Both the position numbers and the translations under genes were made by a program. A stretch of DNA of 64,000 bases, taken from assembly GCA_041667205.1 (NCBI GenBank), contig JBAYFL010000003.1, forward strand, positions 126,325-190,324, read 5' to 3'. This stretch comes from Verrucomicrobiia bacterium (GTDB taxonomy: Bacteria; Verrucomicrobiota; Verrucomicrobiia; CAIQCK01). Shown piece after piece: positions 1-64,000 of the stretch; the first letter of the stretch is position 1; every line of letters starts with the position of its first letter. The notes below the pieces were generated by a model. It had not been told where the DNA came from and did not search any database. It saw only the letters and a list, made by a program, of their open reading frames with translations.

Positions 1-545
1 GCCCCATTGCAGCGGGCGAGGATGGTGTGCTGCACGCCTCTTGTTACGCGAACCGCAGCGCGTGGCACTTCCGCAGCAACGACGACGGCCGAACGTGGCA
101 GCCCACGGCCGTCATCGCGCCGGGGTATAACGAGACCTCGCTCCTCCGCCTCGGCGGCAAGCGCTGGCTGGCGGCCGCACGCTTGGAGAGCACGGACTTG
201 TTCCGTTCCGACGACGACGGCGCGACTTGGCAGGGGCCACAACCCGTGACCGGACGCAGTGAACTCAACGGTCACCTCGCACGCCTCAAGGACGGCCGCT
301 TGTTGCTGAGCTACGGCAATCGCGTCAAAGGCCAGTATGGCGTGATGGCGAAGCTGAGCAGCGATGAGGGCAAGTCCTGGAGCGAGCCGATCCGACTCGC
401 CCACACGCTCTCCGGCGATTGCGGTTACCCGAGCAGCGTGCAGCGGGCAGACGGAAAGATCGTGACCGCCTACTACGCAAAGAGCGCAGAGAATCATCAT
501 CGCTACCACATGGGCGTCGCGATTTGGGAGCCACCAGCGCGATGA
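1..545 (+). CDS. BNR/Asp-box repeat sialidase-like glycosidase, C-terminal fragment (5' end lies outside the window)
   Basis: Frame is open to the window start. Three Asp-box motifs (SNDDGRTW, SDDDGATW, SSDEGKSW) typical of sialidase/BNR beta-propellers. Confidence 0.6.
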   Translation, partial: PIAAGEDGVLHASCYANRSAWHFRSNDDGRTWQPTAVIAPGYNETSLLRLGGKRWLAAARLESTDLFRSDDDGATWQGPQPVTGRSELNGHLARLKDGRLLLSYGNRVKGQYGVMAKLSSDEGKSWSEPIRLAHTLSGDCGYPSSVQRADGKIVTAYYAKSAENHHRYHMGVAIWEPPAR

Positions 546-555
546 ACCGTCTGTA

Positions 556-1881
556 ATGTCCATGACACTCAAGGATTCATCCGTCATCACGCTCCTGCTT
601 CGCGCGTTTGCTCTCTTTCTCTGCACCTTCTCCAGCCTGCACGCCGCAGAGTTCCGCGCTGCCGCGGTCAAGGTGGACATCACGCCGTCCACGCCGCAGA
701 TGCTGCGCGGCTACAGTCCGCGCATGTCCACCAAGGTGCATGACCGGATTTATCACCGCATCGTCGCGCTCGACGACGGCACGACCTCGTTCGTCCTCAT
801 TTCCTCCGATCTCTGCTCGCTCTCGCCCGCCTATTGCGACCGCGTGACCGGCGATCTTGCCAGGAATCTCGGCCTGCCACCGGAAAACATCTGGTGGTCC
901 ATTACCCACACGCATTCATCGCCCTACGTCGGCCCGCCCGGCATTCCCGGCCTGCTCATGACCAACCGTTTCCAGTTTCGCATGGATGAAACCTACACGG
1001 CTCTTGTGGAGAAACGCCTTGTGAATGGCGTCCGGCAGGCCCGACAGAAGCTTGAGCCGGCCAAACTCGGCGTCGGCCGGGGTTACGCGGAGGCCAACAT
1101 CAACCGCCGCGCCCGCGACGCCGACGGTCAGGCGCGTCTCGGCATGAATCCCTCCGCGCCGGTGGATCGCCGCATCGGCCTGCTTCGCCTCGACAAGGCC
1201 GATGGCGTGCCTTTGGCCCTCATCGCCAATTACGCCATGCACGCCACCGTGTTAGGCGCCAGCAACACCGTTGTCAGTGCCGATGCGCCCGGTATCGTCG
1301 CCGAATACGTCGAGGAAAAGACCGGCGCCCCCATGCTCTATCTCAACGGCGCCGCCGGCAACATCGCTCCGATTTACAGCACACGCCCCCCAGCCGAGAT
1401 CAGGCTTCTCAATCAGTTCAAAGTCCTGCTGGGCGATCCCATCCTTGATGCCAACCGCCGCCTGCGCGCCACCTCCGCCGAGGTGAAACTGCGCGCCTCT
1501 CGCATCATTCTCGAAACCCCGAAACGCCCCGGCCTCAAGTGGTCGGACGAACTCAAGGACTACCTTCGCGTTTCCAAAGACGGCGTGGAAACCCTGCTCG
1601 TGCCGCTCCGTTTCCTGCGCGTCAACGACGACACCGTCATCTGGAGCGCGCCCATGGAGTTGTTCTGCGAAATCTCCAACGACATCCGCGACCGTTCGCC
1701 TTTTGCCAACACATTCTACGTCGGCTACACCAACGGCACCTTCGGTTACCTGCCGACCGAACAGGAGTTTCTCGCCGGTGGCTACGAACCCGCCACCTCT
1801 TTCTTCACCGCCTCCGCCGCCGGCCATCTCAGCGCGGCCGTCAACCGCCACCTGCGCGAAATCCACGCCGCCAAGGATTGA
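556..1881 (+). CDS. Neutral/alkaline ceramidase-like hydrolase (N-terminal catalytic domain), secreted
   Basis: Signal peptide. N-terminal 'AAVKVDITP..RGY..HDRIYHRIVALDDG..VLISSDL' matches the neutral ceramidase N-domain signature. Confidence 0.55.
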   Translation: MSMTLKDSSVITLLLRAFALFLCTFSSLHAAEFRAAAVKVDITPSTPQMLRGYSPRMSTKVHDRIYHRIVALDDGTTSFVLISSDLCSLSPAYCDRVTGDLARNLGLPPENIWWSITHTHSSPYVGPPGIPGLLMTNRFQFRMDETYTALVEKRLVNGVRQARQKLEPAKLGVGRGYAEANINRRARDADGQARLGMNPSAPVDRRIGLLRLDKADGVPLALIANYAMHATVLGASNTVVSADAPGIVAEYVEEKTGAPMLYLNGAAGNIAPIYSTRPPAEIRLLNQFKVLLGDPILDANRRLRATSAEVKLRASRIILETPKRPGLKWSDELKDYLRVSKDGVETLLVPLRFLRVNDDTVIWSAPMELFCEISNDIRDRSPFANTFYVGYTNGTFGYLPTEQEFLAGGYEPATSFFTASAAGHLSAAVNRHLREIHAAKD

Positions 1882-1895
1882 AGCGCCTACACCTT

Positions 1896-3770
1896 ATGCC
1901 CGCCATTACCCGCCTCCTCATGGCCAGCCTATGGCTGGCTGCGTTTTCCCTCGCCAGCGCCGAAGTCGTGCGCGTGGAGATCACCCAACGTTCCGACGTG
2001 GGCGCCACGGGTTACGAGCAGATTGTCGGCCGGCTGCACTTCGAGATTGACCCGGCGCATCCGCGCAACCGCATCATCGCCGATGCCGATCTGGCACCGA
2101 CAAACGCGGCGGGGCGCGTGGCGTTCTCCTCCGATCTCCGCATCCTGAAACCCAAGGAGGCCGGGCGCAGCAACGGCGCGGCTTGGGTGGAGATACCCAA
2201 CCGGGGCGGCAAGAGCGGCCTGAACAATTTCATCACCAAGCACGGCTTTACGGTCATGCAAGTCGGCTGGGAGTTCGACGTGCCAGCACAAGGCGACAAG
2301 ATGCGCATCAAGGTGCCCGCGGCGCGGGAAAAGGACGGCACACCGATTCGCGGCGTGGTGCGCGCCGCGTTCACGCCAGACAAACGTTTGGAGCAGGTCA
2401 CCGTGAGCGATCTGGCGGATTATCCGCCCGTGGATGCCGCCGGACCGGACAGCCGGCTGATTGTGCGGACGGCCACGGCGTTTCCCGTCGGCAAGGAACT
2501 GCCGCGCAGCCAATGGCGGCTGGAAGGCCAGCGCGTGAAGCTGGAGAGCGGTTTCGAGCCGGGCAAGACGTATGAGATTTCCTACCTCGCGGAGAACCCG
2601 CCGGTGGCGGGCATGGGCCTCGCGGCGATCCGCGATGCGGTGGCGTGGCTGAAGCACGACGCCGGCTCGCCGGCCCCGGTGCGCCACGCCTACGCGTTTG
2701 GCTCCTCGCAATGCGGCCGGCTCCTGCGCGAGTTTGTCTATCTCGGTTTCAACACCGACGAGCAGGGCCGGCAGGCGCTGGATGGCGTGATGGCGAACGT
2801 CGCCGGCGCGGGCCGGCTGGACATCAACCGCCGCTGGTCGGCGCCGCGCAAGGTTGCCGCCTACGAGACCGCATCCTATCCCTTCACTGACACCGCGCAG
2901 AAGGATCCCGTCACTGGGATCAAGGAAGGTGTGCAGGACAACCCGCGCGTGACACACAGGCCGAAGGTTTTCTACATGAACACGGCGGCGGAATACTGGG
3001 GCGCGGGCCGCGTGGCGGGCTTATCGCACACCAGCCCCGACGGCAAGCGCGACGTTTCGCTGCCGGACAACGTGCGGGCCTATTTCTTTGCCGGCACGCA
3101 GCACGGGGCGGCATCATTCCCGCCCACGGCTCCGGCGAAGGACGGTCAACTCGCGAACCCTGTCAACGCCAGCCCCGTCGTCACCGCCCTGCGCCTCGCG
3201 ATGCATCGCTGGGTCGCCGAAGGCACACTGCCGCCGCCGAGCGCCTATCCCAAGCTCAGCGACGGCACGCTGGTGCCTGTGGCGAAAGTTCGCTTCCCAG
3301 CCCTGCCGGGAATCTCATCGCCCCGGAGCGCGACGGGCGGGCCACGCCTGCGAAATCCGAATTGGCCGCCCGGCGCGGGCGCCGGCGCGATGCTGCCGCT
3401 GCTGGTGCCGCAGGTGGATGCGGATGGCAACGACCTCGCGGGCATCCAGATGCCGGATGTCAGCGTGCCTCTGGGCACCTGCACCGGCTGGGTGTTTCGT
3501 CCCGCCTCGATGGGCGCGCCGCACGAGATGATGCCGTTGCGCGGATTCTGGCTTCCGTTCGCCGCCACGCGCGAGCAACGGGAGCAGGCCGGCGACCCGC
3601 GTCCGTCGCTCAGCGAGCGTTACGCTTCCAAGGAAGCCTGGCTGGCGCGCGTGAGCGACGCCTTGCAGCAACTCATCAAACAAGGCTACCTCCAAGCCGA
3701 AGACATCGAACCCTTGCAGAAGCAGGCAGCCGTCCGCTGGGATTGGGTCACGAAACGAAAGCCCTTGTGA
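1896..3770 (+). CDS. Secreted hypothetical protein (624 aa)
   Basis: The long ORF 1539..3770 overlaps the upstream gene. The internal Met at 1896 begins a classic signal peptide, MPAITRLLMASLWLAAFSLASA. No recognisable catalytic motif. Confidence 0.5.
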   Translation: MPAITRLLMASLWLAAFSLASAEVVRVEITQRSDVGATGYEQIVGRLHFEIDPAHPRNRIIADADLAPTNAAGRVAFSSDLRILKPKEAGRSNGAAWVEIPNRGGKSGLNNFITKHGFTVMQVGWEFDVPAQGDKMRIKVPAAREKDGTPIRGVVRAAFTPDKRLEQVTVSDLADYPPVDAAGPDSRLIVRTATAFPVGKELPRSQWRLEGQRVKLESGFEPGKTYEISYLAENPPVAGMGLAAIRDAVAWLKHDAGSPAPVRHAYAFGSSQCGRLLREFVYLGFNTDEQGRQALDGVMANVAGAGRLDINRRWSAPRKVAAYETASYPFTDTAQKDPVTGIKEGVQDNPRVTHRPKVFYMNTAAEYWGAGRVAGLSHTSPDGKRDVSLPDNVRAYFFAGTQHGAASFPPTAPAKDGQLANPVNASPVVTALRLAMHRWVAEGTLPPPSAYPKLSDGTLVPVAKVRFPALPGISSPRSATGGPRLRNPNWPPGAGAGAMLPLLVPQVDADGNDLAGIQMPDVSVPLGTCTGWVFRPASMGAPHEMMPLRGFWLPFAATREQREQAGDPRPSLSERYASKEAWLARVSDALQQLIKQGYLQAEDIEPLQKQAAVRWDWVTKRKPL

Positions 3771-4071
3771 TCCGCCAGACTGCGACTTGAAGAAACAGAC
3801 AAGGCCCGCAAGGCGACGTCAGCGCCGCCGATCTCAGCTTCGCCATCGGCGGCACCAGCGCCAACAGCAACACCGTTCAACCCCTCGACGAGACCGCCGA
3901 CCAAGCCGCCATCATCGCGAAGATCAACGAATTGATTCAGGCGCTGAGGAGATGACGTCGCAACAACAGGGGTTTCGACTCGACCGTTCTCATCTAATCG
4001 GTTAAGGACTACGCGGAGCAAGTGACTAGTGCTCGTGTAGCTAACAGGAAGCTTCACCAAAGGAAGCAACA

Positions 4072-5031
4072 ATGCACCCATTTGAAAATATTCTCAGCGT
4101 CGCGGCGGAAGACATCGAGTTCGAATTGCGCGGGGGTGGGGCCGTGTCTTGGACAGATTTTCTGCTGAATCCCCGACGACTGCGGGGGAGCGATTTCTTG
4201 ATGCGGTGGTCGCAAGGGGTTTGGAGCGAAGAGCGTTTGATTCAGGCTGTGAACGAAACCGGCCGCTATGTCGCCTTCCCATATGGTCCCAGTGGGGTCG
4301 CGCCAGATAACGATGTGCGCGCGTTCGAGCTGTATTTCGAACGACTGGAGAAGGCTGGGCTTAGCAAGATCAAGCGTCCGGACATTCTGATCTTTCGCAA
4401 GAGCGATGAAGCCAGAGTGCAGCGCACGGTGAATGAACTTGGCGGGATCACAGAACTGCCCTTCACTTCTGAAGACGATCAGCGCATGAAGGAGTTGCTG
4501 TCACGCGCTGTCTTGGCGGTGGAGTGTGAGAACAGCCTTTGGCGTGCAAAGCAAATGCCCGCTTTCGGCGTGGAACTCAAGCCGCAGAAACGTTTGGGCG
4601 GCAAGCTTGGCATGACCAAGACTGCCGTTTTGCCGACGGTTATTCTGAAAGAGGAAGATCGTGCTCCTCTGCACGAATGGCAGAAAAAGTGGAAGCCGCC
4701 CATTCACATCTGGCATGTGTTCTACGACTTGGCGTTTGGATTGGCTTTTGACAAGGCCGAGGATCTCATCCGAAGCGGGCAGATCGCGCCGACCGAACAA
4801 GTGTTTCAAGCTCCGGGTGGCGTAACGACGAAGAAAGTCATCTACAAAATCTATTATCACCACGCCTACCCTCTCGGTAATTCGGAGCAGGAACCGACCT
4901 TGGTTGCCGACCACATCACGGATAAAAATGGCCACATCCTGCCCTACGTGAAGTTCCAAGGTGGCCGCTTGCGGCTCGGTCCGGCCGCGCTGACAACACT
5001 CAATGAAGCCGCGCGTGAGGCGAGGGCGTAA
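4072..5031 (+). CDS. Putative type II restriction endonuclease (partner of the downstream MTase); family not assignable
   Basis: 319-aa ORF with an AAAGGAAG RBS, 5 nt upstream of the MTase gene, in a lower-GC (about 54%) islet. No signal peptide. Function is inferred from context only. Confidence 0.4.
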   Translation: MHPFENILSVAAEDIEFELRGGGAVSWTDFLLNPRRLRGSDFLMRWSQGVWSEERLIQAVNETGRYVAFPYGPSGVAPDNDVRAFELYFERLEKAGLSKIKRPDILIFRKSDEARVQRTVNELGGITELPFTSEDDQRMKELLSRAVLAVECENSLWRAKQMPAFGVELKPQKRLGGKLGMTKTAVLPTVILKEEDRAPLHEWQKKWKPPIHIWHVFYDLAFGLAFDKAEDLIRSGQIAPTEQVFQAPGGVTTKKVIYKIYYHHAYPLGNSEQEPTLVADHITDKNGHILPYVKFQGGRLRLGPAALTTLNEAAREARA

Positions 5032-5036
5032 GAGGT

Positions 5037-6668
5037 ATGATCTTGCCGTTCAACAAACTGCCAACTGCGGGGCCGGCGCGAGAAGCACTTCGCCAGAAGG
5101 GGCAGTTTTGGACGCCGGACTGGGTTGCCCAAGGAATGGTCGCGTATGTCGTGGACGGAGACTGCGACGAGGTTTTTGATCCAGCCGTTGGGGCCGGCGC
5201 GTTTTTCCGGGCCGCGAAGCAAATCGCGAAAGAGACGGGGCGCTCGATCAGATTTCACGGAACAGAAATTGACCCGGCGGCGTTGGAGCAAGCCGTTCAC
5301 AATGAACTGTCTGCGGCCGACCTTGCCGACGTGCAGGTTCGCGATTTTGTGCTGAACCCTCCGTCCGGTCCTTTGCCAGCCATCGTCGCCAATCCGCCCT
5401 ACATCCGACACCACCGCCTTGGCTGCGAGGTCAAAGCCAAGTTGCGCACTTTCGCCGTGAAGCTTATTGGCAGGCCGCTCGACGGCCGGGCGGGCATCCA
5501 TGTTTATTTTCTGCTTCGCGCGCTGCAATTGCTGAAACGCGAGGGACGGCTCGCTTTCATTATGTCGGCCGACACGTGCGAGGGTGTCTTTGCTCCAACG
5601 CTTTGGAACTGGATCACGCGGAATTATTGCCTCGATGCGATCCTGACGTTTGCCCCGGAAGCATCGCCATTTCCTGGTGTGGATACCAACGCCATCGTAT
5701 TCATGATTCGCAACGCGAAGCCCGCGTCTCATTTTTTGTGGGCGAAGTGCAACGCCGCGCGATGCGATGGATTCAGGCAATGGGCTTTGGCGGGGTTCAA
5801 AGGCCGCTCCAGTGAAGTCCTGACCATCTACCGCCGGTCAGTGGCAGAGGGACTCGCAACAGGTTTTTCCAGGGAGCCGGGAACGATTGACGCCAACGCG
5901 CCAAGACTTGGAGACTTCGCTAAGGTGCTTCGCGGCATTGCCACGGGTTTCAATGAGTTCTTCTTCCTGACGCGAAGCCAAGCTGCATCGCTGCGTATTC
6001 CCAATGAGTTTTTGATTCCTGCTGTCGGTCGGACACGCGATGTGGCGGGAGAGGAAATCACCAGCAAGACATTGGACGCTCTTGATGCGGCGGGGCGGCC
6101 AACGCTTCTGTTTTCCCCCGATGGCCGACCGCTTGATGCGTTTCCCAAAGCTGTTCGAGAATACTTGAGACGCGGGGAAGAAATGGGGCTGCCCAAGCGG
6201 CCTCTGATCGCCTCGCGCCAGCCTTGGTATAAAATGGAAACGCGCCAGCCGCCTCCGTTCCTGTTCGCCTATTTGGGGCGGCGAAACGCGCGCTTCATCA
6301 GGAACCAAGCGGGGATACTTCCCCTGACGGGCTTCTTGTGTGTCTATCCGCGCAGCAATGAGCCAGAGCTTGTTGACAGACTCGGGGAAGCCTTGCGCCA
6401 TCCGGAAACCATCGCAAACCTACGACTGGTAGGCAAGAGCTATGGACAGGGGTGCATAAAAGTCGAGCCGCGTGCGCTGGAGCGGCTGCCTCTGGCATCG
6501 GCCGTGACAATGGAGTCGGAGATCGAAACCTTCAGCTACGCGTTGCCCTTGGAATTCGTCGGCTCGGAGACACCGGAACCTGCGCTGCTGGTTCGCGAGC
6601 GACATGGGAAGCGCTATGTCGCACGACAAGACTCTGGAGGCAGACACAAGAAGCGAGCGGCGAATTAG
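5037..6668 (+). CDS. Gamma-class N6-adenine DNA methyltransferase (M.TaqI/Eco57I-like)
   Basis: Motif order matches M.TaqI: 'QFWTPDWV' (FxTP), 'VFDPAVGAGAFF' (AdoMet motif I), 'GTEIDPAAL', 'VANPPY' (motif IV NPPY). A C-terminal approximately 290-aa target-recognition region follows. Confidence 0.8.
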   Translation: MILPFNKLPTAGPAREALRQKGQFWTPDWVAQGMVAYVVDGDCDEVFDPAVGAGAFFRAAKQIAKETGRSIRFHGTEIDPAALEQAVHNELSAADLADVQVRDFVLNPPSGPLPAIVANPPYIRHHRLGCEVKAKLRTFAVKLIGRPLDGRAGIHVYFLLRALQLLKREGRLAFIMSADTCEGVFAPTLWNWITRNYCLDAILTFAPEASPFPGVDTNAIVFMIRNAKPASHFLWAKCNAARCDGFRQWALAGFKGRSSEVLTIYRRSVAEGLATGFSREPGTIDANAPRLGDFAKVLRGIATGFNEFFFLTRSQAASLRIPNEFLIPAVGRTRDVAGEEITSKTLDALDAAGRPTLLFSPDGRPLDAFPKAVREYLRRGEEMGLPKRPLIASRQPWYKMETRQPPPFLFAYLGRRNARFIRNQAGILPLTGFLCVYPRSNEPELVDRLGEALRHPETIANLRLVGKSYGQGCIKVEPRALERLPLASAVTMESEIETFSYALPLEFVGSETPEPALLVRERHGKRYVARQDSGGRHKKRAAN

Positions 6669-6772
6669 TCGTCGGGACGGGTTCCTGATTCTTGACGGAT
6701 TTATTGCCGGCCACCGGCTGGTCACGTAGATTTTGCGGAGGTCAGTGATGTCAGCAGTTATCCTCACGCCCA

Positions 6773-6812
6773 CATCCACACGGACGCGATTGTTTATCCA
6801 TTACCACGGGCC
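6773..6812 (+). promoter_or_regulatory. Conserved upstream motif CATCCACACGGACGCGATTnTTnTCCATTnACC (copy 1), upstream of the DUF4838 gene
   Basis: Near-identical 35-40 bp element recurs at 9126..9167 in front of the next secreted hydrolase gene. A TTACCA-N18-TAGAGT promoter-like arrangement lies inside it. Confidence 0.3.
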
Positions 6813-6850
6813 TGTCGAATCTGGTAGAGTCTGCGACTCAAAGACGAGCC

Positions 6851-9094
6851 ATGAAAACATCCTTCCTTCCGTTGTTCTGTCTCCTGTTCTTGCTGGCCGA
6901 TTTGCACTCCGCCGAACTGGCGAGGGACGGCGCGACCCGCTGGAAGATCGTCCTGCCTGACGAAGCGACGATGGTCGAGAAGACGGCCGCGCGTGAATTG
7001 GCCGAGCATTTGAAGCTCGTCACCGGAGCCGAGTTCCTGACGATTGCCGAAAAGGACGCGCCCGCTGGCGGGAAGTCGTTGATCTTCGTTGGCAACACGA
7101 CGAAGGCGCCGAAGAAGAACTACAAGTTCGACGAAATCCTGATCAAAATGGACCGCGGGAACCCGATCCTGGCGGGGCATCCGAGGCGAGGCTGCCTGTA
7201 TGCGGTCTATTCGTTCCTGCAGGATGTCGTCGGCGTTCGCTGGTGGACGCCCGAAGACACGTTCATCCCGAAGAAGCCACGGCTGCTCGTCGCGGACAGT
7301 CTGCATGTTTCCTACGCGCCCCAGATGGTCTCGCGGGAGATGTATCATCGGGACGCCCAGCCGGGTGTTTTCTCCGCGCGCATGAAGGGCAACGGCGGCA
7401 TCGCCCCGGAATACGGCGGCGCGGTGCGGATCATCAACTTCGTCCACTCGTTCTACAAGTATCTGCCGCCCGAAAAGTATTTCGACGCGCATCCGGACTG
7501 GTATTCGGAGATCAACGGCAAACGCAAACACGAGCACGCGCAGCTTTGCCTGACCAACGAGGCGATGACGCGGGAGTTGATCAAGAGCGTCCTGGAGACG
7601 CTGCGGAAGAATCCCGACGCGAAGATGATTGACGTCTCGCAGAACGACTGGCACGGCTGCTGCACCTGCGCCAAGTGCAAGGCGATAGACGATGCGGAGG
7701 GAAGCCACGCAGGCACGCTCGTGTTGATGCTCAACAAAGTCGCCGAGGCGGTCGAGAAGGAGTTTCCGGACGTGCTGGTCGAATCGCTGGCGTATCAATA
7801 CACCCGCAAGCCGCCCAAGACTCTCAAGCCGCGCGACAACGTTCTGATCCGGCTTTGCACGATTGAGTGTTCCTACATCCAGCCGCTCAACGGTCCGCAG
7901 AACCGGAAGTTCGCCGCGGACATGGAAGGCTGGAGCAAGCTGGCCAAGCACCTGTTCATCTGGGATTACACGACCAACTACAACGACTACCTGGGGCCGC
8001 ATCCCAACCTGCGCGTGCTCGCCCCGAACGTCCGCTATTTCATCAAGCACGGCGCCATCGGCCTGTTTGAAGAGGGAGAAGGCGACGACTTCTGCGAACT
8101 GAAAAACTGGCTGCTCCTGCGCGTGATGTGGGAACCGCGCCTCGACGCCAACAAGCTGATCGCCGAGTTCGTGCGCGGCTACTACGGCGAAGCGGTCGCG
8201 CCGCTCATCAAGCGGTATTGGGACATCCTGATCGCGAAGGCGGAGAAGGAGAAGATTTATCTCGGCTGCTTCGGCATGAACTCGGCGAAGTGGATTGATC
8301 TGGCGACACTCAACCAGGTCACCGAAGTCATGAACAAGGCCGTCGAGACAGCGACGAGAGTTTGCGGCCCCGATTCCGCGGAACTGCGCCGGCTGCGGAA
8401 GTCCAAGATGGGCGTGGATCTCGTCTGGCTGAGCCGATACTACCCGCTCCGCTGCGAGGCGCGCGAAAAGAAGCTGCCGTTCCTCGGCCCGAAAGACCCG
8501 CTCAAGGCGGCGGAGGAGTTCGCGCAGCTCTGCAAACGGTTCAAGACGAAGGCGGCGATGATTTCGCAGGAGAAGAACCTCGGCGTGTATCTGGAAGGCC
8601 TGCGGGCGGGATTCCTCGCGCAGAGCAATCCACCCGACATGTGCAAGGGTCTGCCGGAAGACAGTTGGCTCGTCTTCGACGCCCTGTCGTTCCGCAACTT
8701 CCGCGATGCCGCGACGGTGATCAGCGATCCCCAAGCGTGGAACGGCAAGAGCGTCCGCATGGGGACGAAGGTGGACTGGAACACCAGCTACACCCCGCCG
8801 GTTCGCGGGAAGTATCGCATCCTCGCTTCCCTGCGTTGCGAGGGAACCATCAAGAAAGGCAAACTCGGTTCGTGGGGCGTCTATGACGCTCAGGGCAAGA
8901 AATCGCTCAAGACCATGGTTCTCAACGCGAAGGATTTCGCGACCGAAGACGGCTCGTTCGACAAGAAGTTCCGGTGGATTGATCTGGGCACTGTTGATTT
9001 CGTTCCCGGCGCATACTTCTGGTTCGCCCACGGACACAGCCCCGAACTGGACGCTATCTTTGTTGACCGTGTCGTGCTCATCGAAGCGAAGTGA
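6851..9094 (+). CDS. DUF4838-family secreted protein (putative glycoside hydrolase-like)
   Basis: 747 aa with a signal peptide. Architecture and composition are typical of DUF4838 proteins of Bacteroidota/PVC. The equally long antisense ORF 6794..9037 is a GC-shadow ORF. Confidence 0.55.
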   Translation: MKTSFLPLFCLLFLLADLHSAELARDGATRWKIVLPDEATMVEKTAARELAEHLKLVTGAEFLTIAEKDAPAGGKSLIFVGNTTKAPKKNYKFDEILIKMDRGNPILAGHPRRGCLYAVYSFLQDVVGVRWWTPEDTFIPKKPRLLVADSLHVSYAPQMVSREMYHRDAQPGVFSARMKGNGGIAPEYGGAVRIINFVHSFYKYLPPEKYFDAHPDWYSEINGKRKHEHAQLCLTNEAMTRELIKSVLETLRKNPDAKMIDVSQNDWHGCCTCAKCKAIDDAEGSHAGTLVLMLNKVAEAVEKEFPDVLVESLAYQYTRKPPKTLKPRDNVLIRLCTIECSYIQPLNGPQNRKFAADMEGWSKLAKHLFIWDYTTNYNDYLGPHPNLRVLAPNVRYFIKHGAIGLFEEGEGDDFCELKNWLLLRVMWEPRLDANKLIAEFVRGYYGEAVAPLIKRYWDILIAKAEKEKIYLGCFGMNSAKWIDLATLNQVTEVMNKAVETATRVCGPDSAELRRLRKSKMGVDLVWLSRYYPLRCEAREKKLPFLGPKDPLKAAEEFAQLCKRFKTKAAMISQEKNLGVYLEGLRAGFLAQSNPPDMCKGLPEDSWLVFDALSFRNFRDAATVISDPQAWNGKSVRMGTKVDWNTSYTPPVRGKYRILASLRCEGTIKKGKLGSWGVYDAQGKKSLKTMVLNAKDFATEDGSFDKKFRWIDLGTVDFVPGAYFWFAHGHSPELDAIFVDRVVLIEAK

Positions 9095-9125
9095 ACTGAC
9101 CGCCTCGCGCTCCAGCCGCTAACCG

Positions 9126-9167
9126 CATCCACACGGACGCGATTCTTGTCCATTTACCGCGAGGCGG
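9126..9167 (+). promoter_or_regulatory. Conserved upstream motif (copy 2), upstream of the GH gene
   Basis: CATCCACACGGACGCGATTCTTGTCCATTTACC; a TTTACC-N16-CATACT promoter-like arrangement lies inside it. Confidence 0.3.
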
Positions 9168-9206
9168 TCGCGTTGCATACTCGCACCAACATCAGGAGCA
9201 CCCGAT

Positions 9207-10661
9207 ATGAAACACAACACCGCATGGATGATGGCAGCGACGCTCGCACTCGCCACCGCGACTTCGGCCCAGATCATTGACACCTCCGAGACACGCGTGC
9301 AGACCACGCTCGATCCGAAGATGAAACGGATCGGCACTATCGAGCCGCGGAGCGTTGGCGAGATTGGCGGGCAGAACTGGTCCATCGGCTGCGAGACGAT
9401 CGATCGCGATTTCACCAACTGGGATTCCTACAAGGACTATCTCGTGCCACTCGGCATCAAACTGATCCGGCTGCAAGGCGGCTGGGCCAAGTGTGAGCGC
9501 GACCAGGGCAAATACGATTGGCGCTGGCTCGACCGCATCATTGACGATGCGCGCAGCCGCGGGTTGGAGATCATCCTCCAGACCAACTACGGCAACCCGA
9601 TCTATCCCGGCGGCGGCAGCCGGCATCTGTCCGGAGGTTTTCCGACTTCCGAGGAAGCGCTTGCGGCGTGGGACAAGTGGGTCGAGGCGATGGCGACGCG
9701 CTACAAAGGCAAGGTGCGCGATTGGGAGATGTGGAACGAGCCGAACAACAACAAGGCGCACACGCCCGAACTGACTGCCGACTTCGACATCCGAACGGCG
9801 GAGATCATCAAGCGCGTGATTCCCGACGCGCGCATCGCTGGCGCGGTGTTGAACTCTCCCGCGTTGGCTTACGCGGAGGGCTGGTTGAAACGCGTGGCGG
9901 AAAAGCAAAAACAGTCGCTCTTCACCTGGTTCATCTATCACGCCTACACGCGCAACCCCGACGAGAAACATTACGAGGAGGTCGAGAAACTCAAGGCGTT
10001 ACTCCAGCAGTATGCGCCAACGATCAAGCCATGGCAGGGTGAGGCCGGCACACAGTCGGAGTTCTGTCTCGGCGGTGCGTTGTGCAAGTATCCGTGGACC
10101 GAACTGACACAAGCGAAGTGGCAGGCGCGGCGGATGCTCGGCGACCTCGGCCACGACGTCGAGTCGTTGGTCTTCTCCATGGCCGACCTCGATTACAACC
10201 GTTGGGACGGCTACAGGCTCGGCGACATGGACCGTTACGGGCTGGTCAAGACCGACAAGCAATACCGGCTGCTCAAGGTGAAAATCGCTTACTACGCCGT
10301 GCAGAACCTCGTCGCGATCTTCGACGACACGCTCGTGCGCGTGCCGGATTATCCGTGCGAAGTCCAGTGCGAGAAAGCAACGGCCTTCTACGCCTACAAG
10401 AACACGCAGAGCGGCCAGCAGGTGCTCGTGTTCTGGGACAAGAGCGCCGTGCCATCCAACCAAAACGACACCGTGCCCGCGATGTTCACCATCGCCAAAG
10501 GTTCCTTCACCGAGCCAGTCTGGGTGGACCTGATCACCGGCGGCATCCACGAGATTCCGGCGGCGAAGATCGCGCGCGACGGCGAAAAGCTGATCTTCAA
10601 AGACATCCCGATCTATGACGCGCCCGCGCTCATCGCCGACAAGAGTCTGGTGATGAAATAG
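9207..10661 (+). CDS. Secreted clan GH-A glycoside hydrolase (GH39/GH5-like TIM barrel)
   Basis: Signal peptide. 'WEMWNEPN' acid/base motif, plus a later 'GEAGTQSE' region consistent with a nucleophile Glu. Confidence 0.6.
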   Translation: MKHNTAWMMAATLALATATSAQIIDTSETRVQTTLDPKMKRIGTIEPRSVGEIGGQNWSIGCETIDRDFTNWDSYKDYLVPLGIKLIRLQGGWAKCERDQGKYDWRWLDRIIDDARSRGLEIILQTNYGNPIYPGGGSRHLSGGFPTSEEALAAWDKWVEAMATRYKGKVRDWEMWNEPNNNKAHTPELTADFDIRTAEIIKRVIPDARIAGAVLNSPALAYAEGWLKRVAEKQKQSLFTWFIYHAYTRNPDEKHYEEVEKLKALLQQYAPTIKPWQGEAGTQSEFCLGGALCKYPWTELTQAKWQARRMLGDLGHDVESLVFSMADLDYNRWDGYRLGDMDRYGLVKTDKQYRLLKVKIAYYAVQNLVAIFDDTLVRVPDYPCEVQCEKATAFYAYKNTQSGQQVLVFWDKSAVPSNQNDTVPAMFTIAKGSFTEPVWVDLITGGIHEIPAAKIARDGEKLIFKDIPIYDAPALIADKSLVMK

Positions 10662-10920
10662 CGGGCCGCGCGCATCCGCGCTCGGCAACGCCGTCATCCG
10701 CATCCAGTGCGACGCCGTCTCCGGCGCGGACCATTACGTCTTCCGCGGCAAAGTCCTCACCGTGGACACCAAGTTCCGTTACCTCGGCTCCTCCAGCAAT
10801 CCCGACTACAACGCCGAAGAGATGCCGGCGGGCAAAACCGTCGAAGTCCAAGTCGTCGCCGCCAACGCCGAAGGCGCCCAAGGCCCCGCCGGCACTGCAG
10901 CCAGTGTGGTGGTGACATAG
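10657..10920 (+). pseudogene. Start-less fibronectin type III-like domain fragment in the +1 frame, directly after the GH stop
   Basis: Translation 'IRIQCDAVSGADHYVFRGKVLTVDTKFRYL..GKTVEVQVVAANAEGAQGPAG' is FN3-like. There is no start codon; the frame opens right after a TGATGA in that frame. Confidence 0.35.
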
Positions 10921-10961
10921 AGCAACTTTGCTGGTAAGAAACCCGACAGGAGGAAACAACT

Positions 10962-11621
10962 ATGATTCGTTCTTATCTTAAAGTAGCCGTAACGACGCTC
11001 ATACTCGCGACAAGCGCGATGATCTATGCGCAGGACGCGTTACCCAACGATTCAGCATGGTCGGCAGGCGTTGACCTCATGCGCTTGATTGATCCGGCGA
11101 AAGATCGATTAGAGGGCCAGTGGAGTAAACAGGAAGCAAAGTTAATTACTGCCGGAGACTCCGCGCGTTCCAAATTGCAGATTCCCTTCCATCCGCCAAA
11201 GGAATATGATTTTCGCACGGTTTTCACTCGTGCAAGCAACACCGCTTTGGTCATACAAATCTTCTCCCAGAGTGAGCATGTCGGAATGTGGCTCATGGAG
11301 AATGGTTATTTGGGTTTTGCAATGGTGAACGGCCAGTCGGCAAACAGTAATCCGACCACGGTTGCGAATCCCGGTGGTAAAGAAACTAGTGGACGCCACA
11401 CTTCAATTCTTCAGGTCCGTCGGAGGAGCATAAAGGCCTATTTGGACGGCAAGCTTGTCAATCAGATGAAAACTGATTACAGCAACCTGAGTTTACATTC
11501 CGCATGGGAAATTCCAAATCATCGCTGTCTCGGATTGGCAACCGTTGGTCCTGCCACATTTGAGAAAATTGATCTGATTGAAGTGATGGGCAAAGGATCC
11601 GCAACTACCAGACGGAAATGA
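10962..11621 (+). CDS. Secreted LamG/jellyroll-fold protein, DUF1080-like (putative 3-keto-glycoside hydrolase family)
   Basis: AGGAGG RBS and a signal peptide. 'GQWSKQEAKLITAGDS..YDFRTVFT' pattern. Gene GC is about 48%, well below the flanks. Confidence 0.45.
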   Translation: MIRSYLKVAVTTLILATSAMIYAQDALPNDSAWSAGVDLMRLIDPAKDRLEGQWSKQEAKLITAGDSARSKLQIPFHPPKEYDFRTVFTRASNTALVIQIFSQSEHVGMWLMENGYLGFAMVNGQSANSNPTTVANPGGKETSGRHTSILQVRRRSIKAYLDGKLVNQMKTDYSNLSLHSAWEIPNHRCLGLATVGPATFEKIDLIEVMGKGSATTRRK

Positions 11622-11685
11622 CGACGATAAGGACACCCTTGCTCTCAGCACCACAGCACAAAAGGTAGGGACGACGCGGCGACAA

Positions 11686-13068
11686 TTACAGCGTCCAACC
11701 TTCGCGATAGGTGCGCTTGACGTAGCTGTTGGCTTGCTTGTCGTTGGTCACTTCCATCTTCTCGCCGTCCCAGAAGAGGCGGCGGTTGGGGTAACGCACG
11801 GCGAGATTGCCCATCAGCACCATCTCGGAGAGCGGGCCGGAGAAGTCGAAGCTCGAGCACGCGGGCTTGCCGTCCTTGCAGGCGCGAATCCAATCCTTCT
11901 CGTGCCCCTCCTTGCCGCCGGGAACGCGCTCCAGCGTCTTCGCCGGGCGCTTGAACGCCTTCATCTTCGCGTCAGGAATGAGGCGCGGACTCTCGCCAAA
12001 GCAGCCGCAGATGAGTTTGCCCTTGTCGCCGATGAACAACACGCCGCCGTCGGAGTTGCCCATTTGGCGGCCCTCCTCCAACTCGACGGGCCGTGGGGGC
12101 ATCATGCCGCCGTCCCACCACGTCAGGTTCACCGCCGGCATGGAGTCGCGTTTCGGGAACGCATAGCGCACGATGGTGGAGCGCGGGAAGTTTTCGTTCT
12201 TCGGCTCGACGACTTTCCAGAGGTCGCGCCAGTAGGTAGAGATGCAGCCCTCGACGCTCGTGGGATACTTCAGTTTCATGGACCAGAAGACGCAGTCGAG
12301 GATGTGGCAGCCGAGGTCGCCGAGCGAGCCGGTGCCAAAATCGCACCACGCGCGCCAGTTGCCGGGATGGTAGGCATGATTGAACGGGCGGAACGGCGCG
12401 GGGCCGATCCATTTGTCCCAATCCATGCCCTGCGGCACAGGCTCCGCCTCGGGCCGGCCGACCTCGATGCCTTGCGGCCAGACGGGGCGGTTGGTCCAGG
12501 CGTGAATCTCGCGCACGTTGCCAATGGCGCCGGCCCAGAGCCATTCGCAAACCATCCGCGCGCCCTCGCCGGAGCGGCCCTGGTTGCCCATCTGCGTGAT
12601 GACTTTGTATTTGCGGGCGGCTTCGGTCATGGCGCGCACTTCGTTGACCGAATGCGCCAGCGGCTTCTGGACGTAAACGTGTTTGCCGGCCTTCATGCAG
12701 GCCATCGCGACAACGGCGTGGTTGTGGTCAGGCGTGGCGATGACCACCGCCTCGATGTCCTTCTGCTTCTCCAGCATCTCGTGGAAGTCCATATAGACCT
12801 TCGCGCCGGGATGCGCCTTGAAGGTTTTGGCGGCGTAGTTGGGATCAATGTCGCAGAGCGCGACAATGTTCTCCGTCTCGGAGCAACGCTTGATGTTGTT
12901 GCCGCCCATGCCGCCGACGCCGACGCCGGCGATGTTGAGCTTGCGGCTCGGCGGAGTCTGGCCGTTGAGGCCGAGCACGTAGCCCGGCAGGACGTGGAAC
13001 GCCGCCGTGGCAACGGCCGCGCGGCGGAGGAAGCTGCGACGAGAGAAAGTGGAATCAGGTTGGTTCAT
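11686..13068 (-). CDS. Gfo/Idh/MocA-family NAD(P)-dependent oxidoreductase with Tat signal (glycoside 3-dehydrogenase-like)
   Basis: Internal start MNQPD with a GGAGAA RBS. 'SRRSFLRRAAVATAAF' twin-arginine leader, then a 'NIAGVGVGGMGG' Rossmann motif. Confidence 0.8.
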   Translation of the reverse strand: MNQPDSTFSRRSFLRRAAVATAAFHVLPGYVLGLNGQTPPSRKLNIAGVGVGGMGGNNIKRCSETENIVALCDIDPNYAAKTFKAHPGAKVYMDFHEMLEKQKDIEAVVIATPDHNHAVVAMACMKAGKHVYVQKPLAHSVNEVRAMTEAARKYKVITQMGNQGRSGEGARMVCEWLWAGAIGNVREIHAWTNRPVWPQGIEVGRPEAEPVPQGMDWDKWIGPAPFRPFNHAYHPGNWRAWCDFGTGSLGDLGCHILDCVFWSMKLKYPTSVEGCISTYWRDLWKVVEPKNENFPRSTIVRYAFPKRDSMPAVNLTWWDGGMMPPRPVELEEGRQMGNSDGGVLFIGDKGKLICGCFGESPRLIPDAKMKAFKRPAKTLERVPGGKEGHEKDWIRACKDGKPACSSFDFSGPLSEMVLMGNLAVRYPNRRLFWDGEKMEVTNDKQANSYVKRTYREGWTL

Positions 13069-13310
13069 GGTTGAGTTCTCCTTTTCGATGGCGGCCAGTG
13101 TAATCTCAGCGGCAGTTGCGCAACATAACTTTTTCGAAGCCTTGACCGTAAGGGTTTCCATCAGATTGAGTATTGGCACAACGCGACATCGTTTATGCCA
13201 AAGGCGACCGCGACAGCCGTCAACAAATCGCCTGACAAGCGCCCTTGCATCCGCCTATAGTGCGCCTCGCTGATAACAACACTGGGTTTCGCCTACGAAA
13301 GGACGCCATC

Positions 13311-14207
13311 ATGAACCGACTCCTGCTCATTGCAGCGTTTTCCATCGCCGCAACCATTGTCAGCGCCGCTACGCCGATCGTCACCCATCAACAAACCCGC
13401 AAGATCGGCGCGACCAAGGCCACCCAATGCCAGTCCCTCTCCCACTTCTGCCTCAACACCGCCGGCGACATCGTTGCTTGTGACGAAGGCGACGACGTCG
13501 TGCGTGTCATCACAACCCGCGACCAGCTCAAGGCCACATGGAAGATGCCGTTTTCCCCGCACGCCATCGCTGCACGCGCGGATGGCAGTTACGTGGTGAC
13601 CAGTTCCGCCACCGTGGCACTTCTCGGCCCCGACGGCAAAATCCTCAAGACTGCGGAGCTGCCCGGCGCCGGCAAGTATTCCCGCTCGCCCGGCGCCGCC
13701 GTCATCAAGGACGACATTTTCGTCTGCTCGCGCGCCGGCACATCGTTCGCGGTCTTCCGGTTCAACAAGCAACTGGGCGACTGCAAGGAGATCGTCCGCG
13801 GCCTGCGCGGCTGTTGCGGCTGCCAGGACATCGGCACGGACGGCAAGGACCTCTACGTTGTCGAGAACGCCCGCCATCACGTGATGCGCTTCGACCGTGA
13901 CGGAAACAAGCTCGGCGAGTTCGGCAAACGCGACCCCGACTCGCTCGAAGGCTACGGCGGCTGTTGCGAGCCGAAGAACATCTGCTTTGGTCCCGCCGGC
14001 GCCATCTACACCTCCGAGTCCAACAACTTCCGCGTCAAGCGCTGGAGCGCCGACGGCAAGTGCACGCTGGTGGCGATGGTGAAGTCGCAATACGTCGGCT
14101 GCACGCAGGTGGCCATTGCCACCAACAAGGATGGCAGCGAGCTGTATTTCCTGGACAAAGTTGGCTGCGTCATCCACGTGCTGACCGGTCCGGCCTTGGG
14201 GAAATAG
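13311..14207 (+). CDS. Secreted NHL-repeat-like beta-propeller protein, rich in Cys pairs
   Basis: AAAGGA RBS and signal peptide MNRLLLIAAFSIAATIVSA. NHL-like 'DLYVVENARHHVMRFDRDG'. Unusual CC pairs 'GCCGCQD' and 'GGCCEPKN'. Confidence 0.5.
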   Translation: MNRLLLIAAFSIAATIVSAATPIVTHQQTRKIGATKATQCQSLSHFCLNTAGDIVACDEGDDVVRVITTRDQLKATWKMPFSPHAIAARADGSYVVTSSATVALLGPDGKILKTAELPGAGKYSRSPGAAVIKDDIFVCSRAGTSFAVFRFNKQLGDCKEIVRGLRGCCGCQDIGTDGKDLYVVENARHHVMRFDRDGNKLGEFGKRDPDSLEGYGGCCEPKNICFGPAGAIYTSESNNFRVKRWSADGKCTLVAMVKSQYVGCTQVAIATNKDGSELYFLDKVGCVIHVLTGPALGK

Positions 14208-14210
14208 CGC

Positions 14211-16253
14211 ATGCCTGCCGCCAAGCCTCTTTCTGGTTTTCTGAAACCGTTCGCTCTTCCGTTCGCGTTGCTCGCTCTTGCCGTCGGTTGCGGCCAACCC
14301 ACGCCACAGCCCGCCGCGCGCGAGCCGCTCCGCATGATCGTGATGGACCCGCTCTGCAAGCAACTCGCATGTGCGTGCGTAAAAGGCTTCGCCCAGCGCG
14401 ACTATCATGCGCTCGCAGCGTTCATGAGCGCAAAGCTCGGCCGCCCGGTCGAGGCGTTTGTGCAAGAGAGTTTGAAGGAGGCCGAGCGCGTCACCGATGG
14501 AAAACTCGACTTGATCATCGGCAAACAGTCGGAGGTTTGCGCGCAAGCCGCTGCCATCAACATCCCGATCTCGCCGCTGGCGATGCTGACCGACCGCGAG
14601 GGGAAGACCACGCTCACCGGCCTCTTCATCGTGCGCAGCGACGACCCCGCCAAAAGCGTCGCGGATCTGAAAGGACGGAAAGTTCTCTTCGGTCCGCCCA
14701 CTTGCGATGAGAAACATGCCGCCGCCCTCGCGCTGATGAAGTCGCTCATCCTGCCGCTCCCCGAGAAGCCGGAGACACTAGCCACGTGCAACCAAACCGG
14801 CCTGGCCGTCTTTGAGAAACAAGCCGATGCTGGCGTTATCTCCAGTTACGCAATGGCACTGCTGGAAGGCTGCGGCGCGATTGACAAAGGCGCGCTCCGC
14901 GTCATCGGCCACACCGCGCCCGTGCCATTCATCAGCGTGTTCGTCACGAAGCGAGTTTCAGCGACAGACGCGGAGGCGATCACGAAAGCGCTGCTGGCCG
15001 TCAGCGGCGATTCGCAGTTGAAAGAGAAGATGGAGACTCGCGACGGCTTCGTCCCCTGCCCCGCCCAAAAGGAAACCGCCGGCTGGACCGACTGGCGCGG
15101 CGGGCCGCGACGCGACGCCATCAGCAACGACATGCCCGCAAAGCTGCCCACTCAGGCACGTTTTCTTTGGCGCAAGAAGATGGAAAGCCCGGCGATGGCC
15201 GGCATCGCCGTGCTACCGCCGTTCCTGATCGTCGCGGACAAGACCAGCGGCACCAAAGACGACACGTGGCGCTGCCTCAACGCCGATACGGGCGCACAAC
15301 TCTGGGAACTGACCTATCCCGCGCCCGGCGAACTGGACTACACCAACACGCCCCGCGCCACGCCAGTCATCGTTGGCGGGAAGGTTTATCTGCTCGGCGC
15401 GTTCGGTCACCTGCACTGCGTCGAGTTGAAGACCGGCAAGGTTCTTTGGAAACGTGACCTCCTCGCCGACTTCGGAGGCAAGTCGTTGGCGTGGGGATTC
15501 TGCCCCAGCCCGACCATTGACGGCGACCGTCTCATCACCGGCACCGCGTCGAAGGACGCCGCCATCGTCGCACTCGACCGCCACACCGGCAAACTGCTCT
15601 GGAAGACGCCCGGCGAGCCAATGGCCCACGGCGCGATGTTGCTGGACGTGTTCGGCGGACGGCGGCAACTCGTCGGCTATGACATCGAATCCATCCGCGG
15701 CTGGGACCCGGAGACCGGCAAGTGCCTGTGGAGCATCACGCCGCCAAAACCGCGCGACTACAACGTTCCCACGCCGCTGAAGTTCGGCAAGTTCCTGCTC
15801 CTCTCCACCGACGACCACGCCACGAGGCTCCATGCGTTTAATGCCGACGGCACCATCCGCCCTCAGCCGGTCGCAAAGCACAACGACCTCAAGCCGGAAA
15901 TCTCCACGCCGGTCATTGTCAACGGCCTGCTCTTCGGCACGATCAACGACCTGCTGTTCTGCCTCGACGCCGCCAACGGACTGGCCGAGCGATGGCGTTT
16001 TGAGGACAAGGCGCTCAACGAATACGCCAGCCTCATCGGCGGCAACAACCGCGTCCTGGCCACGACCACCACCGGCGAACTGCTGCTCTTCGCCGCGGAG
16101 AGCCGAAGCTACCGCCTCATCTCGCGACTGCAAGTCTTCCAAGGAAAGAACGGTCGCTCGCCCGACCTCTGGGCGCACCCCGCGCTCGTCGGCAATCGCC
16201 TCTACCTGCGTAGCCCAGAAGAAACCGTCTGCCTACGGCTCGACGAGAACTGA
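14211..16253 (+). CDS. Lipoprotein fusion: PhnD/SsuA-type phosphonate-binding SBP domain plus PQQ-like (BamB-type) beta-propeller
   Basis: Lipobox 'LALAVGCGQ'. Residues 40-290 carry the PhnD signature 'LTGLFIVRSDDPAKSVADLKGRKVLFGPPTCDEKHAA'. The C-terminal 350 aa carry PQQ-like repeats ('GKVLWKRDL', 'GKLLWKTPGE', 'GKCLWS'). Start is 3 nt after the previous gene. Confidence 0.6.
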   Translation: MPAAKPLSGFLKPFALPFALLALAVGCGQPTPQPAAREPLRMIVMDPLCKQLACACVKGFAQRDYHALAAFMSAKLGRPVEAFVQESLKEAERVTDGKLDLIIGKQSEVCAQAAAINIPISPLAMLTDREGKTTLTGLFIVRSDDPAKSVADLKGRKVLFGPPTCDEKHAAALALMKSLILPLPEKPETLATCNQTGLAVFEKQADAGVISSYAMALLEGCGAIDKGALRVIGHTAPVPFISVFVTKRVSATDAEAITKALLAVSGDSQLKEKMETRDGFVPCPAQKETAGWTDWRGGPRRDAISNDMPAKLPTQARFLWRKKMESPAMAGIAVLPPFLIVADKTSGTKDDTWRCLNADTGAQLWELTYPAPGELDYTNTPRATPVIVGGKVYLLGAFGHLHCVELKTGKVLWKRDLLADFGGKSLAWGFCPSPTIDGDRLITGTASKDAAIVALDRHTGKLLWKTPGEPMAHGAMLLDVFGGRRQLVGYDIESIRGWDPETGKCLWSITPPKPRDYNVPTPLKFGKFLLLSTDDHATRLHAFNADGTIRPQPVAKHNDLKPEISTPVIVNGLLFGTINDLLFCLDAANGLAERWRFEDKALNEYASLIGGNNRVLATTTTGELLLFAAESRSYRLISRLQVFQGKNGRSPDLWAHPALVGNRLYLRSPEETVCLRLDEN

Positions 16254-16303
16254 ACAGGTGGATTTTTCGGCGCGCGTATGCTTCAATCCGCGCGCGACGC
16301 TGT

Positions 16304-16378
16304 GGGCGGTTAGCTCAGCGGTAGAGCACGTGCTTTACACGCACGCGGTCGCAGGTTCGAACCCTGCACCGCCCACCA
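16304..16378 (+). tRNA. tRNA-Val (anticodon TAC)
   Basis: GGGCGGT acceptor stem, GCTCAGCGGTAGAGC D-arm, anticodon loop TTTACAC, GGTTCGAAC T-arm, ACCGCCC-A-CCA 3' end. Confidence 0.85.
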
Positions 16379-16477
16379 GTTCTTCCACGAGAAACTCCCC
16401 ACAAATCGTATTCCAGCACTGCCGCGCGCTTGTGACTCCACGCGACGCAACGGCATGGCGCGCGATCAGTCCGCCGC

Positions 16478-17323
16478 TCAAGAGTTGTTGCCGATGAGTT
16501 CGATGCCCGGATTGAGAAACCTGATTCGGCGCGACTTGTAGAGCCCGCCGATCGCTTGCTTGAAGGCTTTCTTGCTGACGCCAAACTTCTCGCGGATGGA
16601 TTCGGGGGAACTGTTATCATCAAACGGGAGTCGCCCGTCATTTTGCTTGAGGGCCTCGACGATTTGCTCGGCCAGCGGTGCGACGCGTTTGTAGCCGGAA
16701 GCGTCGAGGGCAAGATCCATCTTGCCGTCGGGATGGACTGCGCGGACGAATCCTTTGAGTTGCTGCCCTACCTCGATGCTTGACAGGAGGTTGTTCGAGA
16801 AGAGAAGACCCATGTGTTCCCGCTCAACGATGGCGTTGTAGCCGAGTGGCGTCTTGTCCACGATGACAAGGTTTACCGGCTGCCCCGCCTGATACGGCGG
16901 ATGCGTCCGGAGAAGATGCCGCTTCAGCCGCGCCGTCGCAACGATCCGATCCGTCTTGGGATCAATGTAAACGTAAACCACCACACCCTGCCCCGGGCTG
17001 AGCGGAGCGGTCTGCTCGCGAAACGGAAGCAACAGATCCTTGGCAAGGCCCCAGTTGAGAAAGGCGCCAATCTGGGGATGGACACTGATGACTTTCAGGC
17101 AGGCAAAGTCACCCACGGTGGCCAGGGGCACTTCCGTCGTCGCGACCAAGCGATCTTCCGAATCGCGGTGGACAAAGACATCCAACTCGTCGCCGGGAGC
17201 CGCTCCCTCTGGCACGTAACGCCGGGGAAGAAGAATCTCCCCCAGTTCCTCTCCATCCAAATATGCCCCGGGCGTCGCGTGTCTCACGAGGCGCAGCCGG
17301 TTGATTTTGCCAATAAAAGCCAT
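16478..17323 (-). CDS. cvfB: CvfB/YitL-family S1 RNA-binding domain protein
   Basis: 281 aa with tandem S1-like domains and a C-terminal winged helix. Typical CvfB length and N-terminus. Confidence 0.7.
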   Translation of the reverse strand: MAFIGKINRLRLVRHATPGAYLDGEELGEILLPRRYVPEGAAPGDELDVFVHRDSEDRLVATTEVPLATVGDFACLKVISVHPQIGAFLNWGLAKDLLLPFREQTAPLSPGQGVVVYVYIDPKTDRIVATARLKRHLLRTHPPYQAGQPVNLVIVDKTPLGYNAIVEREHMGLLFSNNLLSSIEVGQQLKGFVRAVHPDGKMDLALDASGYKRVAPLAEQIVEALKQNDGRLPFDDNSSPESIREKFGVSKKAFKQAIGGLYKSRRIRFLNPGIELIGNNS

Positions 17324-17475
17324 GACGGATGAGAGTAACCGTCACCAAGCGGTTTCGGTAGAACAATCGCCGCCCGCTGCTCAATGTTTTCCACCGAATC
17401 GCGTCCGGACCCGGCCTTGGATGACTGCAGATGACTGCATTCAACGGGAGTCGTTGTCAGCCCTAACAGCTTGTG

Positions 17476-17496
17476 GTTGTGTTGAGTTTACACAAC
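17476..17496 (+). promoter_or_regulatory. Inverted repeat GTTGTGT-N7-ACACAAC in the leader of the IOR gene (candidate operator)
   Basis: Perfect 7-bp arms with a 7-nt spacer (TGTGT-N7-ACACA core), 85 nt upstream of the start codon. Confidence 0.25.
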
Positions 17497-17581
17497 ACGG
17501 CCTTAAGATGCGTAGCGGCAACACAACTGCTCCAACAAAAGCTGGCGAACCAACCGGTCCGCTGATAAAGTCCGGCATCGC

Positions 17582-20500
17582 ATGAAAGTTGACCCCCGCT
17601 TTTTGAGGGAGAGTGGCGACGAGGTTTTTACCGGCAACGAACTCTTGGTGAAGGGCTGCCTTGAAGTCGAGGGCGGCACACACCTGTTGACCGGTTATCC
17701 CGGTTCGCCCGTCGCCAGCTTTTTCGATGCCGCCGAGGCCGTCGGTGAACTGCTCCGCGAGCACGGCATCCGCGCCACGATCGCCAACAACGAGGCCCAC
17801 GCCGTCGCGATGATCAACGGCTCGCAGATGGCGGGCCTGCGCGCCATCGCCGCATTCAAGAGCGTCGGCGCCCACGTCGCCAGCGACGCGCTCGCGCTCG
17901 GCAATATGGCCGGCGCGCATCGCGAAGGTGGCGCGGTGGTGGTCATCGGTGACGACCCGTGGAGTGAATCCACCCAAGTGCCGACGGACTCGCGCTTCAT
18001 CTGCAAACACCTGATGACGCCGGTGCTGGAGCCAGCCACGGTGCAGGAGCAGAAGGACTGGATTGATCTGGCATTCAAGCTCTCCCGCGAGGCGGAGCTT
18101 TACGTCGCCTACATCGTCACCACCAACCAGATGGATGGCGGCGGTTCGGTGGAGACGCGGCCGAACCGCTTTCCGGAAATCAGCGCTAACAACCGCACGC
18201 AACTCGATTCCTCCAAACTGCGTGTGCAGGACATGGTCCTGCTGCCACCGCGGACGTGGAACAAGGAGAAGGACATGCCGTCCCGCGTCCAGCGCCTCCT
18301 GCAAAGCGCGCGCCGCCACGGCGTGAACCGCATCCTCTCGCCCAATCAACATCCGCGCGCCCGCTACGAGATCGGCTTTGTCAGCTCCGGCCAGGCTTAC
18401 AACTACCTCCAGCACGCGCTAGAAGACCTCGGCCTCGCCGACCAGATGCCGATTCTCAAACTCGGCCTCACGTATCCACTCGATGCCGAACTCGTCGTCG
18501 GGTTCGCCGAGCAGGTGAAGAACATTTTCGTCATCGAGGAGCGGCGCGGTTTCCTCGAAGAGCAGATCGCCTCCATCCTCAGCGGAGCGGCACAGCAGGA
18601 CAGCGCGTTTCTGCCGCCGGCGGTTTGGGGAAAGAAGTTTCCAGACGGTGATGGCCTGCCGGCCATTCGCGGGCTCAACCCCTCCATTGTTCTCGAAAAA
18701 CTCGGCCCCGTCGTGCTGGGACTGAACGACCCCGCCGTCCGCGTGGACCGCGCCAAGGTCGAGGCCGAACTCGACCTGCTGCGACGCACCGCCACGTTTG
18801 ACATCAGCATTGTCCAACGCACGCCGACGTTCTGCCCCGGCTGCCCGCACCGCGACTCAGCCAGCGTGCTGATCGAGGTGAAGAAGCAATTCCGCGATAG
18901 CGACTACATGCGCCGCACGCACGGCAGCGACCCGGTGGACCTGGTGTTCCACGGCGACACCGGCTGCTACACGATGCTGATGTTCGAGCCGACGCAAGAC
19001 CTCATGCACAACTACAGCGGCATGGGCCTCGGCGGCGCGACCGGCGCGGGCATTGACCCGTTCATCACGAACAAGCAGGTCGTCTTCATGGGCGACAGCA
19101 CGTTCTTCCACAGCGGCGTCATCGCCATCTCCAACTCGGTCAAGAACGGCCAGGACATCACCTACATCATCCTCGACAACGGGACCACCGCGATGACCGG
19201 CCACCAACCCACGCCGGGACAATCGCGCGGATTGATGGGCGAGGAAACTTTCCGCCAGAGCATTGACCGCATCGTCGAGGGCGTGCTTTCCGGCAGTGAG
19301 AACCACGCCGAAGTCACCCGCGCCAACCCGGCCTATCGCTCCCAGTGGAAGGAACTGCTGGAGGAAACCATCCTCAAGCCCGGCGTCAAAGTCCTCATCG
19401 CCGACAAGGAGTGCGGCATCACCCATCACCGGCGCGAGGCCCGCGAAGAGCGCGCCACGATCCGCAAGAAGGGTTTCCTCCCGCGCAAGACATTCATCAG
19501 CGTCACGCCCGAGGTTTGCGAGTTCTGCCTCGAATGCACCAACGCCACCGGCTGTCCTGGGCTGACGGTTGCCAACACGCCCTACGGCACCAAGGTCCAG
19601 ACCGATTTCTCCTGGTGCGTTTCCGACGGCGCTTGCGCCAAGATCAAGGCGTGCCCGTCGTTCGAGGAAGTCACGGTTCTCCGCAGCCAGAAGCCCCCGT
19701 CGCGCGTGGATCGGCTCAACCTTCAAGACATTCCCATACCAGCCTTGCCCCGCTTGGAGCGGGCTTGGCGCATCTACCTCGCAGGCGTCGGCGGCATGGG
19801 CATCGGCCTCGCCACAGCCACGCTCGTCCGCGCCGCCTACAAGCAAGGTTACGATGTGCTGTTCTGCGACAAGAAGGGCCTCGCCATCCGCAACGGCGGC
19901 GTCTATTCGCAGATCACTTTCAAGCCGCGCGGTTCCAACCACAGCTCCAATATCATCCCCTACGGCAAGGCCGACGTTATCATCGGCGTGGACATCCTGG
20001 AGGCAGTGCGCTCGCTTGATCCGAACGTGCCTCAACGCGTCGGCAGTCCCGACTACACCACCGCCATCGTCAATACCCACAAACAGCCGACCATCCAGAC
20101 GTTGCTCGGCCGCAATGACTTCGATCCGGCGCAACTGGAGGACATCATCCGCCGCTACACGCGAGGCAACGCCTACTTCAGCTTCAACGCCAGCGAGGTC
20201 AGCGAGCGATTGTTCGGCACCCAACTCTACGCCAATGTCATCATGCTTGGCATCGCTTTCCAACGCGGCCTGCTGCCATTGGCGATGGAGAACATTGATT
20301 GGGCCATCCGCGCCACCGTCGGCGGCGCCGGCGATGACAACATCAAAGCCTTCAACGTCGGCCGCAAGATCGTCGTCGCCCCTGCTGAAGTTGCTGCCGC
20401 CGCTGGCCAGTCAGCCGCCGTCGAGAAACACGCCACCTACGAGCAGGTGGTCGCCGACAAGGCTGACATCCTCACCCGCACCAAGAGCAGCGGCGCATCG

Positions 20501-21229
20501 CTCGCCACCGCCTACCGCGAACTCGTCCATCGTGCTGTTGAACACATTCGCCTCGACGTGGACTCGTTGCGAGATCTGGCACTACGCGTCTATGACCTCA
20601 TTCAGTATGATGGCATCGGCTACGCGAAGAAATTCATCGAGCAGATCAAGGCGATCCACATGCTCGACAAGGCCGAGCACGCCTTCGAAGCCACCAAGAC
20701 CGCCATCTCGAACCTGCACCGCGCGATGGTCATCAAGGATGAGATTTACGTCGCCCACCTCCTGACCAGTGAGGAAAAGCACCGCCGCGACCGCGCCCGT
20801 TACGACGTGGACCCGGCGCGCGGCGACCGCATCCGCTACAGCCACATCAATCGCCCGCACTTCGACGTGCTCGGCCTCCAGATTGAGTTCGACATGCGCG
20901 GCAAGCAGTGGCAGATGCGCGCCATGCGCCACCTTAAAGTCCTGCGCCGCATCCTGCCTCGATGGCACAAGCGCGAGAAGGATTTCCGCGACTGGTATTG
21001 CGACCTCTGCGCCAAGTTCTTCTACCACGATCCGGAGACCTACAAGACCTGGTTGGAATTACTGCGCCTGCCCTCGCAAGTCACCGGCTATCGCGATGTG
21101 CGTTACCCGAAGATGAACCAGGCCCGCAGCCGCGCCACCGAACTGCTCAAGCGGCTCGAAACAATGCAGGCCACCGCAAGCCGCGTTCCCGCTCCTGCGC
21201 CGGTCGTGGCGATCAACCAACCGCGTTAA
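17582..21229 (+). CDS. Indolepyruvate/2-oxoacid:ferredoxin oxidoreductase, fused alpha-beta form (IOR family, 1215 aa)
   Basis: N-terminus 'FTGNELLVKGCLEVEGGTHLLTGYPGSPV' (TPP/pyrimidine-binding), [4Fe-4S] Cys clusters (CPGCPHRD; CEFCLEC..CPG) and a C-terminal gamma-like domain. Confidence 0.85.
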   Translation: MKVDPRFLRESGDEVFTGNELLVKGCLEVEGGTHLLTGYPGSPVASFFDAAEAVGELLREHGIRATIANNEAHAVAMINGSQMAGLRAIAAFKSVGAHVASDALALGNMAGAHREGGAVVVIGDDPWSESTQVPTDSRFICKHLMTPVLEPATVQEQKDWIDLAFKLSREAELYVAYIVTTNQMDGGGSVETRPNRFPEISANNRTQLDSSKLRVQDMVLLPPRTWNKEKDMPSRVQRLLQSARRHGVNRILSPNQHPRARYEIGFVSSGQAYNYLQHALEDLGLADQMPILKLGLTYPLDAELVVGFAEQVKNIFVIEERRGFLEEQIASILSGAAQQDSAFLPPAVWGKKFPDGDGLPAIRGLNPSIVLEKLGPVVLGLNDPAVRVDRAKVEAELDLLRRTATFDISIVQRTPTFCPGCPHRDSASVLIEVKKQFRDSDYMRRTHGSDPVDLVFHGDTGCYTMLMFEPTQDLMHNYSGMGLGGATGAGIDPFITNKQVVFMGDSTFFHSGVIAISNSVKNGQDITYIILDNGTTAMTGHQPTPGQSRGLMGEETFRQSIDRIVEGVLSGSENHAEVTRANPAYRSQWKELLEETILKPGVKVLIADKECGITHHRREAREERATIRKKGFLPRKTFISVTPEVCEFCLECTNATGCPGLTVANTPYGTKVQTDFSWCVSDGACAKIKACPSFEEVTVLRSQKPPSRVDRLNLQDIPIPALPRLERAWRIYLAGVGGMGIGLATATLVRAAYKQGYDVLFCDKKGLAIRNGGVYSQITFKPRGSNHSSNIIPYGKADVIIGVDILEAVRSLDPNVPQRVGSPDYTTAIVNTHKQPTIQTLLGRNDFDPAQLEDIIRRYTRGNAYFSFNASEVSERLFGTQLYANVIMLGIAFQRGLLPLAMENIDWAIRATVGGAGDDNIKAFNVGRKIVVAPAEVAAAAGQSAAVEKHATYEQVVADKADILTRTKSSGASLATAYRELVHRAVEHIRLDVDSLRDLALRVYDLIQYDGIGYAKKFIEQIKAIHMLDKAEHAFEATKTAISNLHRAMVIKDEIYVAHLLTSEEKHRRDRARYDVDPARGDRIRYSHINRPHFDVLGLQIEFDMRGKQWQMRAMRHLKVLRRILPRWHKREKDFRDWYCDLCAKFFYHDPETYKTWLELLRLPSQVTGYRDVRYPKMNQARSRATELLKRLETMQATASRVPAPAPVVAINQPR

Positions 21230-21241
21230 TCCATTCACGCC

Positions 21242-22528
21242 ATGAACAACGTGCGCTGTCTGCTTCCAGTCCTCCTGGCAGCCTTCATCGCTTCATCTTT
21301 CACCGCCCGCGCCCAGCTCTCTGATTTTGCGGAACTGTCCGCGAAGGCCGCACAGGGCAATGCCGAAGCACAGTTCAAGCTCGGTGTGCGCTATCACTAC
21401 GGTGAAGGCGTGCCGCAGAACTACTCCGAGGCCCTCAAGTGGTTCCAGAAAGCCGCCGAGCAGGGCTTCGCGCCGGCACAGTCCGAACTCGGCTACATGC
21501 ACGAGCAAGGTCATGGCACTACCGTCAACTTCGACGAAGCCGTGAAGTGGTATCGCAAGGCTGCCGATCAAGGCTTGCCACTGGGCATGAACAACGTCGG
21601 TTCCATGTATGACCAAGGCCGCGGCGTTTCGCAAAACCTCGTCGAAGCTGCCAAGTGGTTTCGCCAAGCCGCGGAGCAAGGCTTGCCTGTCGCTCGGCGC
21701 AACTTCGGCAACGCTCTTGCCCAAGGACGCGGCGTCAAACAGGACTACGTCGAAGCCTACAAGTGGCTCCGGCTTGCCGTCATCCAAGGCAATGCGCAAG
21801 CACGCGATGGCATCCGGGAAATTTCACTCCGCATGACCGCCGACGAAATCGCCGAGGCCCGCCGACGCGCAGACGAGTTCCGCAAGAGTCGCGGCGAACC
21901 GACCCGCGCGTCCGGCTCTGGCTTCTTCGTTACCGAAGACGGCTTTTTCGTCACCAACTTCCACGTTGTCCGCGACGCCACGCGCATCATCATCCGCACC
22001 GACGCCGGCAACCTTCCGGCGCAATTGGTGACCGCCGACAAGGTCAACGATCTCGCGCTGCTAAAGACCGACGGGACGTTCAAGCCGCTGCCGCTCTCCT
22101 CCAGCCGCGACACCAAGCTCGGCGACACCGTTTTCACCGTCGGTTTCCCAAACATCCACATGCAAGGCACCGCGCCGAAGCTCACGGACGGCAAGATCAG
22201 CAGCATCGTCGGCTTGGAAGACGACCCGCGCTTCTTCCAAGTCAACGTTGCCATCCAACCCGGCAACTCCGGCGGCGCCCTTGTCAACGAACGCGGTAAC
22301 GTCATCGGCATCATCACCCTGCGCATGACGGAATCCATCGCTTACCAGCGCACCGGCGCGCTTCCGCAAAACGTCAACTTCGCCGTCAAGAGCGCCTACG
22401 CGCTGGCCTTGCTGGAATCGCAGCCAGCCGTCATCGTCCGACTCAAGCACCCGCAAACCTCCAAGCGCAAATTCGCCGACGCCGTCAAAGCCGCCACCGA
22501 TGCCGCCGCGCTCGTCTTCGCCGATTGA
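21242..22528 (+). CDS. Secreted Sel1-repeat (TPR-like) / trypsin-like S1C serine protease fusion
   Basis: Five Sel1 repeats (AQFKLGVRYHYGEGVPQNYSEALKWFQKAAEQG...), then a protease domain with catalytic 'GNSGGAL' and 'TNFHVV' His motifs. Confidence 0.7.
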   Translation: MNNVRCLLPVLLAAFIASSFTARAQLSDFAELSAKAAQGNAEAQFKLGVRYHYGEGVPQNYSEALKWFQKAAEQGFAPAQSELGYMHEQGHGTTVNFDEAVKWYRKAADQGLPLGMNNVGSMYDQGRGVSQNLVEAAKWFRQAAEQGLPVARRNFGNALAQGRGVKQDYVEAYKWLRLAVIQGNAQARDGIREISLRMTADEIAEARRRADEFRKSRGEPTRASGSGFFVTEDGFFVTNFHVVRDATRIIIRTDAGNLPAQLVTADKVNDLALLKTDGTFKPLPLSSSRDTKLGDTVFTVGFPNIHMQGTAPKLTDGKISSIVGLEDDPRFFQVNVAIQPGNSGGALVNERGNVIGIITLRMTESIAYQRTGALPQNVNFAVKSAYALALLESQPAVIVRLKHPQTSKRKFADAVKAATDAAALVFAD

Positions 22529-22611
22529 AACATGGTCCGCGCCTCCACTTGTATGCTGGACGCCGCTGCTGCGATTCGCTAACAGTCTTCCCGACGAAAG
22601 GAATGATCACG

Positions 22612-23139
22612 ATGGAATTCTTTGAAGTTTTGCGCGGCCGTTTCTCCGTGCGGTCGTATCAGGACAAACCGGTGGACAACACCGCGTTACAGGCCATTTT
22701 GGAAGCGGTCAACAGCGCGCCGTCGGCGTTCAACGCGCAGGCCTGCGAGGTCGTTGTGGTGCGCGACGCCGCGCGGAAGGAGCAACTGGCAAAGGCGTGC
22801 TTCAACCAGATGTTTGCGGCGCAAGCGCCGGTAATGCTGGTGTTTTTTGCCAATCCGGACCGCAACCGTGAAAAAATTGGCGAATCTGCCGCGGCAGTCT
22901 ATAGTCACGAGGACGCGACGATTGCGTGTGACTACGCGCATCTCGCCGCCGCGGCGCTCGGCTTGGGCAGTTGCTGGATCGCCGCTTACGGGCAGAAGGC
23001 GGTGAGCGAAGCGCTGGGCGCACCGGCGTCGTGGTGCCCGGTGGCGCTGTTGCCAATCGGGCATCCTGCGGAGGCGGCAAAGCCGCGCGAACGACGTGCA
23101 TTAACCGACCTGGTCCATGAAGAACAAGTGAGGAAGTGA
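22612..23139 (+). CDS. Nitroreductase-family FMN-dependent oxidoreductase
   Basis: 'RFSVRSYQDKPV' nitroreductase N-motif. Start chosen 11 nt after the AAAGGAA RBS. Confidence 0.65.
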   Translation: MEFFEVLRGRFSVRSYQDKPVDNTALQAILEAVNSAPSAFNAQACEVVVVRDAARKEQLAKACFNQMFAAQAPVMLVFFANPDRNREKIGESAAAVYSHEDATIACDYAHLAAAALGLGSCWIAAYGQKAVSEALGAPASWCPVALLPIGHPAEAAKPRERRALTDLVHEEQVRK

Positions 23140-23666
23140 CAACTATGAAGAAGAATGACATCAAGCCGTTCGATCTCTGGCGGGAAACAATGAACGTGAT
23201 GGAGCGGCACGGCCTGCTCCTTTGCACCGTGGGCAGCGATGGCAAGCCGAACGCAATGAACGTCGCCTGGCTGACCGGCGGACTGATTTGGGGCCGGCCC
23301 ATCATCACCGTGCTGGTCAAGACCAACCGCCACAGCTTCAACAACCTTGAGCAGACCAATCAATTCACCGTCAACGTCTTGCCGCCCGAATTTGCTAATG
23401 CGCTGCAATACCTCGGCACCGCCTCCGGCGCCACCGAAGACAAGTTCGCCAAATCCAAACTCACTTCCGCGCCCTCACAAGCCGTCAAAGCCCCGCTCAT
23501 CGCGGAAGGCGTCGTGCATTACGAGTGCCGCGTCGTGCATAAGAACGATGTGATCGCGGAGAACCTGACGCCAGAAATCGCCTCACTCGGCATCAATCAT
23601 CGCGTTTATTTCGGCGAAATCGTTGCCGCCAGCGCCGCGCCGGATGCGGCCAAGAGGCTTGCGTAG
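23136..23666 (+). CDS. Flavin reductase-like / PNPOx-like FMN-binding split-barrel protein
   Basis: 'NAMNVAWLTGGLIWGRPIITVLV' core typical of the flavin reductase domain. Overlaps the previous stop by 4 nt (operon). Confidence 0.6.
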   Translation: MTTMKKNDIKPFDLWRETMNVMERHGLLLCTVGSDGKPNAMNVAWLTGGLIWGRPIITVLVKTNRHSFNNLEQTNQFTVNVLPPEFANALQYLGTASGATEDKFAKSKLTSAPSQAVKAPLIAEGVVHYECRVVHKNDVIAENLTPEIASLGINHRVYFGEIVAASAAPDAAKRLA

Positions 23667-23696
23667 CCAGCCGCAGTCGAATCGCGGCACAGCAAC

Positions 23697-24677
23697 TCAC
23701 TTGTTCAATACGCCGGAAAGCACCCGGCCGTAGCCGTGTCCCATTTGTAGGATTTGCCATCCGACCCAGAACACGACGCCCATGTAGATCAGTTTCGGCA
23801 ACCATTCCGCCAGTGCGTGCAAACGCCGCCGGCTCTCGTCGAAGAAATGCCGCTCCAGATGTTCGAGCATGTCGTCGAGTTTCCCACTTTCCTGGCCCGT
23901 CGCGATCAGGCCAAGTGCGTCGGGCGGCAACACTTCAGCCATTGCCGTCACCAACGACTCGCCGCGCCTTAACTCCGGCACTGCTGCTCGCGCAGCCGCC
24001 GCGAGCTCCGCGCTGCCCGACGCCGCGCCAGCGCGCGGCATCGCCTCCAGAATGCCGATGCCGGCGTTCAACAGGGCCTTCAGCGCGGAGAACAGCCGCG
24101 TCAGCGAAAGATCCCGGTGAATCTTTCCCACCATCGGCACCGCCAGCACCAGACGGTCAGCCAAGGCCAGCTTGGAGCGGTCTCGCGAAATCTGCCGCAC
24201 GATGAACCAGACCATTGCCGCCGCCACATAGAGAAATCCCAGGGATGAAAGAATCGCCGTCCCGTAAGCGCCATAGTCGCGCGTGAACACCAACATCGGC
24301 AGCGGCCCCACAACCACTGACAGGTGCAACAACAGGAACGGATAGAGCATCTGCACCCATATCTCTTTTCGGATCGCCACCATCTGCTCCATCATCTCCG
24401 CCAACTGCCGCAACGCCCGGTCCACCGTGCCGGCCCTCTCTCCGACGTGCAACAGTTCGCGATGGAGCAGCGGAAACACCGACTCGTGTCCAGCCATCGC
24501 TTCCGTCAAATCGCTGCCAGCCCGGATGCGTTCGCAGATTGCCGCACTTATCCCGCGCAGCCGTCGGCAAGCCGCGGCCTGCTCCAGCGATTGCAACGCG
24601 CGCTCCATGGACACGCCTGCATTCAACATCGCCGCCAGTTGCCGGTAGAACGCCGCAAGATGGAGTTGTCTGACCAT
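23697..24677 (-). CDS. Type II secretion / type IV pilus platform protein F-like (two T2SSF domains, short form)
   Basis: Repeated 'LxxxLxAGV/I..xxAL' T2SSF motifs (AAFYRQLAAMLNAGVSMERAL; RLFSALKALLNAGIGILEAM) and 3 TM segments. Confidence 0.65.
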   Translation of the reverse strand: MVRQLHLAAFYRQLAAMLNAGVSMERALQSLEQAAACRRLRGISAAICERIRAGSDLTEAMAGHESVFPLLHRELLHVGERAGTVDRALRQLAEMMEQMVAIRKEIWVQMLYPFLLLHLSVVVGPLPMLVFTRDYGAYGTAILSSLGFLYVAAAMVWFIVRQISRDRSKLALADRLVLAVPMVGKIHRDLSLTRLFSALKALLNAGIGILEAMPRAGAASGSAELAAAARAAVPELRRGESLVTAMAEVLPPDALGLIATGQESGKLDDMLEHLERHFFDESRRRLHALAEWLPKLIYMGVVFWVGWQILQMGHGYGRVLSGVLNK

Positions 24678-24750
24678 GAGCCGTGCGAAATGTTTAGCTG
24701 TGACGCCTCACCAACGCAACATGGAACGCTGTCCGCGCGGTCGCCGGATA

Positions 24751-24780
24751 TTGACCTTGAGGCCGGAGCCGGTGTAGTGT
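24751..24780 (+). promoter_or_regulatory. Candidate sigma70 promoter TTGACC-N18-TAGTGT for the pseudopilin gene (would give a near-leaderless mRNA)
   Basis: Hexamers read directly from the sequence; the -10 ends 8 nt before the ATG at 24789. Confidence 0.3.
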
Positions 24781-24788
24781 GCCGCGAA

Positions 24789-25616
24789 ATGACACACACT
24801 GCCCGGAACATGAACACGTTTTCACGGTCCCGTCTCTCCGCACGGCGTGCGCCCCAGCGTCAACACACCGCGTTCACGCTCGTGGAGTTGCTGGTGGTCA
24901 TGGTCATCATCTCTGTCCTCATCGGCCTGGTGTTTCCAATGGTCACGGGCATAAAGGAAAAGGCCAACGTCGTGGTGTGCACCGGCAACCTCAAGCAGCT
25001 TTACAATGGCCTGATGTCGTTTGCCGCAGAGAACGAAGGCCGCTGCCCGCTGAACGAGAACGACAGCGCCTCCACCATGTTCGGCGTCCCGAACAAGCCA
25101 AACTGGATCGCCAACCCCGCACTGGCCGCCACCAACGGCATCCTCTCGATCACGCAGGGAAGCCTTTGGCGTTATGTGAACGACACCCGCGTCTATCGCT
25201 GTCCCTCGCGCCCCAACAAGGACTACGTCCGCAGTTATTCCATGGCCAGTTACTTCAGCGGCGCCGACGACGTCAAAACCAAGGTGCTGCCTGCCTTCGA
25301 CAAGGTCGTTCATCCGCGGGCACAAAAGTTCATCGAAGCCGAACGGCCCGCACAGACCTTGCTGCTAACGGAGGAAAACCCTCCCGGTTTTCCGCCCGAA
25401 GACGGTCGCACTTTCCTCAACGACGGCTATTTCGCGCACGACGATCCCCATCGCGAGCAACCCGGCTCTTACCATAATGCCGACCCGTTCACACTTCTAG
25501 GTGGCAAAGCCAACGTGATCTTTGTAGATGGCCACGTCCAGTTGCTGACGCCGCAACAGGCCAGCCTCGCTTTTGAGTCGTTCTTTCACGACGTTGCAAC
25601 CAAACCCAAACGCTAG
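24789..25616 (+). CDS. Prepilin-type N-terminal cleavage/methylation domain pseudopilin (DUF1559-like, PVC-type)
   Basis: 'AFTLVELLVVMVIISVLIGLV' class III signal/methylation motif and a C-terminal 'NVIFVDGHV' DGH motif. An alternative start lies at 24810. Confidence 0.7.
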   Translation: MTHTARNMNTFSRSRLSARRAPQRQHTAFTLVELLVVMVIISVLIGLVFPMVTGIKEKANVVVCTGNLKQLYNGLMSFAAENEGRCPLNENDSASTMFGVPNKPNWIANPALAATNGILSITQGSLWRYVNDTRVYRCPSRPNKDYVRSYSMASYFSGADDVKTKVLPAFDKVVHPRAQKFIEAERPAQTLLLTEENPPGFPPEDGRTFLNDGYFAHDDPHREQPGSYHNADPFTLLGGKANVIFVDGHVQLLTPQQASLAFESFFHDVATKPKR

Positions 25617-25629
25617 TTCGCGAACCGTC

Positions 25630-25950
25630 ATGGAGTCTCGTCAGCTTTTTATTCTCATGGGAATCGCCATTGTGCTTGGCGCTGTGTGGTTGATGCTCGG
25701 CGGCACTGCTTTTTTCTCAACGCCGACGACCGAGAGACTGCTGATGTGCAGCAACGCCAACTGCGGCAACGAATTCAAGGCGCAGTTGCCGGTCAAGTTT
25801 CAGGACTACCCGGTCAAGTGCCCGAAATGCAACCAACGCAGCGCCTTCGTCCTCACGCGTTGCTGGAAATGCAGCGCCCCCTACCCCCTCGACCTGAAGC
25901 ATCCGCTCGAAAAATGCCCCAAGTGCGGCTGCGAACTGCCCAAATACTGA
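25630..25950 (+). CDS. Small membrane-anchored double zinc-ribbon protein
   Basis: N-terminal TM helix, then four CxxC pairs (CSNANC, CPKC, CWKC, CPKCGC). Confidence 0.4.
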   Translation: MESRQLFILMGIAIVLGAVWLMLGGTAFFSTPTTERLLMCSNANCGNEFKAQLPVKFQDYPVKCPKCNQRSAFVLTRCWKCSAPYPLDLKHPLEKCPKCGCELPKY

Positions 25951-26004
25951 CGCGTCAACTCCCCACGCCGTTGCGCGCTTTCACCGCTGCGCCCTGACCG
26001 CCAG

Positions 26005-26033
26005 TTGACCCGCAGCAGGGTCTCGTCTATGCT
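26005..26033 (+). promoter_or_regulatory. Candidate sigma70 promoter TTGACC-N17-TATGCT for folE-miaB
   Basis: Consensus-like hexamers with 17-nt spacing, 27 nt upstream of the folE ATG. Confidence 0.4.
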
Positions 26034-26059
26034 GCCGCGCCATTAACACCGGAGCATTC

Positions 26060-26641
26060 ATGATTCGTCAGGTTGACCAGAAGAAAATTGAAAAGGCCGT
26101 GCGTCAGATCCTCGAAGCCGTTGGCGAGGATCCTGGCCGCGAGGGCCTGAAGGAGACGCCCGCCCGCGTTGCGCGGATGTATGCAGAAATCTTCGGCCAC
26201 GGCGAAGAAGACCCGCGCAAGGCGTTGAGCACCACCTTCAAGGAGGACCACCACGAAGTCGTGCTGGTGAAAGACATCCCGTTTTACTCGATGTGCGAGC
26301 ACCATTTCATGCCGTTCTTTGGCAAGGCGCACGTCGCCTACATCCCCCACGGCAAGATTGTCGGCATCTCCAAGTTGGCGCGGGTCGTCGAGGCCTACGC
26401 CCGCCGCCCGCAAGTGCAGGAGAGGATGACCAGCCAGATCGCCGACCTCATCACCGAAATGCTCCACCCCAACGGCGTCGCGGTCATCATCGAGGCCATT
26501 CACACCTGCATGACCATGCGCGGCGTCAAGAAGGCCGGCAGCTCCGTTGTCACCAGCGCCATGCGCGGCGACTTCCGCAAGCGGATCACCAGCCGCACAG
26601 AGATCATGTCGCTCATCTACGGCCGGCCGATGACGCCGTAG
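26060..26641 (+). CDS. folE: GTP cyclohydrolase I
   Basis: '[22 protein letters not shown]' and 'ERMTSQIAD' are the FolE active-site signatures. Confidence 0.9.
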
Positions 26642-26676
26642 CGTTGTCGCCTCCCGCACAGCCGTTATCGCGTTTC

Positions 26677-28035
26677 GTGAAAAAGGTCTTTATCAAAACC
26701 TATGGCTGCCAGATGAACGAGCGCGACAGCGACGCCGTTGCAGCCATGCTTTGTGACCGCGGTTACACTCTCGCCACATCCGAGCGCGATGCCGATGTCA
26801 TCCTTCTTAACACCTGCTCGGTCCGCGATCTCGCTGAACAGAAGGCGCTCGGCAAGATGGGACTCCTGACGCGCATGAAGCACCGCCGCAGCGATCTCGT
26901 CCTCGGCTTCATGGGTTGCATGGCGCAACGGCTCGGCCCCCAGTTGTTTGACCGCCTGCCCAAAGTGGATCTCGTCATCGGAACGCAAAAGCTCCACCGC
27001 ATTCCCGACCACCTCGACCGCTTTCTCAACAACGGACACCAGCCCATCAGCGACATCGCCGAGGAGGCCGGCAGCGAAAGCGCCATCCGCGACCACGCCA
27101 CTCCCACCGCGCGGCCCACGGCGTTTGTCTCCATCATGCAAGGCTGCGACATGCAGTGCAGCTTTTGTATTGTCCCCGCCACGCGTGGCACCGAGCGCAG
27201 CCGTTCCATCGAAGACATTCTCGCCGAGGTGCGCGCACTCGTCGCCAACGGCGTCAAGGAAGTCACCCTGCTCGGCCAGATCGTCACCAGCTACGGCCGC
27301 AGCCTGATTCCGATCAGCGACGGCAAATCGCCGTTCGTCCAATTGCTCGAAGCGGTCAACGCCGTGCCGGGCCTTGAGCGCATCCGCATCTTCTCGCCGC
27401 ATCCGCAAGGTTTCCGCGACGACCTGATCCGTTGCTATGGCCGGCTGGAGAAGCTTTGCGAGTATGTTCATTTGCCCGTCCAAAGCGGCAGCGACCGTAT
27501 CCTGAAAGCCATGTGCCGCACCTACAGCGTGGACAAATACCGGCGCATCATCGAGAAGCTCCGCGCCCGTGTGCCCGACATCGCGCTCTCCACCGACATC
27601 ATCGTCGGCTTCCCCGGCGAGACCGACGCCGACTTCGCCGCGTCCGTGCAACTCTGCGAGGAGATGGAATACGACAACGTCTTTCTCTTCAAATACTCCA
27701 ACCGCTCCGGCACGCCCGCCGCAGCAATGCCATGCCAGATTCCGCAAGAGGAAATCGTCCGCCGTCACCATCATCTTTGGAAGCTGACCGAAACACATGC
27801 AGCCCGCCGCAACGCCCGACTCGTCGGTCGCGTCGCACCAGTGCTTATCGAGGGCGAACCGAAAAGCAAGAAGGTTGAAGACCGCCTCTTCGGCCGCACG
27901 CGCTGCAACCGCTTGGTCTATTTCCCGGGCGCCGGCTGCCGTCGCGGCCAGTTGCTCGACGTTCGCATCACCCGTTCGAAATCCCACACCCTCTACGGCG
28001 ACCCTGTCCTCCAATCAATGTCCACTGCCCACTAA
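26677..28035 (+). CDS. miaB: tRNA-i6A37 methylthiotransferase MiaB (radical SAM)
   Basis: GTG start giving MKKVFIKTYGCQMNE (MTTase N-domain), radical-SAM 'CDMQCSFC', and a C-terminal TRAM domain. The longer ORF from 26293 is out of context. Confidence 0.85.
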   Translation: MKKVFIKTYGCQMNERDSDAVAAMLCDRGYTLATSERDADVILLNTCSVRDLAEQKALGKMGLLTRMKHRRSDLVLGFMGCMAQRLGPQLFDRLPKVDLVIGTQKLHRIPDHLDRFLNNGHQPISDIAEEAGSESAIRDHATPTARPTAFVSIMQGCDMQCSFCIVPATRGTERSRSIEDILAEVRALVANGVKEVTLLGQIVTSYGRSLIPISDGKSPFVQLLEAVNAVPGLERIRIFSPHPQGFRDDLIRCYGRLEKLCEYVHLPVQSGSDRILKAMCRTYSVDKYRRIIEKLRARVPDIALSTDIIVGFPGETDADFAASVQLCEEMEYDNVFLFKYSNRSGTPAAAMPCQIPQEEIVRRHHHLWKLTETHAARRNARLVGRVAPVLIEGEPKSKKVEDRLFGRTRCNRLVYFPGAGCRRGQLLDVRITRSKSHTLYGDPVLQSMSTAH

Positions 28036-28043
28036 CTACCGCC

Positions 28044-28595
28044 ATGTATCACTACATCCCGCTCAAAGCCGTCGCCATCGCTGTCGGTGCCGCCATCGTC
28101 GCCACGCGTTTGCCCGGTGTGCTGAAACCGCAGGCTTACCGCGACTGGTTGCGCAAGTTCCCGCGCGCCGTCGTGCCCGGCATCGTTTTCCTGAGCATCG
28201 CGCTCGTCTGGTGCCTGTTCATCGTCAACGGTGCCCGCGAGGACGGCATGGCCGTGCCCAAGAACGTCGTCTATCTGTTTCTCATCGGCGTCTACGTCGG
28301 TCTCATCGCACTGAAGTTCGATTTCCTCGCTGTGCGCGGTCTTTCGATCCTGCTGCTGATGATCGCAAAGGTCGTTGTGGATTCTGCCAACCAACTTGAA
28401 ACTCCCTGGCGGCTCGTGATGACCGTCATTGCCTATGTCTGGGCCATCATGGGCATCTGGTTCACCGTCTCGCCCTATCGGATGCGAGACTTAATCGAAT
28501 GGGCCACCGTCACCGATGGACGCCTGCGCACGCTCTCCGCCATCGGCTGCGTGTTCGGCCTGTTCCTCATCGGTCTCGGCTTGTTCGTGTATTGA
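28044..28595 (+). CDS. Hypothetical integral membrane protein (5-6 TM)
   Basis: Hydrophobic segments throughout; no recognisable motif. Confidence 0.45.
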   Translation: MYHYIPLKAVAIAVGAAIVATRLPGVLKPQAYRDWLRKFPRAVVPGIVFLSIALVWCLFIVNGAREDGMAVPKNVVYLFLIGVYVGLIALKFDFLAVRGLSILLLMIAKVVVDSANQLETPWRLVMTVIAYVWAIMGIWFTVSPYRMRDLIEWATVTDGRLRTLSAIGCVFGLFLIGLGLFVY

Positions 28596-28601
28596 TAGCG
28601 A

Positions 28602-29570
28602 ATGTTCTCGCTTCCCGACAATCCCCGCATTCTGGTGATTCGCGGCGGCGCGATTGGCGATTTCATCCTCACCCTCCCGGCCATCGGCGCGCTCCGCCAA
28701 CGCTGGCCGTCCGCGCGGCTGGAAATCCTCGGCTACCCGCGCATCGCCGCGCTCGCCGACGGGCGCTACTACGCCGACGCCGTCCGCTCGATTGACGCCG
28801 CAGCCATGGCACGCTTCTTCGTGCCGGAAGCCGAACTCGATCCGTCGCTCTGCGACTACTTCGCCAGCTTCGACCTCGTCCTCTCCTATCTCTACGACCC
28901 CGACGACATCTTCAGCGCCAACCTCGCCCGCGCCGGCGTTCCCCATCTTCTCCGCGCCTCGGCCAAGCCCGACCGCGAACACGCCGCCGCACACTTCGCC
29001 CGCCCGCTAGCCTCACTGGGCCTCCGCGCCGACCCGCCGCATCCGCGTCTCTACCCCAACGCCGCCGACCGCGCCTTCGCCGAATCCTTCTTCACTCTTC
29101 ACTCTTCACTCTTCACTCTTCACTCTCCCCGTCCCATCGCCCTCCATCCCGGCAGCGGCGGCGAACACAAAGTCTGGCCCGCCGACCGCTGGGCAGCCGT
29201 CATCCGCTGGCTGCGCGAACAACACGGCTGCGACATCCTACTCATCGGCGGCGAAGCTGACGACGCCGCGCGCCGCGCGCTCGCGCCATTCAACCTTCCC
29301 GTTGCGTGGAACCTGCCCCTGCCCCAACTCGCCGCCATCCTCGGACGCTGCGCGCTCTTCGCCGGCCACGACAGCGGCATCACCCATCTGGCCGCCGCCG
29401 TCGGCGTCCCGACGCTCGCGCTTTTCGGACCCACCTCGCCCAACATCTGGGCGCCGCTCGGCCCGCGTGTCCGCGTCGTCACCGCGAACGGCACGATGGA
29501 CACGCTCGCCGTGGAGATGGTGCTTGCGGTATTGCAGGAGGTGTTGCCCAACGTCGGAAAGTCTCGTTGA
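28602..29570 (+). CDS. Glycosyltransferase family 9 (LPS heptosyltransferase-like)
   Basis: 'ILVIRGGAIGDFILTLPAI' N-motif, and C-terminal 'GHDSGITHLAAAVGVPTLALFGPT' typical of RfaF/WaaC-type GT-B enzymes. Confidence 0.7.
   Translation: MFSLPDNPRILVIRGGAIGDFILTLPAIGALRQRWPSARLEILGYPRIAALADGRYYADAVRSIDAAAMARFFVPEAELDPSLCDYFASFDLVLSYLYDPDDIFSANLARAGVPHLLRASAKPDREHAAAHFARPLASLGLRADPPHPRLYPNAADRAFAESFFTLHSSLFTLHSPRPIALHPGSGGEHKVWPADRWAAVIRWLREQHGCDILLIGGEADDAARRALAPFNLPVAWNLPLPQLAAILGRCALFAGHDSGITHLAAAVGVPTLALFGPTSPNIWAPLGPRVRVVTANGTMDTLAVEMVLAVLQEVLPNVGKSR
29088..29127. repeat. Heptanucleotide tandem repeat (TTCACTC)x5.5 inside the GT9 coding sequence
   Basis: Five perfect units at 29091-29125 with partial flanking units. 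Encodes 'SFFTLHSSLFTLHS'. Confidence 0.85.
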
Positions 29571-29685
29571 GGATTCGGTAGAATGGATGTCCACATCCGT
29601 TCGTCGTAGTTGCAGACGTTCGCCACCGTCTACCAACGGGCTTGGAAGCCCGTTCTACGCTACGAACAAAAGCTCTCCGCCGCCG

Positions 29686-30972
29686 TTACTTCGTCCAGCC
29701 GAGTTTGTTGTTCAGCCGCGCTTTGTGGTAGGCGACGCGCTCCGCGTTGCTCATGCGACCGAAGTCGGGCGAGCCGTCGGGGAACATCGGCCATGAGGTG
29801 ACGGCCGCAGCCGGTGCATACACACTCGCCTTGGCCGTGTCGCGCTGTAGCGGCGGTCTCTGACCGCCGGTTGTCCCAAGTTTCTTTGAGACGGTGACGG
29901 TGGTCGGGCCAGCGTAACTCATCGAGGTGTCGGTGAGCTGCATGTCCTCGTCCAACGGCCGCTGCGGCTTGATGCCAAGCCCTTGCAGAACGCCATGGTA
30001 GGCGCGCACGGCTTCCTCCGGTTGCACCTGGCCGTCCACGATCCGCCGCAGCATCTCGATGAACGCAAGCTGGTGCTCGGCGTTGTTGATCTTCCTGCCG
30101 AAGAGCGCAACGCGCGCGCCGTATTTCTGCGCCTCGGCAATGAGCTTGAAGGCGTCATAGGTGGTGCCTGCGCCACCGCCGAGGATTCCCACCGGCAGGC
30201 TCGGATCGTAGGCGGCAAGTTCCTCGGTGAGCTTCGGACCGTGATAGACCATCTTCAAAAACACCGGCCGGCCACGCTCCGTGACGCCCGCCAGCGAACG
30301 AACAATGCTGTCGTTGACGAACGCGCCAAGCTTCTCCGGCGCGAGGCCGCTGTCCACGTTCGGGTCGAAGATTTCGAGGAAGTAACGGAAGCCCTTCCGC
30401 TCCGCCTCCTCACGGAACTCCTTGAACTCGCGCAGCGACTGCATGTCGCGATGGATGCAGTTGACGAAGGTGACCGAATAGAGGCCGAGGTTCGCGCCAA
30501 GGACGCGTTCCTTCGGCTCGCACTCGACCTTGCCGCACTGGATATGGTCAATCGTCGCGCTGCGGAACGGCCGCGAGGCCTCGCCCACGTAACGGCCACC
30601 GCGCACGACCCAGATGTCGGTGGTATCGTTGGCTCGCGCCGCGGGCGTGATGTGGCTGTTGTCGAAAAGGCGCTCCTTGATGGTGAGCCGCTCGTTGGTC
30701 GAGGCGGACATCAACATGATGTCAATCAGCCCCTGTCGCGTCACCTCGCGGATCAACTCGCAGAAATCCTCCACCGTTCGATACTTCGCCTCGTCGGGGC
30801 GGAACGCCTCCGGCGACTTCAACGCGCGCATGCGGGGGTCGCTCGGACTGAGGCGGCCGAACGATTCGACGCCACGCGCCATGTCGGGATCCTTGGCGTC
30901 GGCAATAATGAACGTCCGCGTCTGCGGGTTGCTGCGGATTTCCGCCAGCTTGGTATCGAGTGATTTTTGCAT
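29686..30972 (-). CDS. Class I aldolase superfamily (LacD/FbaB/LsrF-like) TIM-barrel protein; last gene of the BMC operon
   Basis: 'FIIADAKD' beta1-Asp motif, 'PVFLKMVY' candidate Schiff-base Lys strand and 'GARVALFGRKI' C-motif parallel those of LsrF/YihT. Start chosen at MQKSLD. Confidence 0.45.
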   Translation of the reverse strand: MQKSLDTKLAEIRSNPQTRTFIIADAKDPDMARGVESFGRLSPSDPRMRALKSPEAFRPDEAKYRTVEDFCELIREVTRQGLIDIMLMSASTNERLTIKERLFDNSHITPAARANDTTDIWVVRGGRYVGEASRPFRSATIDHIQCGKVECEPKERVLGANLGLYSVTFVNCIHRDMQSLREFKEFREEAERKGFRYFLEIFDPNVDSGLAPEKLGAFVNDSIVRSLAGVTERGRPVFLKMVYHGPKLTEELAAYDPSLPVGILGGGAGTTYDAFKLIAEAQKYGARVALFGRKINNAEHQLAFIEMLRRIVDGQVQPEEAVRAYHGVLQGLGIKPQRPLDEDMQLTDTSMSYAGPTTVTVSKKLGTTGGQRPPLQRDTAKASVYAPAAAVTSWPMFPDGSPDFGRMSNAERVAYHKARLNNKLGWTK

Positions 30973-31070
30973 TTGGGAACCGTGGCTCGCGATTCGCAAT
31001 TTGCAATCCGTGGCCCTGACAACCGCCACCGCTCGAATCACAAATCACGTATCGCGAGCCACAATCATCC

Positions 31071-32129
31071 TTACTTGTTCAGCGCCTTCATGACTTCTTC
31101 GGTCACAATCTTCACGATCGAATCCAAATCCGGCGACTGCGCCGATCCTTCGCCGGGATTTGCGCAAACCACGCCGGGCCGGAACTCGCACGCGCAGTAG
31201 TCCGCTTCCTTCAAACCAGTGCGTTCGTCAGGCAGACCGAGGCCCTGTTTGATCTTCAGCAGGTCGCCGATCTTGCTGCTCGGAATCTGCGTAAACGCCG
31301 AGCCGAGGTGCGACGCGATGACGACCGTGCGGCAATACGCGTCCACGATCTCCATGAACCAGTAGGCCTTCTCCAACTCCTCGTTCCACGTAAGGACGCC
31401 GTGGTTCTGCAGCAGGATGCAGTTGTGGTCCTTGCAATACGGCAGGACCGTCTCCGCGAATGCCTTCGTGCCCGGCGTCTCGTATTGCGCCTTCGCGACC
31501 GTGCCGACAAGCACTTCCATCTCCGGAATCATGCAGCGCGGCACCTCCGCGCCCGTGATGGCAAATGCCGTCGCGTGCGGTGGGTGCGCGTGGACGCAGG
31601 CGCGGGCCTTTGGCTGCGCCTTCATCGCTTCGAGGTGCAGGTAAATCTCGCTGGTGCGCTTGGCTGTGCCGGCGAGCTGGTTGCCGTCGAGATCCACCAT
31701 GCAGATGTCCTCGACGCGCATGATTCCTTTGCTCACCAGCGTCGGCGTGCAAAGCACTTCGTTTGGGCCGATGCGGACGCTGACGTTGCCGCCGTTGCCG
31801 TCCACGTATTCGCGCTTCCAGAGCCGGTGCGAAACGCTAACGATGTGCTCCTTGATACGCTGAGCCTCCGGCGAGTTGAACAGCTTCACGTGCTCCGGCT
31901 TCCACTTCGGTGTGGCCGCCGCGGGCGCGGGCGCACCATAGGGATCGCCGCCGTTCGAGCCGGCACTGCTCGCAGAAGCAGAAACCCCGTCGAACTGGAT
32001 CGTGACGCCGATGCTGCGCAGAAAATCCTTCGCCGAAGGCGTAACAATGGCGTCGGCCGGCGCGGCGAACGTCTTCGCTCCGCTGGCTTTCAGGTGGGTG
32101 ACATCTTTGAGTGCGATGACTTGTTTCAT
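31071..32129 (-). CDS. Class II aldolase (fuculose/rhamnulose-1-phosphate aldolase-like) with extra N-terminal domain and C-terminal encapsulation peptide
   Basis: 'GNGGNVSVRI', 'HAHPPHATAFA', 'LQNHGVLTW' class II aldolase/adducin motifs; a C-terminal amphipathic 'DLDSIVKIVTEEVMKALNK'. Confidence 0.8.
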   Translation of the reverse strand: MKQVIALKDVTHLKASGAKTFAAPADAIVTPSAKDFLRSIGVTIQFDGVSASASSAGSNGGDPYGAPAPAAATPKWKPEHVKLFNSPEAQRIKEHIVSVSHRLWKREYVDGNGGNVSVRIGPNEVLCTPTLVSKGIMRVEDICMVDLDGNQLAGTAKRTSEIYLHLEAMKAQPKARACVHAHPPHATAFAITGAEVPRCMIPEMEVLVGTVAKAQYETPGTKAFAETVLPYCKDHNCILLQNHGVLTWNEELEKAYWFMEIVDAYCRTVVIASHLGSAFTQIPSSKIGDLLKIKQGLGLPDERTGLKEADYCACEFRPGVVCANPGEGSAQSPDLDSIVKIVTEEVMKALNK

Positions 32130-32419
32130 GATTTCTTTGGCGGCATGTAATTGATTGTGTCCACGATAAGCGCGTTGTAAGCGTCAATCGGGCTTTCTTG
32201 TTCAAATGGCTGCGCGGCCTCGCGGCCCTCGACGTAACCGATGATGTTGCCGGTGCCCGCGCCGAGATTGTCGTAGCACACCAGCGACGGTTCCGTTGGC
32301 TGACCCTTGCCAGCGAGCGCCTCGCGGTTCAACGGCTGCACGACAAGCCAGCGGCCGCCGGTGAACGAATCCACCTGCCGTGACAACGTCACTTTGCCGA
32401 TGACCTTGCCGAGTTTCAT
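32126..32419 (-). CDS. BMC vertex protein (BMC-P, EutN/CcmL/PduN family)
   Basis: 'MKLGKVIGKVTLSR...' EutN-type N-terminus; approximately 97 aa. Confidence 0.8.
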   Translation of the reverse strand: MKLGKVIGKVTLSRQVDSFTGGRWLVVQPLNREALAGKGQPTEPSLVCYDNLGAGTGNIIGYVEGREAAQPFEQESPIDAYNALIVDTINYMPPKKS

Positions 32420-32673
32420 GTGTCTATGATCCCGATGACGCTGTTCCGAATCGGCGTCTTGCGGCAGTTCAACAACTCCGTCGCGTGTTTGCCGTCGGTC
32501 GTCACCATGACGCGCGAGTGAAGCCCCGAGCCGAGCGGGTCAATCGCTATCGTCGGCGAACCGATTTCCACGCCGTCCGCCGTGATAGGCTGGCAAATCA
32601 CGAACCGCCATCCGTGTGCACTCTTGTGCTTTACGGTGGCCGTCACATTGCCATCTACGCGACAGAGCATCAT
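32416..32673 (-). CDS. BMC vertex protein (BMC-P) paralog
   Basis: 85 aa, 'MMLCRVDGNVTATVKHKS' EutN-like. Confidence 0.7.
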   Translation of the reverse strand: MMLCRVDGNVTATVKHKSAHGWRFVICQPITADGVEIGSPTIAIDPLGSGLHSRVMVTTDGKHATELLNCRKTPIRNSVIGIIDT

Positions 32674-32676
32674 GGT

Positions 32677-34146
32677 TTAGTAAATCCTCAACGAACCGGA
32701 CATCGTCAATCGGCGGAACCGAGTGTAAGTGAGCGGCGTCGTAATGCCCTCGCCGGTCGGCGTCGCGATGGAGTAGCTCAGGTAGCCTTCGCCACCGCCG
32801 CCGAGACCGGCGGTGCAAGGGCCGTTCGCGACAAAGATCGTCGTGTTCATCACCCGCGCCATCTCGGTGATCGTGTCGAGATTGCGGGAGTGAATGATCG
32901 CCGTGTGCCGGTAGTTGTGCTCGGCATGCTTCGACCGCTCAATGCCCTCGGCCGCGTCGCGCACGCGCACGACCGGCACGAACGGCATCATCTGCTCTTC
33001 CTCGACGAACGCGTGGTCCGCGTCCGTCTCGCCGAAGAGCAGCTCGCAACCGGACGGCACGTTCGCGCCGGCGGACTGCGCCAGCACGCTCACGTCCTTG
33101 CCGACGAGCTTCTTGTTCAACACCGGATGCGGACAGCCTGCGCCCTGGCCTTTTTCAAAAGTGAAAGCGTCTTTTGTCAGCGCCTCGATTTGCTGCGCAT
33201 TCAACTCGAACGCGCCGGCTTTCTTGAACGCCGCAATGAACCCGTTCCAAGCCTTGGCGGTGACAAAGATTTCCTTCTCACCGATGCAGAGCAGATTGTT
33301 GTCGTAACCGCCGCCGGCGATGATGCCCTTCGCGGCGTTATCGAAATCAGCTGTCTCATCCACCACGACGGGCGGATTGCCAGGGCCAGCGCAGATCGCG
33401 CGCTTGCCGGACGCCATCGCGGCCTTCACGACTGCCGGGCCGCCGGTCACGCACAGCAACGCGATATTCTGGTTGCTGCAAATCGCCTTGAAGCTCTCCA
33501 TCGTCGGCGGTTCAGCCGTGCAAAGCAGGTTCTCGATGCCGAGCGCGCCATGAATCGCCTCGTTGAACGCGCGCACCGCCATCGCCGCGCACTTGCTGGC
33601 AGCGGGGTGCGTGTTGAACACGACGGCGTTACCGGCGGAGACCATGTTGATCGCGTTGCAGCCGAGCGTAGGGATCGAGTGAGTCGAGGGCGTAATCGCG
33701 CCGATGACGCCGAACGGCGCGCACTCGTCAATCGTCGCACCGTTGTCGCCGGTCATCGCGACCCGGCGCAGAAAGTCCACGCCGGGAACTTTCTTCAGCA
33801 CCTTCAGCTTCTCGATCTTATGGTCAAGTCGACCAATTTTCGTCTCTTCCAACTCGATCCGGCCCCACGACTCCGCGTTCTTTTCGCAGAGCGTCTTGAC
33901 AATTTCCTCGACCTTGCGGCGGCCTTCAACTCCAGCCTTCGCAAGCTGCTTCTGCGCATGCGCAGCGGCTTCGCAGGCTTCGTTCGCGTCCGCGAAGATG
34001 CCGAAGCGGTTCGGCGCTCCAGCCTTCCGCGCAGACGGGCCGTGCGACGCCGGAGCAGGCGCTGCGGACATCGGCTGCTTCAGGCGGGCGATGACGTCCT
34101 GAACCAGATCGCGTATCTGTTGTTCGTTAATCGCAGGTGCGCTCAT
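32677..34146 (-). CDS. CoA-acylating aldehyde dehydrogenase (PduP/EutE family) with N-terminal encapsulation peptide
   Basis: N-terminal amphipathic 'INEQQIRDLVQDVIARL' plus an Ala/Pro linker, and catalytic Cys region 'LLCIGEKE'. Length and family fit PduP-like enzymes. Confidence 0.85.
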   Translation of the reverse strand: MSAPAINEQQIRDLVQDVIARLKQPMSAAPAPASHGPSARKAGAPNRFGIFADANEACEAAAHAQKQLAKAGVEGRRKVEEIVKTLCEKNAESWGRIELEETKIGRLDHKIEKLKVLKKVPGVDFLRRVAMTGDNGATIDECAPFGVIGAITPSTHSIPTLGCNAINMVSAGNAVVFNTHPAASKCAAMAVRAFNEAIHGALGIENLLCTAEPPTMESFKAICSNQNIALLCVTGGPAVVKAAMASGKRAICAGPGNPPVVVDETADFDNAAKGIIAGGGYDNNLLCIGEKEIFVTAKAWNGFIAAFKKAGAFELNAQQIEALTKDAFTFEKGQGAGCPHPVLNKKLVGKDVSVLAQSAGANVPSGCELLFGETDADHAFVEEEQMMPFVPVVRVRDAAEGIERSKHAEHNYRHTAIIHSRNLDTITEMARVMNTTIFVANGPCTAGLGGGGEGYLSYSIATPTGEGITTPLTYTRFRRLTMSGSLRIY

Positions 34147-34156
34147 GTTGTTTCAA

Positions 34157-34468
34157 TCACTTGCCGGTTTTGAAGATGATCTTGCCACCAACGTCCACGG
34201 CATCCACGATGCCGACAACGACCGCGTCCACCGGCGCGTCCTTCAGGCCATTAGCAAGCCGGGCGGAACTGCCCTGGCAAAACATCACCATCTCGTCCTC
34301 GCCTGCGCCGACGCTGTCCACCGCCACAATGGTGTTCACGCCGGGTTTGAGCTTCGTGTGGTCCTTGTCGTCCACGAGCATGGGCCGAAGGATGAGCAGC
34401 TTGCGGCCGAGCATCTTCGGGTCCTTCTTCGTGGCAACAACCGAGCCTTCAACTTTAGCCAAAAACAT
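34157..34468 (-). CDS. BMC vertex protein (BMC-P) paralog
   Basis: 'MFLAKVEGSVVATKK' EutN/CcmL N-terminus. Confidence 0.75.
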   Translation of the reverse strand: MFLAKVEGSVVATKKDPKMLGRKLLILRPMLVDDKDHTKLKPGVNTIVAVDSVGAGEDEMVMFCQGSSARLANGLKDAPVDAVVVGIVDAVDVGGKIIFKTGK

Positions 34469-34541
34469 AAGGCCTCCGGGTTAATACGTAATGCGCAATA
34501 CGTAAGTTCTGCCTTACGCATTACTCGTTACGTATCACGCT

Positions 34542-34832
34542 TTACTTCTTCGATGATGCCGCGATCTTCGGCAGCACCACGCTGGTTTCCTCGTGCGGAC
34601 GAGCGATGACGTGGACGCTGACGACCTGGCCAATGGCCTTGGCCGCTTGAGCGCCCGCGTCGGTCGCCGCTTTGACAGCGGCAACATCGCCAACCACAAC
34701 GGCGGTCACGAGGCCGCTGCCGACCTTTTCCATGCCGACGAGTTTGACGTTGGCGGCCTTGAGCATTGCGTCCGTCGCCTCGACGAGCGCCACCAAGCCC
34801 TTTGTTTCAATCATTCCAATTGCATCTGCCAT
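34542..34832 (-). CDS. BMC-H hexameric shell protein (PduA/EutM family)
   Basis: '[25 protein letters not shown]...GDVAAVKAA' canonical BMC domain. Confidence 0.85.
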
Positions 34833-34861
34833 GTTCGTTCTCCTGTTCTATCTTTCTTTGG

Positions 34862-35983
34862 CTACTTCCTGCTTTCCAAAAGTTTTTTCACTTCGCGCGC
34901 CACGACAATTTCCTCGTTCGTCGGCACAACCATGATCTTCGCGCGCGAATCGGTCGTGCTGATGACTGTTTCCTGTCCTCGCTGATGAGCCGCGTTCTTT
35001 GCCGGATCGAGCCGGATGCCAAACCAATCGAGGTTGGCGCAAACCATTTCGCGCAACTGCGCCTGATTTTCGCCAATGCCGGCCGTGAACACGATGGCAT
35101 CGGCGCCGTTGAGCTGAACGAGGTAAGCCCCGATCCAGTGCCGGATGCTGTGCGCAAACACTTCCATCGCTAACTTCGCCCGCGCGTTACCTTGCTCGGC
35201 GGCGGTCGCGATATCGCGCACGTCGTTCGAGACGCCGCTGATGCCGAGCAGACCGCCTTCCTTGTTCATCGAACGGACAATCTGGTCAATCGTCAGCCCG
35301 TGCGTCTTCATCAGGAACGGAATCGCAAACGCGTCCAACTCGCCCACCCGGTTGTTGTGCGGCAGACCGGACTGCGGGCTCATGCCGAGCGAGTTGCCGA
35401 CGCCGCGGTTGCCGTGCGTCGCGCCGATGCTGTTGCTGCCGCCAAGGTGACACGAGATCACGCGGAGGTCGCTGCCACCGAGCAGTTTTGCAACGCGCTC
35501 GGCGATGTAGCGATGACTCGCGCCGTGAAACCCATAGGGCCGCACGCCCCAATCGGTCCATTGCTGCGGCACGGCATAACGCTTCGCCGCCTCTGGAGCA
35601 TTGACCCACCACGCCGTCTCAAACAACCCAACCATCGGCGTTCGCGGCAGCTTCTCACGGAACTTGCGGATACCGGCGATGTAAGGCGGGTTATGCGACG
35701 GCGCCACCTCGTTCATCTCCTCCATCGCCTTTAGCACGTCCTCGGTCAGCTCTGCGCAACCGAGAACGCCCTTGGCCAGCACGGTCTTGAAACCAACTGC
35801 CGTCAACTCCTGCAAGCGCGGGAGCACGCCGCTGGCTTTCATTTCCGCGAGCGACTTCTCGATCGCGTCGCCGTAATCGGTAACGCGCTCGAAGCCGCCC
35901 TTGGCCAGCGTCGCCTCCGTCGTCATGTCGAGCAGACGATACTTGAAGGAGGTCGAGCCGATGTTGGCGATAAGGATTTTCAT
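34862..35983 (-). CDS. ackA: Acetate/propionate kinase
   Basis: Start MKILIANIGSTSFKYRL with an AGGAG RBS (the longer ORF from 36052 is an extension). 'GFHGASHRY' motif. Confidence 0.85.
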   Translation of the reverse strand: MKILIANIGSTSFKYRLLDMTTEATLAKGGFERVTDYGDAIEKSLAEMKASGVLPRLQELTAVGFKTVLAKGVLGCAELTEDVLKAMEEMNEVAPSHNPPYIAGIRKFREKLPRTPMVGLFETAWWVNAPEAAKRYAVPQQWTDWGVRPYGFHGASHRYIAERVAKLLGGSDLRVISCHLGGSNSIGATHGNRGVGNSLGMSPQSGLPHNNRVGELDAFAIPFLMKTHGLTIDQIVRSMNKEGGLLGISGVSNDVRDIATAAEQGNARAKLAMEVFAHSIRHWIGAYLVQLNGADAIVFTAGIGENQAQLREMVCANLDWFGIRLDPAKNAAHQRGQETVISTTDSRAKIMVVPTNEEIVVAREVKKLLESRK

Positions 35984-36055
35984 TGCTCCTGAACGCGAAA
36001 GACGCCTGGCACCGTGACCTTCACAGCGCCGCGCTTCCTCTAACGTCAACAAGCC

Positions 36056-36337
36056 TTACGCTGAAATCCACTTGCCGAGACCGGGCAATTCCTCGTGCGG
36101 GCGCGGAATGACGTGCACGCTGACGACCTCGCCCACCTGGGCTGCCGCAGCCGCGCCGGCGTCCACAGCGGCCTTCACCGCCGCCACGTCGCCCTTGAAG
36201 AATGCCGCGACCAGACCCGAACCGACTTTTTCCCAGCCGGTGAGTTGGACGTTGGCGGCCTTCAACGCTGCGTCGCATCCTTCGAGCAACGCCGTGAGAC
36301 CCTTCGTTTCGATCATACCAATTGCTTGCAGTGCCAT
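36056..36337 (-). CDS. BMC-H shell protein
   Basis: Start [13 protein letters not shown] with an AAGGAGA RBS; canonical BMC domain. Confidence 0.85.
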
Positions 36338-36347
36338 GTGCGTCTCC

Positions 36348-36617
36348 TTATCCAATGAATGACTTCAACAGTTCCGGGCTGGGGCGCGGAATGACGTGGC
36401 TGGCGACCAGTTCGCCCACCTTGCCCGCCGCCGCCGAACCCGCGTCCACCGCGGCCTTCACGCTGCCGACATCGCCCTTCAACAGGACGGTGACGTAGCC
36501 GCCGCCGATCTGGATGGTCTTGATCAACGACACGTTGGCGGCTTTCACCGCTGCGTCGCTGGCCTCAACCGCGCCGACGTAACCTTTCGTTTCTATGATG
36601 CCAATACCTTCGTTCAT
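36348..36617 (-). CDS. BMC-H shell protein
   Basis: Start [12 protein letters not shown] with an AGGAGA RBS; canonical BMC domain. Confidence 0.85.
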
Positions 36618-36658
36618 TTTTCTCCTATCGTTTTTCCGGGCGGCCAACAGGGCCGTCC

Positions 36659-37330
36659 TTACTTCAACAACTCTACTCTGCTGTCCGGCCGCAAGCCACA
36701 GGCGTTCCCCTCGTCGGTGTCTATGTGCACCTCGAGCTTGAACGACTTGTCCACGCGGACAACCAAATCCTCAAATACCGCGCCGCATTCGCCGCCGACG
36801 CGCAGTTTCATCTTATCGCCATGCTTGACGCCGTAAAATGCCGCGTCCTCAAGGTTCATGTGCACGTGCCGCAACGCGCGAATCACGCCCTCCTCCACCT
36901 CAAAAAATCCCTTCGGCCCCATCAACATGCACCCCGGCGTGCCCTTGATGTTGCCGCTCATCCGCACCGGCACGTCAAAACCAAGCATAATGGAATCCGT
37001 GAACGCCAACTCCACCTGGTTCAACGTGCGGCAGGGACCAAGAATGCGCAGGTTTGATATGACGCGGCTCCGCGGCCCGATCAGCGTCACCATCTGCTCG
37101 GCAGCATACTGGCCGTCCTGATAGAGCATTTTCATCGGCTTGAGTTGCGCCCCCTTGCCGAACAACGCCTCCACCGCCTCTTGCGTCAGATGACAATGCC
37201 GCGCGCTGACGTTGACGACCAGCGGATTCGGCGGCGCTTTCGGCACCGGCGCCGTGGGACGGAACCGCGCGTAAACCGCTTCCCGCACGATTTGCTCGAC
37301 CGTGGACCGCTGGATTTGAGGCACGCTCAT
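36659..37330 (-). CDS. pduL: PduL-type phosphotransacylase with N-terminal encapsulation peptide
   Basis: Start MSVPQIQRSTVEQIVREAV (amphipathic EP). Two PduL repeats with 'SARHCHL' / 'LRHVHMN' metal-site His motifs. The 5' part of the annotated ORF (37331-37525) is promoter DNA. Confidence 0.8.
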   Translation of the reverse strand: MSVPQIQRSTVEQIVREAVYARFRPTAPVPKAPPNPLVVNVSARHCHLTQEAVEALFGKGAQLKPMKMLYQDGQYAAEQMVTLIGPRSRVISNLRILGPCRTLNQVELAFTDSIMLGFDVPVRMSGNIKGTPGCMLMGPKGFFEVEEGVIRALRHVHMNLEDAAFYGVKHGDKMKLRVGGECGAVFEDLVVRVDKSFKLEVHIDTDEGNACGLRPDSRVELLK

Positions 37331-37373
37331 GGCTGTTCCAGATTCAATCAATATCTTCCAAAACCGAGCAAGA

Positions 37374-37402
37374 TAAATAACGGATTTACCAATATCTGTC
37401 AA
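37374..37402 (-). promoter_or_regulatory. Candidate sigma70 promoter (minus strand) TTGACA-N17-TATTTA for the BMC operon
   Basis: Read on the minus strand. Lies in the AT-rich divergent region between pduL and the DeoR gene, which also carries an 8-bp direct repeat CAATATCT at 37349 and 37390. Confidence 0.35.
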
Positions 37403-37444
37403 CAACTTCTTGCATATTTTTTCCGCCGGTGCCAAATTCCGGCC

Positions 37445-38203
37445 GTGAAAGCGCCCGAACGATTCCGCCGAATTCAGGACTTGCTCGGCCAGCACGAGTT
37501 CCTCGACCTCGCCACGCTGGCTCACGACCTGAAGGCGTCAGAATCTACCATCCGCCGCGACCTCGACCAACTCGCCGCCAAAGGCGCCCTCAAGCGCACC
37601 CACGGCGGGGCAATGGCCGTCGAGCACAAGACAGACGAGTTGAATTTCGTGGTCCGCGACACCCGCCAAGCGGATGAGAAAGACCTGATCGGGCGCGCCA
37701 CGGCCGCGCTCGTGGAGAACGGCATGTCGGTTATCATTGACGGCGGCACCACCACCTACCACGTCGCCAAGCATCTTGGCGGCAAGCGCATCCAAGTCAT
37801 CACTAATTCGCTCCCCGTCGCCAACCAGTTCAGCAATTCCAGCATGGTGGAGACGATCATGTGCGGCGGGTTCATCTTCCCCCGCATTGGCGTGCTGCTG
37901 GGGCCGCTCGCAGAAGAATCTTTCTCAAAACTCCACGCCGATGTCGCGATCATGAGCGCTGGCGGCATCACCAGCGAAGGCATCACCAACTCGAACAACC
38001 TGATCGTGGCGGTGCAACAGAAGATGATGGCCGCCGCCAGTCGCGTCATCCTGTGTCTGGATCACACCAAGTTCGGGCGGCACGCACTCTCTTTTGCCGC
38101 ACCGCTGGAGAAGATTCACACCGTCATTACCGACAAGGACACCCCGCGCGACCAGATTGCCATGCTGCAAAAGCAGCGCATCGAAGTCATCGTCGCCCGC
38201 TAG
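37445..38203 (+). CDS. DeoR/GlpR-family transcriptional regulator, divergent from the BMC operon
   Basis: GTG start giving MKAPERFRRIQDLL. HTH 'STIRRDLDQLAAKGALKRTHGGA' and a C-terminal DeoR sugar-phosphate-binding domain. Confidence 0.75.
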   Translation: MKAPERFRRIQDLLGQHEFLDLATLAHDLKASESTIRRDLDQLAAKGALKRTHGGAMAVEHKTDELNFVVRDTRQADEKDLIGRATAALVENGMSVIIDGGTTTYHVAKHLGGKRIQVITNSLPVANQFSNSSMVETIMCGGFIFPRIGVLLGPLAEESFSKLHADVAIMSAGGITSEGITNSNNLIVAVQQKMMAAASRVILCLDHTKFGRHALSFAAPLEKIHTVITDKDTPRDQIAMLQKQRIEVIVAR

Positions 38204-38805
38204 CTTTGCTCTTCCTTTTCGTCCTCTTCCTGGACAGCGCGCAGCTTGTCGTCGGCTTCATCACTCCCGTCCCACTCGGCGGGCGACCACGAAAGAATCT
38301 CGTTGATCTCGTCGTAGCAGTGGAGGCTGCTGCCATTGAAATAGCGGTCATTGAGTTTCGCCACCAACTCCTCTTCCAACTCCAGATCATCCACGGCGTG
38401 CGCGTAATGATGCGTCTTGTTCAGAAGCTTCACCCGCAACTCGATGAGGTTGTCCACCAACTCACGATAACTGCTCTGCTCATCGTCCACGAACAACGGC
38501 AGCGCGAACAGCTTGCCTCCGGGGTCTTCGCCCGGCTGTAGCGCGATCTTCAGCCGCAACCGGCCTTCATCCATCTCTGACTCCGCGGTAAACAAGGCAA
38601 ACGCCTTCGCAAACGTCGCCCGCTGGAACCCGATGGCATAATACTCCCCCAGCCGTTCCGCGATGTCGCGGAACTGGCGCGGGTCGAGCACGCTCAATCC
38701 CTCGCGTGGCCAGTAAATCTCATCGCTGGTCTTTTCCACCCACCAGTTCATGTCGTTGCCGAGGCGCACAACGATCCATTGCGGCAATATTATTTCCTTT
38801 TCCAC
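38200..38805 (-). CDS. Hypothetical protein with acidic C-terminus
   Basis: 201-aa ORF convergent with the DeoR gene; no motifs recognised. Confidence 0.4.
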   Translation of the reverse strand: MEKEIILPQWIVVRLGNDMNWWVEKTSDEIYWPREGLSVLDPRQFRDIAERLGEYYAIGFQRATFAKAFALFTAESEMDEGRLRLKIALQPGEDPGGKLFALPLFVDDEQSSYRELVDNLIELRVKLLNKTHHYAHAVDDLELEEELVAKLNDRYFNGSSLHCYDEINEILSWSPAEWDGSDEADDKLRAVQEEDEKEEQS

Positions 38806-38993
38806 GTGCTCATATTAGTCACAGCGCACCGCGACGCAATGGATGATTTTGCCAGAACTTCCGGATTCTGACTGGTAATCATTAAGAACGGAGCCGTTGG
38901 AGGCCAGCGGCGGAAGATGCGAACCGGTTAAAGCCACTTGCACATTGTCCAAAACAGGCGGGCTGCCGACTAGGTTCATTCAAAACGTTCGCA

Positions 38994-41864
38994 TCACTGC
39001 GGGCGAATCTTCGCGGCAAGGTCGGTCTTGAGTTCGCCGGGCAGGAGGGTGAGTTTGCCGGCGTGGGCGGTCGCTTTCTCGGTGCGCACGGGCTTGCCCT
39101 TCCACGTTTCCCACCATTCCACCGCGTAGGTGCCGTCCGCGAAGCCGTCGAGGGTAATCCGCGAGGGTGGCACGGGCGGCACGGCGGATTTCTGGTGGTT
39201 GAACCAATCGCTCTCCTGGTTCTGCATCCAGACGATGCGGGGGCCGCCGACGGCCCGCAACGCCGCGACAAGCAGATTCGGCCGGTCGAGGACTTTGCAG
39301 CCGGTGAAGGCGTAGCGGGTGATGCGCATCCAGTCGCCGCCGAGGTTGTCCACGCGGATGCGATGTTTGCCGGCGGGCACGTCCACGGCCACGTCTTCGT
39401 CATAGACGGATTCCCACAGCTTCCACTTCGGCTGGTAGATCCACTGCTTGCCGATCTTCTCGCCGCAGGGGAACTCGCGGTTGAGTTTCTGTTCGCCGTC
39501 CACCCAGACGCGCAGGAGGCCGCTACGGGAGACGCGCCCGACGGTGATGATGAATTTGCCCGCGCGCGGGAACTCCACGACGAAGGTGGGCGGGTTGATG
39601 AGGTCGTGGTGCCCCATGCCGTGGAGTAGTTCGCGAATCTCCGCCGGGTCGTTGACGGTGCCGTCGCGTTGTATCCTGAACTCGCTGGCCGCGGGCTTGC
39701 CCCATTTGCTGACGGGCGAGAGGACGATGTCGCGCGTGATGGGCGATGCGGGCGGGTCCACATACTCGGTGGCGGCCACGCTGACTTGTTCCCATCGCGT
39801 GGTGCCGAAGGGAAGGCCTTTGGCGAAGTTGGCGATGGCGGTGAAGTGGAAGTAGAGGTTCAACGGCTCGATGTAGTTCTCGTGCCACCACGGCATCGGG
39901 ATGCCGCAGCAGCCACTGCAAAGCGCGGCCCAGTTGGCGTTGTGCAGGCCCCAGCCCTTCGGGTCCTTGTCGGCGGTGGAGGAATGGCTGCGGATGCCGA
40001 ACTCGCCGAAGATGTGCGGCTTCGCGAAGTTCGTCCACTGTTCGAGGCAGTAGCGGCGCACCTGCTCGGCGACGTTGCCGTCGTTGTTCGTGTAGCAATG
40101 GGTCTGCACAATGTCCATCCTCGGAATCCGCCAGCACGCCTCCGGGCCGGTCTTGCCCCACCAGCTCGTCGTGATGAGATGCCGATACGGGTCGAGCGCG
40201 GCGAGATAGTCGGACATCTCGCGATGCCACGCGTTCTTCGTCTCCTCGGTCGTGTCGGCCCATCCCTCAAATTCGTTGCCGAACTCCCAGCAGAGGATCT
40301 GCGGCGAGTAACCCCATCGCGCGACGGTGTAGCGCAGCCGTTTCTTATAGAGCGAGCGCGACGGCTCGCCGGTGAACCACTCGCTGACTTTCTCGCAGGG
40401 GCCACCGTTGGCTTTGTTGAACGGATTCGCCCGCCAGCCGCCCTCGCGGAAATCCTGATGCGTGTCCATGCAGAGCATGTAGTAGAAGTCCAGTTCCGCG
40501 GCGAGGTTGAGCAGGCTGTCGAGCCGTGCCGCCTGCGCCTGACGATACCAGCCGAGCCGATCTTCCCATTCGATGCCGAGGCTGGAGCTGGACATCCACC
40601 AACGGTTGTAGTTCTCGCCCTTCGCCGCCATCTTGCGGATCGCGTCGGGGCCGGTCTGCCCAGCGGTGTGATATCCGGGGAGGTTGTGACCGATCGGCAC
40701 GAACGACACGCCGGAATCGAACTGCAGATAATGCGGGTCCACGCGGCTCTGGCGCAGGAACCCCTTCCCCGCCGACGCCTTCACGGCAAACTCGCCCGCG
40801 TCCTTGCTCACGCTGCCGCTGCGGTCCTTCGCCGTGAGCTTCACGCGCAACGGCCCCGGCTCGACGCAAGCAACGCGCACGCACCAGCGGCCCTCGCCGA
40901 CCGGCGACATCACCTCCACGCCGTCCCGCACCTCGCGCCGGTAGTCCACCATAAAGAACCCCGGCTGCGTGAACTGTCGCCCCGACGCCGTCGTCACCGT
41001 CGCATCGAGCGCAACTTGGTCGGGATCGAACGGGTTCTCCCACGTGCCGCGCAGATCCACGCTCAATTCCAGCTTGCCGAAGCGCGGCACCGTCGCGCTT
41101 GTTGCACTGACCTTCCCAATAGCGAGCGGCTCGCGATGCGGCTCGATGTCGCCCGCGAACTTCTCCGGCAGCGTGTCAAAACCGATCTTGAGCAACGTGA
41201 CCACCTTCTTGCCAACGGGAAAATCCCCGGGGCGCAAGTTCATCTCGAAGCCCTGCGTCGTTTCGTTCACGCGACAGCGCAGCTCGCGAAATCCCTCGCC
41301 CGCGAACGCGACTGCGCGTCCATCGCCCAACTCCACCAGCAACGCCTCGCAATCACCGGAAACGTTGCCGCCCACCTTGCCGTGCGCGACCGGCCGCGCA
41401 AATAGCCGCCGCCCTGCAAACGCCTTCCGGTCGAATGAAATCGTCGCCCACAGCCCGGCCGTGAGCGACAGTGGCGCAGTCTTCTCCGTCTCCAAGTGCA
41501 GCACCGCGCCCTTCGCCGTCGGCTCCAATGCCAGCGTGTAGCGCATCGGCGCGGCACCCTCGCGAATCACCCACGTCCCGCTCTGCCGCAACCATCCTTT
41601 GCGATCCACCTCCGGCCCGCTTTCGATCTTGCCTGCGTCGAGCCGTTCGTGAATCCAAGCGTCGTGCCAAAGTGTGATGCTCAACCTCACCTCCGGCCCG
41701 CCCGCCCGCCTCACCGCCACCGTGCCTGGCGCGCGATAAACGATTTCATTCCCTGCGACGGCCAAAATAAACTCTTTGCCCCTGCTCTCCCAGCGTTGGG
41801 CAGACACAGGCGAGACGAGCGACAGAAACACGAACAATGTGGCGGCGTAAGAGAGGTTCTTCAT
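38994..41864 (-). CDS. Large secreted glycoside hydrolase-like protein (GH5-like TIM barrel with accessory beta-domains)
   Basis: Start MKNLSYAATLFVFLSLVSPVSA (signal peptide). 'ILCWEFGNEFEGW' NEP-type acid/base motif. Confidence 0.55.
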   Translation of the reverse strand: MKNLSYAATLFVFLSLVSPVSAQRWESRGKEFILAVAGNEIVYRAPGTVAVRRAGGPEVRLSITLWHDAWIHERLDAGKIESGPEVDRKGWLRQSGTWVIREGAAPMRYTLALEPTAKGAVLHLETEKTAPLSLTAGLWATISFDRKAFAGRRLFARPVAHGKVGGNVSGDCEALLVELGDGRAVAFAGEGFRELRCRVNETTQGFEMNLRPGDFPVGKKVVTLLKIGFDTLPEKFAGDIEPHREPLAIGKVSATSATVPRFGKLELSVDLRGTWENPFDPDQVALDATVTTASGRQFTQPGFFMVDYRREVRDGVEVMSPVGEGRWCVRVACVEPGPLRVKLTAKDRSGSVSKDAGEFAVKASAGKGFLRQSRVDPHYLQFDSGVSFVPIGHNLPGYHTAGQTGPDAIRKMAAKGENYNRWWMSSSSLGIEWEDRLGWYRQAQAARLDSLLNLAAELDFYYMLCMDTHQDFREGGWRANPFNKANGGPCEKVSEWFTGEPSRSLYKKRLRYTVARWGYSPQILCWEFGNEFEGWADTTEETKNAWHREMSDYLAALDPYRHLITTSWWGKTGPEACWRIPRMDIVQTHCYTNNDGNVAEQVRRYCLEQWTNFAKPHIFGEFGIRSHSSTADKDPKGWGLHNANWAALCSGCCGIPMPWWHENYIEPLNLYFHFTAIANFAKGLPFGTTRWEQVSVAATEYVDPPASPITRDIVLSPVSKWGKPAASEFRIQRDGTVNDPAEIRELLHGMGHHDLINPPTFVVEFPRAGKFIITVGRVSRSGLLRVWVDGEQKLNREFPCGEKIGKQWIYQPKWKLWESVYDEDVAVDVPAGKHRIRVDNLGGDWMRITRYAFTGCKVLDRPNLLVAALRAVGGPRIVWMQNQESDWFNHQKSAVPPVPPSRITLDGFADGTYAVEWWETWKGKPVRTEKATAHAGKLTLLPGELKTDLAAKIRPQ

Positions 41865-41945
41865 GGCAACAGCCAAGGAACCTACCCGTTGCCCGCAGCG
41901 ACTCAAAGGCAAAAACACAGAACAGGCAAGACGCCCGTCCTACGA

Positions 41946-43481
41946 TTACTTCTTCGGCGCAGTCAGCATTGGGAAGTCGTCGGTGCGGAATGGCGACGCG
42001 GGCAGGCCCACCTTGTTCCAGAGGTTGACGACGGGGAAGTTGGCCCAGCCGTAACGCACGGCGACCGGTTTGGCAACCTTGTCGCTGCACACGACGATCT
42101 TGTCGCCCTGAATCTCAGCCTGCGCGTTGACGAACTTCTTGTCCGCGCCGGCGATGGCGAAGCCTTTGAGCGCGCCGTCCTTGGCGGCGAGGCCGCCGCC
42201 AAGATGGGTGAAGCTGAGGATGGCTTTGTTGCCCTGCACCTTCATGCTGGCATAGGCCGGACCGGAGAACTCGATCTTCTCGCCATAAGCGATCGCCCGC
42301 GCGGCGAGTGCGAGACGCGCGCCAACCGGGTCCTTCTGTTTCGGATGCACGTCGTTCTCATCGCCAACGTCGGTGATAACGGCTTGCGCGGTCTTGGGCA
42401 AATTCAGCGCAGTCAACAGTTGCGCCTCGCGTAGTTCCGCCCAACCGCTTTCCTTCGGCTCGGCTTCAATCTTCATGAACGGCGCGAGTTGGACGAACAG
42501 GAATGGGAAAGCATAGCCCCAATCCTTGCGCCAGTTCTGGATCATTGCGGGGAAGAGCTTGCGATACTGAAAGGCGCGGCCGGCGTTGGACTCGCCCTGA
42601 TACCAGATGGCGCCAGCGACGGCATAAGGCTCCAGCGGGACGATCATGGCGTTGTAGAGGCCGCACGGGCGCTGCATGCTGGTGGTCGGATTCTGCGGCA
42701 GGCGCGGCACCTGTTTCTTCGCAGCCTTGGCCTTGGCGAGAATCTCCTTGTTGCGCACCTCGACTTTCGGCCAGTTCTTGATCGCTTCGGCGTGGTTGGC
42801 GAAGATTTCGGGAAACTCCTTTTCCAATACGCCCCGCTTCGTCCACGCCTCGGCGGGCGTGCCGCCGACGTTGGAACTGATGAGGCCCACCGGCACCTTC
42901 AGCGCCGCGCGCAAGTGCTTGCCGAAGAAGTAACCGACGGCGCTGAACGCCGGCAGCGTTTCCGGGCTGCACTCCTGCCACGCGACGGGCGGCTGGCCGG
43001 GCGACGCGGCGGGCAGCTCGGTCTGGGCTTCGTCCTTGGAAACGCGCGGGATGGTGATGAGCCGCAGCATCGGGTCTTTGCACTCCGCGATCACCTTCTC
43101 CGCGTCGGTGCTGCCCTTGACGTTCCACTGCATGTTCGACTGGCCGCTGCAAATCCAGACCTCGCCGACAAGGACGTTCTTTAGTTCGACGCTGTTCTTG
43201 CCGCAGATGGTCATCTTGAACGGCCCGCCCGCCTTCAGCGGCTTCAACCAGACCTTCCACTTGCCGCCCTTGGCGACCGTGGAGACCCCCTGACCGCAGA
43301 ACTTCACCGTCACCTTCTCGCCGTCGTCGGCCGTGCCCCAAATCGGCACCTTCTGACCTTGCTGTAGCACCGCGTTGTCCGTGAAAAGCCCGTGCGGTTT
43401 GACCACGGCAAACGCCGCCGTCGCCAGCATCAGCGCGAAAGTGGAAACTGCGATCAGACAAACTCGATTGAACCGCTGCAT
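41946..43481 (-). CDS. Sialate O-acetylesterase-like SGNH/DUF303 carbohydrate esterase, secreted
   Basis: Start MQRFNRVCLIAVSTFALMLATAAFA, with an AAGGAG RBS 6 nt upstream. 'VWICSGQSNMQ' GDSL-like motif. Tandem DUF303 domains. Confidence 0.7.
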   Translation of the reverse strand: MQRFNRVCLIAVSTFALMLATAAFAVVKPHGLFTDNAVLQQGQKVPIWGTADDGEKVTVKFCGQGVSTVAKGGKWKVWLKPLKAGGPFKMTICGKNSVELKNVLVGEVWICSGQSNMQWNVKGSTDAEKVIAECKDPMLRLITIPRVSKDEAQTELPAASPGQPPVAWQECSPETLPAFSAVGYFFGKHLRAALKVPVGLISSNVGGTPAEAWTKRGVLEKEFPEIFANHAEAIKNWPKVEVRNKEILAKAKAAKKQVPRLPQNPTTSMQRPCGLYNAMIVPLEPYAVAGAIWYQGESNAGRAFQYRKLFPAMIQNWRKDWGYAFPFLFVQLAPFMKIEAEPKESGWAELREAQLLTALNLPKTAQAVITDVGDENDVHPKQKDPVGARLALAARAIAYGEKIEFSGPAYASMKVQGNKAILSFTHLGGGLAAKDGALKGFAIAGADKKFVNAQAEIQGDKIVVCSDKVAKPVAVRYGWANFPVVNLWNKVGLPASPFRTDDFPMLTAPKK

Positions 43482-43614
43482 TATCATCTCCTTGGTTGAA
43501 TTCTCAGTCAGCGAACGGACGATGGTTTTATCGGCTCCCACGCGGATAGCAAGCCGGATTTCAGCGTTTCGCGGCTTGGAACGGCGGCACACGCGGTGTA
43601 AAGTCAGGCACTCC

Positions 43615-45270
43615 ATGAACCGAACACGTTCTTCCATCGGGATCGGCCAGTATCTGATCGAGCAACTCCACGGGCGCGGCGTGCGCCACGTTTTCGGTGT
43701 GCCGGGCGATTACGTGCTGGGCTTCTACGACATGATCCAGCACAGCCAACTGCGCATCGTCAACACCTGCGACGAGCAGGGCGCGGGCTTTGCCGCCGAC
43801 GCCTACGCGCGCCTGAACGGCCTTGGCGTGGTGTGCGTCACCTATTGCGTCGGCGGGCTGAAGGTGGCCAACTCAACAGCAGAGGCGTTTGCAGAGAAGT
43901 CGCCCGTAGTCGTTATCAGCGGCGCGCCCGGCATCGGCGAGCGCAGGAAGAATCCCCTGCTCCACCACAAGGTGCGTGAGTTCGACACGCAGAAGAAGGT
44001 GTTCGAGCAGATCACCGTCGCATCCACCGTGCTGAGCGATCCGCAGACGGCGTTGCAGGAAATTGACCGCGTGCTCTACGCCGCCGAGCGCTACAAGCGG
44101 CCGGTTTATATCGAGCTTCCCCGCGACATGGTGAGCGTGCCGGGCATTCCGCATCATACGCCACTCGAACTCCACGAGCCGAGCGACGCGCATTCGCTCA
44201 AGGCCTCGATGGAAGAGGCCGTCGCCATGATCAACGCCGCCAAGAAGCCGGTGATCCTCGCAGACGTGGAGGTGCATCGGTTCGGTCTGCAAGCGGAAGT
44301 GGTCCGCCTTGCCAAGAAGACGAACATCCCCGTCGCCGCCACTATCCTTGGCAAGTCGGTCATCGGAGAGAACCACCCGTTCTACCTCGGCGTCTATGAG
44401 GGCGCGATGGGCCGGGACGACGTGCGCGCTTACGTCGAGTCCAGCGACTGCGTCATCATGCTTGGCGCGTTCATGACCGACGTGAACCTCGGCATCTTCA
44501 CTGCGCGGCTGGACCAGGGCCGTTCCATCTACGCCACCAGCGAGAAGATCGCGGTGCGCTACCACAACTACGAGAACGTGCGGTTCGAGGACTTCCTGAG
44601 CGGCCTCACGCGCGCCAAACTGCGCCGCCGCACGCTCGGCAGGATTCCAAACCCACAACCGCCCGCCGCCTTCGTGCCGACGAAAGGGAAACTCACCGTC
44701 AAGCGCCTCTTCCAGCGGATCAACGCGCACCTCACGGAGAACACCATCGTCATCGCGGACGCCGGCGACGCGTTATTCGGCGCGGCCGACCTTTACATCC
44801 ATCACAGCACCGAATTCATCGGCTCGGCCTACTACGCCTCGCTGGGTTTCGCGGTGCCAGCGGCCATCGGCGCGCAACTGGCCAACCGCAAACTGCGCCC
44901 GCTGGTGCTTGTCGGCGACGGCGCGTTCCAGATGACCGGCATGGAACTGGCGACCGCCGCCCGTTTCGGCCTCAATCCCATCGTCGTCGTCCTAAACAAC
45001 TTCGGCTACGGCACCGAGCGCCCCATGCAAGACGGCCCCTACAACGACGTGTTGCCGTGGAACTACAGCCGCCTGCCCGAGTTCCTCGGCGCGGGCCGCG
45101 GTTTCCTTGTTCACACCGAAGAGGAACTCGACCGCGCCCTCACCGCTGCCGACCAGCACACCGACAGCTTCAGCATCATCGAGGCGCGGCTCGATCCCGC
45201 CGACTGCTCCCCTGCCCTGCGCCGCCTCACGGAGCGGCTGGCCAAGAGGGTCAAGGGCCAGGCAGCATAA
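43615..45270 (+). CDS. Thiamine-diphosphate-dependent 2-keto-acid (indolepyruvate/pyruvate/phenylpyruvate) decarboxylase
   Basis: 'VFGVPGDY', 'VCVTYCVGGL', and the TPP-binding 'GDGAFQMT...NN' motif. Start at MNRTRSSIGIGQYL. Confidence 0.8.
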   Translation: MNRTRSSIGIGQYLIEQLHGRGVRHVFGVPGDYVLGFYDMIQHSQLRIVNTCDEQGAGFAADAYARLNGLGVVCVTYCVGGLKVANSTAEAFAEKSPVVVISGAPGIGERRKNPLLHHKVREFDTQKKVFEQITVASTVLSDPQTALQEIDRVLYAAERYKRPVYIELPRDMVSVPGIPHHTPLELHEPSDAHSLKASMEEAVAMINAAKKPVILADVEVHRFGLQAEVVRLAKKTNIPVAATILGKSVIGENHPFYLGVYEGAMGRDDVRAYVESSDCVIMLGAFMTDVNLGIFTARLDQGRSIYATSEKIAVRYHNYENVRFEDFLSGLTRAKLRRRTLGRIPNPQPPAAFVPTKGKLTVKRLFQRINAHLTENTIVIADAGDALFGAADLYIHHSTEFIGSAYYASLGFAVPAAIGAQLANRKLRPLVLVGDGAFQMTGMELATAARFGLNPIVVVLNNFGYGTERPMQDGPYNDVLPWNYSRLPEFLGAGRGFLVHTEEELDRALTAADQHTDSFSIIEARLDPADCSPALRRLTERLAKRVKGQAA

Positions 45271-45361
45271 GAACCCCCTGCCAACCGAACCTCCTGCTCG
45301 CAGATTAGTTTCCGGTTGAAACCCTCCGCGCCCCGCGCAATAGTCCCGCACCAGGAAAACC

Positions 45362-46165
45362 ATGCGCATCATCGAACCCCACATTCACTGCTACTCACGC
45401 ACCACCGACGACTACGAGAAGATGACCCTCGCCGGCATCGAAGCCGTCATCGAGCCGGCGTTCTGGCTCGGCGGGCCGCGCACCACCGTCGGCACCTTCA
45501 CGGACTACTTCGAGCACCTCCTCGGCTTCGAGCGCCAACGCGCCGCCGGCTACGGCATCGCCCACTTCTCCACCCTCTCCGTGAACCCCAAGGAGGCCAA
45601 CACCCGCCCCGTCGCCGACCAGGTCGTCGAGCTGCTCCCGGCCTACCTCCAGCGCGAGGGTTGCGTCGGCCTTGGCGAAGTCGGCTTTGACCGCATCACC
45701 TCCGACGAGGAGGAAATTCTCCGCCGCCAGCTCCGCATCGCCCGCCAGCTCAACTGCCCCGTCATCGTCCACAGCCCGCACCAACACAAGAAGATCGGCA
45801 CCGAGCGCATCCTCGCCATCATTGACGAGGAGAAACTCGACCACAACCTCGTGAACCTCGACCATTGCACCGAGGAAACCCTGCCGCTGTTCGGGCGGCA
45901 CACCCGCATGTGGCGCGGCCTCACCGTCTATCCCATCACCAAACTCTCCGTCGAGCGCGCCGCCAACATCGTCCAGCAATACGGCGTGGACCGCCTCCTC
46001 ATCAACTCCTCCGCCGACTGGGGCGTCTCCGACCCCCTCAGCGTCCCCCGCGTCGTCCGCGAACTCGAGCGCCGCTCCGTCCCCCGCGACCAGATCGAGC
46101 AACTCGTCTTCCTCAACCCCCTCCAGTTCTACGGCCAGTCGCCAAGATTCACGTTCAAGAAGTGA
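45362..46165 (+). CDS. TatD-family metal-dependent hydrolase
   Basis: 'MRIIEPHIHCYSR' (HxH), 'GLGEVGFD', 'VIVHSPH' TatD signatures. Confidence 0.75.
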   Translation: MRIIEPHIHCYSRTTDDYEKMTLAGIEAVIEPAFWLGGPRTTVGTFTDYFEHLLGFERQRAAGYGIAHFSTLSVNPKEANTRPVADQVVELLPAYLQREGCVGLGEVGFDRITSDEEEILRRQLRIARQLNCPVIVHSPHQHKKIGTERILAIIDEEKLDHNLVNLDHCTEETLPLFGRHTRMWRGLTVYPITKLSVERAANIVQQYGVDRLLINSSADWGVSDPLSVPRVVRELERRSVPRDQIEQLVFLNPLQFYGQSPRFTFKK

Positions 46166-46182
46166 GGAGCGCAACTACGCGC

Positions 46183-46632
46183 ATGGGCCAAATCATCCAT
46201 CCTTCTCCAGTCAGATATAGAGACATCGATTTATCGTGGATGGTCGGACGCGCTTTTACCGAAGTGTCATTCCATGAGCCTTCGCCTTGGTATTTCATCT
46301 TCGGCCCGGATGCACACATCGGCGTCGAGTGTCTTTGGCGTATCGTTGGGCATGACGGGGTTATTCTGACCAACGAAGACCACGGTCAGAAGTTTGGTTT
46401 ATCCGCACCCTTGGACGCCGTTGCCAAAGGCAATCAACTTCTTGCTGGTCGTATCATTGCCGCAGTGCAGTTGCGAGAGGCCACAGCAGACGTTCTGATT
46501 GAGTTCACTGAGGACTTGCGGTTGGAGATTATCCCGACCTCGTCAGGCTACGAGAGTTGGCAACTGCGCGACCCGTCTGGCATGTCTTATGTCGCGCAAG
46601 GCGGAGGACAGATTTGTAAATGGAAACAGTGA
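46183..46632 (+). CDS. Hypothetical protein in a lower-GC (about 50%) gene
   Basis: GAGGAG RBS and a 149-aa ORF. Composition departs strongly from the flanks. No motif recognised. Confidence 0.4.
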   Translation: MGQIIHPSPVRYRDIDLSWMVGRAFTEVSFHEPSPWYFIFGPDAHIGVECLWRIVGHDGVILTNEDHGQKFGLSAPLDAVAKGNQLLAGRIIAAVQLREATADVLIEFTEDLRLEIIPTSSGYESWQLRDPSGMSYVAQGGGQICKWKQ

Positions 46633-46652
46633 TGGCTGGCCCTCACGGTAGC

Positions 46653-46683
46653 CCATCTCCCATCTCCCAACTCCCATCTTCCG
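46653..46683. repeat. Heptanucleotide tandem repeat CCCATCT-CCCATCT-CCCAACT-CCCATCT
   Basis: Intergenic. The same unit set recurs, inverted, inside the CDS at 56275..56306. Confidence 0.8.
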
Positions 46684-46710
46684 CCTCCTCCGCTGCCCGC
46701 CCGCCGCCTC
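46678..46710. repeat. Direct repeat TTCCGCCTCCTCCGC(CG)CTGCCCGCCCGCCG, copy 1
   Basis: Second copy at 47461..47495; together they flank an approximately 750-bp segment. Confidence 0.75.
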
Positions 46711-46961
46711 TCCGTCACATGCCAAGTGTCATGCAACCTGGATGCTTCCAATGCAGCGACGCAAAACCTTTCAGATTGATGGCGGTCGCATCCAACTGCT
46801 ACTCTTTCCCCGGTTCCAACCAGCGCTGAAAGCTTGGAAACACGGAGACAAGGATCATGAAGAGTTCAACATCCGCCTTCTGGCTGACGGGACTCGTTTT
46901 GCTTTGGGGCTTTGGCACACCTGTGGTTGAAGGCGGCTGAGGCCCTCCCTCAAGCGCCGCG

Positions 46962-47402
46962 GTGGTGGCCCGCGTCATCCCGAACACCAAACCCGTCGTG
47001 GTGACTCGCGTGATTCCGCATGGCCCCTTCCTGAGCGGCGTGGTGGTCAGTTTGACCCCCCGATGGCGCACCCTCAGTGTCAGACCTAACGATGCGGCCG
47101 TTGCCCGCATGCTCAACCCCGCTGTCTTTTTCATCGGCGCGGATGCGATGCTCGACCGAAACGGAAAGGCTTGTGAACTGGGGGACATCCAACCCGGCGA
47201 TCCGATTCGCGTGGCGTTCAGGATAGAACCGGGTCCAACGACACATGTGACCGGACTCGAAGCCGGCGATCCCGGCCTCGCCAACGCCGGTCTCGCATTG
47301 CCAGTGACTTCGTCCCAGTTGATTGTGGGTGGCATTGGTTTGGCGATTCTGTTTGTCTTCATGCTCGCGCTGAGGGGCGTGTGGAGGAGCTTCTCCAGCT
47401 AG
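46962..47402 (+). CDS. Hypothetical protein with C-terminal TM anchor (weak call)
   Basis: 146-aa ORF between the direct repeats with a hydrophobic C-terminus. High-GC frame; could be spurious. Confidence 0.25.
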   Translation: MVARVIPNTKPVVVTRVIPHGPFLSGVVVSLTPRWRTLSVRPNDAAVARMLNPAVFFIGADAMLDRNGKACELGDIQPGDPIRVAFRIEPGPTTHVTGLEAGDPGLANAGLALPVTSSQLIVGGIGLAILFVFMLALRGVWRSFSS

Positions 47403-47460
47403 ACGGCCGCCGCGCGAGTTCATCGCGCACGCAAAGCGTCTGACGCCTTTCCTTCTTTCC

Positions 47461-47495
47461 TTCCGCCTCCTCCGCCGCTGCCCGCCCGCCGGCTC
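47461..47495. repeat. Direct repeat, copy 2
   Basis: 31/33 identical to copy 1. Confidence 0.75.
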
Positions 47496-47834
47496 ATCTT
47501 CTGGCTTCACCGTTTGCAAACAAGTCCCGTCGGGCGGAACGACCGATACGACAAGACGTTCGGGCGAGACGCCCGACACTACAACGCTCTCATCGCCTCA
47601 GATGTTCCGCTTCAGGCCGCGGATGAGGCGTCCGGCTTCGGGACCGTTCTCCGCCTGCGGCTACATCATGTAAAGACGAAGAGTGATGAGTGAAATGTTT
47701 CCTCGGCGTTTGTAGCGTCGGCCGTCTCGGCCGAGCCGCAGCAGCGTTAGAATCACACCGCCATCCGCGCCAATCCGTGTTTCATCCGCGGCCAGCAACA
47801 CTGACCTCATACGAGGGATGCGGCCGTCCCGCCC

Positions 47835-48806
47835 CTACTTCCTTCGCGCAGTCTTCTTCTGCCCCGGCTTCTTGCCGCGCTTGGCGCGGGGGGCGGAGGC
47901 TTTGCGCGGGCGGGCGCGCTGGCGCGACTTCAGGAGGGAGATGAGCGTCTCGCCGATGATGGCGGGCGTTTCGGCCACGGCGATGCCGGCGGCCCGCAAC
48001 GCCTCGATCTTCGCGGCGGCGGTGCCTTTGCCACCACTGATGACCGCTCCAGCGTGGCCCATGCGGCGGCCGGGGGGCGCGGTCATGCCGGCGATGTAGG
48101 CGACGACCGGCTTTTTGCAATGTTTGCCGATCCAAGCCGCCGCTTCTTCCTCAGCGCTGCCGCCGATTTCGCCGATGAGGACGATGGAGTCCGTGCCGGG
48201 GTCGTCGTTGAAAAGCTTCACCGCGTCGAGGTGCGAGGTGCCGTTGACCGGGTCGCCGCCGATGCCGATACAGGTGCTCTGGCCGACGCCGCGGGTAGTG
48301 AGCTGCCAGACGGCTTCGTAGGTTAGCGTGCCGCTGCGGCTGATGACGCCGACGCGGCCGGGCTTGTGAATGTAACCGGGCATGATGCCGATCTTGCACT
48401 GGCCGGGCGTGATGATGCCGGGACAGTTCGGGCCGATGAGCCGCACGCCCTTGTGCCCGGCGAGAACGCGCTTCACCTTGACCATGTCGGCGACGGGGAT
48501 GCCCTCGGTAATACAGACGATGAGCCGGATGCCCGCGTCGGCCGCTTCGAGGATGGCGTCGCCCGCGAACGCCGCCGGCACAAAGATGCACGTGGCGTTG
48601 GCGCCGGCCTGCTTCACCGCTTCGGCGCAGGTATCAAAGACGGGCATTTTGACGCCGTCGAGGTCCACTTCGCCCGCGCGACCGGGCGTGACGCCGCCGA
48701 CGACGTTGCCAGCATACTTGTGGCAATGGGTGGCGTGGAACTTGCCGGCGGAGCCAGTAATGCCTTGGAAGATGACGCGGGTGTTTTTGTCAACGAGGAT
48801 GCTCAT
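47835..48806 (-). CDS. sucD: Succinyl-CoA synthetase alpha subunit with unusual Lys/Arg-rich C-terminal tail
   Basis: Canonical SucD through '...ETLISLLK', then a 30-aa tail '[30 protein letters not shown]'. Confidence 0.9.
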
Positions 48807-48810
48807 CGTA

Positions 48811-48845
48811 GTGAAGAGTTATGAGTGAAGAGTGAAGAATTATGA
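48811..48845. repeat. GTGAAGA-type short repeat cluster (AGTGAAGAGTTATGAGTGAAGAGTGAAGAATTATGA) in the sucD-sucC spacer
   Basis: Reverse complement of the TCTTCAC/TTCACTC heptamer seen at 29088. A related GAGAGTGAAGAATTA lies at 52975..52995. Confidence 0.6.
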
Positions 48846-50033
48846 TTGCTGGGCAGCGCGCACAACTTTTTCCGCTGCGTCGCCCATGCCGGTGGCGGTG
48901 ATGATCGGCAGGCCGCTGTCCTTCAGCATCTTCCTGCCCTGCTCGACGTTCGTGCCTTCGAGCCGCACGACGAGCGGCACGGGGATGTGAACGGCCTTCG
49001 CAGCGCCGACGATGCCCGCCGCCAGCACGTCGCACTTCATGATGCCGCCAAAGATGTTCACGAGCAGCGCCTTTACGTTCTTGTCGCCGCACAAAAGCTT
49101 AAACGCCGCCGTCACCTGCTCAACGCTCGCGCCGCCTCCAACGTCGAGGAAGTTTGCCGGACTGCCGCCGTAGTGCTTGATGATGTCCATCGTCGCCATC
49201 GCCAGTCCCGCGCCGTTGACCATGCAGCCGATGGTGCCGTCGAGGCCGATGTAGTTCAGGTCGTTCTTGCTCGCCTCAACCTCGCGAGGGTCTTCCTCGT
49301 TCGTGTCGCGCATCGCCGCGATGTCCTTGTGACGGTAGAGCGCGTTGTCGTCGAAGTTGATCTTCGCGTCCATCGCCAGCACGCACGGTTTGCCGTCCGG
49401 CCCGGTCGTGACGACGAGCGGGTTGATCTCCACCAACGAGCAGTCGGACTCCCAGAAGAGCCGATAGACGCTCAGCATCAGCTTCGCGCCGGCGGCGGCC
49501 AGTTCGCCAGTAAGACCGAGCGCGCGGCAGAGTTTGCGCGCCTGGAACGGCATCATGCCGAGCGCGGGGTCCACGACCTCCTTCAAAATCTTCTCCGGCG
49601 TTTTCGCCGCAACGCTTTCGATATCCATGCCACCTTCGGTGCTGGCGATGACCACCGGCCGCGACAACACACGATCCAGCAGCACGGCCAGATACAACTC
49701 GCGCTGCGGCGTAACGGCGTTGACCACGAGCACGCTGCGCACGAGCCGGCCCTGCGCGCCGGTCTGCGGCGTCACCAGCGTCATGCCGATCAGCTTGCGC
49801 GCCGCGGCGACGCATTCCTCACGCGTCCGGGCGAACTTGATGCCGCCACCCTTGCCGCGACCGCCGGCGTGGATTTGCGCCTTGATGACAATCTCCGCAC
49901 CCGATCCGAACGCGGCGACGATCTCGTCGTAACGCGCGCCCGCCTCCTCCGGCGTGCGCGCCACGCCGCCAGACTGGACCATGACGCCAAATTGCCGGAA
50001 CAGTTCCTTCGCTTGATATTCGTGGATATTCAT
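48840..50033 (-). CDS. sucC: Succinyl-CoA synthetase beta subunit (ADP-forming)
   Basis: '[17 protein letters not shown]' ATP-grasp N-terminus and full-length SucC. Confidence 0.9.
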
Positions 50034-50119
50034 CGGTTACCTAAGCACCGCAACGGTCACGCCATTGCACAAAGTTCGCGGAATCTAACACACCTCCACC
50101 ATTCCGCAACCGAAGGTTG

Positions 50120-50160
50120 AAAAAAAGCCCGCGCATTGTGGTGCGCGGGCCTTTTCGTTT
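50120..50160 (-). terminator. Bidirectional Rho-independent terminator (GCCCGCGCA-N6-TGCGCGGGC flanked by A7 / T-rich)
   Basis: 9-bp GC stem. On the minus strand it is followed by TTTTTTT, directly downstream of the lsrF-like/dhaKL operon. Confidence 0.7.
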
Positions 50161-50188
50161 GCGAACTGTTCGCGTGCGACAACCGGGA

Positions 50189-51070
50189 TTACTTCTTCTT
50201 GTTCTTGATCGTCTGATAGAGGTCGAACGCTGCCTTCGGTTTCAGGTTGTCATGCACAACGCCGCGCACGGCCTGGATCATCGCGACGGGATGCTCGGCC
50301 TGGAACACGTTGCGGCCCATGTCCATGCCCGCGGCACCCTGGTCAATCGCCTCGTAGGCCATCTGGAGCGCTTCGAGTTCCGGTAGTTTCTTGCCGCCGG
50401 CGACGACGATCGGCACCGGGCAGGCTGCGGCGACCTTCTCGAAGCCGGGCTTGCAGTAGTAGGTCTTCACGACGTGCGCGCCATTCTCCGCGATCACCCG
50501 CGTCGCAAGTCCGAGGTAACGCGCGTCGCGCACCAGTTCCTTGCCAACGGCGTTCACGCCGAGCGTGGGGATGCCGACGCGGTTGCCGGCGTCAATCAGT
50601 TGCGTGAGGTTGCGGATCGTCAGCGCCTCGAACTTGCCGCCGATGGCCACCATCGCAGCCATCAAACAGGCGTTCAGCCGGATGGACTCCTCGATGTCCA
50701 TGACACACTCGTCGTTCAGGTCGGTCAGGATGGTCGAGCCGGCTGAAACGCGCAAAGCGACGGGTTTGTTCGAGGTGGGCGGCACGATCTGCCGCAACGC
50801 GCCGCGCGTGCACATGATGCAGTCGGCGTAGGGAATCAGCGGCGTGATCGTCAAGTCCATGCGCTCCAAGCCAGAGGTCGGGCCCATGATGTAGCCGTGG
50901 TCGAACGCCAGCATGACGGTGCGGCCACTCTTGGGGTTGAAGACGCGCGAGAGGCGGTCTTTCATGCCCCACTCAACGTGTCCGAGGCCCTTAAGGAAAA
51001 ATCCTTCGGTCTTCTGCGGAACGCCAATTCCGTAATCCTTGGCTTCTTGGTTTCCTGCTGCTTCTGCCAT
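50189..51070 (-). CDS. Class I aldolase of the LsrF/DhnA (FbaB) family
   Basis: Near-colinear with LsrF: 'TVMLAFDHGY', 'IVPPTSNKP', 'VKTYYCKPGFEKVAAACPVPIVVAGGKK', 'GAAGMDMGRNVFQ'. Confidence 0.75.
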   Translation of the reverse strand: MAEAAGNQEAKDYGIGVPQKTEGFFLKGLGHVEWGMKDRLSRVFNPKSGRTVMLAFDHGYIMGPTSGLERMDLTITPLIPYADCIMCTRGALRQIVPPTSNKPVALRVSAGSTILTDLNDECVMDIEESIRLNACLMAAMVAIGGKFEALTIRNLTQLIDAGNRVGIPTLGVNAVGKELVRDARYLGLATRVIAENGAHVVKTYYCKPGFEKVAAACPVPIVVAGGKKLPELEALQMAYEAIDQGAAGMDMGRNVFQAEHPVAMIQAVRGVVHDNLKPKAAFDLYQTIKNKKK

Positions 51071-51165
51071 GTTCGTTACTCCTGTTTGTGTCTATTTGAT
51101 TTGTAACGCGGACACTCTTGTCCGCGCCGTTCCGATGAAGCGGACAAGAGTGTCCGCGTTACGCT

Positions 51166-51816
51166 CTACTGCACTGCTTCTGCGAAACCCGCAAAAATGT
51201 AAGAGATCGAAGTCGCGCCGGGATCGGCGTGGCCGAGCGTGCGGTCGCCGAGGTTGCGGGCGCGACCGAACTTCGCCGTCATGTCTTTCGTGGCCTGCAC
51301 GCCACGCGACGCGGCCTCCGCGGCCTGGCGAAACGCTACGGAGACATCCGCGCCGCTGCCAGCGGCAGCGCGCAACGCGTCCACCGACGGCACGAGCGCG
51401 TCAATCATCGTCTTGTCGCCGGGCTGCGCTTTCGTCTGCTGGCGCAATCCCGCCACGCCGGCCTCGAACATCGTCGCGACCGCCGCCACATCCAGTTCCG
51501 CCGCGCTGCCCGCGCCTTCGCTCAAGCCAATGAAGAAAGAGCCGAGCAACGGGCTGGTCGAGCCGCCGTCCACGCTCATCACGTCCCAACCGACCTTGTT
51601 GAGCAACTCGGCGATCTTGCCGCTGGTGTCGCCTTTCGCGGCAGCTTCGGCAGCGTCCATCACGCGGCAGATGGTCATTCCATGGTCGCCGTCACCGGTG
51701 GCGGAATCGAGTGCCGAGAGTTCTTTCTCCGCGGCGCGAATTTTTCCCGCGGCGACTTCGATCATGCGGACGATGACATTTGAACCGATGGTTTGCATAT
51801 CTTGGTAACCCGCCAC
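51166..51816 (-). CDS. dhaL: Dihydroxyacetone kinase ADP-binding subunit
   Basis: 'DSATGDGDHGMT', 'AQPGDKTMIDALVPS', 'GHADPGATS' DhaL motifs. Confidence 0.8.
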   Translation of the reverse strand: MAGYQDMQTIGSNVIVRMIEVAAGKIRAAEKELSALDSATGDGDHGMTICRVMDAAEAAAKGDTSGKIAELLNKVGWDVMSVDGGSTSPLLGSFFIGLSEGAGSAAELDVAAVATMFEAGVAGLRQQTKAQPGDKTMIDALVPSVDALRAAAGSGADVSVAFRQAAEAASRGVQATKDMTAKFGRARNLGDRTLGHADPGATSISYIFAGFAEAVQ

Positions 51817-51857
51817 TCCGTGGCGGTTCGCCCGCGACGGAGTCGCGGGTTACTGAG

Positions 51858-52859
51858 TTATCTCACCGTCATATACGGCGCGTCGCAGGGCGCGTCCCAA
51901 TACTTCAGCATCTCGTCATCCATCTTCGCGACGAACATCTGGAAGCCGCCCATCTCCTGCACTGTCAGGTATTCGCCGACGCGGGCGCGCGCCAGCACGA
52001 CGCCTTTCTGCGCGAGCACCTGCCCGACACGGCGCATGACAATGAACTGCTCCATCAGCGTCGTCGAGCCGGCGCCGTTGATGATCACCAGCACCTTGTC
52101 GCCCGCCTTGGCTTTGACGGCTTCGATCAACTGCGTCACCATGATCTCCGCCGTCTCGTTGGCGCTCTTCATCTTCGAGCGTCCCGTGCCGGCCTCGCCG
52201 TGCTGGCCCATGCCTATCTCCATCTCGTCGTCGGCCAGCGCGAAGATGGACTGGCCGCTCGCCGGATGCGTCGCCGTCGTCAACGCCACCGCGAGCGTGG
52301 CCATGTTGTTGTTGAACCGCTCCGCCAGCGCGAGCACCTCGTCGAGGCTCTTGCCAGCCTCCGCGGCGGCGCCGGCGATCTTGTAAAGCGGGATGCAGCC
52401 AACGAGACCGCGGCGGTTCTCGGCGGGAGCGTTCGCGCCGGGAGCGATGTCCTCGTGCGTGAGGATGCTCTTGACGTTGAGGCCCGCTTTCTTGGCCATC
52501 TGCATGGCGATGTTCGAACTCATCACGTCGCCCGCGTGGTTGAGCACCACCAGCAATGTCCCCGCCGGGCGGTTGACCTGCTTGAGCGCGTCGAACACCT
52601 TCGGCGCGGCGGGCGCGGCAAAGATGTCGCCCACGACGCTGATATCGAGCATGCCCTCACCGACGAACCCGCTGAGCGCCGGCTCGTGGCCCGCGCCGCC
52701 GAGCGTGACCAGCGCCACCTTCGACGGGTCCTTCGCACGCGCGCGGCAGACGAGTTTCTCGTTCTTCAACGCCACCTTGTCGCTGTAAGCGAGGGCAAAG
52801 CCCTCCAGCAACTCCGGCGTGAGGTTCTTCGGGTCGTTGATAAATTTCTTCATAGCCAT
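51858..52859 (-). CDS. dhaK: Dihydroxyacetone kinase dihydroxyacetone-binding subunit
   Basis: 'MKKFINDP', 'KVALVTLGGAGHEP', 'MGQHGEAG' (active-site His) colinear with E. coli DhaK. GGAGAA RBS. Confidence 0.85.
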   Translation of the reverse strand: MAMKKFINDPKNLTPELLEGFALAYSDKVALKNEKLVCRARAKDPSKVALVTLGGAGHEPALSGFVGEGMLDISVVGDIFAAPAAPKVFDALKQVNRPAGTLLVVLNHAGDVMSSNIAMQMAKKAGLNVKSILTHEDIAPGANAPAENRRGLVGCIPLYKIAGAAAEAGKSLDEVLALAERFNNNMATLAVALTTATHPASGQSIFALADDEMEIGMGQHGEAGTGRSKMKSANETAEIMVTQLIEAVKAKAGDKVLVIINGAGSTTLMEQFIVMRRVGQVLAQKGVVLARARVGEYLTVQEMGGFQMFVAKMDDEMLKYWDAPCDAPYMTVR

Positions 52860-53059
52860 GGCTGTTGTTCTCCTCTGCTAGTCGTGTTCCGCGTCAGGAA
52901 AAGCGCCCGTGTTCTTACAAGGTTCCACCGCCGATGCCAAGCGCAGTTTCAACAGGAAAATTAAGAGTTCAGAATTGAGAGTGAAGAATTACAGACACGA
53001 AAAGAGCGCAAAGATCCCGGAACTCTTAACTTCTCATTCTTAATTCTCCGTCGCCCTAC

Positions 53060-54007
53060 CTACCTCTCTCCCGCCATCGCCTTGCCGCTGGCGTCCAGCT
53101 TCTGCACGGCCATCATCGTGCCGGCGAGCTTCGGGTCGGACAGGTGCCAGACGAGTTTCTTGTCGCGCGTGATCTCCAACAAGCCGGAGCCAATGGTGGC
53201 GCAAGCTTCCTGCTTGCGGTCATTGGGATTCGCAAGCTGGAAGCTTGCGCCACTCTTTTCGTAAGCGCGATAGCAACCGGTGACGATGTTGCCGTTGGGC
53301 AACAGGTGCAGAGCGGTCATGTTGGTGATCTTCACGCCGGGGATGTCGGTGTTGGCGAACTCCCAAACCACCTTGCCGGCGGCGTCGAACTCCAGCAGCC
53401 TGGCCAGCGACGAGACAAGCGTGGTTCCCTTCCCCGTGCGGACGGCGGCGAAGGCGATGGCGGGCGTCTTAAGTTCGAGGACGACGTCGCCCTTGGGCGT
53501 GTATTCCTTCACCACGTGCGCGCCGGAATGGCAGACAAGATAATTGCCGTTCTTGAGCTTGCGAGCCATGCGCATGTTGTGATGCGCGCCGACCGTAGCC
53601 GGCTGGGTCTGCAACTCGAACACCACCTTGCCGGCCGCATCCGCCTCCAGCACCTTGCCGGTGGAGTTCTCGCCGACGAGCGTGTTGCCGTTGTCGAGCC
53701 GCTGGCAGGAAAAGGTGCCGCCGCCTTTTTGCTCGGGCGATTTGTATTGGAAGACGACCTTGTGGTCGGGTGTCACCTCCGTCACCGTCGCGCCGTCGGC
53801 AAAAAGGACGTTGCCGTTCGACAGCATCCATGCGTCGTGAGTGAGCGCCGTCGGATGCTCCCACTCCACCGCGCCGGCCGCCGACAGAATCATAACCCTT
53901 CGGTCGCCCGCGGCGAGCAACTGCCCGCCGACCTCACCCGTAATGCCCACCCCGCAGCACACCGCCGCCGTCCACAACCACGCCATCACCTGTTTCATCA
54001 TCCCCAA
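53060..54007 (-). CDS. Secreted beta-propeller hypothetical protein
   Basis: Signal peptide, then repeated 'GK.VFEL/WEF' blade-like repeats; no catalytic motif. Confidence 0.45.
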   Translation of the reverse strand: MGMMKQVMAWLWTAAVCCGVGITGEVGGQLLAAGDRRVMILSAAGAVEWEHPTALTHDAWMLSNGNVLFADGATVTEVTPDHKVVFQYKSPEQKGGGTFSCQRLDNGNTLVGENSTGKVLEADAAGKVVFELQTQPATVGAHHNMRMARKLKNGNYLVCHSGAHVVKEYTPKGDVVLELKTPAIAFAAVRTGKGTTLVSSLARLLEFDAAGKVVWEFANTDIPGVKITNMTALHLLPNGNIVTGCYRAYEKSGASFQLANPNDRKQEACATIGSGLLEITRDKKLVWHLSDPKLAGTMMAVQKLDASGKAMAGER

Positions 54008-54102
54008 CCGTTATCGGATTTCGCGAAAGAAGTCAGGCACAGCTTTCACCACCATCCGTGCTGGCTTCGACTAATACGCATTCTCCATCAGATAATGTCA
54101 TT

Positions 54103-54954
54103 CTACTGTCCATGTTTCTTGCGGAATGGAAAATCTAAAGGACCGCTGGGCGTAAATAATCGTATGGCAAGATTGTATTCAGTATCTGATGGAACATTTT
54201 TATCATTTGCCCCGAAACGAGCGAATATTTTGACCCACGCTCCGGGTAACAACTGATATGCTGACTCAGCAAGATGTAGTTTGTGATCAGGTGGCACTGA
54301 GAAAGCCTGGGTAGAAATATATTCGTCCCCAAAAAGCCTAGGACTCAACCTGTGCAAATACCAACCGGCAGGGGCTACTATGCCAAACTGGAAATCTTGA
54401 ATTTGGATAGTTCGTTCTTCCGAATTCTTGATAGAAACGTCGAATCCAGACCAGTGTGGCTGTTCTTGTGTGCTTTCAACCAGAGGATTCGCAACTATTC
54501 GAGTTCCGTTAACAAAACACTCTAATGTTGGATTAAAGAACCGTTTAGCCTCCTTTGGATTCTCCACAAACCATTTAACGCGTTTGAAAAGCTCAGACTT
54601 CAAATCGGTGATGCGATTATCGTGGACGATGTGAGGATAATGTTTGAGATCAAACGGGATATCATCAGCTTTTGCAGTTAGAAGAATAACGCGCTTCCCC
54701 AGAGCGTGCGCATACCCAACCTCATAGAACACGTTCGGATTACGACCTGTCATTTCCGCAATAATTAAGTCTGCCTTTGCAATCTGGTTGTAAACTCTTT
54801 GCAGGATGCTCTCCTCAAAAATCTGCTCGTCAACACGTTCGCAATGGGCGTCAGCATCACCGCAAGCCGCCTTGATGCCGAGTTCATAAAGGTCGTCGAA
54901 GAATTTCTCAAACGGCATCAGTGTGAAAACGAATGGTTTTGGCTGAGTTTCCAT
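54103..54954 (-). CDS. Nucleoside 2-deoxyribosyltransferase-like (NDT/TIR flavodoxin-fold) domain protein with unknown C-terminal domain; candidate defence effector
   Basis: Residues 1-120: 'FVFTLMPF..' and 'ADLIIAEMTGRNPNVFYEVGYAHALGKRVILL' (NDT core with conserved Glu). Gene GC is about 45% against about 64% flanks. Confidence 0.5.
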   Translation of the reverse strand: METQPKPFVFTLMPFEKFFDDLYELGIKAACGDADAHCERVDEQIFEESILQRVYNQIAKADLIIAEMTGRNPNVFYEVGYAHALGKRVILLTAKADDIPFDLKHYPHIVHDNRITDLKSELFKRVKWFVENPKEAKRFFNPTLECFVNGTRIVANPLVESTQEQPHWSGFDVSIKNSEERTIQIQDFQFGIVAPAGWYLHRLSPRLFGDEYISTQAFSVPPDHKLHLAESAYQLLPGAWVKIFARFGANDKNVPSDTEYNLAIRLFTPSGPLDFPFRKKHGQ

Positions 54955-55381
54955 AATTCGGAGCGATTAATAGTTTGCCGTGCTTAGGGCGACGGTGAAG
55001 CTGCTGTTGGTGGTGATGCCGGCTTGCCGCCAGTGGGCGTCGTTCGTGGGGCCGGCGTCTATGACCTCGCCGTTATGGAGTTGGCTTGGATCGAAGATTG
55101 GCATGTCTCGGCCCTTTCCTCATGGGCGGTTTCTACCGCAGCAGGCGAAGAAATGGAAACAAATTCTCCGCCCCGAAAAATGCGAAAGGACGCGAAAGGG
55201 GGGAAGCTGTCAGTTGTCGGCTGTCAGCTTTCAGCTTTGGGCAAGCGACGGTCGGAGACCGCCGGCGTAGGCCGGGTCCCCGACCCGGCGTAACCGTCAT
55301 CGCCACGTGTGGGCACGTGGCCTACAACGAGATCGGCGGTCATAGACCGCCGCTACAGGATCGGCTGACGGCTGATTCTCG

Positions 55382-58300
55382 TCACTCCTCGATAATGACG
55401 CGGAAGCCGACGTTGTAGGGGCGCTGCCAGTTGGGGACGGCGAGACGGAAGGCGGAGCGCGCGAACTTGGGGCGCTCATACCAGGAACCGCCGCGGACGA
55501 CTTTGTTGCCGGGGAGGTTGGCGTCGTTGGCACCGGCCCCGTCGCTGTAGGGATAGGGGCGGAAGTTGGTGAGGGTCCACTCGCGGGCGTTGCCGTGCAT
55601 GTTCTTGAGGCCCCAACGATTGGCGGCGAAGGCGTCCACGTCAGCCAGCATCAGGACGCCGTCGTTGAACCGCTCTTCCTTGGGGATGAAGTCCCAGAAC
55701 TTGTCGGGGTTCTTGATCGGCTTCGGGTCCACGCCGCTGACGGCCATGAGGCTGAGGGATTTGTCGCCGAGGTTTTCGAGCACGGAGAAGTCGGTGTCGA
55801 GGGTGCCGTAGTTCATGGCGGTGTCGGTGCCGGCGCGGCAGGCCCATTCCCATTGCGCCTCGGTCGGCAGGGTGACGCGCTTGCCGGTCTTCTGGGCGAG
55901 CCACTGGCAGAACTTCATCGCGCCATCCCACGAGATGCGGATGACGGGCAGCTTCGGGTCGTCCATCGAGTAGCCGGGGTTGACCTGGTCCTTGTAGTGG
56001 CGGTCGTAGTAGCCGTTCTTGTGCGCGGGGTTGAACGCCTGATATTGCGCGAGGGAAACTTCGGTGACGGCCATCCAGAACGGTTTGGCGACGCGCACGG
56101 CGGCGGTGGGCGATTCGTCGGGGAAACCGTTCACGTCGCCCATGACGAACTCGCCGGCGGGGATGCGCTTGAACTTCATCGTCAGGCCGCCGCCGATATC
56201 GAGGGTCATCTCGGTGTTGCCGAGCGCGGCCTGTATCTGCGCGGCTTTGGCGGCGTCGAACGGCCAGTTCTTGGCAGATGGGAGATGGGAGTTGGGAGAT
56301 GGAGTCTTGGCGGGTTCCGGCGCGGGCGGGACGAACGCGAGGCGCTGGGTGTAGTTGACCGGGATCGTTTCGATGTCCTCGTCCACGTTGGCGTAGAGTT
56401 TCTTCATCTCGTAGCGGCGCTTCTCGAAGTTCTTCGGGATCTCGCGCGCCTCGTGCCACGTGCCGTAGCAGGGAACGTTGAGGTCAATCCACGTGATGAT
56501 GCGGTCCCAGGCTTCGGCGTCGAGCTTGACGTTATGGTGGCCCTTCTGGAGCATCTGCACCAGTTCGCTGGTGTTGGCGTGAAACTCAAGCGGCGCGAGG
56601 AGGCTGTAGTCGCCTTCGGGGCCGTTGCGGCGCACGAACGGGTGCAGCGCCAGATACGAAGCGGGCAGCGGCGAGCCAGTGGTGGTGCGGACGATGTTGG
56701 TATCGGCGAAGTTCGGCTGCGTGGCGATCTTGCCGTCGTGGCAGCCGACGCAATACTTGTCGAGCACGGGCTGCACCTCGCGCACGAACGCGAAGCCGCG
56801 CTTCGGGCCGCGCCACGGAGCGGGGACGGATGGCGCGCTGCGCGTGGCATCGCTGGGGTTGAGAGTGAGCGAGTAGTTCTGCTGCTCATGGCAGCCGGTG
56901 CACGAGATGTTTTCGCCTGGCATGCCGACAAACCAGCTACGCATCTGCTGCAGCGCCTTGCCCTCAGCGTCGAGCGGCTGGATGGCGATCGGGATGTTCG
57001 CGGGAATCTCGAAGAACGCCGAACCGTCGGGATGAACCGGCACGGTGCCGATGATCCGCCGCACGTCCCACGGGCCTTCCATGCCGACGAAGTAGTGGCC
57101 GCCCATGTTCCGGTAGGAATACTCATACTGAAAGAGGCGCAGCGACTTGACCGTGCCCGGCGGAACGCCCGCCAACCCGCGGCCCGCGGTGATGTCCTGA
57201 ATGGAAACCGTGGCGGTCTTCTTGTCGAGGTCCACCTTGTCGGGGATGACTGGCGGCGGCGTGGTCTTGCGCAGCGGGATCGGCTCGAACATCGCCTGGC
57301 CCGGCTGCTCTTTCAGCAAGATCATGTTGTCGAAGATGTCCACGAGATAAACGCCCCAATTCGCGCGCGGGTCGGGCTTGCAGGAAACGAGGAACTGTTT
57401 GTCACTCAGCGGGAACGGATGCAGAAACTTCGGCCACGAGTCGTTCACGAGACCATCCTTGATCACCGCCTCGACCGGTTTGCCGTAGCCGGGAATTTTC
57501 TGGACCGCGCCGGCGCCTTCCTGCCGGCCCTTGGAGGCATCGAAGATAACCAGTTCGCCAGCGCGCGCCACGCCGTGATGGCCGGAGATGACCGCGCTGA
57601 ACATCGAGGGCTTGCCCGGCAGCGGCTTGGCGTAGAACATCGAGTTCGGCCAGTAGCTGTTGCTGCCGTAGAACTCCTGCTGGCGCGTGCCGTCCGGGTT
57701 CATGTGCATCATCACACGGCTGAAGTAGTGCGCCGAATCGGTGTATTCCCAGCGCAGATACATGACGCGGCCGTCCTCCATCATGGTGGGATACCAGTCG
57801 TTGTCTTGGTCGAACGTGAGCCGGCGGATGTTGCTGCCGTCGGCGTTCATGATGTGGAGGTTGGCGACGTAATCGCTGCCGCCGACGCACGGCACGCCTT
57901 GGAACGTGGAGCTTGAATCGAAGATGATGCGCCCGTCGGGCAGATACATGCCGTCGTAGTTGTCTATGTCGTCGTATTCGCCGCGCGACACCTGACGGAG
58001 GCCGCTGCCGTCGAGCTTCATTTCGAAAATCTGCCAGCGGTCATTGGAACCGATGGATGAGAACAGGATGCGCTCCCCGTCGAAATGGAGCCGCATGTCG
58101 CCTACGAACACATCTTTCTTCGGTTTGTAGATGCGCTGCAACAAGGGGTTCTTCTCACGGATAGACATCGCAGCAACTTCGTTGACGGTAGCAGGGTTGA
58201 CACTGGAATTGCCCTGCCAGTTTGCGGGCAAGCCGAGCCGGCTGCCGTCGCGCTTGACGAGCAGGATTTTGTCGAAATCAATCACCGGATTATTGATGAT

Positions 58301-59383
58301 CAACGCCTCGCGTTGCAGGCTGTCGCAGCGCGCGCCGAACTCCACGATGGCCTTGTCGTCGCCGTCCGTCAGCGCCTTCTGGATGGCGGGCATCTCCTTC
58401 TCGATGGCGTCGAGCTGTGCGAGGTAAGTCGCGGCGTTCTTGTATTTGTCGGGATAGGTTTTGGCCAAATCCTCGATGGCGAGCCGCATGGCTTTTGTGT
58501 TGAGCGACTTCAACAACACCGTGGAATCTTCGAGTGCCTTCGCCTTGCGCGCGACCGTGAGGAACAGGTCGAGCCAAGCAGAATCGGAAGAAGCGGTCTT
58601 GTTCTTGACCAACTCGTCAAGCCGCGCACTCTCCGCAGTCGCACCGGTCTTGAGCTTCCGCACCATCGAACCAATCACGCCGCGCTCCTGCCCTGCATTC
58701 GCGTCGTCCATGAACCACCGTTGATAACCGGAGAAATACGTCGTGAAGAGCTGGTTCTCATTGCCAAACGTCCCCTCAAGCTTCGCCAGTTCCGTTGAGA
58801 CGACGGGGCCGCTGGAATAGAAGAAGCTGCTGTTCTCATTCGAGCAGTTGATCCTGACCAGCAAATCGTTCTTTCCCTTGGCGAGGTCGAGAGTGATCTT
58901 TGTGCGCGAGTTGTCCGGCTTCTCCTTCGCAAGAACCTGCTTCTGGTTCAGCCAAACCGTGAAGCTGTCCGGACTGCCCAGTTCCACAACAAGCTTCGCC
59001 GGCTCCTTCGAGATGAGGGTGCGGTATGCGTAGGTGGCGTTGTTGGCCGCGCCTTTCACCCACACTGGCTGACCGTCGGTCCAGTTCACCGAGTTCCAGA
59101 GCGACTTCTTGCCACCGGCCAGCTTTGCCTTCAGGTCAACGCATTGTTCCGGCTCGATGTTGACATTGCGGCTCTTCTTCATTGGCCGCAGCGGCTCGGT
59201 GGAAAACCAGTTAAGCTCCTCAACGCCCTTGCGCACGTCCATGACCTGCTGGCGAAGGTTGTGGATGGATTTATTCCATCCAGCCGACACCGGCTCGGCA
59301 GCGTGACCCAACGATGCGAACGCACTCCAACCCATCGCAGCCATCGCCACCAGTGTTGCACCAACACGAACGAATATCTTCAT
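55382..59383 (-). CDS. 1333-aa secreted multidomain protein: N-terminal beta-sandwich, TolB/HzsA-like beta-propeller, two CxxCH haem-c motifs, C-terminal FGE-sulfatase (SUMF1/EgtB/PvdO) domain
   Basis: Signal peptide. Propeller region 'ILFSSIGSNDRWQIFEMKLDGSGLRQVS...RIIFDSS'. 'CTGCHEQ' and 'CVGCHDG'. C-terminus 'RVVRGGSWYERPKFARSAFRLAVPNWQRPYNVGFRV' is the FGE signature. Confidence 0.7.
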   Translation of the reverse strand: MKIFVRVGATLVAMAAMGWSAFASLGHAAEPVSAGWNKSIHNLRQQVMDVRKGVEELNWFSTEPLRPMKKSRNVNIEPEQCVDLKAKLAGGKKSLWNSVNWTDGQPVWVKGAANNATYAYRTLISKEPAKLVVELGSPDSFTVWLNQKQVLAKEKPDNSRTKITLDLAKGKNDLLVRINCSNENSSFFYSSGPVVSTELAKLEGTFGNENQLFTTYFSGYQRWFMDDANAGQERGVIGSMVRKLKTGATAESARLDELVKNKTASSDSAWLDLFLTVARKAKALEDSTVLLKSLNTKAMRLAIEDLAKTYPDKYKNAATYLAQLDAIEKEMPAIQKALTDGDDKAIVEFGARCDSLQREALIINNPVIDFDKILLVKRDGSRLGLPANWQGNSSVNPATVNEVAAMSIREKNPLLQRIYKPKKDVFVGDMRLHFDGERILFSSIGSNDRWQIFEMKLDGSGLRQVSRGEYDDIDNYDGMYLPDGRIIFDSSSTFQGVPCVGGSDYVANLHIMNADGSNIRRLTFDQDNDWYPTMMEDGRVMYLRWEYTDSAHYFSRVMMHMNPDGTRQQEFYGSNSYWPNSMFYAKPLPGKPSMFSAVISGHHGVARAGELVIFDASKGRQEGAGAVQKIPGYGKPVEAVIKDGLVNDSWPKFLHPFPLSDKQFLVSCKPDPRANWGVYLVDIFDNMILLKEQPGQAMFEPIPLRKTTPPPVIPDKVDLDKKTATVSIQDITAGRGLAGVPPGTVKSLRLFQYEYSYRNMGGHYFVGMEGPWDVRRIIGTVPVHPDGSAFFEIPANIPIAIQPLDAEGKALQQMRSWFVGMPGENISCTGCHEQQNYSLTLNPSDATRSAPSVPAPWRGPKRGFAFVREVQPVLDKYCVGCHDGKIATQPNFADTNIVRTTTGSPLPASYLALHPFVRRNGPEGDYSLLAPLEFHANTSELVQMLQKGHHNVKLDAEAWDRIITWIDLNVPCYGTWHEAREIPKNFEKRRYEMKKLYANVDEDIETIPVNYTQRLAFVPPAPEPAKTPSPNSHLPSAKNWPFDAAKAAQIQAALGNTEMTLDIGGGLTMKFKRIPAGEFVMGDVNGFPDESPTAAVRVAKPFWMAVTEVSLAQYQAFNPAHKNGYYDRHYKDQVNPGYSMDDPKLPVIRISWDGAMKFCQWLAQKTGKRVTLPTEAQWEWACRAGTDTAMNYGTLDTDFSVLENLGDKSLSLMAVSGVDPKPIKNPDKFWDFIPKEERFNDGVLMLADVDAFAANRWGLKNMHGNAREWTLTNFRPYPYSDGAGANDANLPGNKVVRGGSWYERPKFARSAFRLAVPNWQRPYNVGFRVIIEE

Positions 59384-59561
59384 AGCTCTGTTCCTGTGCT
59401 CAGAAAAAATCGCGGCATCATTTCCAATAAACCGCCCTCAAGGCGAGCGAAAACCACTGCGACCTTGGTAGGAATCAATAACGACGGGAAGAAATAGCGG
59501 ATGACCTATTCCCAAGGCTGTAGGGCAACCTTGGCGATCCATTAACGCCGCGCTACTTCAA

Positions 59562-61847
59562 CTACGGGTTCAGCTTGTGGGAGTTTTCCCCCACTTGTTT
59601 GCGCCCGGTGATTTCGCGGGCCACGTGAACACTCCCGGTAAGTTTCCCTTCCGAGTCGTGGAGTGGCGTAGTGCTCACGATGAAGTCTCCACCGAGCCGT
59701 TCTTCATGAACCTCTGCAGTGTGTCCAAGCCCATCCGCAAGCAATTGCTTGTGCGGGCAAAAGTCTGGTGGCTGGTCCGTGCCGTGGACAACGCGATAGC
59801 ATCTTTGCCCAACACACTGGGCAGGCGTGACGCCCAATCTGGCCGCCATGGCTTTGTTCGCGCGAACGACTCGATGCTCGCTGTCAATGATGGCAATAAG
59901 GTCGGGCACGGCGTCAAATGTTCGTTCCCAATCCTCCTTGGCGCGACGAACCGTTTCCTGCGCTTCCTTGAGTTCCGTGATATCGCACAGCATGCCTTCT
60001 GTGGTCACCAATTGCCCGGACTCATAAACCGGTATCCAGCGGTCCTCGATGCACTTCAACGTTCCGTCTTTGCAGAGCCACCATTCCTCGTCGCGCACCC
60101 CGACCACTTCCATCGGTTGCGTCTGTAATCGCATCAGGCGGCTCTTTTGCGCCTCAAAATCCCCCTTCTTGATCACCCGCGTCAGAAAGGCCACACGTCC
60201 ACCCTCGTTGTGAATGTCCTCATGTGTGTAGCCAAGCATCTTCTCAAGAGCCGGGCTTAGATAACGGAACTCTCGTGTCCGCATGTCCACGCTGTAGAGC
60301 ACTTCCGGGATGTTGGCGGCGATGCGGCGAAATTTCTCCTCACTCTGACGCAACGCTCCCTCAGCCAGTTTGCGATCGGCAACCTCCCGTTCCAAGTCGG
60401 CGGTGCGTTGCCGCACTCGCAATTCCAACTCGTCCCGCGATCGGCGTAACGCCTCCTCCGCCTTCCTGCGTTGAGTAATATCGCGGGCAGTGGCGAACAC
60501 GCCGCGAACATTGCCGGCCGTGTCTTTACAAAGGGTTGCGTTGTAGAACACGTCCATCAGACAGCCCGACCTGTGTCGGATGGAGAGCAGGCAGTCGGCA
60601 ACCGATCCCTGCGCAAACACCTGCTGATGCACAGTCCGGACTTTATCAGGCTCCGTGAAGTAATTGGAAAACTCCTTCCCAATGAGTTCCTCGCGCGAAA
60701 CTCCGGTTGCCATTTCCGTGGCGCGATTCGCGTCGCTAATCCTGCCGTCGGCGGCGATGGTCACCATCGGGTCCAAGCTGGCCTCAATGAAGCTGCGCGC
60801 ATAGACCACCGTATTGGCCACCTTCTCCTCTGCCTGCTTCCGGCCAGTAATGTCCCGATTGACGCCCACCATGCGCAGCGGGTTCCCTGCGGCATCGAAA
60901 TGAACTTCGGCCCTCATCTGGATCCAGCGGACGCTGTTGTCCGGCCAGATGATTCGAAACTCCGTGTCGAACTGTCCGTTCTTCCGGGCTTGCTCAAATA
61001 CCTCATTTACCGCCTTTCGGTCTCCAGGGTGAATCCGCTGCATCCAATTCTCCCATGTTCCACCCAAGCCGAGTTTGGACACACCGTAGAGCGCCTCCAG
61101 CAGTTCGGAGCAAACCAGTGTGTTCGTTGGGTAAAAGTATTCAAAGTGCCCGATGCGTCCGGCCTTTTGCGAAAGCTCCAACCGTTCGTAACTTCTTGCC
61201 AGCTCTTCCCCTACCCGTTTGCGATCAGCAAGATGCTGGAGGGTCGTGTAGCTGACCCAAGTGAGAAGGACAAGCATCACCATGTTCAGCGCCGTGGTCA
61301 TCAGCGTTGCGAAATGGGCGCTGGTCTTGGATCGCTCCTCGCGCTGATCTAACAACTGCTGCTCTTCATCTTCCATGGCGGTCGTCACCACGCGGATGAG
61401 ATCCATCAACCGCTGGCCTTCTTCAAGTCCATTAAGTCGTGACGCAACTTCGATGCCCTCTTTCTTCAGCGTGCTGATGCAGGTCTGCACGACTTTGATC
61501 TTCGCCAAGATAAGCGGCTCCAGTTTGTCCAGCCGGCGTTGCTGATTTGGCTCGGCTGCGGTCAAGGCGCGCAATACCTTGAGATGTTCGGGCACCCTCG
61601 GCAGCGCAACCTGATATGGCTCAAGAAATACTTCGTTGGTGCTGATGACAAAACCACGCACGCTGGTCTCGATGTTCATCAAGTCGGTCAGCAGACTTCC
61701 TGCGTTTTTCAGCACCTGATGACTGTGGTTGACCGCATCTGTCGTTTTGATGAACTCCGTCGTGCTGCGATAGGAAATGAACCCAATGGCTATCAGCGCA
61801 AGCGCGGCCACCAAAAAACTTCCTATGATTCTCGCTTTGAACATCAT
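59562..61847 (-). CDS. CHASE3-domain sensor with four PAS/PAC domains and no output domain
   Basis: N-terminal TM, CHASE3 ('VRGFVISTNEVFLEPYQ') and a second TM, then four PAS repeats each followed by 'DITxRKQAEE'-type PAC ends. The ORF terminates without HisKA/HATPase/GGDEF. An alternative GTG start lies at 61865. Confidence 0.65.
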   Translation of the reverse strand: MMFKARIIGSFLVAALALIAIGFISYRSTTEFIKTTDAVNHSHQVLKNAGSLLTDLMNIETSVRGFVISTNEVFLEPYQVALPRVPEHLKVLRALTAAEPNQQRRLDKLEPLILAKIKVVQTCISTLKKEGIEVASRLNGLEEGQRLMDLIRVVTTAMEDEEQQLLDQREERSKTSAHFATLMTTALNMVMLVLLTWVSYTTLQHLADRKRVGEELARSYERLELSQKAGRIGHFEYFYPTNTLVCSELLEALYGVSKLGLGGTWENWMQRIHPGDRKAVNEVFEQARKNGQFDTEFRIIWPDNSVRWIQMRAEVHFDAAGNPLRMVGVNRDITGRKQAEEKVANTVVYARSFIEASLDPMVTIAADGRISDANRATEMATGVSREELIGKEFSNYFTEPDKVRTVHQQVFAQGSVADCLLSIRHRSGCLMDVFYNATLCKDTAGNVRGVFATARDITQRRKAEEALRRSRDELELRVRQRTADLEREVADRKLAEGALRQSEEKFRRIAANIPEVLYSVDMRTREFRYLSPALEKMLGYTHEDIHNEGGRVAFLTRVIKKGDFEAQKSRLMRLQTQPMEVVGVRDEEWWLCKDGTLKCIEDRWIPVYESGQLVTTEGMLCDITELKEAQETVRRAKEDWERTFDAVPDLIAIIDSEHRVVRANKAMAARLGVTPAQCVGQRCYRVVHGTDQPPDFCPHKQLLADGLGHTAEVHEERLGGDFIVSTTPLHDSEGKLTGSVHVAREITGRKQVGENSHKLNP

Positions 61848-61917
61848 CTTGTCTGACTCAGACACATACCAAAAATCCCTCGATGCCGCCAGTTATCTCG
61901 CACTGGCCGGCCGTTCT

Positions 61918-62940
61918 CTATTCCAGCGGCTGCGCGCCAACTTTGGCAATCCATTGGCGGGCAAACTCGGCACCGGGAACGCCCACGTCGAGCACTGTGT
62001 TGGCTAGGAAGATCATCTCGTGAATGCGCCCGGCCTTGAGCCACTTCAGACCCAGCTCGCACTGGTGCTGCATCAACTCCTGCGGCACCGGCCGGGCGTT
62101 GTGGTAGTCCCAGATATACAGCCCCAGCGCAATGCGCGCCTTCTTCGGCGCTATCTTCTCCAACGCCGCCATGTTCTCCTCCAGCGCCACCAGCTCGTCG
62201 GAGTTCCACGTCCAGAGCGTAAGCACGTCGAACAGGTCGAGATACTCCGCCAGTGGCGGCTCGCAGCCGCGAAACACCGGCGACGTCGTCTTGCGCGGCG
62301 GCGTGATCTCGTGTGTATAGAGCGTGATCCAGACATCCATCGGCCGGCCGACGGATTTCAACCGCTCGCGGGCCTGCTTTAACTCCGCTGGTTGCAGCGC
62401 GGGGCGGCCGGCGATGCGGCCATCGGGCTGCTTCTTGGCATCTATGATGAAGTCGTCGAGATAGATGCCGCAGATGTTCGGAAACTTCTTGGCGAGTTGG
62501 ATGACGGGCTGCAACTCGCCCAAACCGCCCTTGCCGCCGCTGCCGACGACGGACCAGACGACGCGGTCGAGCGGCTGGAACGACGTGGCGTATTGCTCGA
62601 ACGAACTCTTCGCGCGCCACTGCTGGCTGCCGGGCAGCGCGGGCTGGTCGTGGCTGCGGATGAGCAGCAGGTTCGGCACGTTCAGCCAGAACGCCCCTTC
62701 CGCCGGTGTCATGCGCGAGCCGCCACGGACATTGGCCCGTTCAAGGTAATCGTTGTCGCCGCCGGCGTAGACCGTGAAAATCCAAAACCGATCCCGCACG
62801 GTGTTGCGTTTTGATTTCCCATGCGAAGCCGCCTCCGGTTCCGCCGCACCCGCGCTGCCGGCCATTGCCGTTAATCCCGCCGCCGCCGCGCCGAGTAAAG
62901 TGCGACGGGAGATTGCTGTTTGAGGCTGGTTCTGGAGCAT
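61918..62940 (-). CDS. Tat-signal hypothetical protein (possible TIM-barrel glycosidase-like)
   Basis: 'SRRTLLGAAAAGLTAMAGSAGAA' twin-arginine leader; no motif recognised. Confidence 0.45.
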   Translation of the reverse strand: MLQNQPQTAISRRTLLGAAAAGLTAMAGSAGAAEPEAASHGKSKRNTVRDRFWIFTVYAGGDNDYLERANVRGGSRMTPAEGAFWLNVPNLLLIRSHDQPALPGSQQWRAKSSFEQYATSFQPLDRVVWSVVGSGGKGGLGELQPVIQLAKKFPNICGIYLDDFIIDAKKQPDGRIAGRPALQPAELKQARERLKSVGRPMDVWITLYTHEITPPRKTTSPVFRGCEPPLAEYLDLFDVLTLWTWNSDELVALEENMAALEKIAPKKARIALGLYIWDYHNARPVPQELMQHQCELGLKWLKAGRIHEMIFLANTVLDVGVPGAEFARQWIAKVGAQPLE

Positions 62941-63051
62941 GATCGTCCTCCTTTAATGGCATTCGTTGCTACCGATGATTCGGCGGCAGCGTAGCGCGTC
63001 GCCTGCTTGGCGCAAGCGCAAATGCTGAGGTGTGGAAGAACTCCGTGCGGA

Positions 63052-64000
63052 CTACTTCGCCTTTGCCGGCGTCGTCGGCGCGGGGACGGGTTCCGCCTTG
63101 GCGGGCGCGGCCACGGCGGCAAGGGCAAGGAATCCTTTGGCAACCAACTCGGCGGCTTTGGCGTCGCGGACCTTGCGGTCGGTGCTGCCGAGGACGACGA
63201 TGATGACCCGCTGGCCTTTGCGTTGGGCGGTGACTGCAATGGAGTAGCCCGCCTCTCTGATGTAACCGGTCTTCAGCCCGTCGCAACCTTCAACGGAGCC
63301 GAGCAAATGGTTGTGGGTGCGCATCATGACCATGTGCTTGGGGTCGTTGGGCCGGAACGGACGCTCACGGGCAGCGGTGTAGCGGAGCGTGTCCTTGTGC
63401 TTGAGCAGTTCGCGACAGACGAGGGCGAAGTCGCGCGCCGTGGTGACGTCGTGTTGCTGGCCCGCGCCCGGCGGCAACCCGTGGACAGAGTTGAAGACGG
63501 TGCTGGTCATACCGAGTGCCTGCGCGCGCTGGTTCATCAGCTCGACGAACGCGCCGGTGCTGCCTGCGATTTTTTCCGCGAGCGCAGCGGCGACGTCGTT
63601 GGCCGACTGGATCATGAGGGCGTAGAGCATCTCGTCCATGGCGAACGATTCCTTTTCCGCCAGCCAGACGCGCGAACCGCCGATGTGGGATGCCTTGGCG
63701 CTGACGGGAACCTGATCCTGCATGGTGAACTCCTTCCGCTCGATCTTCTCCAAGATGATGAGCAAGTCCATCAGCTTGAGCATGCTGGCGGGGTAGCCTC
63801 TGGCATCGGCCTTGTCTTCGAAGATGACCTTGCCGGTGGCGGCGTCCACGACAATCGCGCCGAGGTAGGGGTTCTGTGCGATAGAGCGTTTCTTCGTGGC
63901 CGGCGCGGTGGCCGGTCTCTTGCTGGACGGCCTGGAGGCGGCCAACGCGTCCGGTTGCGCCACAGCGATCAATCCTGCAAGTCCGATGAGTAAACAAGTC
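63052..64000 (-). CDS. D-alanyl-D-alanine carboxypeptidase (PBP5/6, peptidase S11), 5' end outside the window
   Basis: 'SMLK' (SxxK), 'SAND' (SxN), 'KTGY' (KTG) triad in the correct order. The frame stays open past 64000, and the signal peptide is partly visible. Confidence 0.8.
   Translation of the reverse strand, partial: TCLLIGLAGLIAVAQPDALAASRPSSKRPATAPATKKRSIAQNPYLGAIVVDAATGKVIFEDKADARGYPASMLKLMDLLIILEKIERKEFTMQDQVPVSAKASHIGGSRVWLAEKESFAMDEMLYALMIQSANDVAAALAEKIAGSTGAFVELMNQRAQALGMTSTVFNSVHGLPPGAGQQHDVTTARDFALVCRELLKHKDTLRYTAARERPFRPNDPKHMVMMRTHNHLLGSVEGCDGLKTGYIREAGYSIAVTAQRKGQRVIIVVLGSTDRKVRDAKAAELVAKGFLALAAVAAPAKAEPVPAPTTPAKAK

What the first reader, a model, noticed from the sequence alone, without database searches (positions are those of the whole stretch)
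29686..38203. Complete Planctomycete/Verrucomicrobia-type (PVM-like) bacterial microcompartment operon with divergent DeoR regulator
There are eleven co-directional minus-strand genes with tight spacing. In order they are PduL (N-terminal EP), two BMC-H, AckA, one BMC-H, BMC-P, CoA-acylating aldehyde DH (N-terminal EP), two BMC-P, class II aldolase (C-terminal EP), and a class-I-aldolase-like gene. A DeoR regulator is divergently transcribed from an AT-rich 115-bp region that holds a TTGACA-N17-TATTTA promoter and a CAATATCT direct repeat. Three BMC-P paralogs, three BMC-H, a class II aldolase, an aldehyde DH, a PTAC and AckA are the defining content of the PVM-type BMC used for L-fucose/L-rhamnose (lactaldehyde) catabolism. 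Encapsulation peptides are readable on PduL, the aldehyde DH and the aldolase.
Basis: partly seen in the sequence, partly recalled or inferred. Interest (0 to 1): 0.55.

Follow-up and report, generated by a model that had tools for sequence, protein, structure and literature searches.

The report
Fucose/rhamnose bacterial microcompartment operon (PVM type)
This is an ordinary, intact copy of the known Planctomycete/Verrucomicrobia microcompartment operon for breaking down fucose and rhamnose; its only fresh aspect is a conserved last gene with no family annotation, which folds like a class I aldolase.

Summary
Window 29686-38203 carries eleven co-directional minus-strand genes and a divergent DeoR regulator. 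In order they are PduL, two BMC-H, acetate kinase, BMC-H, BMC-P, CoA-acylating aldehyde dehydrogenase, two BMC-P, class II aldolase, and a 428-aa protein with no Pfam hit.

Content, gene order and nearest relatives (Verrucomicrobia MAGs, Fontisphaera persica) place it in the PVM class proper. It is not the separate "PVM-like" class. The Ldh-type dehydrogenase PvmO, present in 27 of 85 related loci, is missing here.

Terminal helices separated from the enzyme core by variable linkers are conserved on PduL (N-terminal), the aldehyde dehydrogenase (N-terminal) and the aldolase (C-terminal).

That unit is about 230-fold enriched in DeoR-PduL intergenic regions and is probably the DeoR operator.

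The eleventh gene is the least ordinary part:
- It follows the PVM aldolase in 59 of 68 informative genomes.
- A conserved lysine aligns with the Schiff-base lysine of an LsrF-like aldolase.
- It has a conserved C-terminal tail that a non-microcompartment homolog lacks.

It may be a second, encapsulated ketose-1-phosphate aldolase; this is untested.

Overall this is a new member of a known kind, of low to moderate interest.

The parts
37445..38203 (+). DeoR/GlpR-family transcriptional regulator (252 aa, GTG start), divergent from the operon
   Evidence: Pfam HTH_DeoR and DeoRC. NCBIfam GlpR/AgaR/UlaR/FucR-like, E 1e-32 to 1e-46, all below equivalog cutoffs. Called as 252 aa in L002.
37331..37444 (.). 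114-bp AT-rich divergent control region (GC 0.41)
   Evidence: Aligned with relatives.
37374..37402 (-). Promoter-like TTGACA-N17-TATTTA for the operon. The -35 TTGAC is conserved in all 36 related intergenic regions.
   Evidence: Not listed by the consensus promoter scan.
37392..37402 (-).
   Evidence: The unit family TTGNNAGA[TA] is about 230-fold enriched in related DeoR-PduL spacers.
37351..37361 (-). Repeat unit TTGGAAGATAT, 41 bp downstream of the first and just upstream of the PduL start. Probable DeoR operator half-site.
   Evidence: Conserved in L002-L004.
36659..37330 (-). PduL-type phosphotransacylase (PvmB homolog, 223 aa). N-terminal encapsulation peptide at aa 8-23 (37262-37309), then a Pro-rich linker.
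   Evidence: Pfam PTAC 244 bits. Two RHxH motifs. N-terminal helix conserved across phyla with a variable linker. Hydrophobic moment at the 97th percentile.
36348..36617 (-). BMC-H shell hexamer protein 1 (89 aa)
   Evidence: Pfam BMC 94 bits. Start taken from relatives.
36056..36337 (-). BMC-H shell hexamer protein 2 (93 aa)
   Evidence: Pfam BMC 94.9 bits. 76% identical to BMC-H3.
34862..35983 (-). Acetate/propionate-family kinase (PvmG homolog, 373 aa)
   Evidence: Pfam Acetate_kinase 329 bits. TIGR00016 321 bits, above its cutoff.
34542..34832 (-). BMC-H shell hexamer protein 3 (96 aa)
   Evidence: Pfam BMC 92.5 bits.
34157..34468 (-). BMC-P vertex pentamer protein 1 (103 aa, PvmH position)
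   Evidence: Pfam EutN_CcmL 99.4 bits.
32677..34146 (-). CoA-acylating aldehyde dehydrogenase (PvmJ homolog, 489 aa). N-terminal encapsulation peptide at aa 7-24 (34075-34128), then an Ala/Pro-rich linker.
   Evidence: NCBIfam PRK15398 562 bits. Catalytic-Cys motif NNLLCIGE. Conserved helix with a variable linker.
32416..32673 (-). BMC-P vertex pentamer protein 2 (85 aa, PvmK position)
   Evidence: Pfam EutN_CcmL 76.8 bits. 27-31% identical to the other two BMC-P.
32126..32419 (-). BMC-P vertex pentamer protein 3 (97 aa, PvmM position)
   Evidence: Pfam EutN_CcmL 70.8 bits.
31071..32129 (-). Class II aldolase, the signature enzyme (PvmN homolog, 352 aa). Catalytic domain at aa 94-269. C-terminal encapsulation peptide at aa 333-352 (31074-31133). 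N-terminal 45-aa Eut-type domain (31995-32129).
   Evidence: Pfam Aldolase_II 149 bits. HxH and NHG metal motifs. C-terminal helix conserved with a variable linker. Published C-terminal EP for this enzyme class. N-terminal domain hits TIGR02536 at E 1.4e-6.
29686..30972 (-). Eleventh gene (428 aa). Unannotated class-I-aldolase-fold protein with conserved Lys240 (30253-30255), a disordered linker at aa 354-389, and a conserved C-terminal tail at aa 394-428 (29689-29793).

Best explanation
This is a PVM-type catabolic bacterial microcompartment (metabolosome) operon of an uncultured Verrucomicrobium.

Shown here:
- Three BMC-H hexamer and three divergent BMC-P pentamer genes are interleaved with four enzymes.
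- All four enzymes keep their catalytic motifs.
- Three of them carry terminal helices separated from the core by variable linkers.

Inferred from the characterised Planctopirus limnophila system and established pathway knowledge:
1. L-fuculose-1-P or L-rhamnulose-1-P, made by enzymes encoded elsewhere, is cleaved by the class II aldolase to DHAP and L-lactaldehyde inside the shell.
2. The aldehyde dehydrogenase converts lactaldehyde to lactyl-CoA.
3. PduL recycles CoA and gives lactyl-phosphate.
4. The acetate-kinase homolog makes lactate and ATP.
5. The shell confines the toxic aldehyde.

Expression probably runs from a TTGACA-N17-TATTTA promoter. It is probably controlled by the divergent DeoR-family regulator binding 10-bp direct-repeat units (TTGNNAGA[TA]), likely in response to a sugar phosphate.

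The eleventh gene is a conserved part of the locus. It is most likely a Schiff-base (class I) aldolase-type enzyme acting on a phosphorylated ketose. Its role is unproven.
For: - Domain hits for all shell and enzyme genes.
- Catalytic motifs are intact.
- The same gene order, DeoR | PduL-H-H-AckA-H-P-AldDH-P-P-aldolase-(PvmO)-gene11, appears in Fontisphaera persica and dozens of Verrucomicrobia and Planctomycete genomes with differing flanks.
- Published PVM definition and pathway.
- Polyhedral bodies were seen on rhamnose in a related Limisphaera strain.
- Encapsulation-peptide pattern: conserved helix plus variable linker on PduL, AldDH and aldolase. This agrees with published positions.
- The repeat unit occurs at 13.6 per kb in 36 DeoR-PduL spacers against 0.06 per kb elsewhere in the same loci. 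It has 10-bp periodicity and sits next to a universally present TTGAC.
Against: - No PvmO-type dehydrogenase in the locus or window, so NAD+ recycling is unexplained here.
- No fucose or rhamnose isomerase, kinase or transporter among the window ORFs tested.
- Substrate, induction, shell assembly and regulator binding are all inferred, not tested.
- In this window the exact repeat units lie at 0 and +41 from the -35. In most relatives they lie at -14, -24 and -34, so the regulatory logic may differ.
- The consensus promoter scan did not call the promoter.
Confidence: 0.85

Rival explanations
1. The locus is a 'PVM-like' or GRM5-related microcompartment of the Firmicute type. In that type, lactaldehyde is reduced to propanediol and processed further, rather than handled as in PVM proper.
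For: It shares the class II aldolase signature enzyme and a DeoR regulator with PVM-like loci.
Against: - It has a BMC-P triplet and an equal BMC-H to BMC-P count. [quoted passage not shown]
- No glycyl-radical enzyme or diol dehydratase is present.
- Gene order matches more than 60 PVM-lineage loci from Verrucomicrobia and Planctomycetes.
- PVM-like AldDH, PTAC and BMC-P are described as different.
Confidence: 0.03
2. The compartment's main or additional substrate is not L-fuculose-1-P or L-rhamnulose-1-P. It is another ketose-1-phosphate, cleaved by the eleventh gene product acting as a second, class I signature aldolase that feeds an aldehyde to the same core.
For: - Class I aldolase fold, with sulfo-ketohexose-1-P and tagatose-bisphosphate aldolases among the top matches.
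- K240 aligns with the Schiff-base lysine motif.
- It is linked to the PVM aldolase in 59 of 68 genomes.
- Outside BMC loci it lies directly downstream of a prokaryotic ketohexokinase in two genomes.
- A tail-less homolog lies next to an FGGY kinase and a short class II aldolase.
Against: - No enzymology exists.
- There is no significant sequence hit to any curated aldolase family above cutoff.
- Relatives with this fold include non-aldolases such as LsrF (a thiolase) and ADH synthase.
- Other neighbourhoods of family members are uninformative.
Confidence: 0.35
3. The eleventh gene is a cytosolic accessory enzyme, for example one handling DHAP or a sugar phosphate after it leaves the shell. 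Its C-terminal tail would be a structural or catalytic element that folds back on the barrel, not a targeting peptide.
For: - The tail is modelled with high confidence (pLDDT 85-91) after a disordered linker.
- By my reading of the tail sequence it is basic and has fewer aliphatic residues than the published EP composition.
- Its hydrophobic moment is only at the 88th percentile of the protein.
- The tail is retained in copies not adjacent to BMC genes.
Against: - The linker-plus-conserved-terminal-helix architecture matches the EP layout.
- The one homolog verified in a non-BMC context lacks the tail.
- Copies without adjacent BMC genes may be satellite loci of genomes that still carry a PVM locus. 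This was not checked.
Confidence: 0.3

Closest known systems
PVM microcompartment of Planctopirus (Planctomyces) limnophila (Erbilgin et al. 2014; classes in Axen 2014 and Sutter 2021)
   Same: - Class II aldolase signature enzyme with a C-terminal EP.
- PduL, acetate kinase, CoA-acylating AldDH and a DeoR regulator.
- A BMC-P triplet plus BMC-H.
- The same relative gene order, PvmB-D-E-G-H-J-K-M-N.
   Different: - Three BMC-H here, against two stated for PVM.
- No PvmO dehydrogenase.
- No room for a PvmL-type gene between the second and third BMC-P. The spacing in the Planctomycete loci leaves about 600 bp more, which I take to be that gene.
- The class-I-aldolase-fold gene at the operon end is not named in any paper I could read. 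I could not check whether P. limnophila has it.
PVM-like and GRM5 aldolase-containing microcompartment loci (mostly Firmicutes)
   Same: Homologous class II aldolase. A DeoR regulator in most. Lactaldehyde as the presumed intermediate.
   Different: Shell complement, AldDH/PTAC/BMC-P lineages, synteny and host phyla all differ. GRM5 adds a glycyl-radical diol dehydratase.
DhnA/FbaB/LsrF/LacD-type class I aldolases (PF01791 superfamily), including SFP aldolase YihT. This is the comparison for the eleventh gene.
   Same: - The conserved lysine on the sixth strand aligns with the VVKTYY lysine.
- GG and GR(K/N)I phosphate-binding-like motifs.
   Different: - Only 12-17% identity.
- No Pfam hit, and far below NCBIfam cutoffs.
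- About 90 extra residues inserted in the N-terminal half.
- An extension of about 75 residues, made of a linker and a conserved C-terminal tail.

Membership tests
PVM bacterial microcompartment locus | BMC-H shell genes (PF00936), at least two | tested here: met
   Three hits of 92-95 bits.
PVM bacterial microcompartment locus | Triplet of divergent BMC-P (PF03319) paralogs | tested here: met
   Three hits. Pairwise identity is 27-31%. Each maps to the same position across phyla.
PVM bacterial microcompartment locus | Class II aldolase (PF00596) signature enzyme with a C-terminal encapsulation peptide | tested here: met
   149 bits. Conserved C-terminal helix after a roughly 60-aa variable linker. 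Matches the published pattern. Encapsulation itself was not tested.
PVM bacterial microcompartment locus | Metabolosome core: CoA-acylating AldDH, PduL-type PTAC and an acetate-kinase homolog in the locus | tested here: met
   Catalytic motifs.
PVM bacterial microcompartment locus | DeoR-family regulator adjacent | tested here: met
   Divergent arrangement conserved in relatives.
PVM bacterial microcompartment locus | Lactate/malate-dehydrogenase-type PvmO (predicted NAD+ recycling) | tested here: not met
   tblastn of a PvmO from L013 finds nothing in the window (best E 1.2). It is present in 27 of 85 related loci.
PVM bacterial microcompartment locus | Host in Planctomycetes or Verrucomicrobia | tested here: met
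   The nearest relatives of the eleventh gene and the syntenic contigs are Verrucomicrobia MAGs and Fontisphaera persica.
PVM bacterial microcompartment locus | Required for and induced by L-fucose/L-rhamnose; polyhedral bodies formed | not testable with these tools
   Literature on relatives only.
PVM-like locus (Axen 2014 cluster 4.2) | [quoted passage not shown] | tested here: not met
   3 BMC-H to 3 BMC-P with a BMC-P triplet. PVM synteny and Verrucomicrobial relatives.
Encapsulation peptide (on PduL, AldDH, aldolase) | A roughly 15-20-aa amphipathic helix at a terminus, joined by a poorly conserved linker, outside the catalytic domain | tested here: met
   Domain boundaries. Conservation pattern and hydrophobic moment at the 97-98th percentile. 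A short 215-aa aldolase occurs in a non-BMC cluster.
Encapsulation peptide (on the eleventh gene) | Same features, and absent from non-BMC homologs | tested here: inconclusive
   Linker plus conserved tail is present. It is absent in the non-BMC homolog P0141. However, the tail is basic, has few aliphatic residues and is weakly amphipathic.
Class I (Schiff-base) aldolase superfamily, DeoC/LacD/FbaB type (eleventh gene) | (beta/alpha)8 barrel closest to this family | tested here: met
   [not shown]
Class I (Schiff-base) aldolase superfamily, DeoC/LacD/FbaB type (eleventh gene) | Conserved Schiff-base lysine on strand 6 | tested here: met
   K240 is conserved in 48 of 55 sequences. It aligns with the K of VVKTYY in the window's own DeoC/LacD aldolase (hhalign 83%) and lies within one residue of the K of the KTYY segment in LsrF. 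I take that K to be the LsrF Schiff-base lysine from memory of the LsrF literature; this was not checked here.
Class I (Schiff-base) aldolase superfamily, DeoC/LacD/FbaB type (eleventh gene) | Matches the curated family model (PF01791 or an NCBIfam equivalog) | tested here: not met
   No Pfam hit at E<=10. NCBIfam best is 24 bits against a cutoff of 241.
Class I (Schiff-base) aldolase superfamily, DeoC/LacD/FbaB type (eleventh gene) | Aldol cleavage activity | not testable with these tools
   No enzymology is available.

The most novel reading that the evidence does not exclude
The unannotated eleventh gene is the founding example of a large family with no Pfam model. The family has more than 1000 clusters at 50% identity, and its members are named 'hypothetical' wherever a source names them. 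It would be a second, class I (Schiff-base) ketose-1-phosphate aldolase that is a core component of PVM microcompartments and is targeted to them by a non-canonical C-terminal peptide. If so, the textbook PVM pathway is missing an enzyme, and possibly a substrate.
Probability: 0.35. Interest if true: 0.55.

Novelty: new member of a known kind. Interest (0 to 1): 0.3.

Why it matters
PVM microcompartments let Verrucomicrobia and Planctomycetes consume fucose- and rhamnose-rich algal and plant polysaccharides, which matters for carbon cycling. One more copy adds little to that picture.

Two by-products could be useful:
1. A sharply defined candidate operator, made of 10-bp direct repeats next to the -35 and conserved across 36 species. 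This gives a testable model for how DeoR controls organelle formation.
2. A highly conserved class-I-aldolase-fold gene that closes most PVM operons yet has no family annotation. None of the papers I could read mention it. If it is an encapsulated enzyme, the accepted reaction scheme of this organelle is incomplete.

Tried and rejected
- Pfam and NCBIfam on the eleventh gene gave nothing, or only hits far below cutoff.
- Sequence searches against PDB were not significant.
- The first AlphaFold run used 30 close homologs and was too poor to use (pLDDT 59). A 55-sequence alignment fixed this.
- The diverse alignment could not seed the genome scan. The closer alignment was used instead.
- The AFDB fold library was unavailable.
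- Erbilgin 2014 is not held. A second protein search seeded from a Planctomycete copy did not bring up Planctopirus limnophila. Whether the model organism's locus carries this gene therefore stays open.
- Neighbourhoods of three further distant homologs were uninformative.
- Six of the eight relatives whose copy has no BMC gene nearby had unrelated neighbours.
- The consensus promoter scan found no site. Terminator-like sites were no more frequent than in shuffles.
- Rfam found only a distant tRNA.
- I rejected the idea that the eleventh gene replaces PvmO, because both genes co-occur in 27 related loci.

Full report
**Observation**

- PduL phosphotransacylase (Pfam PTAC, 244 bits).
- Two BMC-H.
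- Acetate kinase (329 bits).
- A third BMC-H.
- A BMC-P.
- An aldehyde dehydrogenase of the CoA-acylating PduP/EutE type (NCBIfam PRK15398, 562 bits, cutoff 403).
- Two more BMC-P.
- A class II aldolase (149 bits).
- A final 428-aa ORF.

A DeoR-family regulator (HTH_DeoR plus DeoRC) is transcribed divergently.

Gene calls in five related contigs refine several starts:
- PduL 36659-37330.
- BMC-H 36348-36617 and 36056-36337.
- AckA 34862-35983.
- Eleventh gene 29686-30972.
- DeoR 37445-38203.

With the first-pass starts, gaps run from -8 to +98 bp. With the corrected starts I compute -4 to +98 bp.

The control region is 114 bp with GC 0.41, in a window of about 0.6 GC. TTGACA-N17-TATTTA is exactly present on the operon strand. 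CAATATCT occurs only twice in the 64 kb, both times here.

**What it is**

The same block recurs in the cultured Verrucomicrobium Fontisphaera persica and in dozens of Verrucomicrobia and Planctomycete genomes. Its order is DeoR | PduL, H, H, AckA, H, P, AldDH, P, P, aldolase, then optionally an Ldh-like gene, then the eleventh gene. Flanking genes differ between these genomes, so the block behaves as a unit.

The nearest contig is a groundwater Verrucomicrobia MAG. Its eleventh-gene protein is 89% identical, and the contig is syntenic with the window on the low-coordinate side.

The literature defines this content as the PVM class: class II aldolase signature enzyme, DeoR, acetate kinase and a BMC-P triplet, restricted to Planctomycetes and Verrucomicrobia. 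'PVM-like' is a separate class, mainly in Firmicutes, with a different shell complement and GRM5-like synteny.

Catalytic motifs are intact:
- AldDH has NNLLCIGE.
- PduL has two RHxH motifs.
- The aldolase has HxH and NHG.

The three BMC-P are only 27-31% identical to one another. Each maps to a fixed position across phyla.

**Encapsulation peptides**

Orthologs from 14 loci spanning both phyla show three conserved terminal helices:
- An N-terminal helix on PduL (RSxVEQIVREAVYARF here), followed by a variable Pro/Ala linker before the invariant core.
- An N-terminal helix on the AldDH (INEQQIRDLVQDVIARL here), followed by a variable Ala/Pro linker.
- A helix at the extreme C-terminus of the aldolase (DLDSIVKIVTEEVMKAL here), after a variable linker.

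Their hydrophobic moments rank at the 97-98th percentile within each protein. These positions agree with the published survey.

A class II aldolase in a non-microcompartment sugar cluster is only 215 aa, against 352 aa here.

**Regulation**

I extracted the DeoR-PduL spacers from 36 related loci. All contain TTGAC. The unit TTGNNAGA[TA] on the operon strand occurs at 13.6 per kb in these spacers, against 0.06 per kb in the remaining 647 kb of the same loci. Spacing is predominantly 10 bp, and the preferred positions are -14, -24 and -34 relative to TTGAC.

In this window and its closest relatives the exact units sit at 0 and +41. A one-mismatch unit lies at -13 by my reading of the sequence.

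I infer that this array is the DeoR operator. Whether the regulator activates or represses cannot be told from sequence.

**Mechanism**

By homology with the P. limnophila model, the proposed pathway is:
1. The aldolase cleaves L-fuculose-1-P or L-rhamnulose-1-P to DHAP and lactaldehyde.
2. The AldDH makes lactyl-CoA.
3. PduL makes lactyl-phosphate.
4. The kinase makes lactate and ATP.
5. The shell confines the aldehyde.

This pathway is inferred. What is missing here is the PvmO Ldh/Mdh-type enzyme proposed to regenerate NAD+. A PvmO gene lies between the aldolase and the eleventh gene in 27 of 85 related loci, but it has no match in this window. None of the other window ORFs I scanned is a fucose or rhamnose isomerase or kinase.

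**The eleventh gene**

- It has no Pfam hit even at E<=10. Its relatives are labelled hypothetical wherever a source gives a name.
- The family is large: 8000 or more hits in the word-indexed search, and 1049 representative clusters at 50% identity.
- A model built on a 55-sequence alignment is confident (pLDDT 86). It shows a (beta/alpha)8 core, a disordered linker at 354-389 and a confident terminal helix at 409-424.
- A profile of the family aligns with the window's own DeoC/LacD-family aldolase (50189-51070) at 83% probability. That alignment places the conserved K240 on the lysine of VVKTYY, which I take to be the Schiff-base position by analogy with LsrF. It also aligns GRKINNAEH with GRNVFQAEH. 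A weak phmmer alignment to LsrF agrees to within one residue.
- In 59 of 68 species-level loci with enough upstream sequence, the gene lies downstream of the PVM aldolase on the same strand.
- Where it does not, two loci have a prokaryotic ketohexokinase immediately upstream, and one of these has GlpX downstream.
- A 340-aa homolog without the C-terminal extension sits beside an FGGY sugar kinase and a short class II aldolase in a cluster without shell genes.
- The C-terminal tail (WPxxxDGxPDFxxMxxAQRxAYHxARLxRxFG) is conserved in both phyla. It is basic and only weakly amphipathic, so its role as a targeting peptide is open.

My best reading is a Schiff-base ketose-1-phosphate aldolase associated with the organelle. 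I give this modest confidence.

**Verdict**

The finding is real and correctly interpreted. It belongs to a class with hundreds of catalogued members. It is a new member of a known kind.

The candidate operator array and the unannotated terminal gene are the only elements that go beyond the literature I could read.

Noticed in passing
window 31995-32129 (-), aldolase aa 1-45; linker 31860-31994: The class II aldolase has an extra N-terminal domain of about 45 aa (VIALKDV...IVTPSAKDFLRSIGV), followed by a Gly/Ala/Pro/Ser-rich linker. The domain resembles the short domain at the ends of Eut proteins: TIGR02536 at E 1.4e-6, with weaker hits to the EutQ and EutT N-termini. It is present in relatives too. 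Its function is unknown; it may be shell- or cargo-binding.
   Followed up: partly
window 31164-31196 (-), aldolase aa 312-322: A three-cysteine motif (CACEFRPGVVC here; C-x2-C-DNxEWRPGV-x-C in Verrucomicrobial relatives) is conserved in the otherwise variable linker before the aldolase C-terminal encapsulation peptide. It could be a metal or redox site.
   Followed up: no
window 30973-31070 (gap between the aldolase and the eleventh gene): In 27 of 85 related loci this position holds a 316-aa Ldh/Mdh-type PvmO gene. Here the gap is 98 bp, and no PvmO homolog exists anywhere in the window.
   Followed up: yes
L001-L085, DeoR-PduL intergenic regions: Tandem 10-bp direct repeats, TTG(G/A/C)(A/T)AGAT(T/A)T, abut the -35 TTGAC in nearly all related Verrucomicrobial PVM loci. 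This is a candidate lineage-wide DeoR operator.
   Followed up: partly
window 50189-51070 (-) and 51858-52859 (-): A canonical DeoC/LacD-family class I aldolase (LsrF/ADH-synthase-like, with a VVKTYY motif) lies near a Dak1 dihydroxyacetone-kinase subunit. Succinyl-CoA ligase subunits lie at 47835-50033.
   Followed up: no
window 38994-41918 (-) and 41946-43637 (-): A 974-aa GH5-like/DUF5060 protein and a SASA-type carbohydrate esterase lie next to the locus. The syntenic relative L002 has enolase at the corresponding place. This suggests a glycan-degrading gene insertion beside the microcompartment operon.
   Followed up: no
window 38200-38805 (-): A 201-aa acidic protein with no Pfam or NCBIfam hit is convergent with DeoR and overlaps its end by 4 nt. 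It is conserved at the same place in L002 and L003.
   Followed up: no
window 4072-6668 (+): Restriction-modification genes (AccI-like endonuclease, N6_Mtase/Eco57I methylase) in a stretch of lower GC, 0.55-0.59.
   Followed up: no
window 54001-55000: A sharp GC dip to 0.45 contains a 283-aa ORF with a weak nucleoside 2-deoxyribosyltransferase-like hit. It may be foreign DNA.
   Followed up: no
window 55382-59383 (-): A 1333-aa protein combines a hydrazine-synthase-alpha middle domain with a C-terminal FGE-sulfatase domain.
   Followed up: no
window 16304-16378 (+): tRNA-Val (anticodon TAC). It is the only RNA gene found in the window.
   Followed up: yes

Follow-up and report, generated by a model that had tools for sequence, protein, structure and literature searches.

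The 64 kb stretch of Verrucomicrobiia DNA analysed here (the window) carries a gene whose product joins an export signal, a beta-propeller and two CxxCH motifs to a domain with the fold of the formylglycine-generating enzyme (FGE), which raises the question of what such a protein does and whether sulfatases have any part in it. The open reading frame starts with ATG (Table 1), and the coordinates, the strand and the four parts named in the first-pass annotation (signal peptide with N-terminal beta-sandwich, propeller, CxxCH pair and FGE-fold domain) were all recovered from the sequence itself, Pfam and AF2/Foldseek; a fifth part, a helical bundle of ~170 aa (aa 195–363), had been missed. The product matches exactly NCBI MFA6561067.1, from a Verrucomicrobiia MAG, and belongs to a family named automatically in the databases as "SUMF1/EgtB/PvdO family". 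The pairing of PF18582 with PF03781 is present in 120/120 of the best database homologues listed, far beyond chance, and the family occurs in at least 576 species-level genomes of Verrucomicrobiota, Planctomycetota, Hydrogenedentota and others, all of them MAGs. The 1333-aa fusion is thus a real, widely conserved, exported and as yet uncharacterised protein.

Table 1. Features of the fusion gene and its neighbours (window coordinates).
Feature	Position	Strand	Basis
Whole gene, exported HZS-alpha-like/FGE-like fusion protein, 1333 aa	55382..59383	minus	ORF; PF18582 + PF03781
Signal peptide, aa 1-28, predicted cleavage after GHA	59300..59383	minus	sequence read by eye; low-pLDDT N-terminal helix in model
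Jelly-roll beta-sandwich, aa 54-191, sugar-binding-domain-like	58811..59224	minus	
Helical bundle, aa 195-363	58295..58801	minus	AF2 secondary structure, pLDDT >90
Beta-propeller, aa ~372-705, HZS-alpha N-domain/TolB-like	57269..58270	minus	AF2; Foldseek 5c2v_A and TolB
HZS_alpha middle domain PF18582, aa 743-833, first haem motif at its end	56885..57157	minus	Pfam E 4.2e-32; HMMER alignment
CxxCH-1, CTGCH, aa 828-832, aligned with HZS haem alpha-I motif CSGCH	56888..56902	minus	
C-terminal haem domain of HZS-alpha-like module, helical, aa ~860-1000	56384..56806	minus	AF2; profile match to 5c2v_A residues 640-692
CxxCH-2, CVGCH, aa 878-882, aligned with HZS haem alpha-II motif CAMCH	56738..56752	minus	
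FGE-fold domain PF03781, aa 1073-1330, PvdO/PorK-like	55394..56167	minus	Pfam E 1.2e-39; Foldseek PvdO TM 0.76, FGE 0.69
Loop aa 1303-1308, site of Cu-binding Cys336/Cys341 in FGE, here Glu...Ala	55460..55477	minus	
Exported ~315-aa beta-propeller, PDB 3no2-like, conserved operon partner	53060..54007	minus	profile vs 3no2 E 1.5e-25; Pfam; co-occurrence
DhaK (Dak1) kinase subunit	51858..52859	minus	Pfam Dak1 E 1e-105; co-occurrence
DhaL (Dak2) kinase subunit	51166..51816	minus	Pfam; NCBIfam DhaL 153 bits > cutoff 138
LsrF-grade 3-hydroxy-5-phosphonooxypentane-2,4-dione thiolase, DeoC/LacD fold	50189..51070	minus	NCBIfam NF006081 446.7 bits, cutoff 297

The hydrazine synthase alpha-like module

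The top PDB match of the AF2 model (aa 361–1333, pLDDT 85.8) in Foldseek is the large, alpha subunit of the anammox hydrazine synthase (HZS) of Kuenenia stuttgartiensis (kuste2861; 5c2v chain A), with an E of 2.8e-26 over 786 columns and a TM of 0.61, TolB being a weaker structural match. Both proteins follow the same three-domain plan of propeller, PF18582 and C-terminal haem domain, and are colinear in all three (HMMER; profile E 3.8e-11), with the PF18582 region aligned to residues 454–561 of 5c2v_A and both CxxCH motifs in register; the C-terminal haem domain also gives a Cytochrome_CBB3 match, below the Pfam threshold. It had been overlooked that the propeller, PF18582 and the two haem sites are parts of a single, complete HZS-alpha-like unit. 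The architecture checks proposed with the first-pass annotation gave PF18582 at aa 743–833 (E 4e-32) and PF03781 at aa 1073–1330 (E 1e-39) in Pfam, and the AF2 model places the CxxCH motifs in the HZS-alpha-like module, the second one in a small helical haem domain. The spacing of 80 aa between them has to be corrected to 50 aa (aa 828 and 878).

Conservation was evaluated in 121 sequences with a lowest identity of 48%. Positions kept in at least 95% of them account for 34% of the propeller, 45% of the middle domain, 40% of the haem II domain and 31% of the FGE domain, 2% of the helical bundle and 0% of the jelly roll, which is optional within the family. The proposal of an extracytoplasmic c-type haem protein, which was to fall if orthologues lacked the CxxCH motifs, is upheld by the signal peptide, by the presence of both motifs in 121/121 homologues and by their register with haem alpha-I and alpha-II, where haem would be attached. 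Residues C499, H552, H602, H603 and H655 of the propeller, H763, and H914 and H949 of the C-terminal haem domain are likewise invariant (121/121).

Like HZS alpha, the family is exported and often encoded beside a beta-gamma-like partner. However, identity to HZS alpha is 16% and the NCBIfam hydrazine_alpha score is 53 bits against a family cutoff of 800; the fusion protein adds the jelly roll, the helical bundle and the FGE-like domain; its host does not belong to the anammox bacteria, and the operon contains carbon-catabolic genes. The position of Tyr591, the HZS haem alpha-I ligand (PMC12758564), is occupied by Asn in 116/121 family members and, with this Tyr absent, haem I is probably an ordinary His-ligated c-haem.

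The FGE-fold domain

The FGE fold had been described as normally that of a cytoplasmic or ER copper oxidase, a description that does not suit this C-domain, whose nearest solved relatives are PvdO, a periplasmic protein, and PorK/GldK, a lipoprotein of the T9SS. PvdO of Pseudomonas aeruginosa (PDB 5hha) has the FGE fold and is required in the periplasm for the final oxidation step of the pyoverdine chromophore. No other protein matches the C-domain better, in single-sequence comparison (E 3.6e-13) or in structure (TM 0.76), and its aligned loop likewise has no Cys. In contrast, the C-domain reaches only 74 bits where the PvdO family cutoff is 500, and PvdO is a stand-alone protein of ~290 aa with no haem module, while no pyoverdine genes are found here.

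With FGE itself (SUMF1/FGE; PDB 1y1e, 6s07) the C-domain shares the fold (TM 0.67–0.69) and family motifs such as RGGSW and GFR, but it is exported, has no sulfatase partners and lacks the copper-binding pair: Cys336 of human FGE aligns with Glu1303 (Asp/Glu in 118/121) and Cys341 with Ala1308 (Ala/Ser in 119/121). Absence of this pair from the C-domain was named in the first-pass annotation itself as a finding that would refute its claim. A copper-type FGE redox centre is thus not supported, and any redox chemistry must come from the haems or from another site. Its view that the protein is not a sulfatase maturase holds, since sulfatases gave 0 Pfam matches among the window ORFs scanned and are not conserved as neighbours.

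Genomic context

The decisive clue lies in neighbours that had gone unremarked, DhaK, DhaL and the LsrF-grade thiolase. The thiolase scores above the NCBI equivalog cutoff (Table 1), matches E. coli LsrF (3gkf) with an E of 2e-112 (378 bits) and keeps the Schiff-base Lys context; the ~315-aa propeller shows faint arylsulfotransferase-like matches. These four genes are the ones of the operon retained in the window, where the cluster is interrupted by a TIR-like gene and no beta-gamma-like partner, cupin or VOC gene is found within the 64 kb nor 5.4 kb past its end.

The NJ tree shows the operon in two deep clades, which include the sister groups of the window clade. Its genes encode an IclR regulator, the exported propeller, a cupin of lyxose-isomerase type that is likewise exported, a glyoxalase-like protein, DhaK/DhaL, the LsrF-grade thiolase and an HZS-beta-gamma-like di-haem protein, and lie on the same strand with short gaps in loci L010, L015, L002 and L085. 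DhaK/DhaL/LsrF lie within 10 kb of the gene in 13 of the 19 long-form loci having both flanks of at least 6 kb; they are missing from the other 6, from 16/17 short-form loci with adequate flanks, and from the vicinity of the gene throughout a large Pirellulales/Planctomycetaceae clade. The cupin belongs to the D-lyxose/D-mannose isomerase family (7nzo, E 6e-25), with TAT or Sec signals on nearly all orthologues, and the VOC protein is glyoxalase I-like (E 2e-5). Transporter genes are missing from the operon. The di-haem partner, absent from this window, has the HZS beta-gamma fusion as its best NCBIfam match and also matches Pfam CCP_MauG. It shares with the di-haem cytochrome c peroxidase (CCP)/MauG family two CxxCH motifs, here invariant, and a conserved Trp motif, its NWDLLNDG and PYLHDG being presumably of CCP/MauG type, but carries in addition a fused propeller of the 7-bladed type, in which it resembles the HZS beta-gamma fusion of Scalindua.

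An LsrF-grade thiolase is shared with the autoinducer-2 (Lsr) pathway of enteric bacteria (LsrK kinase, LsrG isomerase, LsrF thiolase). Since the operon likewise supplies a kinase and candidate isomerases, the Lsr end reaction, P-HPD + CoA -> DHAP + acetyl-CoA, is plausible here by analogy. However, DhaK/DhaL takes the place of LsrK, and the candidates for the isomerase in place of LsrG are the periplasmic cupin and the VOC protein; neither the LsrACDB transporter nor LsrR is present in the operon, which is linked to haem proteins of large size in the periplasm. The neighbours thus appear to tie the fusion gene to sugar or hydroxy-ketone breakdown and not to sulfatases or anammox.

Homologues of HZS alpha and beta-gamma with key HZS residues not conserved are known to be co-localised in non-anammox bacteria (PMC12758564), and the possibility of a 'broader enzymatic family with alternative substrates' has been raised (PMC10732223). 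These homologues (clades I–IV, Hagglund et al. 2025, PMC12758564; 'hzs-like', PMC10732223) pair alpha-like with fused beta-gamma-like genes in Planctomycetota and other phyla, and the supplementary hit table of PMC12758564 includes an FGE-fused member (MBT5814978.1). The FGE fusion, the jelly roll and the operon with DhaK/DhaL, LsrF and cupin are mentioned in neither paper, and what clades I–III are linked to is instead FG-GAP proteins and binding proteins of the ABC type. The association with IclR, cupin, glyoxalase-like protein, DhaK/DhaL, LsrF-grade thiolase and beta-gamma-like partner is a newly recognised context.

Proposed role and alternatives

The reading that we favour, with slightly better than even confidence, makes the protein the alpha-like subunit of a multi-haem oxidoreductase that works in the periplasm and feeds a pathway of the LsrF type. 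The protein would reach the periplasm by Sec export, its core (aa ~372–1000) representing a complete HZS alpha homologue in which the middle domain would bear haem I (C828/C831/H832) where it meets the propeller, and the small helical domain haem II (C878/C881/H882). To this core are fused a variable sugar-binding-type jelly roll and the helical bundle at the N-terminus and, at the C-terminus, the strongly conserved FGE-fold domain, which has lost the copper site and resembles periplasmic PvdO/PorK. A hydrazine-synthase-like complex would be formed, in many relatives, with the adjacent beta-gamma-like protein (beta-propeller plus CCP/MauG-type di-haem). Haem I and the propeller pocket with its invariant Cys and His residues would constitute the catalytic site and haem II an electron relay, while the jelly roll and the FGE-like domain may hold the substrate, putatively a carbohydrate-derived compound and not a nitrogen oxide or a sulfatase. 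The chemistry would then run towards the thiolase: the product would be handled by the exported cupin, imported, phosphorylated by DhaK/DhaL, possibly isomerised by the glyoxalase-like protein and finally cleaved by the LsrF-type enzyme to DHAP and acetyl-CoA. Such phosphorylation and cleavage suggest delivery of a C5 hydroxy-diketone that resembles DPD/HPD (AI-2 type), or of a closely similar molecule.

The MauG-like features of the partner could also point to protein maturation. As MauG matures methylamine dehydrogenase, partner and fusion protein would build a cross-link or a protein-derived cofactor into the exported 3no2-like propeller or the cupin, the FGE-like domain gripping the peptide as FGE grips the CxPxR peptide. 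The FGE fold does bind peptides, the gene is always adjoined by small proteins that are exported and whose chemistry is unknown, and the partner gives, besides CCP_MauG, sub-threshold NCBIfam matches to MauG and MbnH and a weak one to quinohaemoprotein amine dehydrogenase beta. This role is nevertheless unlikely: the FGE catalytic Cys pair is missing, the propeller pocket, large and highly conserved, looks more like a site for a small molecule, the analysis found no residue as a candidate for modification, and neither a conserved small precursor-like gene nor radical-SAM or protease maturation genes lie nearby.

Another reading is that the HZS-like module and its partner convert small nitrogen compounds (NO, hydroxylamine, hydrazine or an amine), as true hydrazine synthase does, with the sugar genes as mere neighbours. 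In its favour, the entire HZS-alpha fold and both haem sites are preserved, and the HZS beta-gamma fusion and beta subunit are the partner's best family matches. A RidA/FkbO-like protein adjoins the gene in about 6 loci, and the solved FGE-fold relatives include ToxD, from the pathway of toxoflavin, which has an N-N bond. Such a nitrogen-cycle enzyme is quite unlikely, however, given the low hydrazine_alpha score, the 171 bits of the partner against an NCBIfam cutoff of 1250, the Asn in place of Tyr591, the conserved Trp-containing NWDLLNDG read as CCP/MauG-type, the hosts (Verrucomicrobiota, Hydrogenedentota and similar phyla) and a tight same-strand operon with isomerase, kinase and thiolase.

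Equally doubtful is a role confined to electron transfer or to the organisation of a complex, the protein being then a periplasmic di-haem cytochrome with the FGE-like domain as a structural ring or adaptor, as PorK/GldK, and the propeller as a TolB-like interaction platform. PorK/GldK are the top profile matches of the C-domain (E 4e-26), the propeller matches are TolB-like, and PvdO and PorK are not known to have catalytic residues; but the near-invariant third of the propeller (34% of positions), including a His/Cys cluster, is more typical of an active site than of a scaffold, and T9SS or Tol-Pal context is lacking. A periplasmic sulfatase maturase drawing its oxidising power from the haems is very improbable and already contradicted, in spite of the Pfam FGE-sulfatase match, the source annotations 'formylglycine-generating enzyme required for sulfatase activity' and one relative (L001) with two sulfatase genes 4.5–7.5 kb away, by the family-wide loss of the Cys pair and the sulfatase results given above.

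Several points speak against the favoured reading: the absence of the beta-gamma-like partner, the cupin and the VOC gene from the window, the TIR-like gene within the cluster, the loci lacking DhaK/DhaL/LsrF, the missing transporter and the apparently anaerobic life of many hosts. The FGE-like domain, too, could have no more than a structural part, like that of PorK.

Architecture of the exported HZS-alpha-like fusion protein

The gene of the hydrazine synthase (HZS)-alpha-like/formylglycine-generating enzyme (FGE)-like fusion protein, carried by a Verrucomicrobiia MAG, was found exactly where the first-pass annotation had placed it. Pfam assigned residues 743–833 to HZS_alpha (PF18582, E = 4.2e-32) and residues 1073–1330 to FGE-sulfatase (PF03781, E = 1.2e-39), with a sub-threshold cytochrome c match at residues 868–893. 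The two CxxCH motifs, CTGCH (residues 828–832) and CVGCH (residues 878–882), are spaced by 50 residues and not by the 80 reported earlier. The N-terminus, MKIFVRVGATLVAMAAMGWSAFASLGHA/AEP, was read by eye as a Sec signal peptide with no lipobox. Judged from its sequence, the polypeptide is predicted to be exported and its conserved CxxCH motifs are features of a c-type cytochrome. All NCBIfam matches were sub-threshold, namely HZS alpha (NF052339, 53 bits against an equivalog cutoff of 800), PvdO (NF051459, 74 bits against an equivalog cutoff of 500), PorK/GldK (TIGR03525, 72 bits, cutoff 350) and TolB (22 bits, cutoff 343). No pyoverdine (pvd) genes are present in the window, T9SS genes were not seen, and the signal peptide lacks the lipobox Cys expected of the lipoprotein PorK/GldK.

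Two AlphaFold2 models were built with family alignments, covering residues 361–1333 and 1–420. The former (mean pLDDT 85.8, pTM 0.85) has as its top PDB match in Foldseek the Kuenenia HZS alpha subunit (5c2v_A; E = 2.8e-26 over 786 columns, target-normalised TM 0.61, 16% identity), TolB being a weaker structural match for the propeller. The next matches, at the C-domain, were PvdO (TM 0.76) and FGE structures (TM 0.67–0.69). The HMMER alignment of residues 391–1040 to 5c2v_A is colinear over the propeller, the middle domain and the C-terminal domain, with CTGCH in register with CSGCH of haem alpha-I and FVREVQPVLDKYCVGCHDG in register with FRRDIQPILDAKCAMCHDS of haem alpha-II (motif pair CVGCH/CAMCH); with a family profile the match improved to E = 3.8e-11. 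Therefore, the propeller and the two CxxCH motifs form one unit, a full HZS-alpha-like module, in which both motifs, whose fold the first-pass annotation had left to structure prediction, fall at the positions of haems alpha-I and alpha-II. The multi-part architecture proposed earlier is borne out by the two Pfam domains, the CxxCH pair and this structural match, and the parts it named are all present, but a helical bundle (residues 195–363), seen in the model of residues 1–420 (pLDDT 87.7), had been missed.

Several long antisense ORFs, which arose from greedy longest-ORF calling in high-GC DNA, were rejected. The 773-residue frame at 55595–57916 (+), inside the target, is a high-GC artefact and no gene, as are further long antisense ORFs in the window; those at 51780–52964 (+) over dhaK, at 48846–50120 (+) over the sucC-like gene and at 53144–54256 (+), as well as "unk379" over lsrF, were discarded on tblastn and precomputed gene calls. 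A promoter and terminator scan of 52800–62000 returned sites no more numerous than in shuffles and was not used.

Features of the window discussed in the text
Feature	Coordinates	Strand	Remarks
Type II restriction-modification pair	4072-6668	plus	AccI-like endonuclease and N6 methyltransferase
680-aa fusion	14211-16253	plus	unusual; phosphonate-type ABC substrate-binding domain and PQQ_2/BamB-like beta-propeller
SucD-like gene	47835-48806	minus	ATP-grasp_2 / Ligase_CoA pair with SucC-like
SucC-like gene	~48840-50033	minus	ATP-grasp_2 / Ligase_CoA pair with SucD-like
LsrF-like gene (DeoC family)	50189-51070	minus	
DhaL	51166-51816	minus	
DhaK	51858-52859	minus	
3no2-like propeller	53060-54007	minus	
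TIR-like gene	54103-54954	minus	283 aa; GC ~0.54 (low); PADLOC TIR effector, E 8e-10; TIR-like / nucleoside 2-deoxyribosyltransferase-like domain
Target	55382..59383	minus	ATG start; 1333 aa
CHASE3-PAS protein	59562-61865	minus	767 aa; CHASE3 and multiple PAS
340-aa gene (unk340)	61918-62940	minus	TAT-type signal SRRTLLGAAAAGL

Conservation of the haem and FGE-like domains

The first homologue search gave 778 matches, the best 120 of which all carry PF18582 and PF03781 (48–88% identity), and the alignment comprised 121 sequences. Conservation of the CxxCH motifs in orthologues had been proposed beforehand as a test of the haem assignment; both are invariant (121/121), and so are C499, H552, H602, H603, H655, H763, H914 and H949. 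Positions conserved in at least 95% of the sequences make up 31% of the FGE-like domain, 34% of the propeller, 45% of the middle domain and 40% of the haem II domain, and on this measure the FGE-like domain is constrained as much as the haem domains. The jelly roll (0%) and the helical bundle (2%) are variable, the jelly roll being absent from 31 of the 121 members.

In HZS the iron of haem alpha-I is ligated by alphaTyr591, at +4 from the CxxCH His, and the motif His binds Zn together with alphaCys303 (PMC12758564, PMC12607021). The target family keeps H-(E/D)-x-Q-N following the first haem motif, and the position equivalent to Tyr591 is occupied by Asn836 (Asn in 116/121); the neighbouring Tyr837 is unconserved. 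Residue 523, in the propeller (window 57815–57817) and a possible counterpart of the Zn-binding Cys303, is Thr in the target, with Cys in 107 of the 121 members and Thr in 12 others.

A human FGE segment, exact in PDB chains, was used to align the C-terminal domain. The copper-binding pair of cysteines, whose absence the first-pass annotation had named as a refuting result, was not found: Cys336 aligns with Glu1303 (Asp/Glu in 118/121) and Cys341 with Ala1308 (Ala/Ser in 119/121). The Cu(I)-binding pair is thus missing family-wide in the alignment, and the target shares the PF03781 fold with FGE but neither its Cu-binding cysteines nor its link to sulfatases. A search for sulfatase genes nearby, also suggested earlier, gave no match in any window ORF scanned. 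Two sulfatases lie near the homologue at locus L001, but this proximity is not conserved and the link was therefore rejected. The earlier interpretation holds as regards an extracytoplasmic haem protein that is not a sulfatase maturase, but not as regards an FGE-type copper redox domain. The names under which databases list these proteins, among them [quoted passage not shown] and "nonheme iron enzyme", are misleading. The protein combines an exported HZS-alpha-like module, two conserved haem-c motifs, a strongly conserved FGE-fold domain devoid of the copper site and an optional jelly roll of sugar-binding type.

Genomic context across loci and in the window

Precomputed gene calls around homologues at 82%, 56% and 48% identity placed Dak1 and Dak2 nearby in all three and a DeoC-family gene in two. 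When 86 loci, including the window, were searched by tblastn with seed proteins, Dak1 was found at 25, Dak2 at 24, the DeoC-family gene and a ~220-aa protein at 23 each, a ~105-aa protein and a ~600-aa propeller–CCP_MauG (beta-gamma-like) protein at 16 each, a ~300-aa propeller at 10 and an IclR regulator at 7. Where both flanks of a locus extend for 6 kb or more, the Dak/DeoC module accompanies 13/19 long-form genes versus 1/17 short-form genes. Complete operons lie on a single strand with short gaps, and at three loci (L010, L002 and L085) the order is IclR, set off from the rest, then HZS-alpha-FGE, propeller, 220-aa, 105-aa, DhaK, DhaL, DeoC-family and propeller-CCP. In the NJ tree the operon occurs in two deep clades, one of Verrucomicrobiota, holding the window protein and its sister groups, and one of Phycisphaerae/Hydrogenedentota, while a large Pirellulales/Planctomycetaceae clade is without it. 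The linkage to an LsrF-grade thiolase, DhaK/DhaL, a periplasmic cupin, a VOC protein and an HZS-beta-gamma/CCP-like di-haem protein is anciently conserved.

The window DeoC-family product scores above the NCBIfam cutoff for 3-hydroxy-5-phosphonooxypentane-2,4-dione thiolase (NF006081, 446.7 bits against 297), matches E. coli LsrF (3gkf) over residues 6–288 (E = 2e-112) and keeps the context of the Schiff-base Lys (vvKTYY, iiKTYY in LsrF); it is accordingly a predicted LsrF-grade enzyme. DhaL is above its equivalog cutoff and DhaK below (309 bits, cutoff 406). The 220-aa proteins are sugar isomerase cupins of the D-lyxose/D-mannose type (7nzo, E = 6e-25; 2y0o, E = 4e-24), and nearly all of the orthologues bear a TAT motif (S/T-R-R-x-x-x-G-G), a Sec signal or a lipoprotein signal, which indicates a periplasmic location. 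The 105-aa proteins, which lack a signal peptide, are of a glyoxalase-I/VOC-like type (E = 2e-5). For the ~300-aa exported propeller the sole match was the uncharacterised structure 3no2 (E = 1.5e-25).

Other arrangements were also seen. At locus L087 (1519–8890) three genes stand in tandem, encoding a beta-gamma-like protein (560 aa), an HZS_alpha protein without FGE (817 aa) and an HZS_alpha-FGE fusion (1054 aa), next to uxaC and a GH10 gene. At L003 (13989–16065) and 5–6 other loci, in a subset of the operons, the beta-gamma-like gene is followed by two more, one for a 358-aa protein that joins an FkbO/Hyg5-chorismatase-like part to RidA (L-PSP), the other for an exported NHL/SGL-type propeller of 308 aa.

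In the window the target, the propeller, DhaK, DhaL and LsrF are retained together on the minus strand; genes for beta-gamma-like, cupin and VOC proteins occur neither in the window nor in the next 5.4 kb past its end. The TIR-like gene, an insertion, separates the target from its conserved propeller partner; since the orthologous locus L001 (82% identity) carries two Pentapeptide-TIR genes on the same side, this gap may be a hotspot at which defence-like genes insert. Only in the window clade do SucC/SucD-like CoA-ligase genes immediately follow the LsrF-like gene, on its strand; they could represent a housekeeping succinyl-CoA synthetase or an ADP-forming ligase that takes up the acyl-CoA produced by LsrF. 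Upstream of the target, the CHASE3-PAS protein, with no recognisable output domain, is encoded between it and the 340-aa gene, whose product gave no match in Pfam, NCBIfam or the PDB. Proximity of the 340-aa gene to the target, on its upstream side, is confined to the Verrucomicrobia clade closest to the window (5 loci including the window), in which cupin and VOC genes are not nearby; at three loci (L005, L006 and L008) the gene directly adjoins the target homologue.

Proposed function, relation to hydrazine synthase and distribution

The target is proposed to act as the alpha-like subunit in an HZS-like multi-haem oxidoreductase of the periplasm, which would provide a small hydroxy-carbonyl compound for a route of isomerase, kinase and thiolase ending in DHAP and acetyl-CoA. 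With an LsrF-grade enzyme at the end of this route, the most parsimonious guess is that a C5 hydroxy-diketone of the DPD/HPD type, of the autoinducer-2 family, is imported. On our own chemical reasoning, the role of LsrK would fall to DhaK/DhaL and that of LsrG to the VOC protein, the cupin or both. Erythrulose or a triose (glyceraldehyde/DHA) as the downstream substrate would rank below a DPD/HPD-type molecule, since the aldolase-family gene is LsrF-grade and not a generic aldolase. The mechanism is weakly constrained. In a wider and tentative reading, complexes of HZS-like alpha and beta-gamma haem proteins would be widespread, unrecognised periplasmic multi-haem enzymes of carbon metabolism; here, equipped with the sugar-binding jelly roll and the FGE/PvdO-like domain, the complex might turn a substrate derived from glycans or pentoses into a hydroxy-diketone of the DPD/HPD type (autoinducer-2-like), which a non-Lsr route of periplasmic cupin isomerase, DhaK/DhaL, VOC protein and LsrF would then process. 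Were this so, such haem machinery would be the pre-existing kind from which anammox hydrazine synthase evolved.

The ~600-aa partner has a signal peptide, two invariant CxxCH motifs and conserved NWDLLNDG and PYLHDG stretches, which we take to be the Trp and haem-pocket motifs of CCP/MauG proteins; its best NCBIfam matches are the HZS beta-gamma fusion (171 bits, below the cutoff of 1250) and then the beta subunit. That the system serves protein maturation in the manner of MauG is improbable. The target resembles HZS-alpha in having the propeller, the PF18582 middle domain and the C-terminal c-haem domain in the same order, but it lacks a Tyr at the alphaTyr591 position and falls far below the 800-bit equivalog cutoff; nitrogen-compound chemistry is accordingly improbable. 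A purely electron-transfer or scaffold role is improbable too.

Hydrazine synthase, the origin of which is debated, was long held to occur in anammox bacteria alone. Distant HZS homologues have been found with no function assigned (PMC12758564, PMC10732223). In non-anammox bacteria, homologues of alpha and beta-gamma are co-localised, form clades I–IV and do not conserve key residues, and HZS was proposed to have arisen from haem proteins already present in the periplasm (Hagglund et al. 2025, PMC12758564); the hzs-like genes have also been suggested to be a broader family with alternative substrates (PMC10732223). The main text of PMC12758564 does not mention the FGE fusion, Dak genes or sulfatase-type domains, and an FGE-fused member appears only as an 80-bit match in a supplementary table, so that the family was known to databases and noticed in passing. 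A literature search for hydrazine synthase together with formylglycine returned only an unrelated metagenome survey, and searches for LsrF with DhaK/DhaL (dihydroxyacetone kinase) and for lyxose isomerase with dihydroxyacetone kinase returned nothing relevant. The fusion and its operon context appear to be undescribed within the literature searched, and the family is a variant of a kind already known but functionally uncharacterised. It offers the first concrete functional lead for non-anammox HZS homologues, resting on a conserved operon whose last step is recognisable, the LsrF-type cleavage to DHAP and acetyl-CoA, and thereby a testable path, with known substrates and assays, to the function of HZS-like enzymes beyond anammox. 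If the pathway handles DPD-type molecules, autoinducer-2-like turnover would be indicated for PVC, Hydrogenedentota and Sumerlaeota bacteria.

A second protein search gave 1,763 protein clusters at E <= 1e-50, among which no cultured carrier was found, every named source being a MAG. In a scan of one genome per species, relatives of the target were present in at least 576 species-level genomes, from phyla that include Verrucomicrobiota, Planctomycetota (Phycisphaerae, Pirellulales, Gemmataceae), Hydrogenedentota, Sumerlaeota and Lentisphaerota; MAGs labelled Nitrospirales are also among the carriers.
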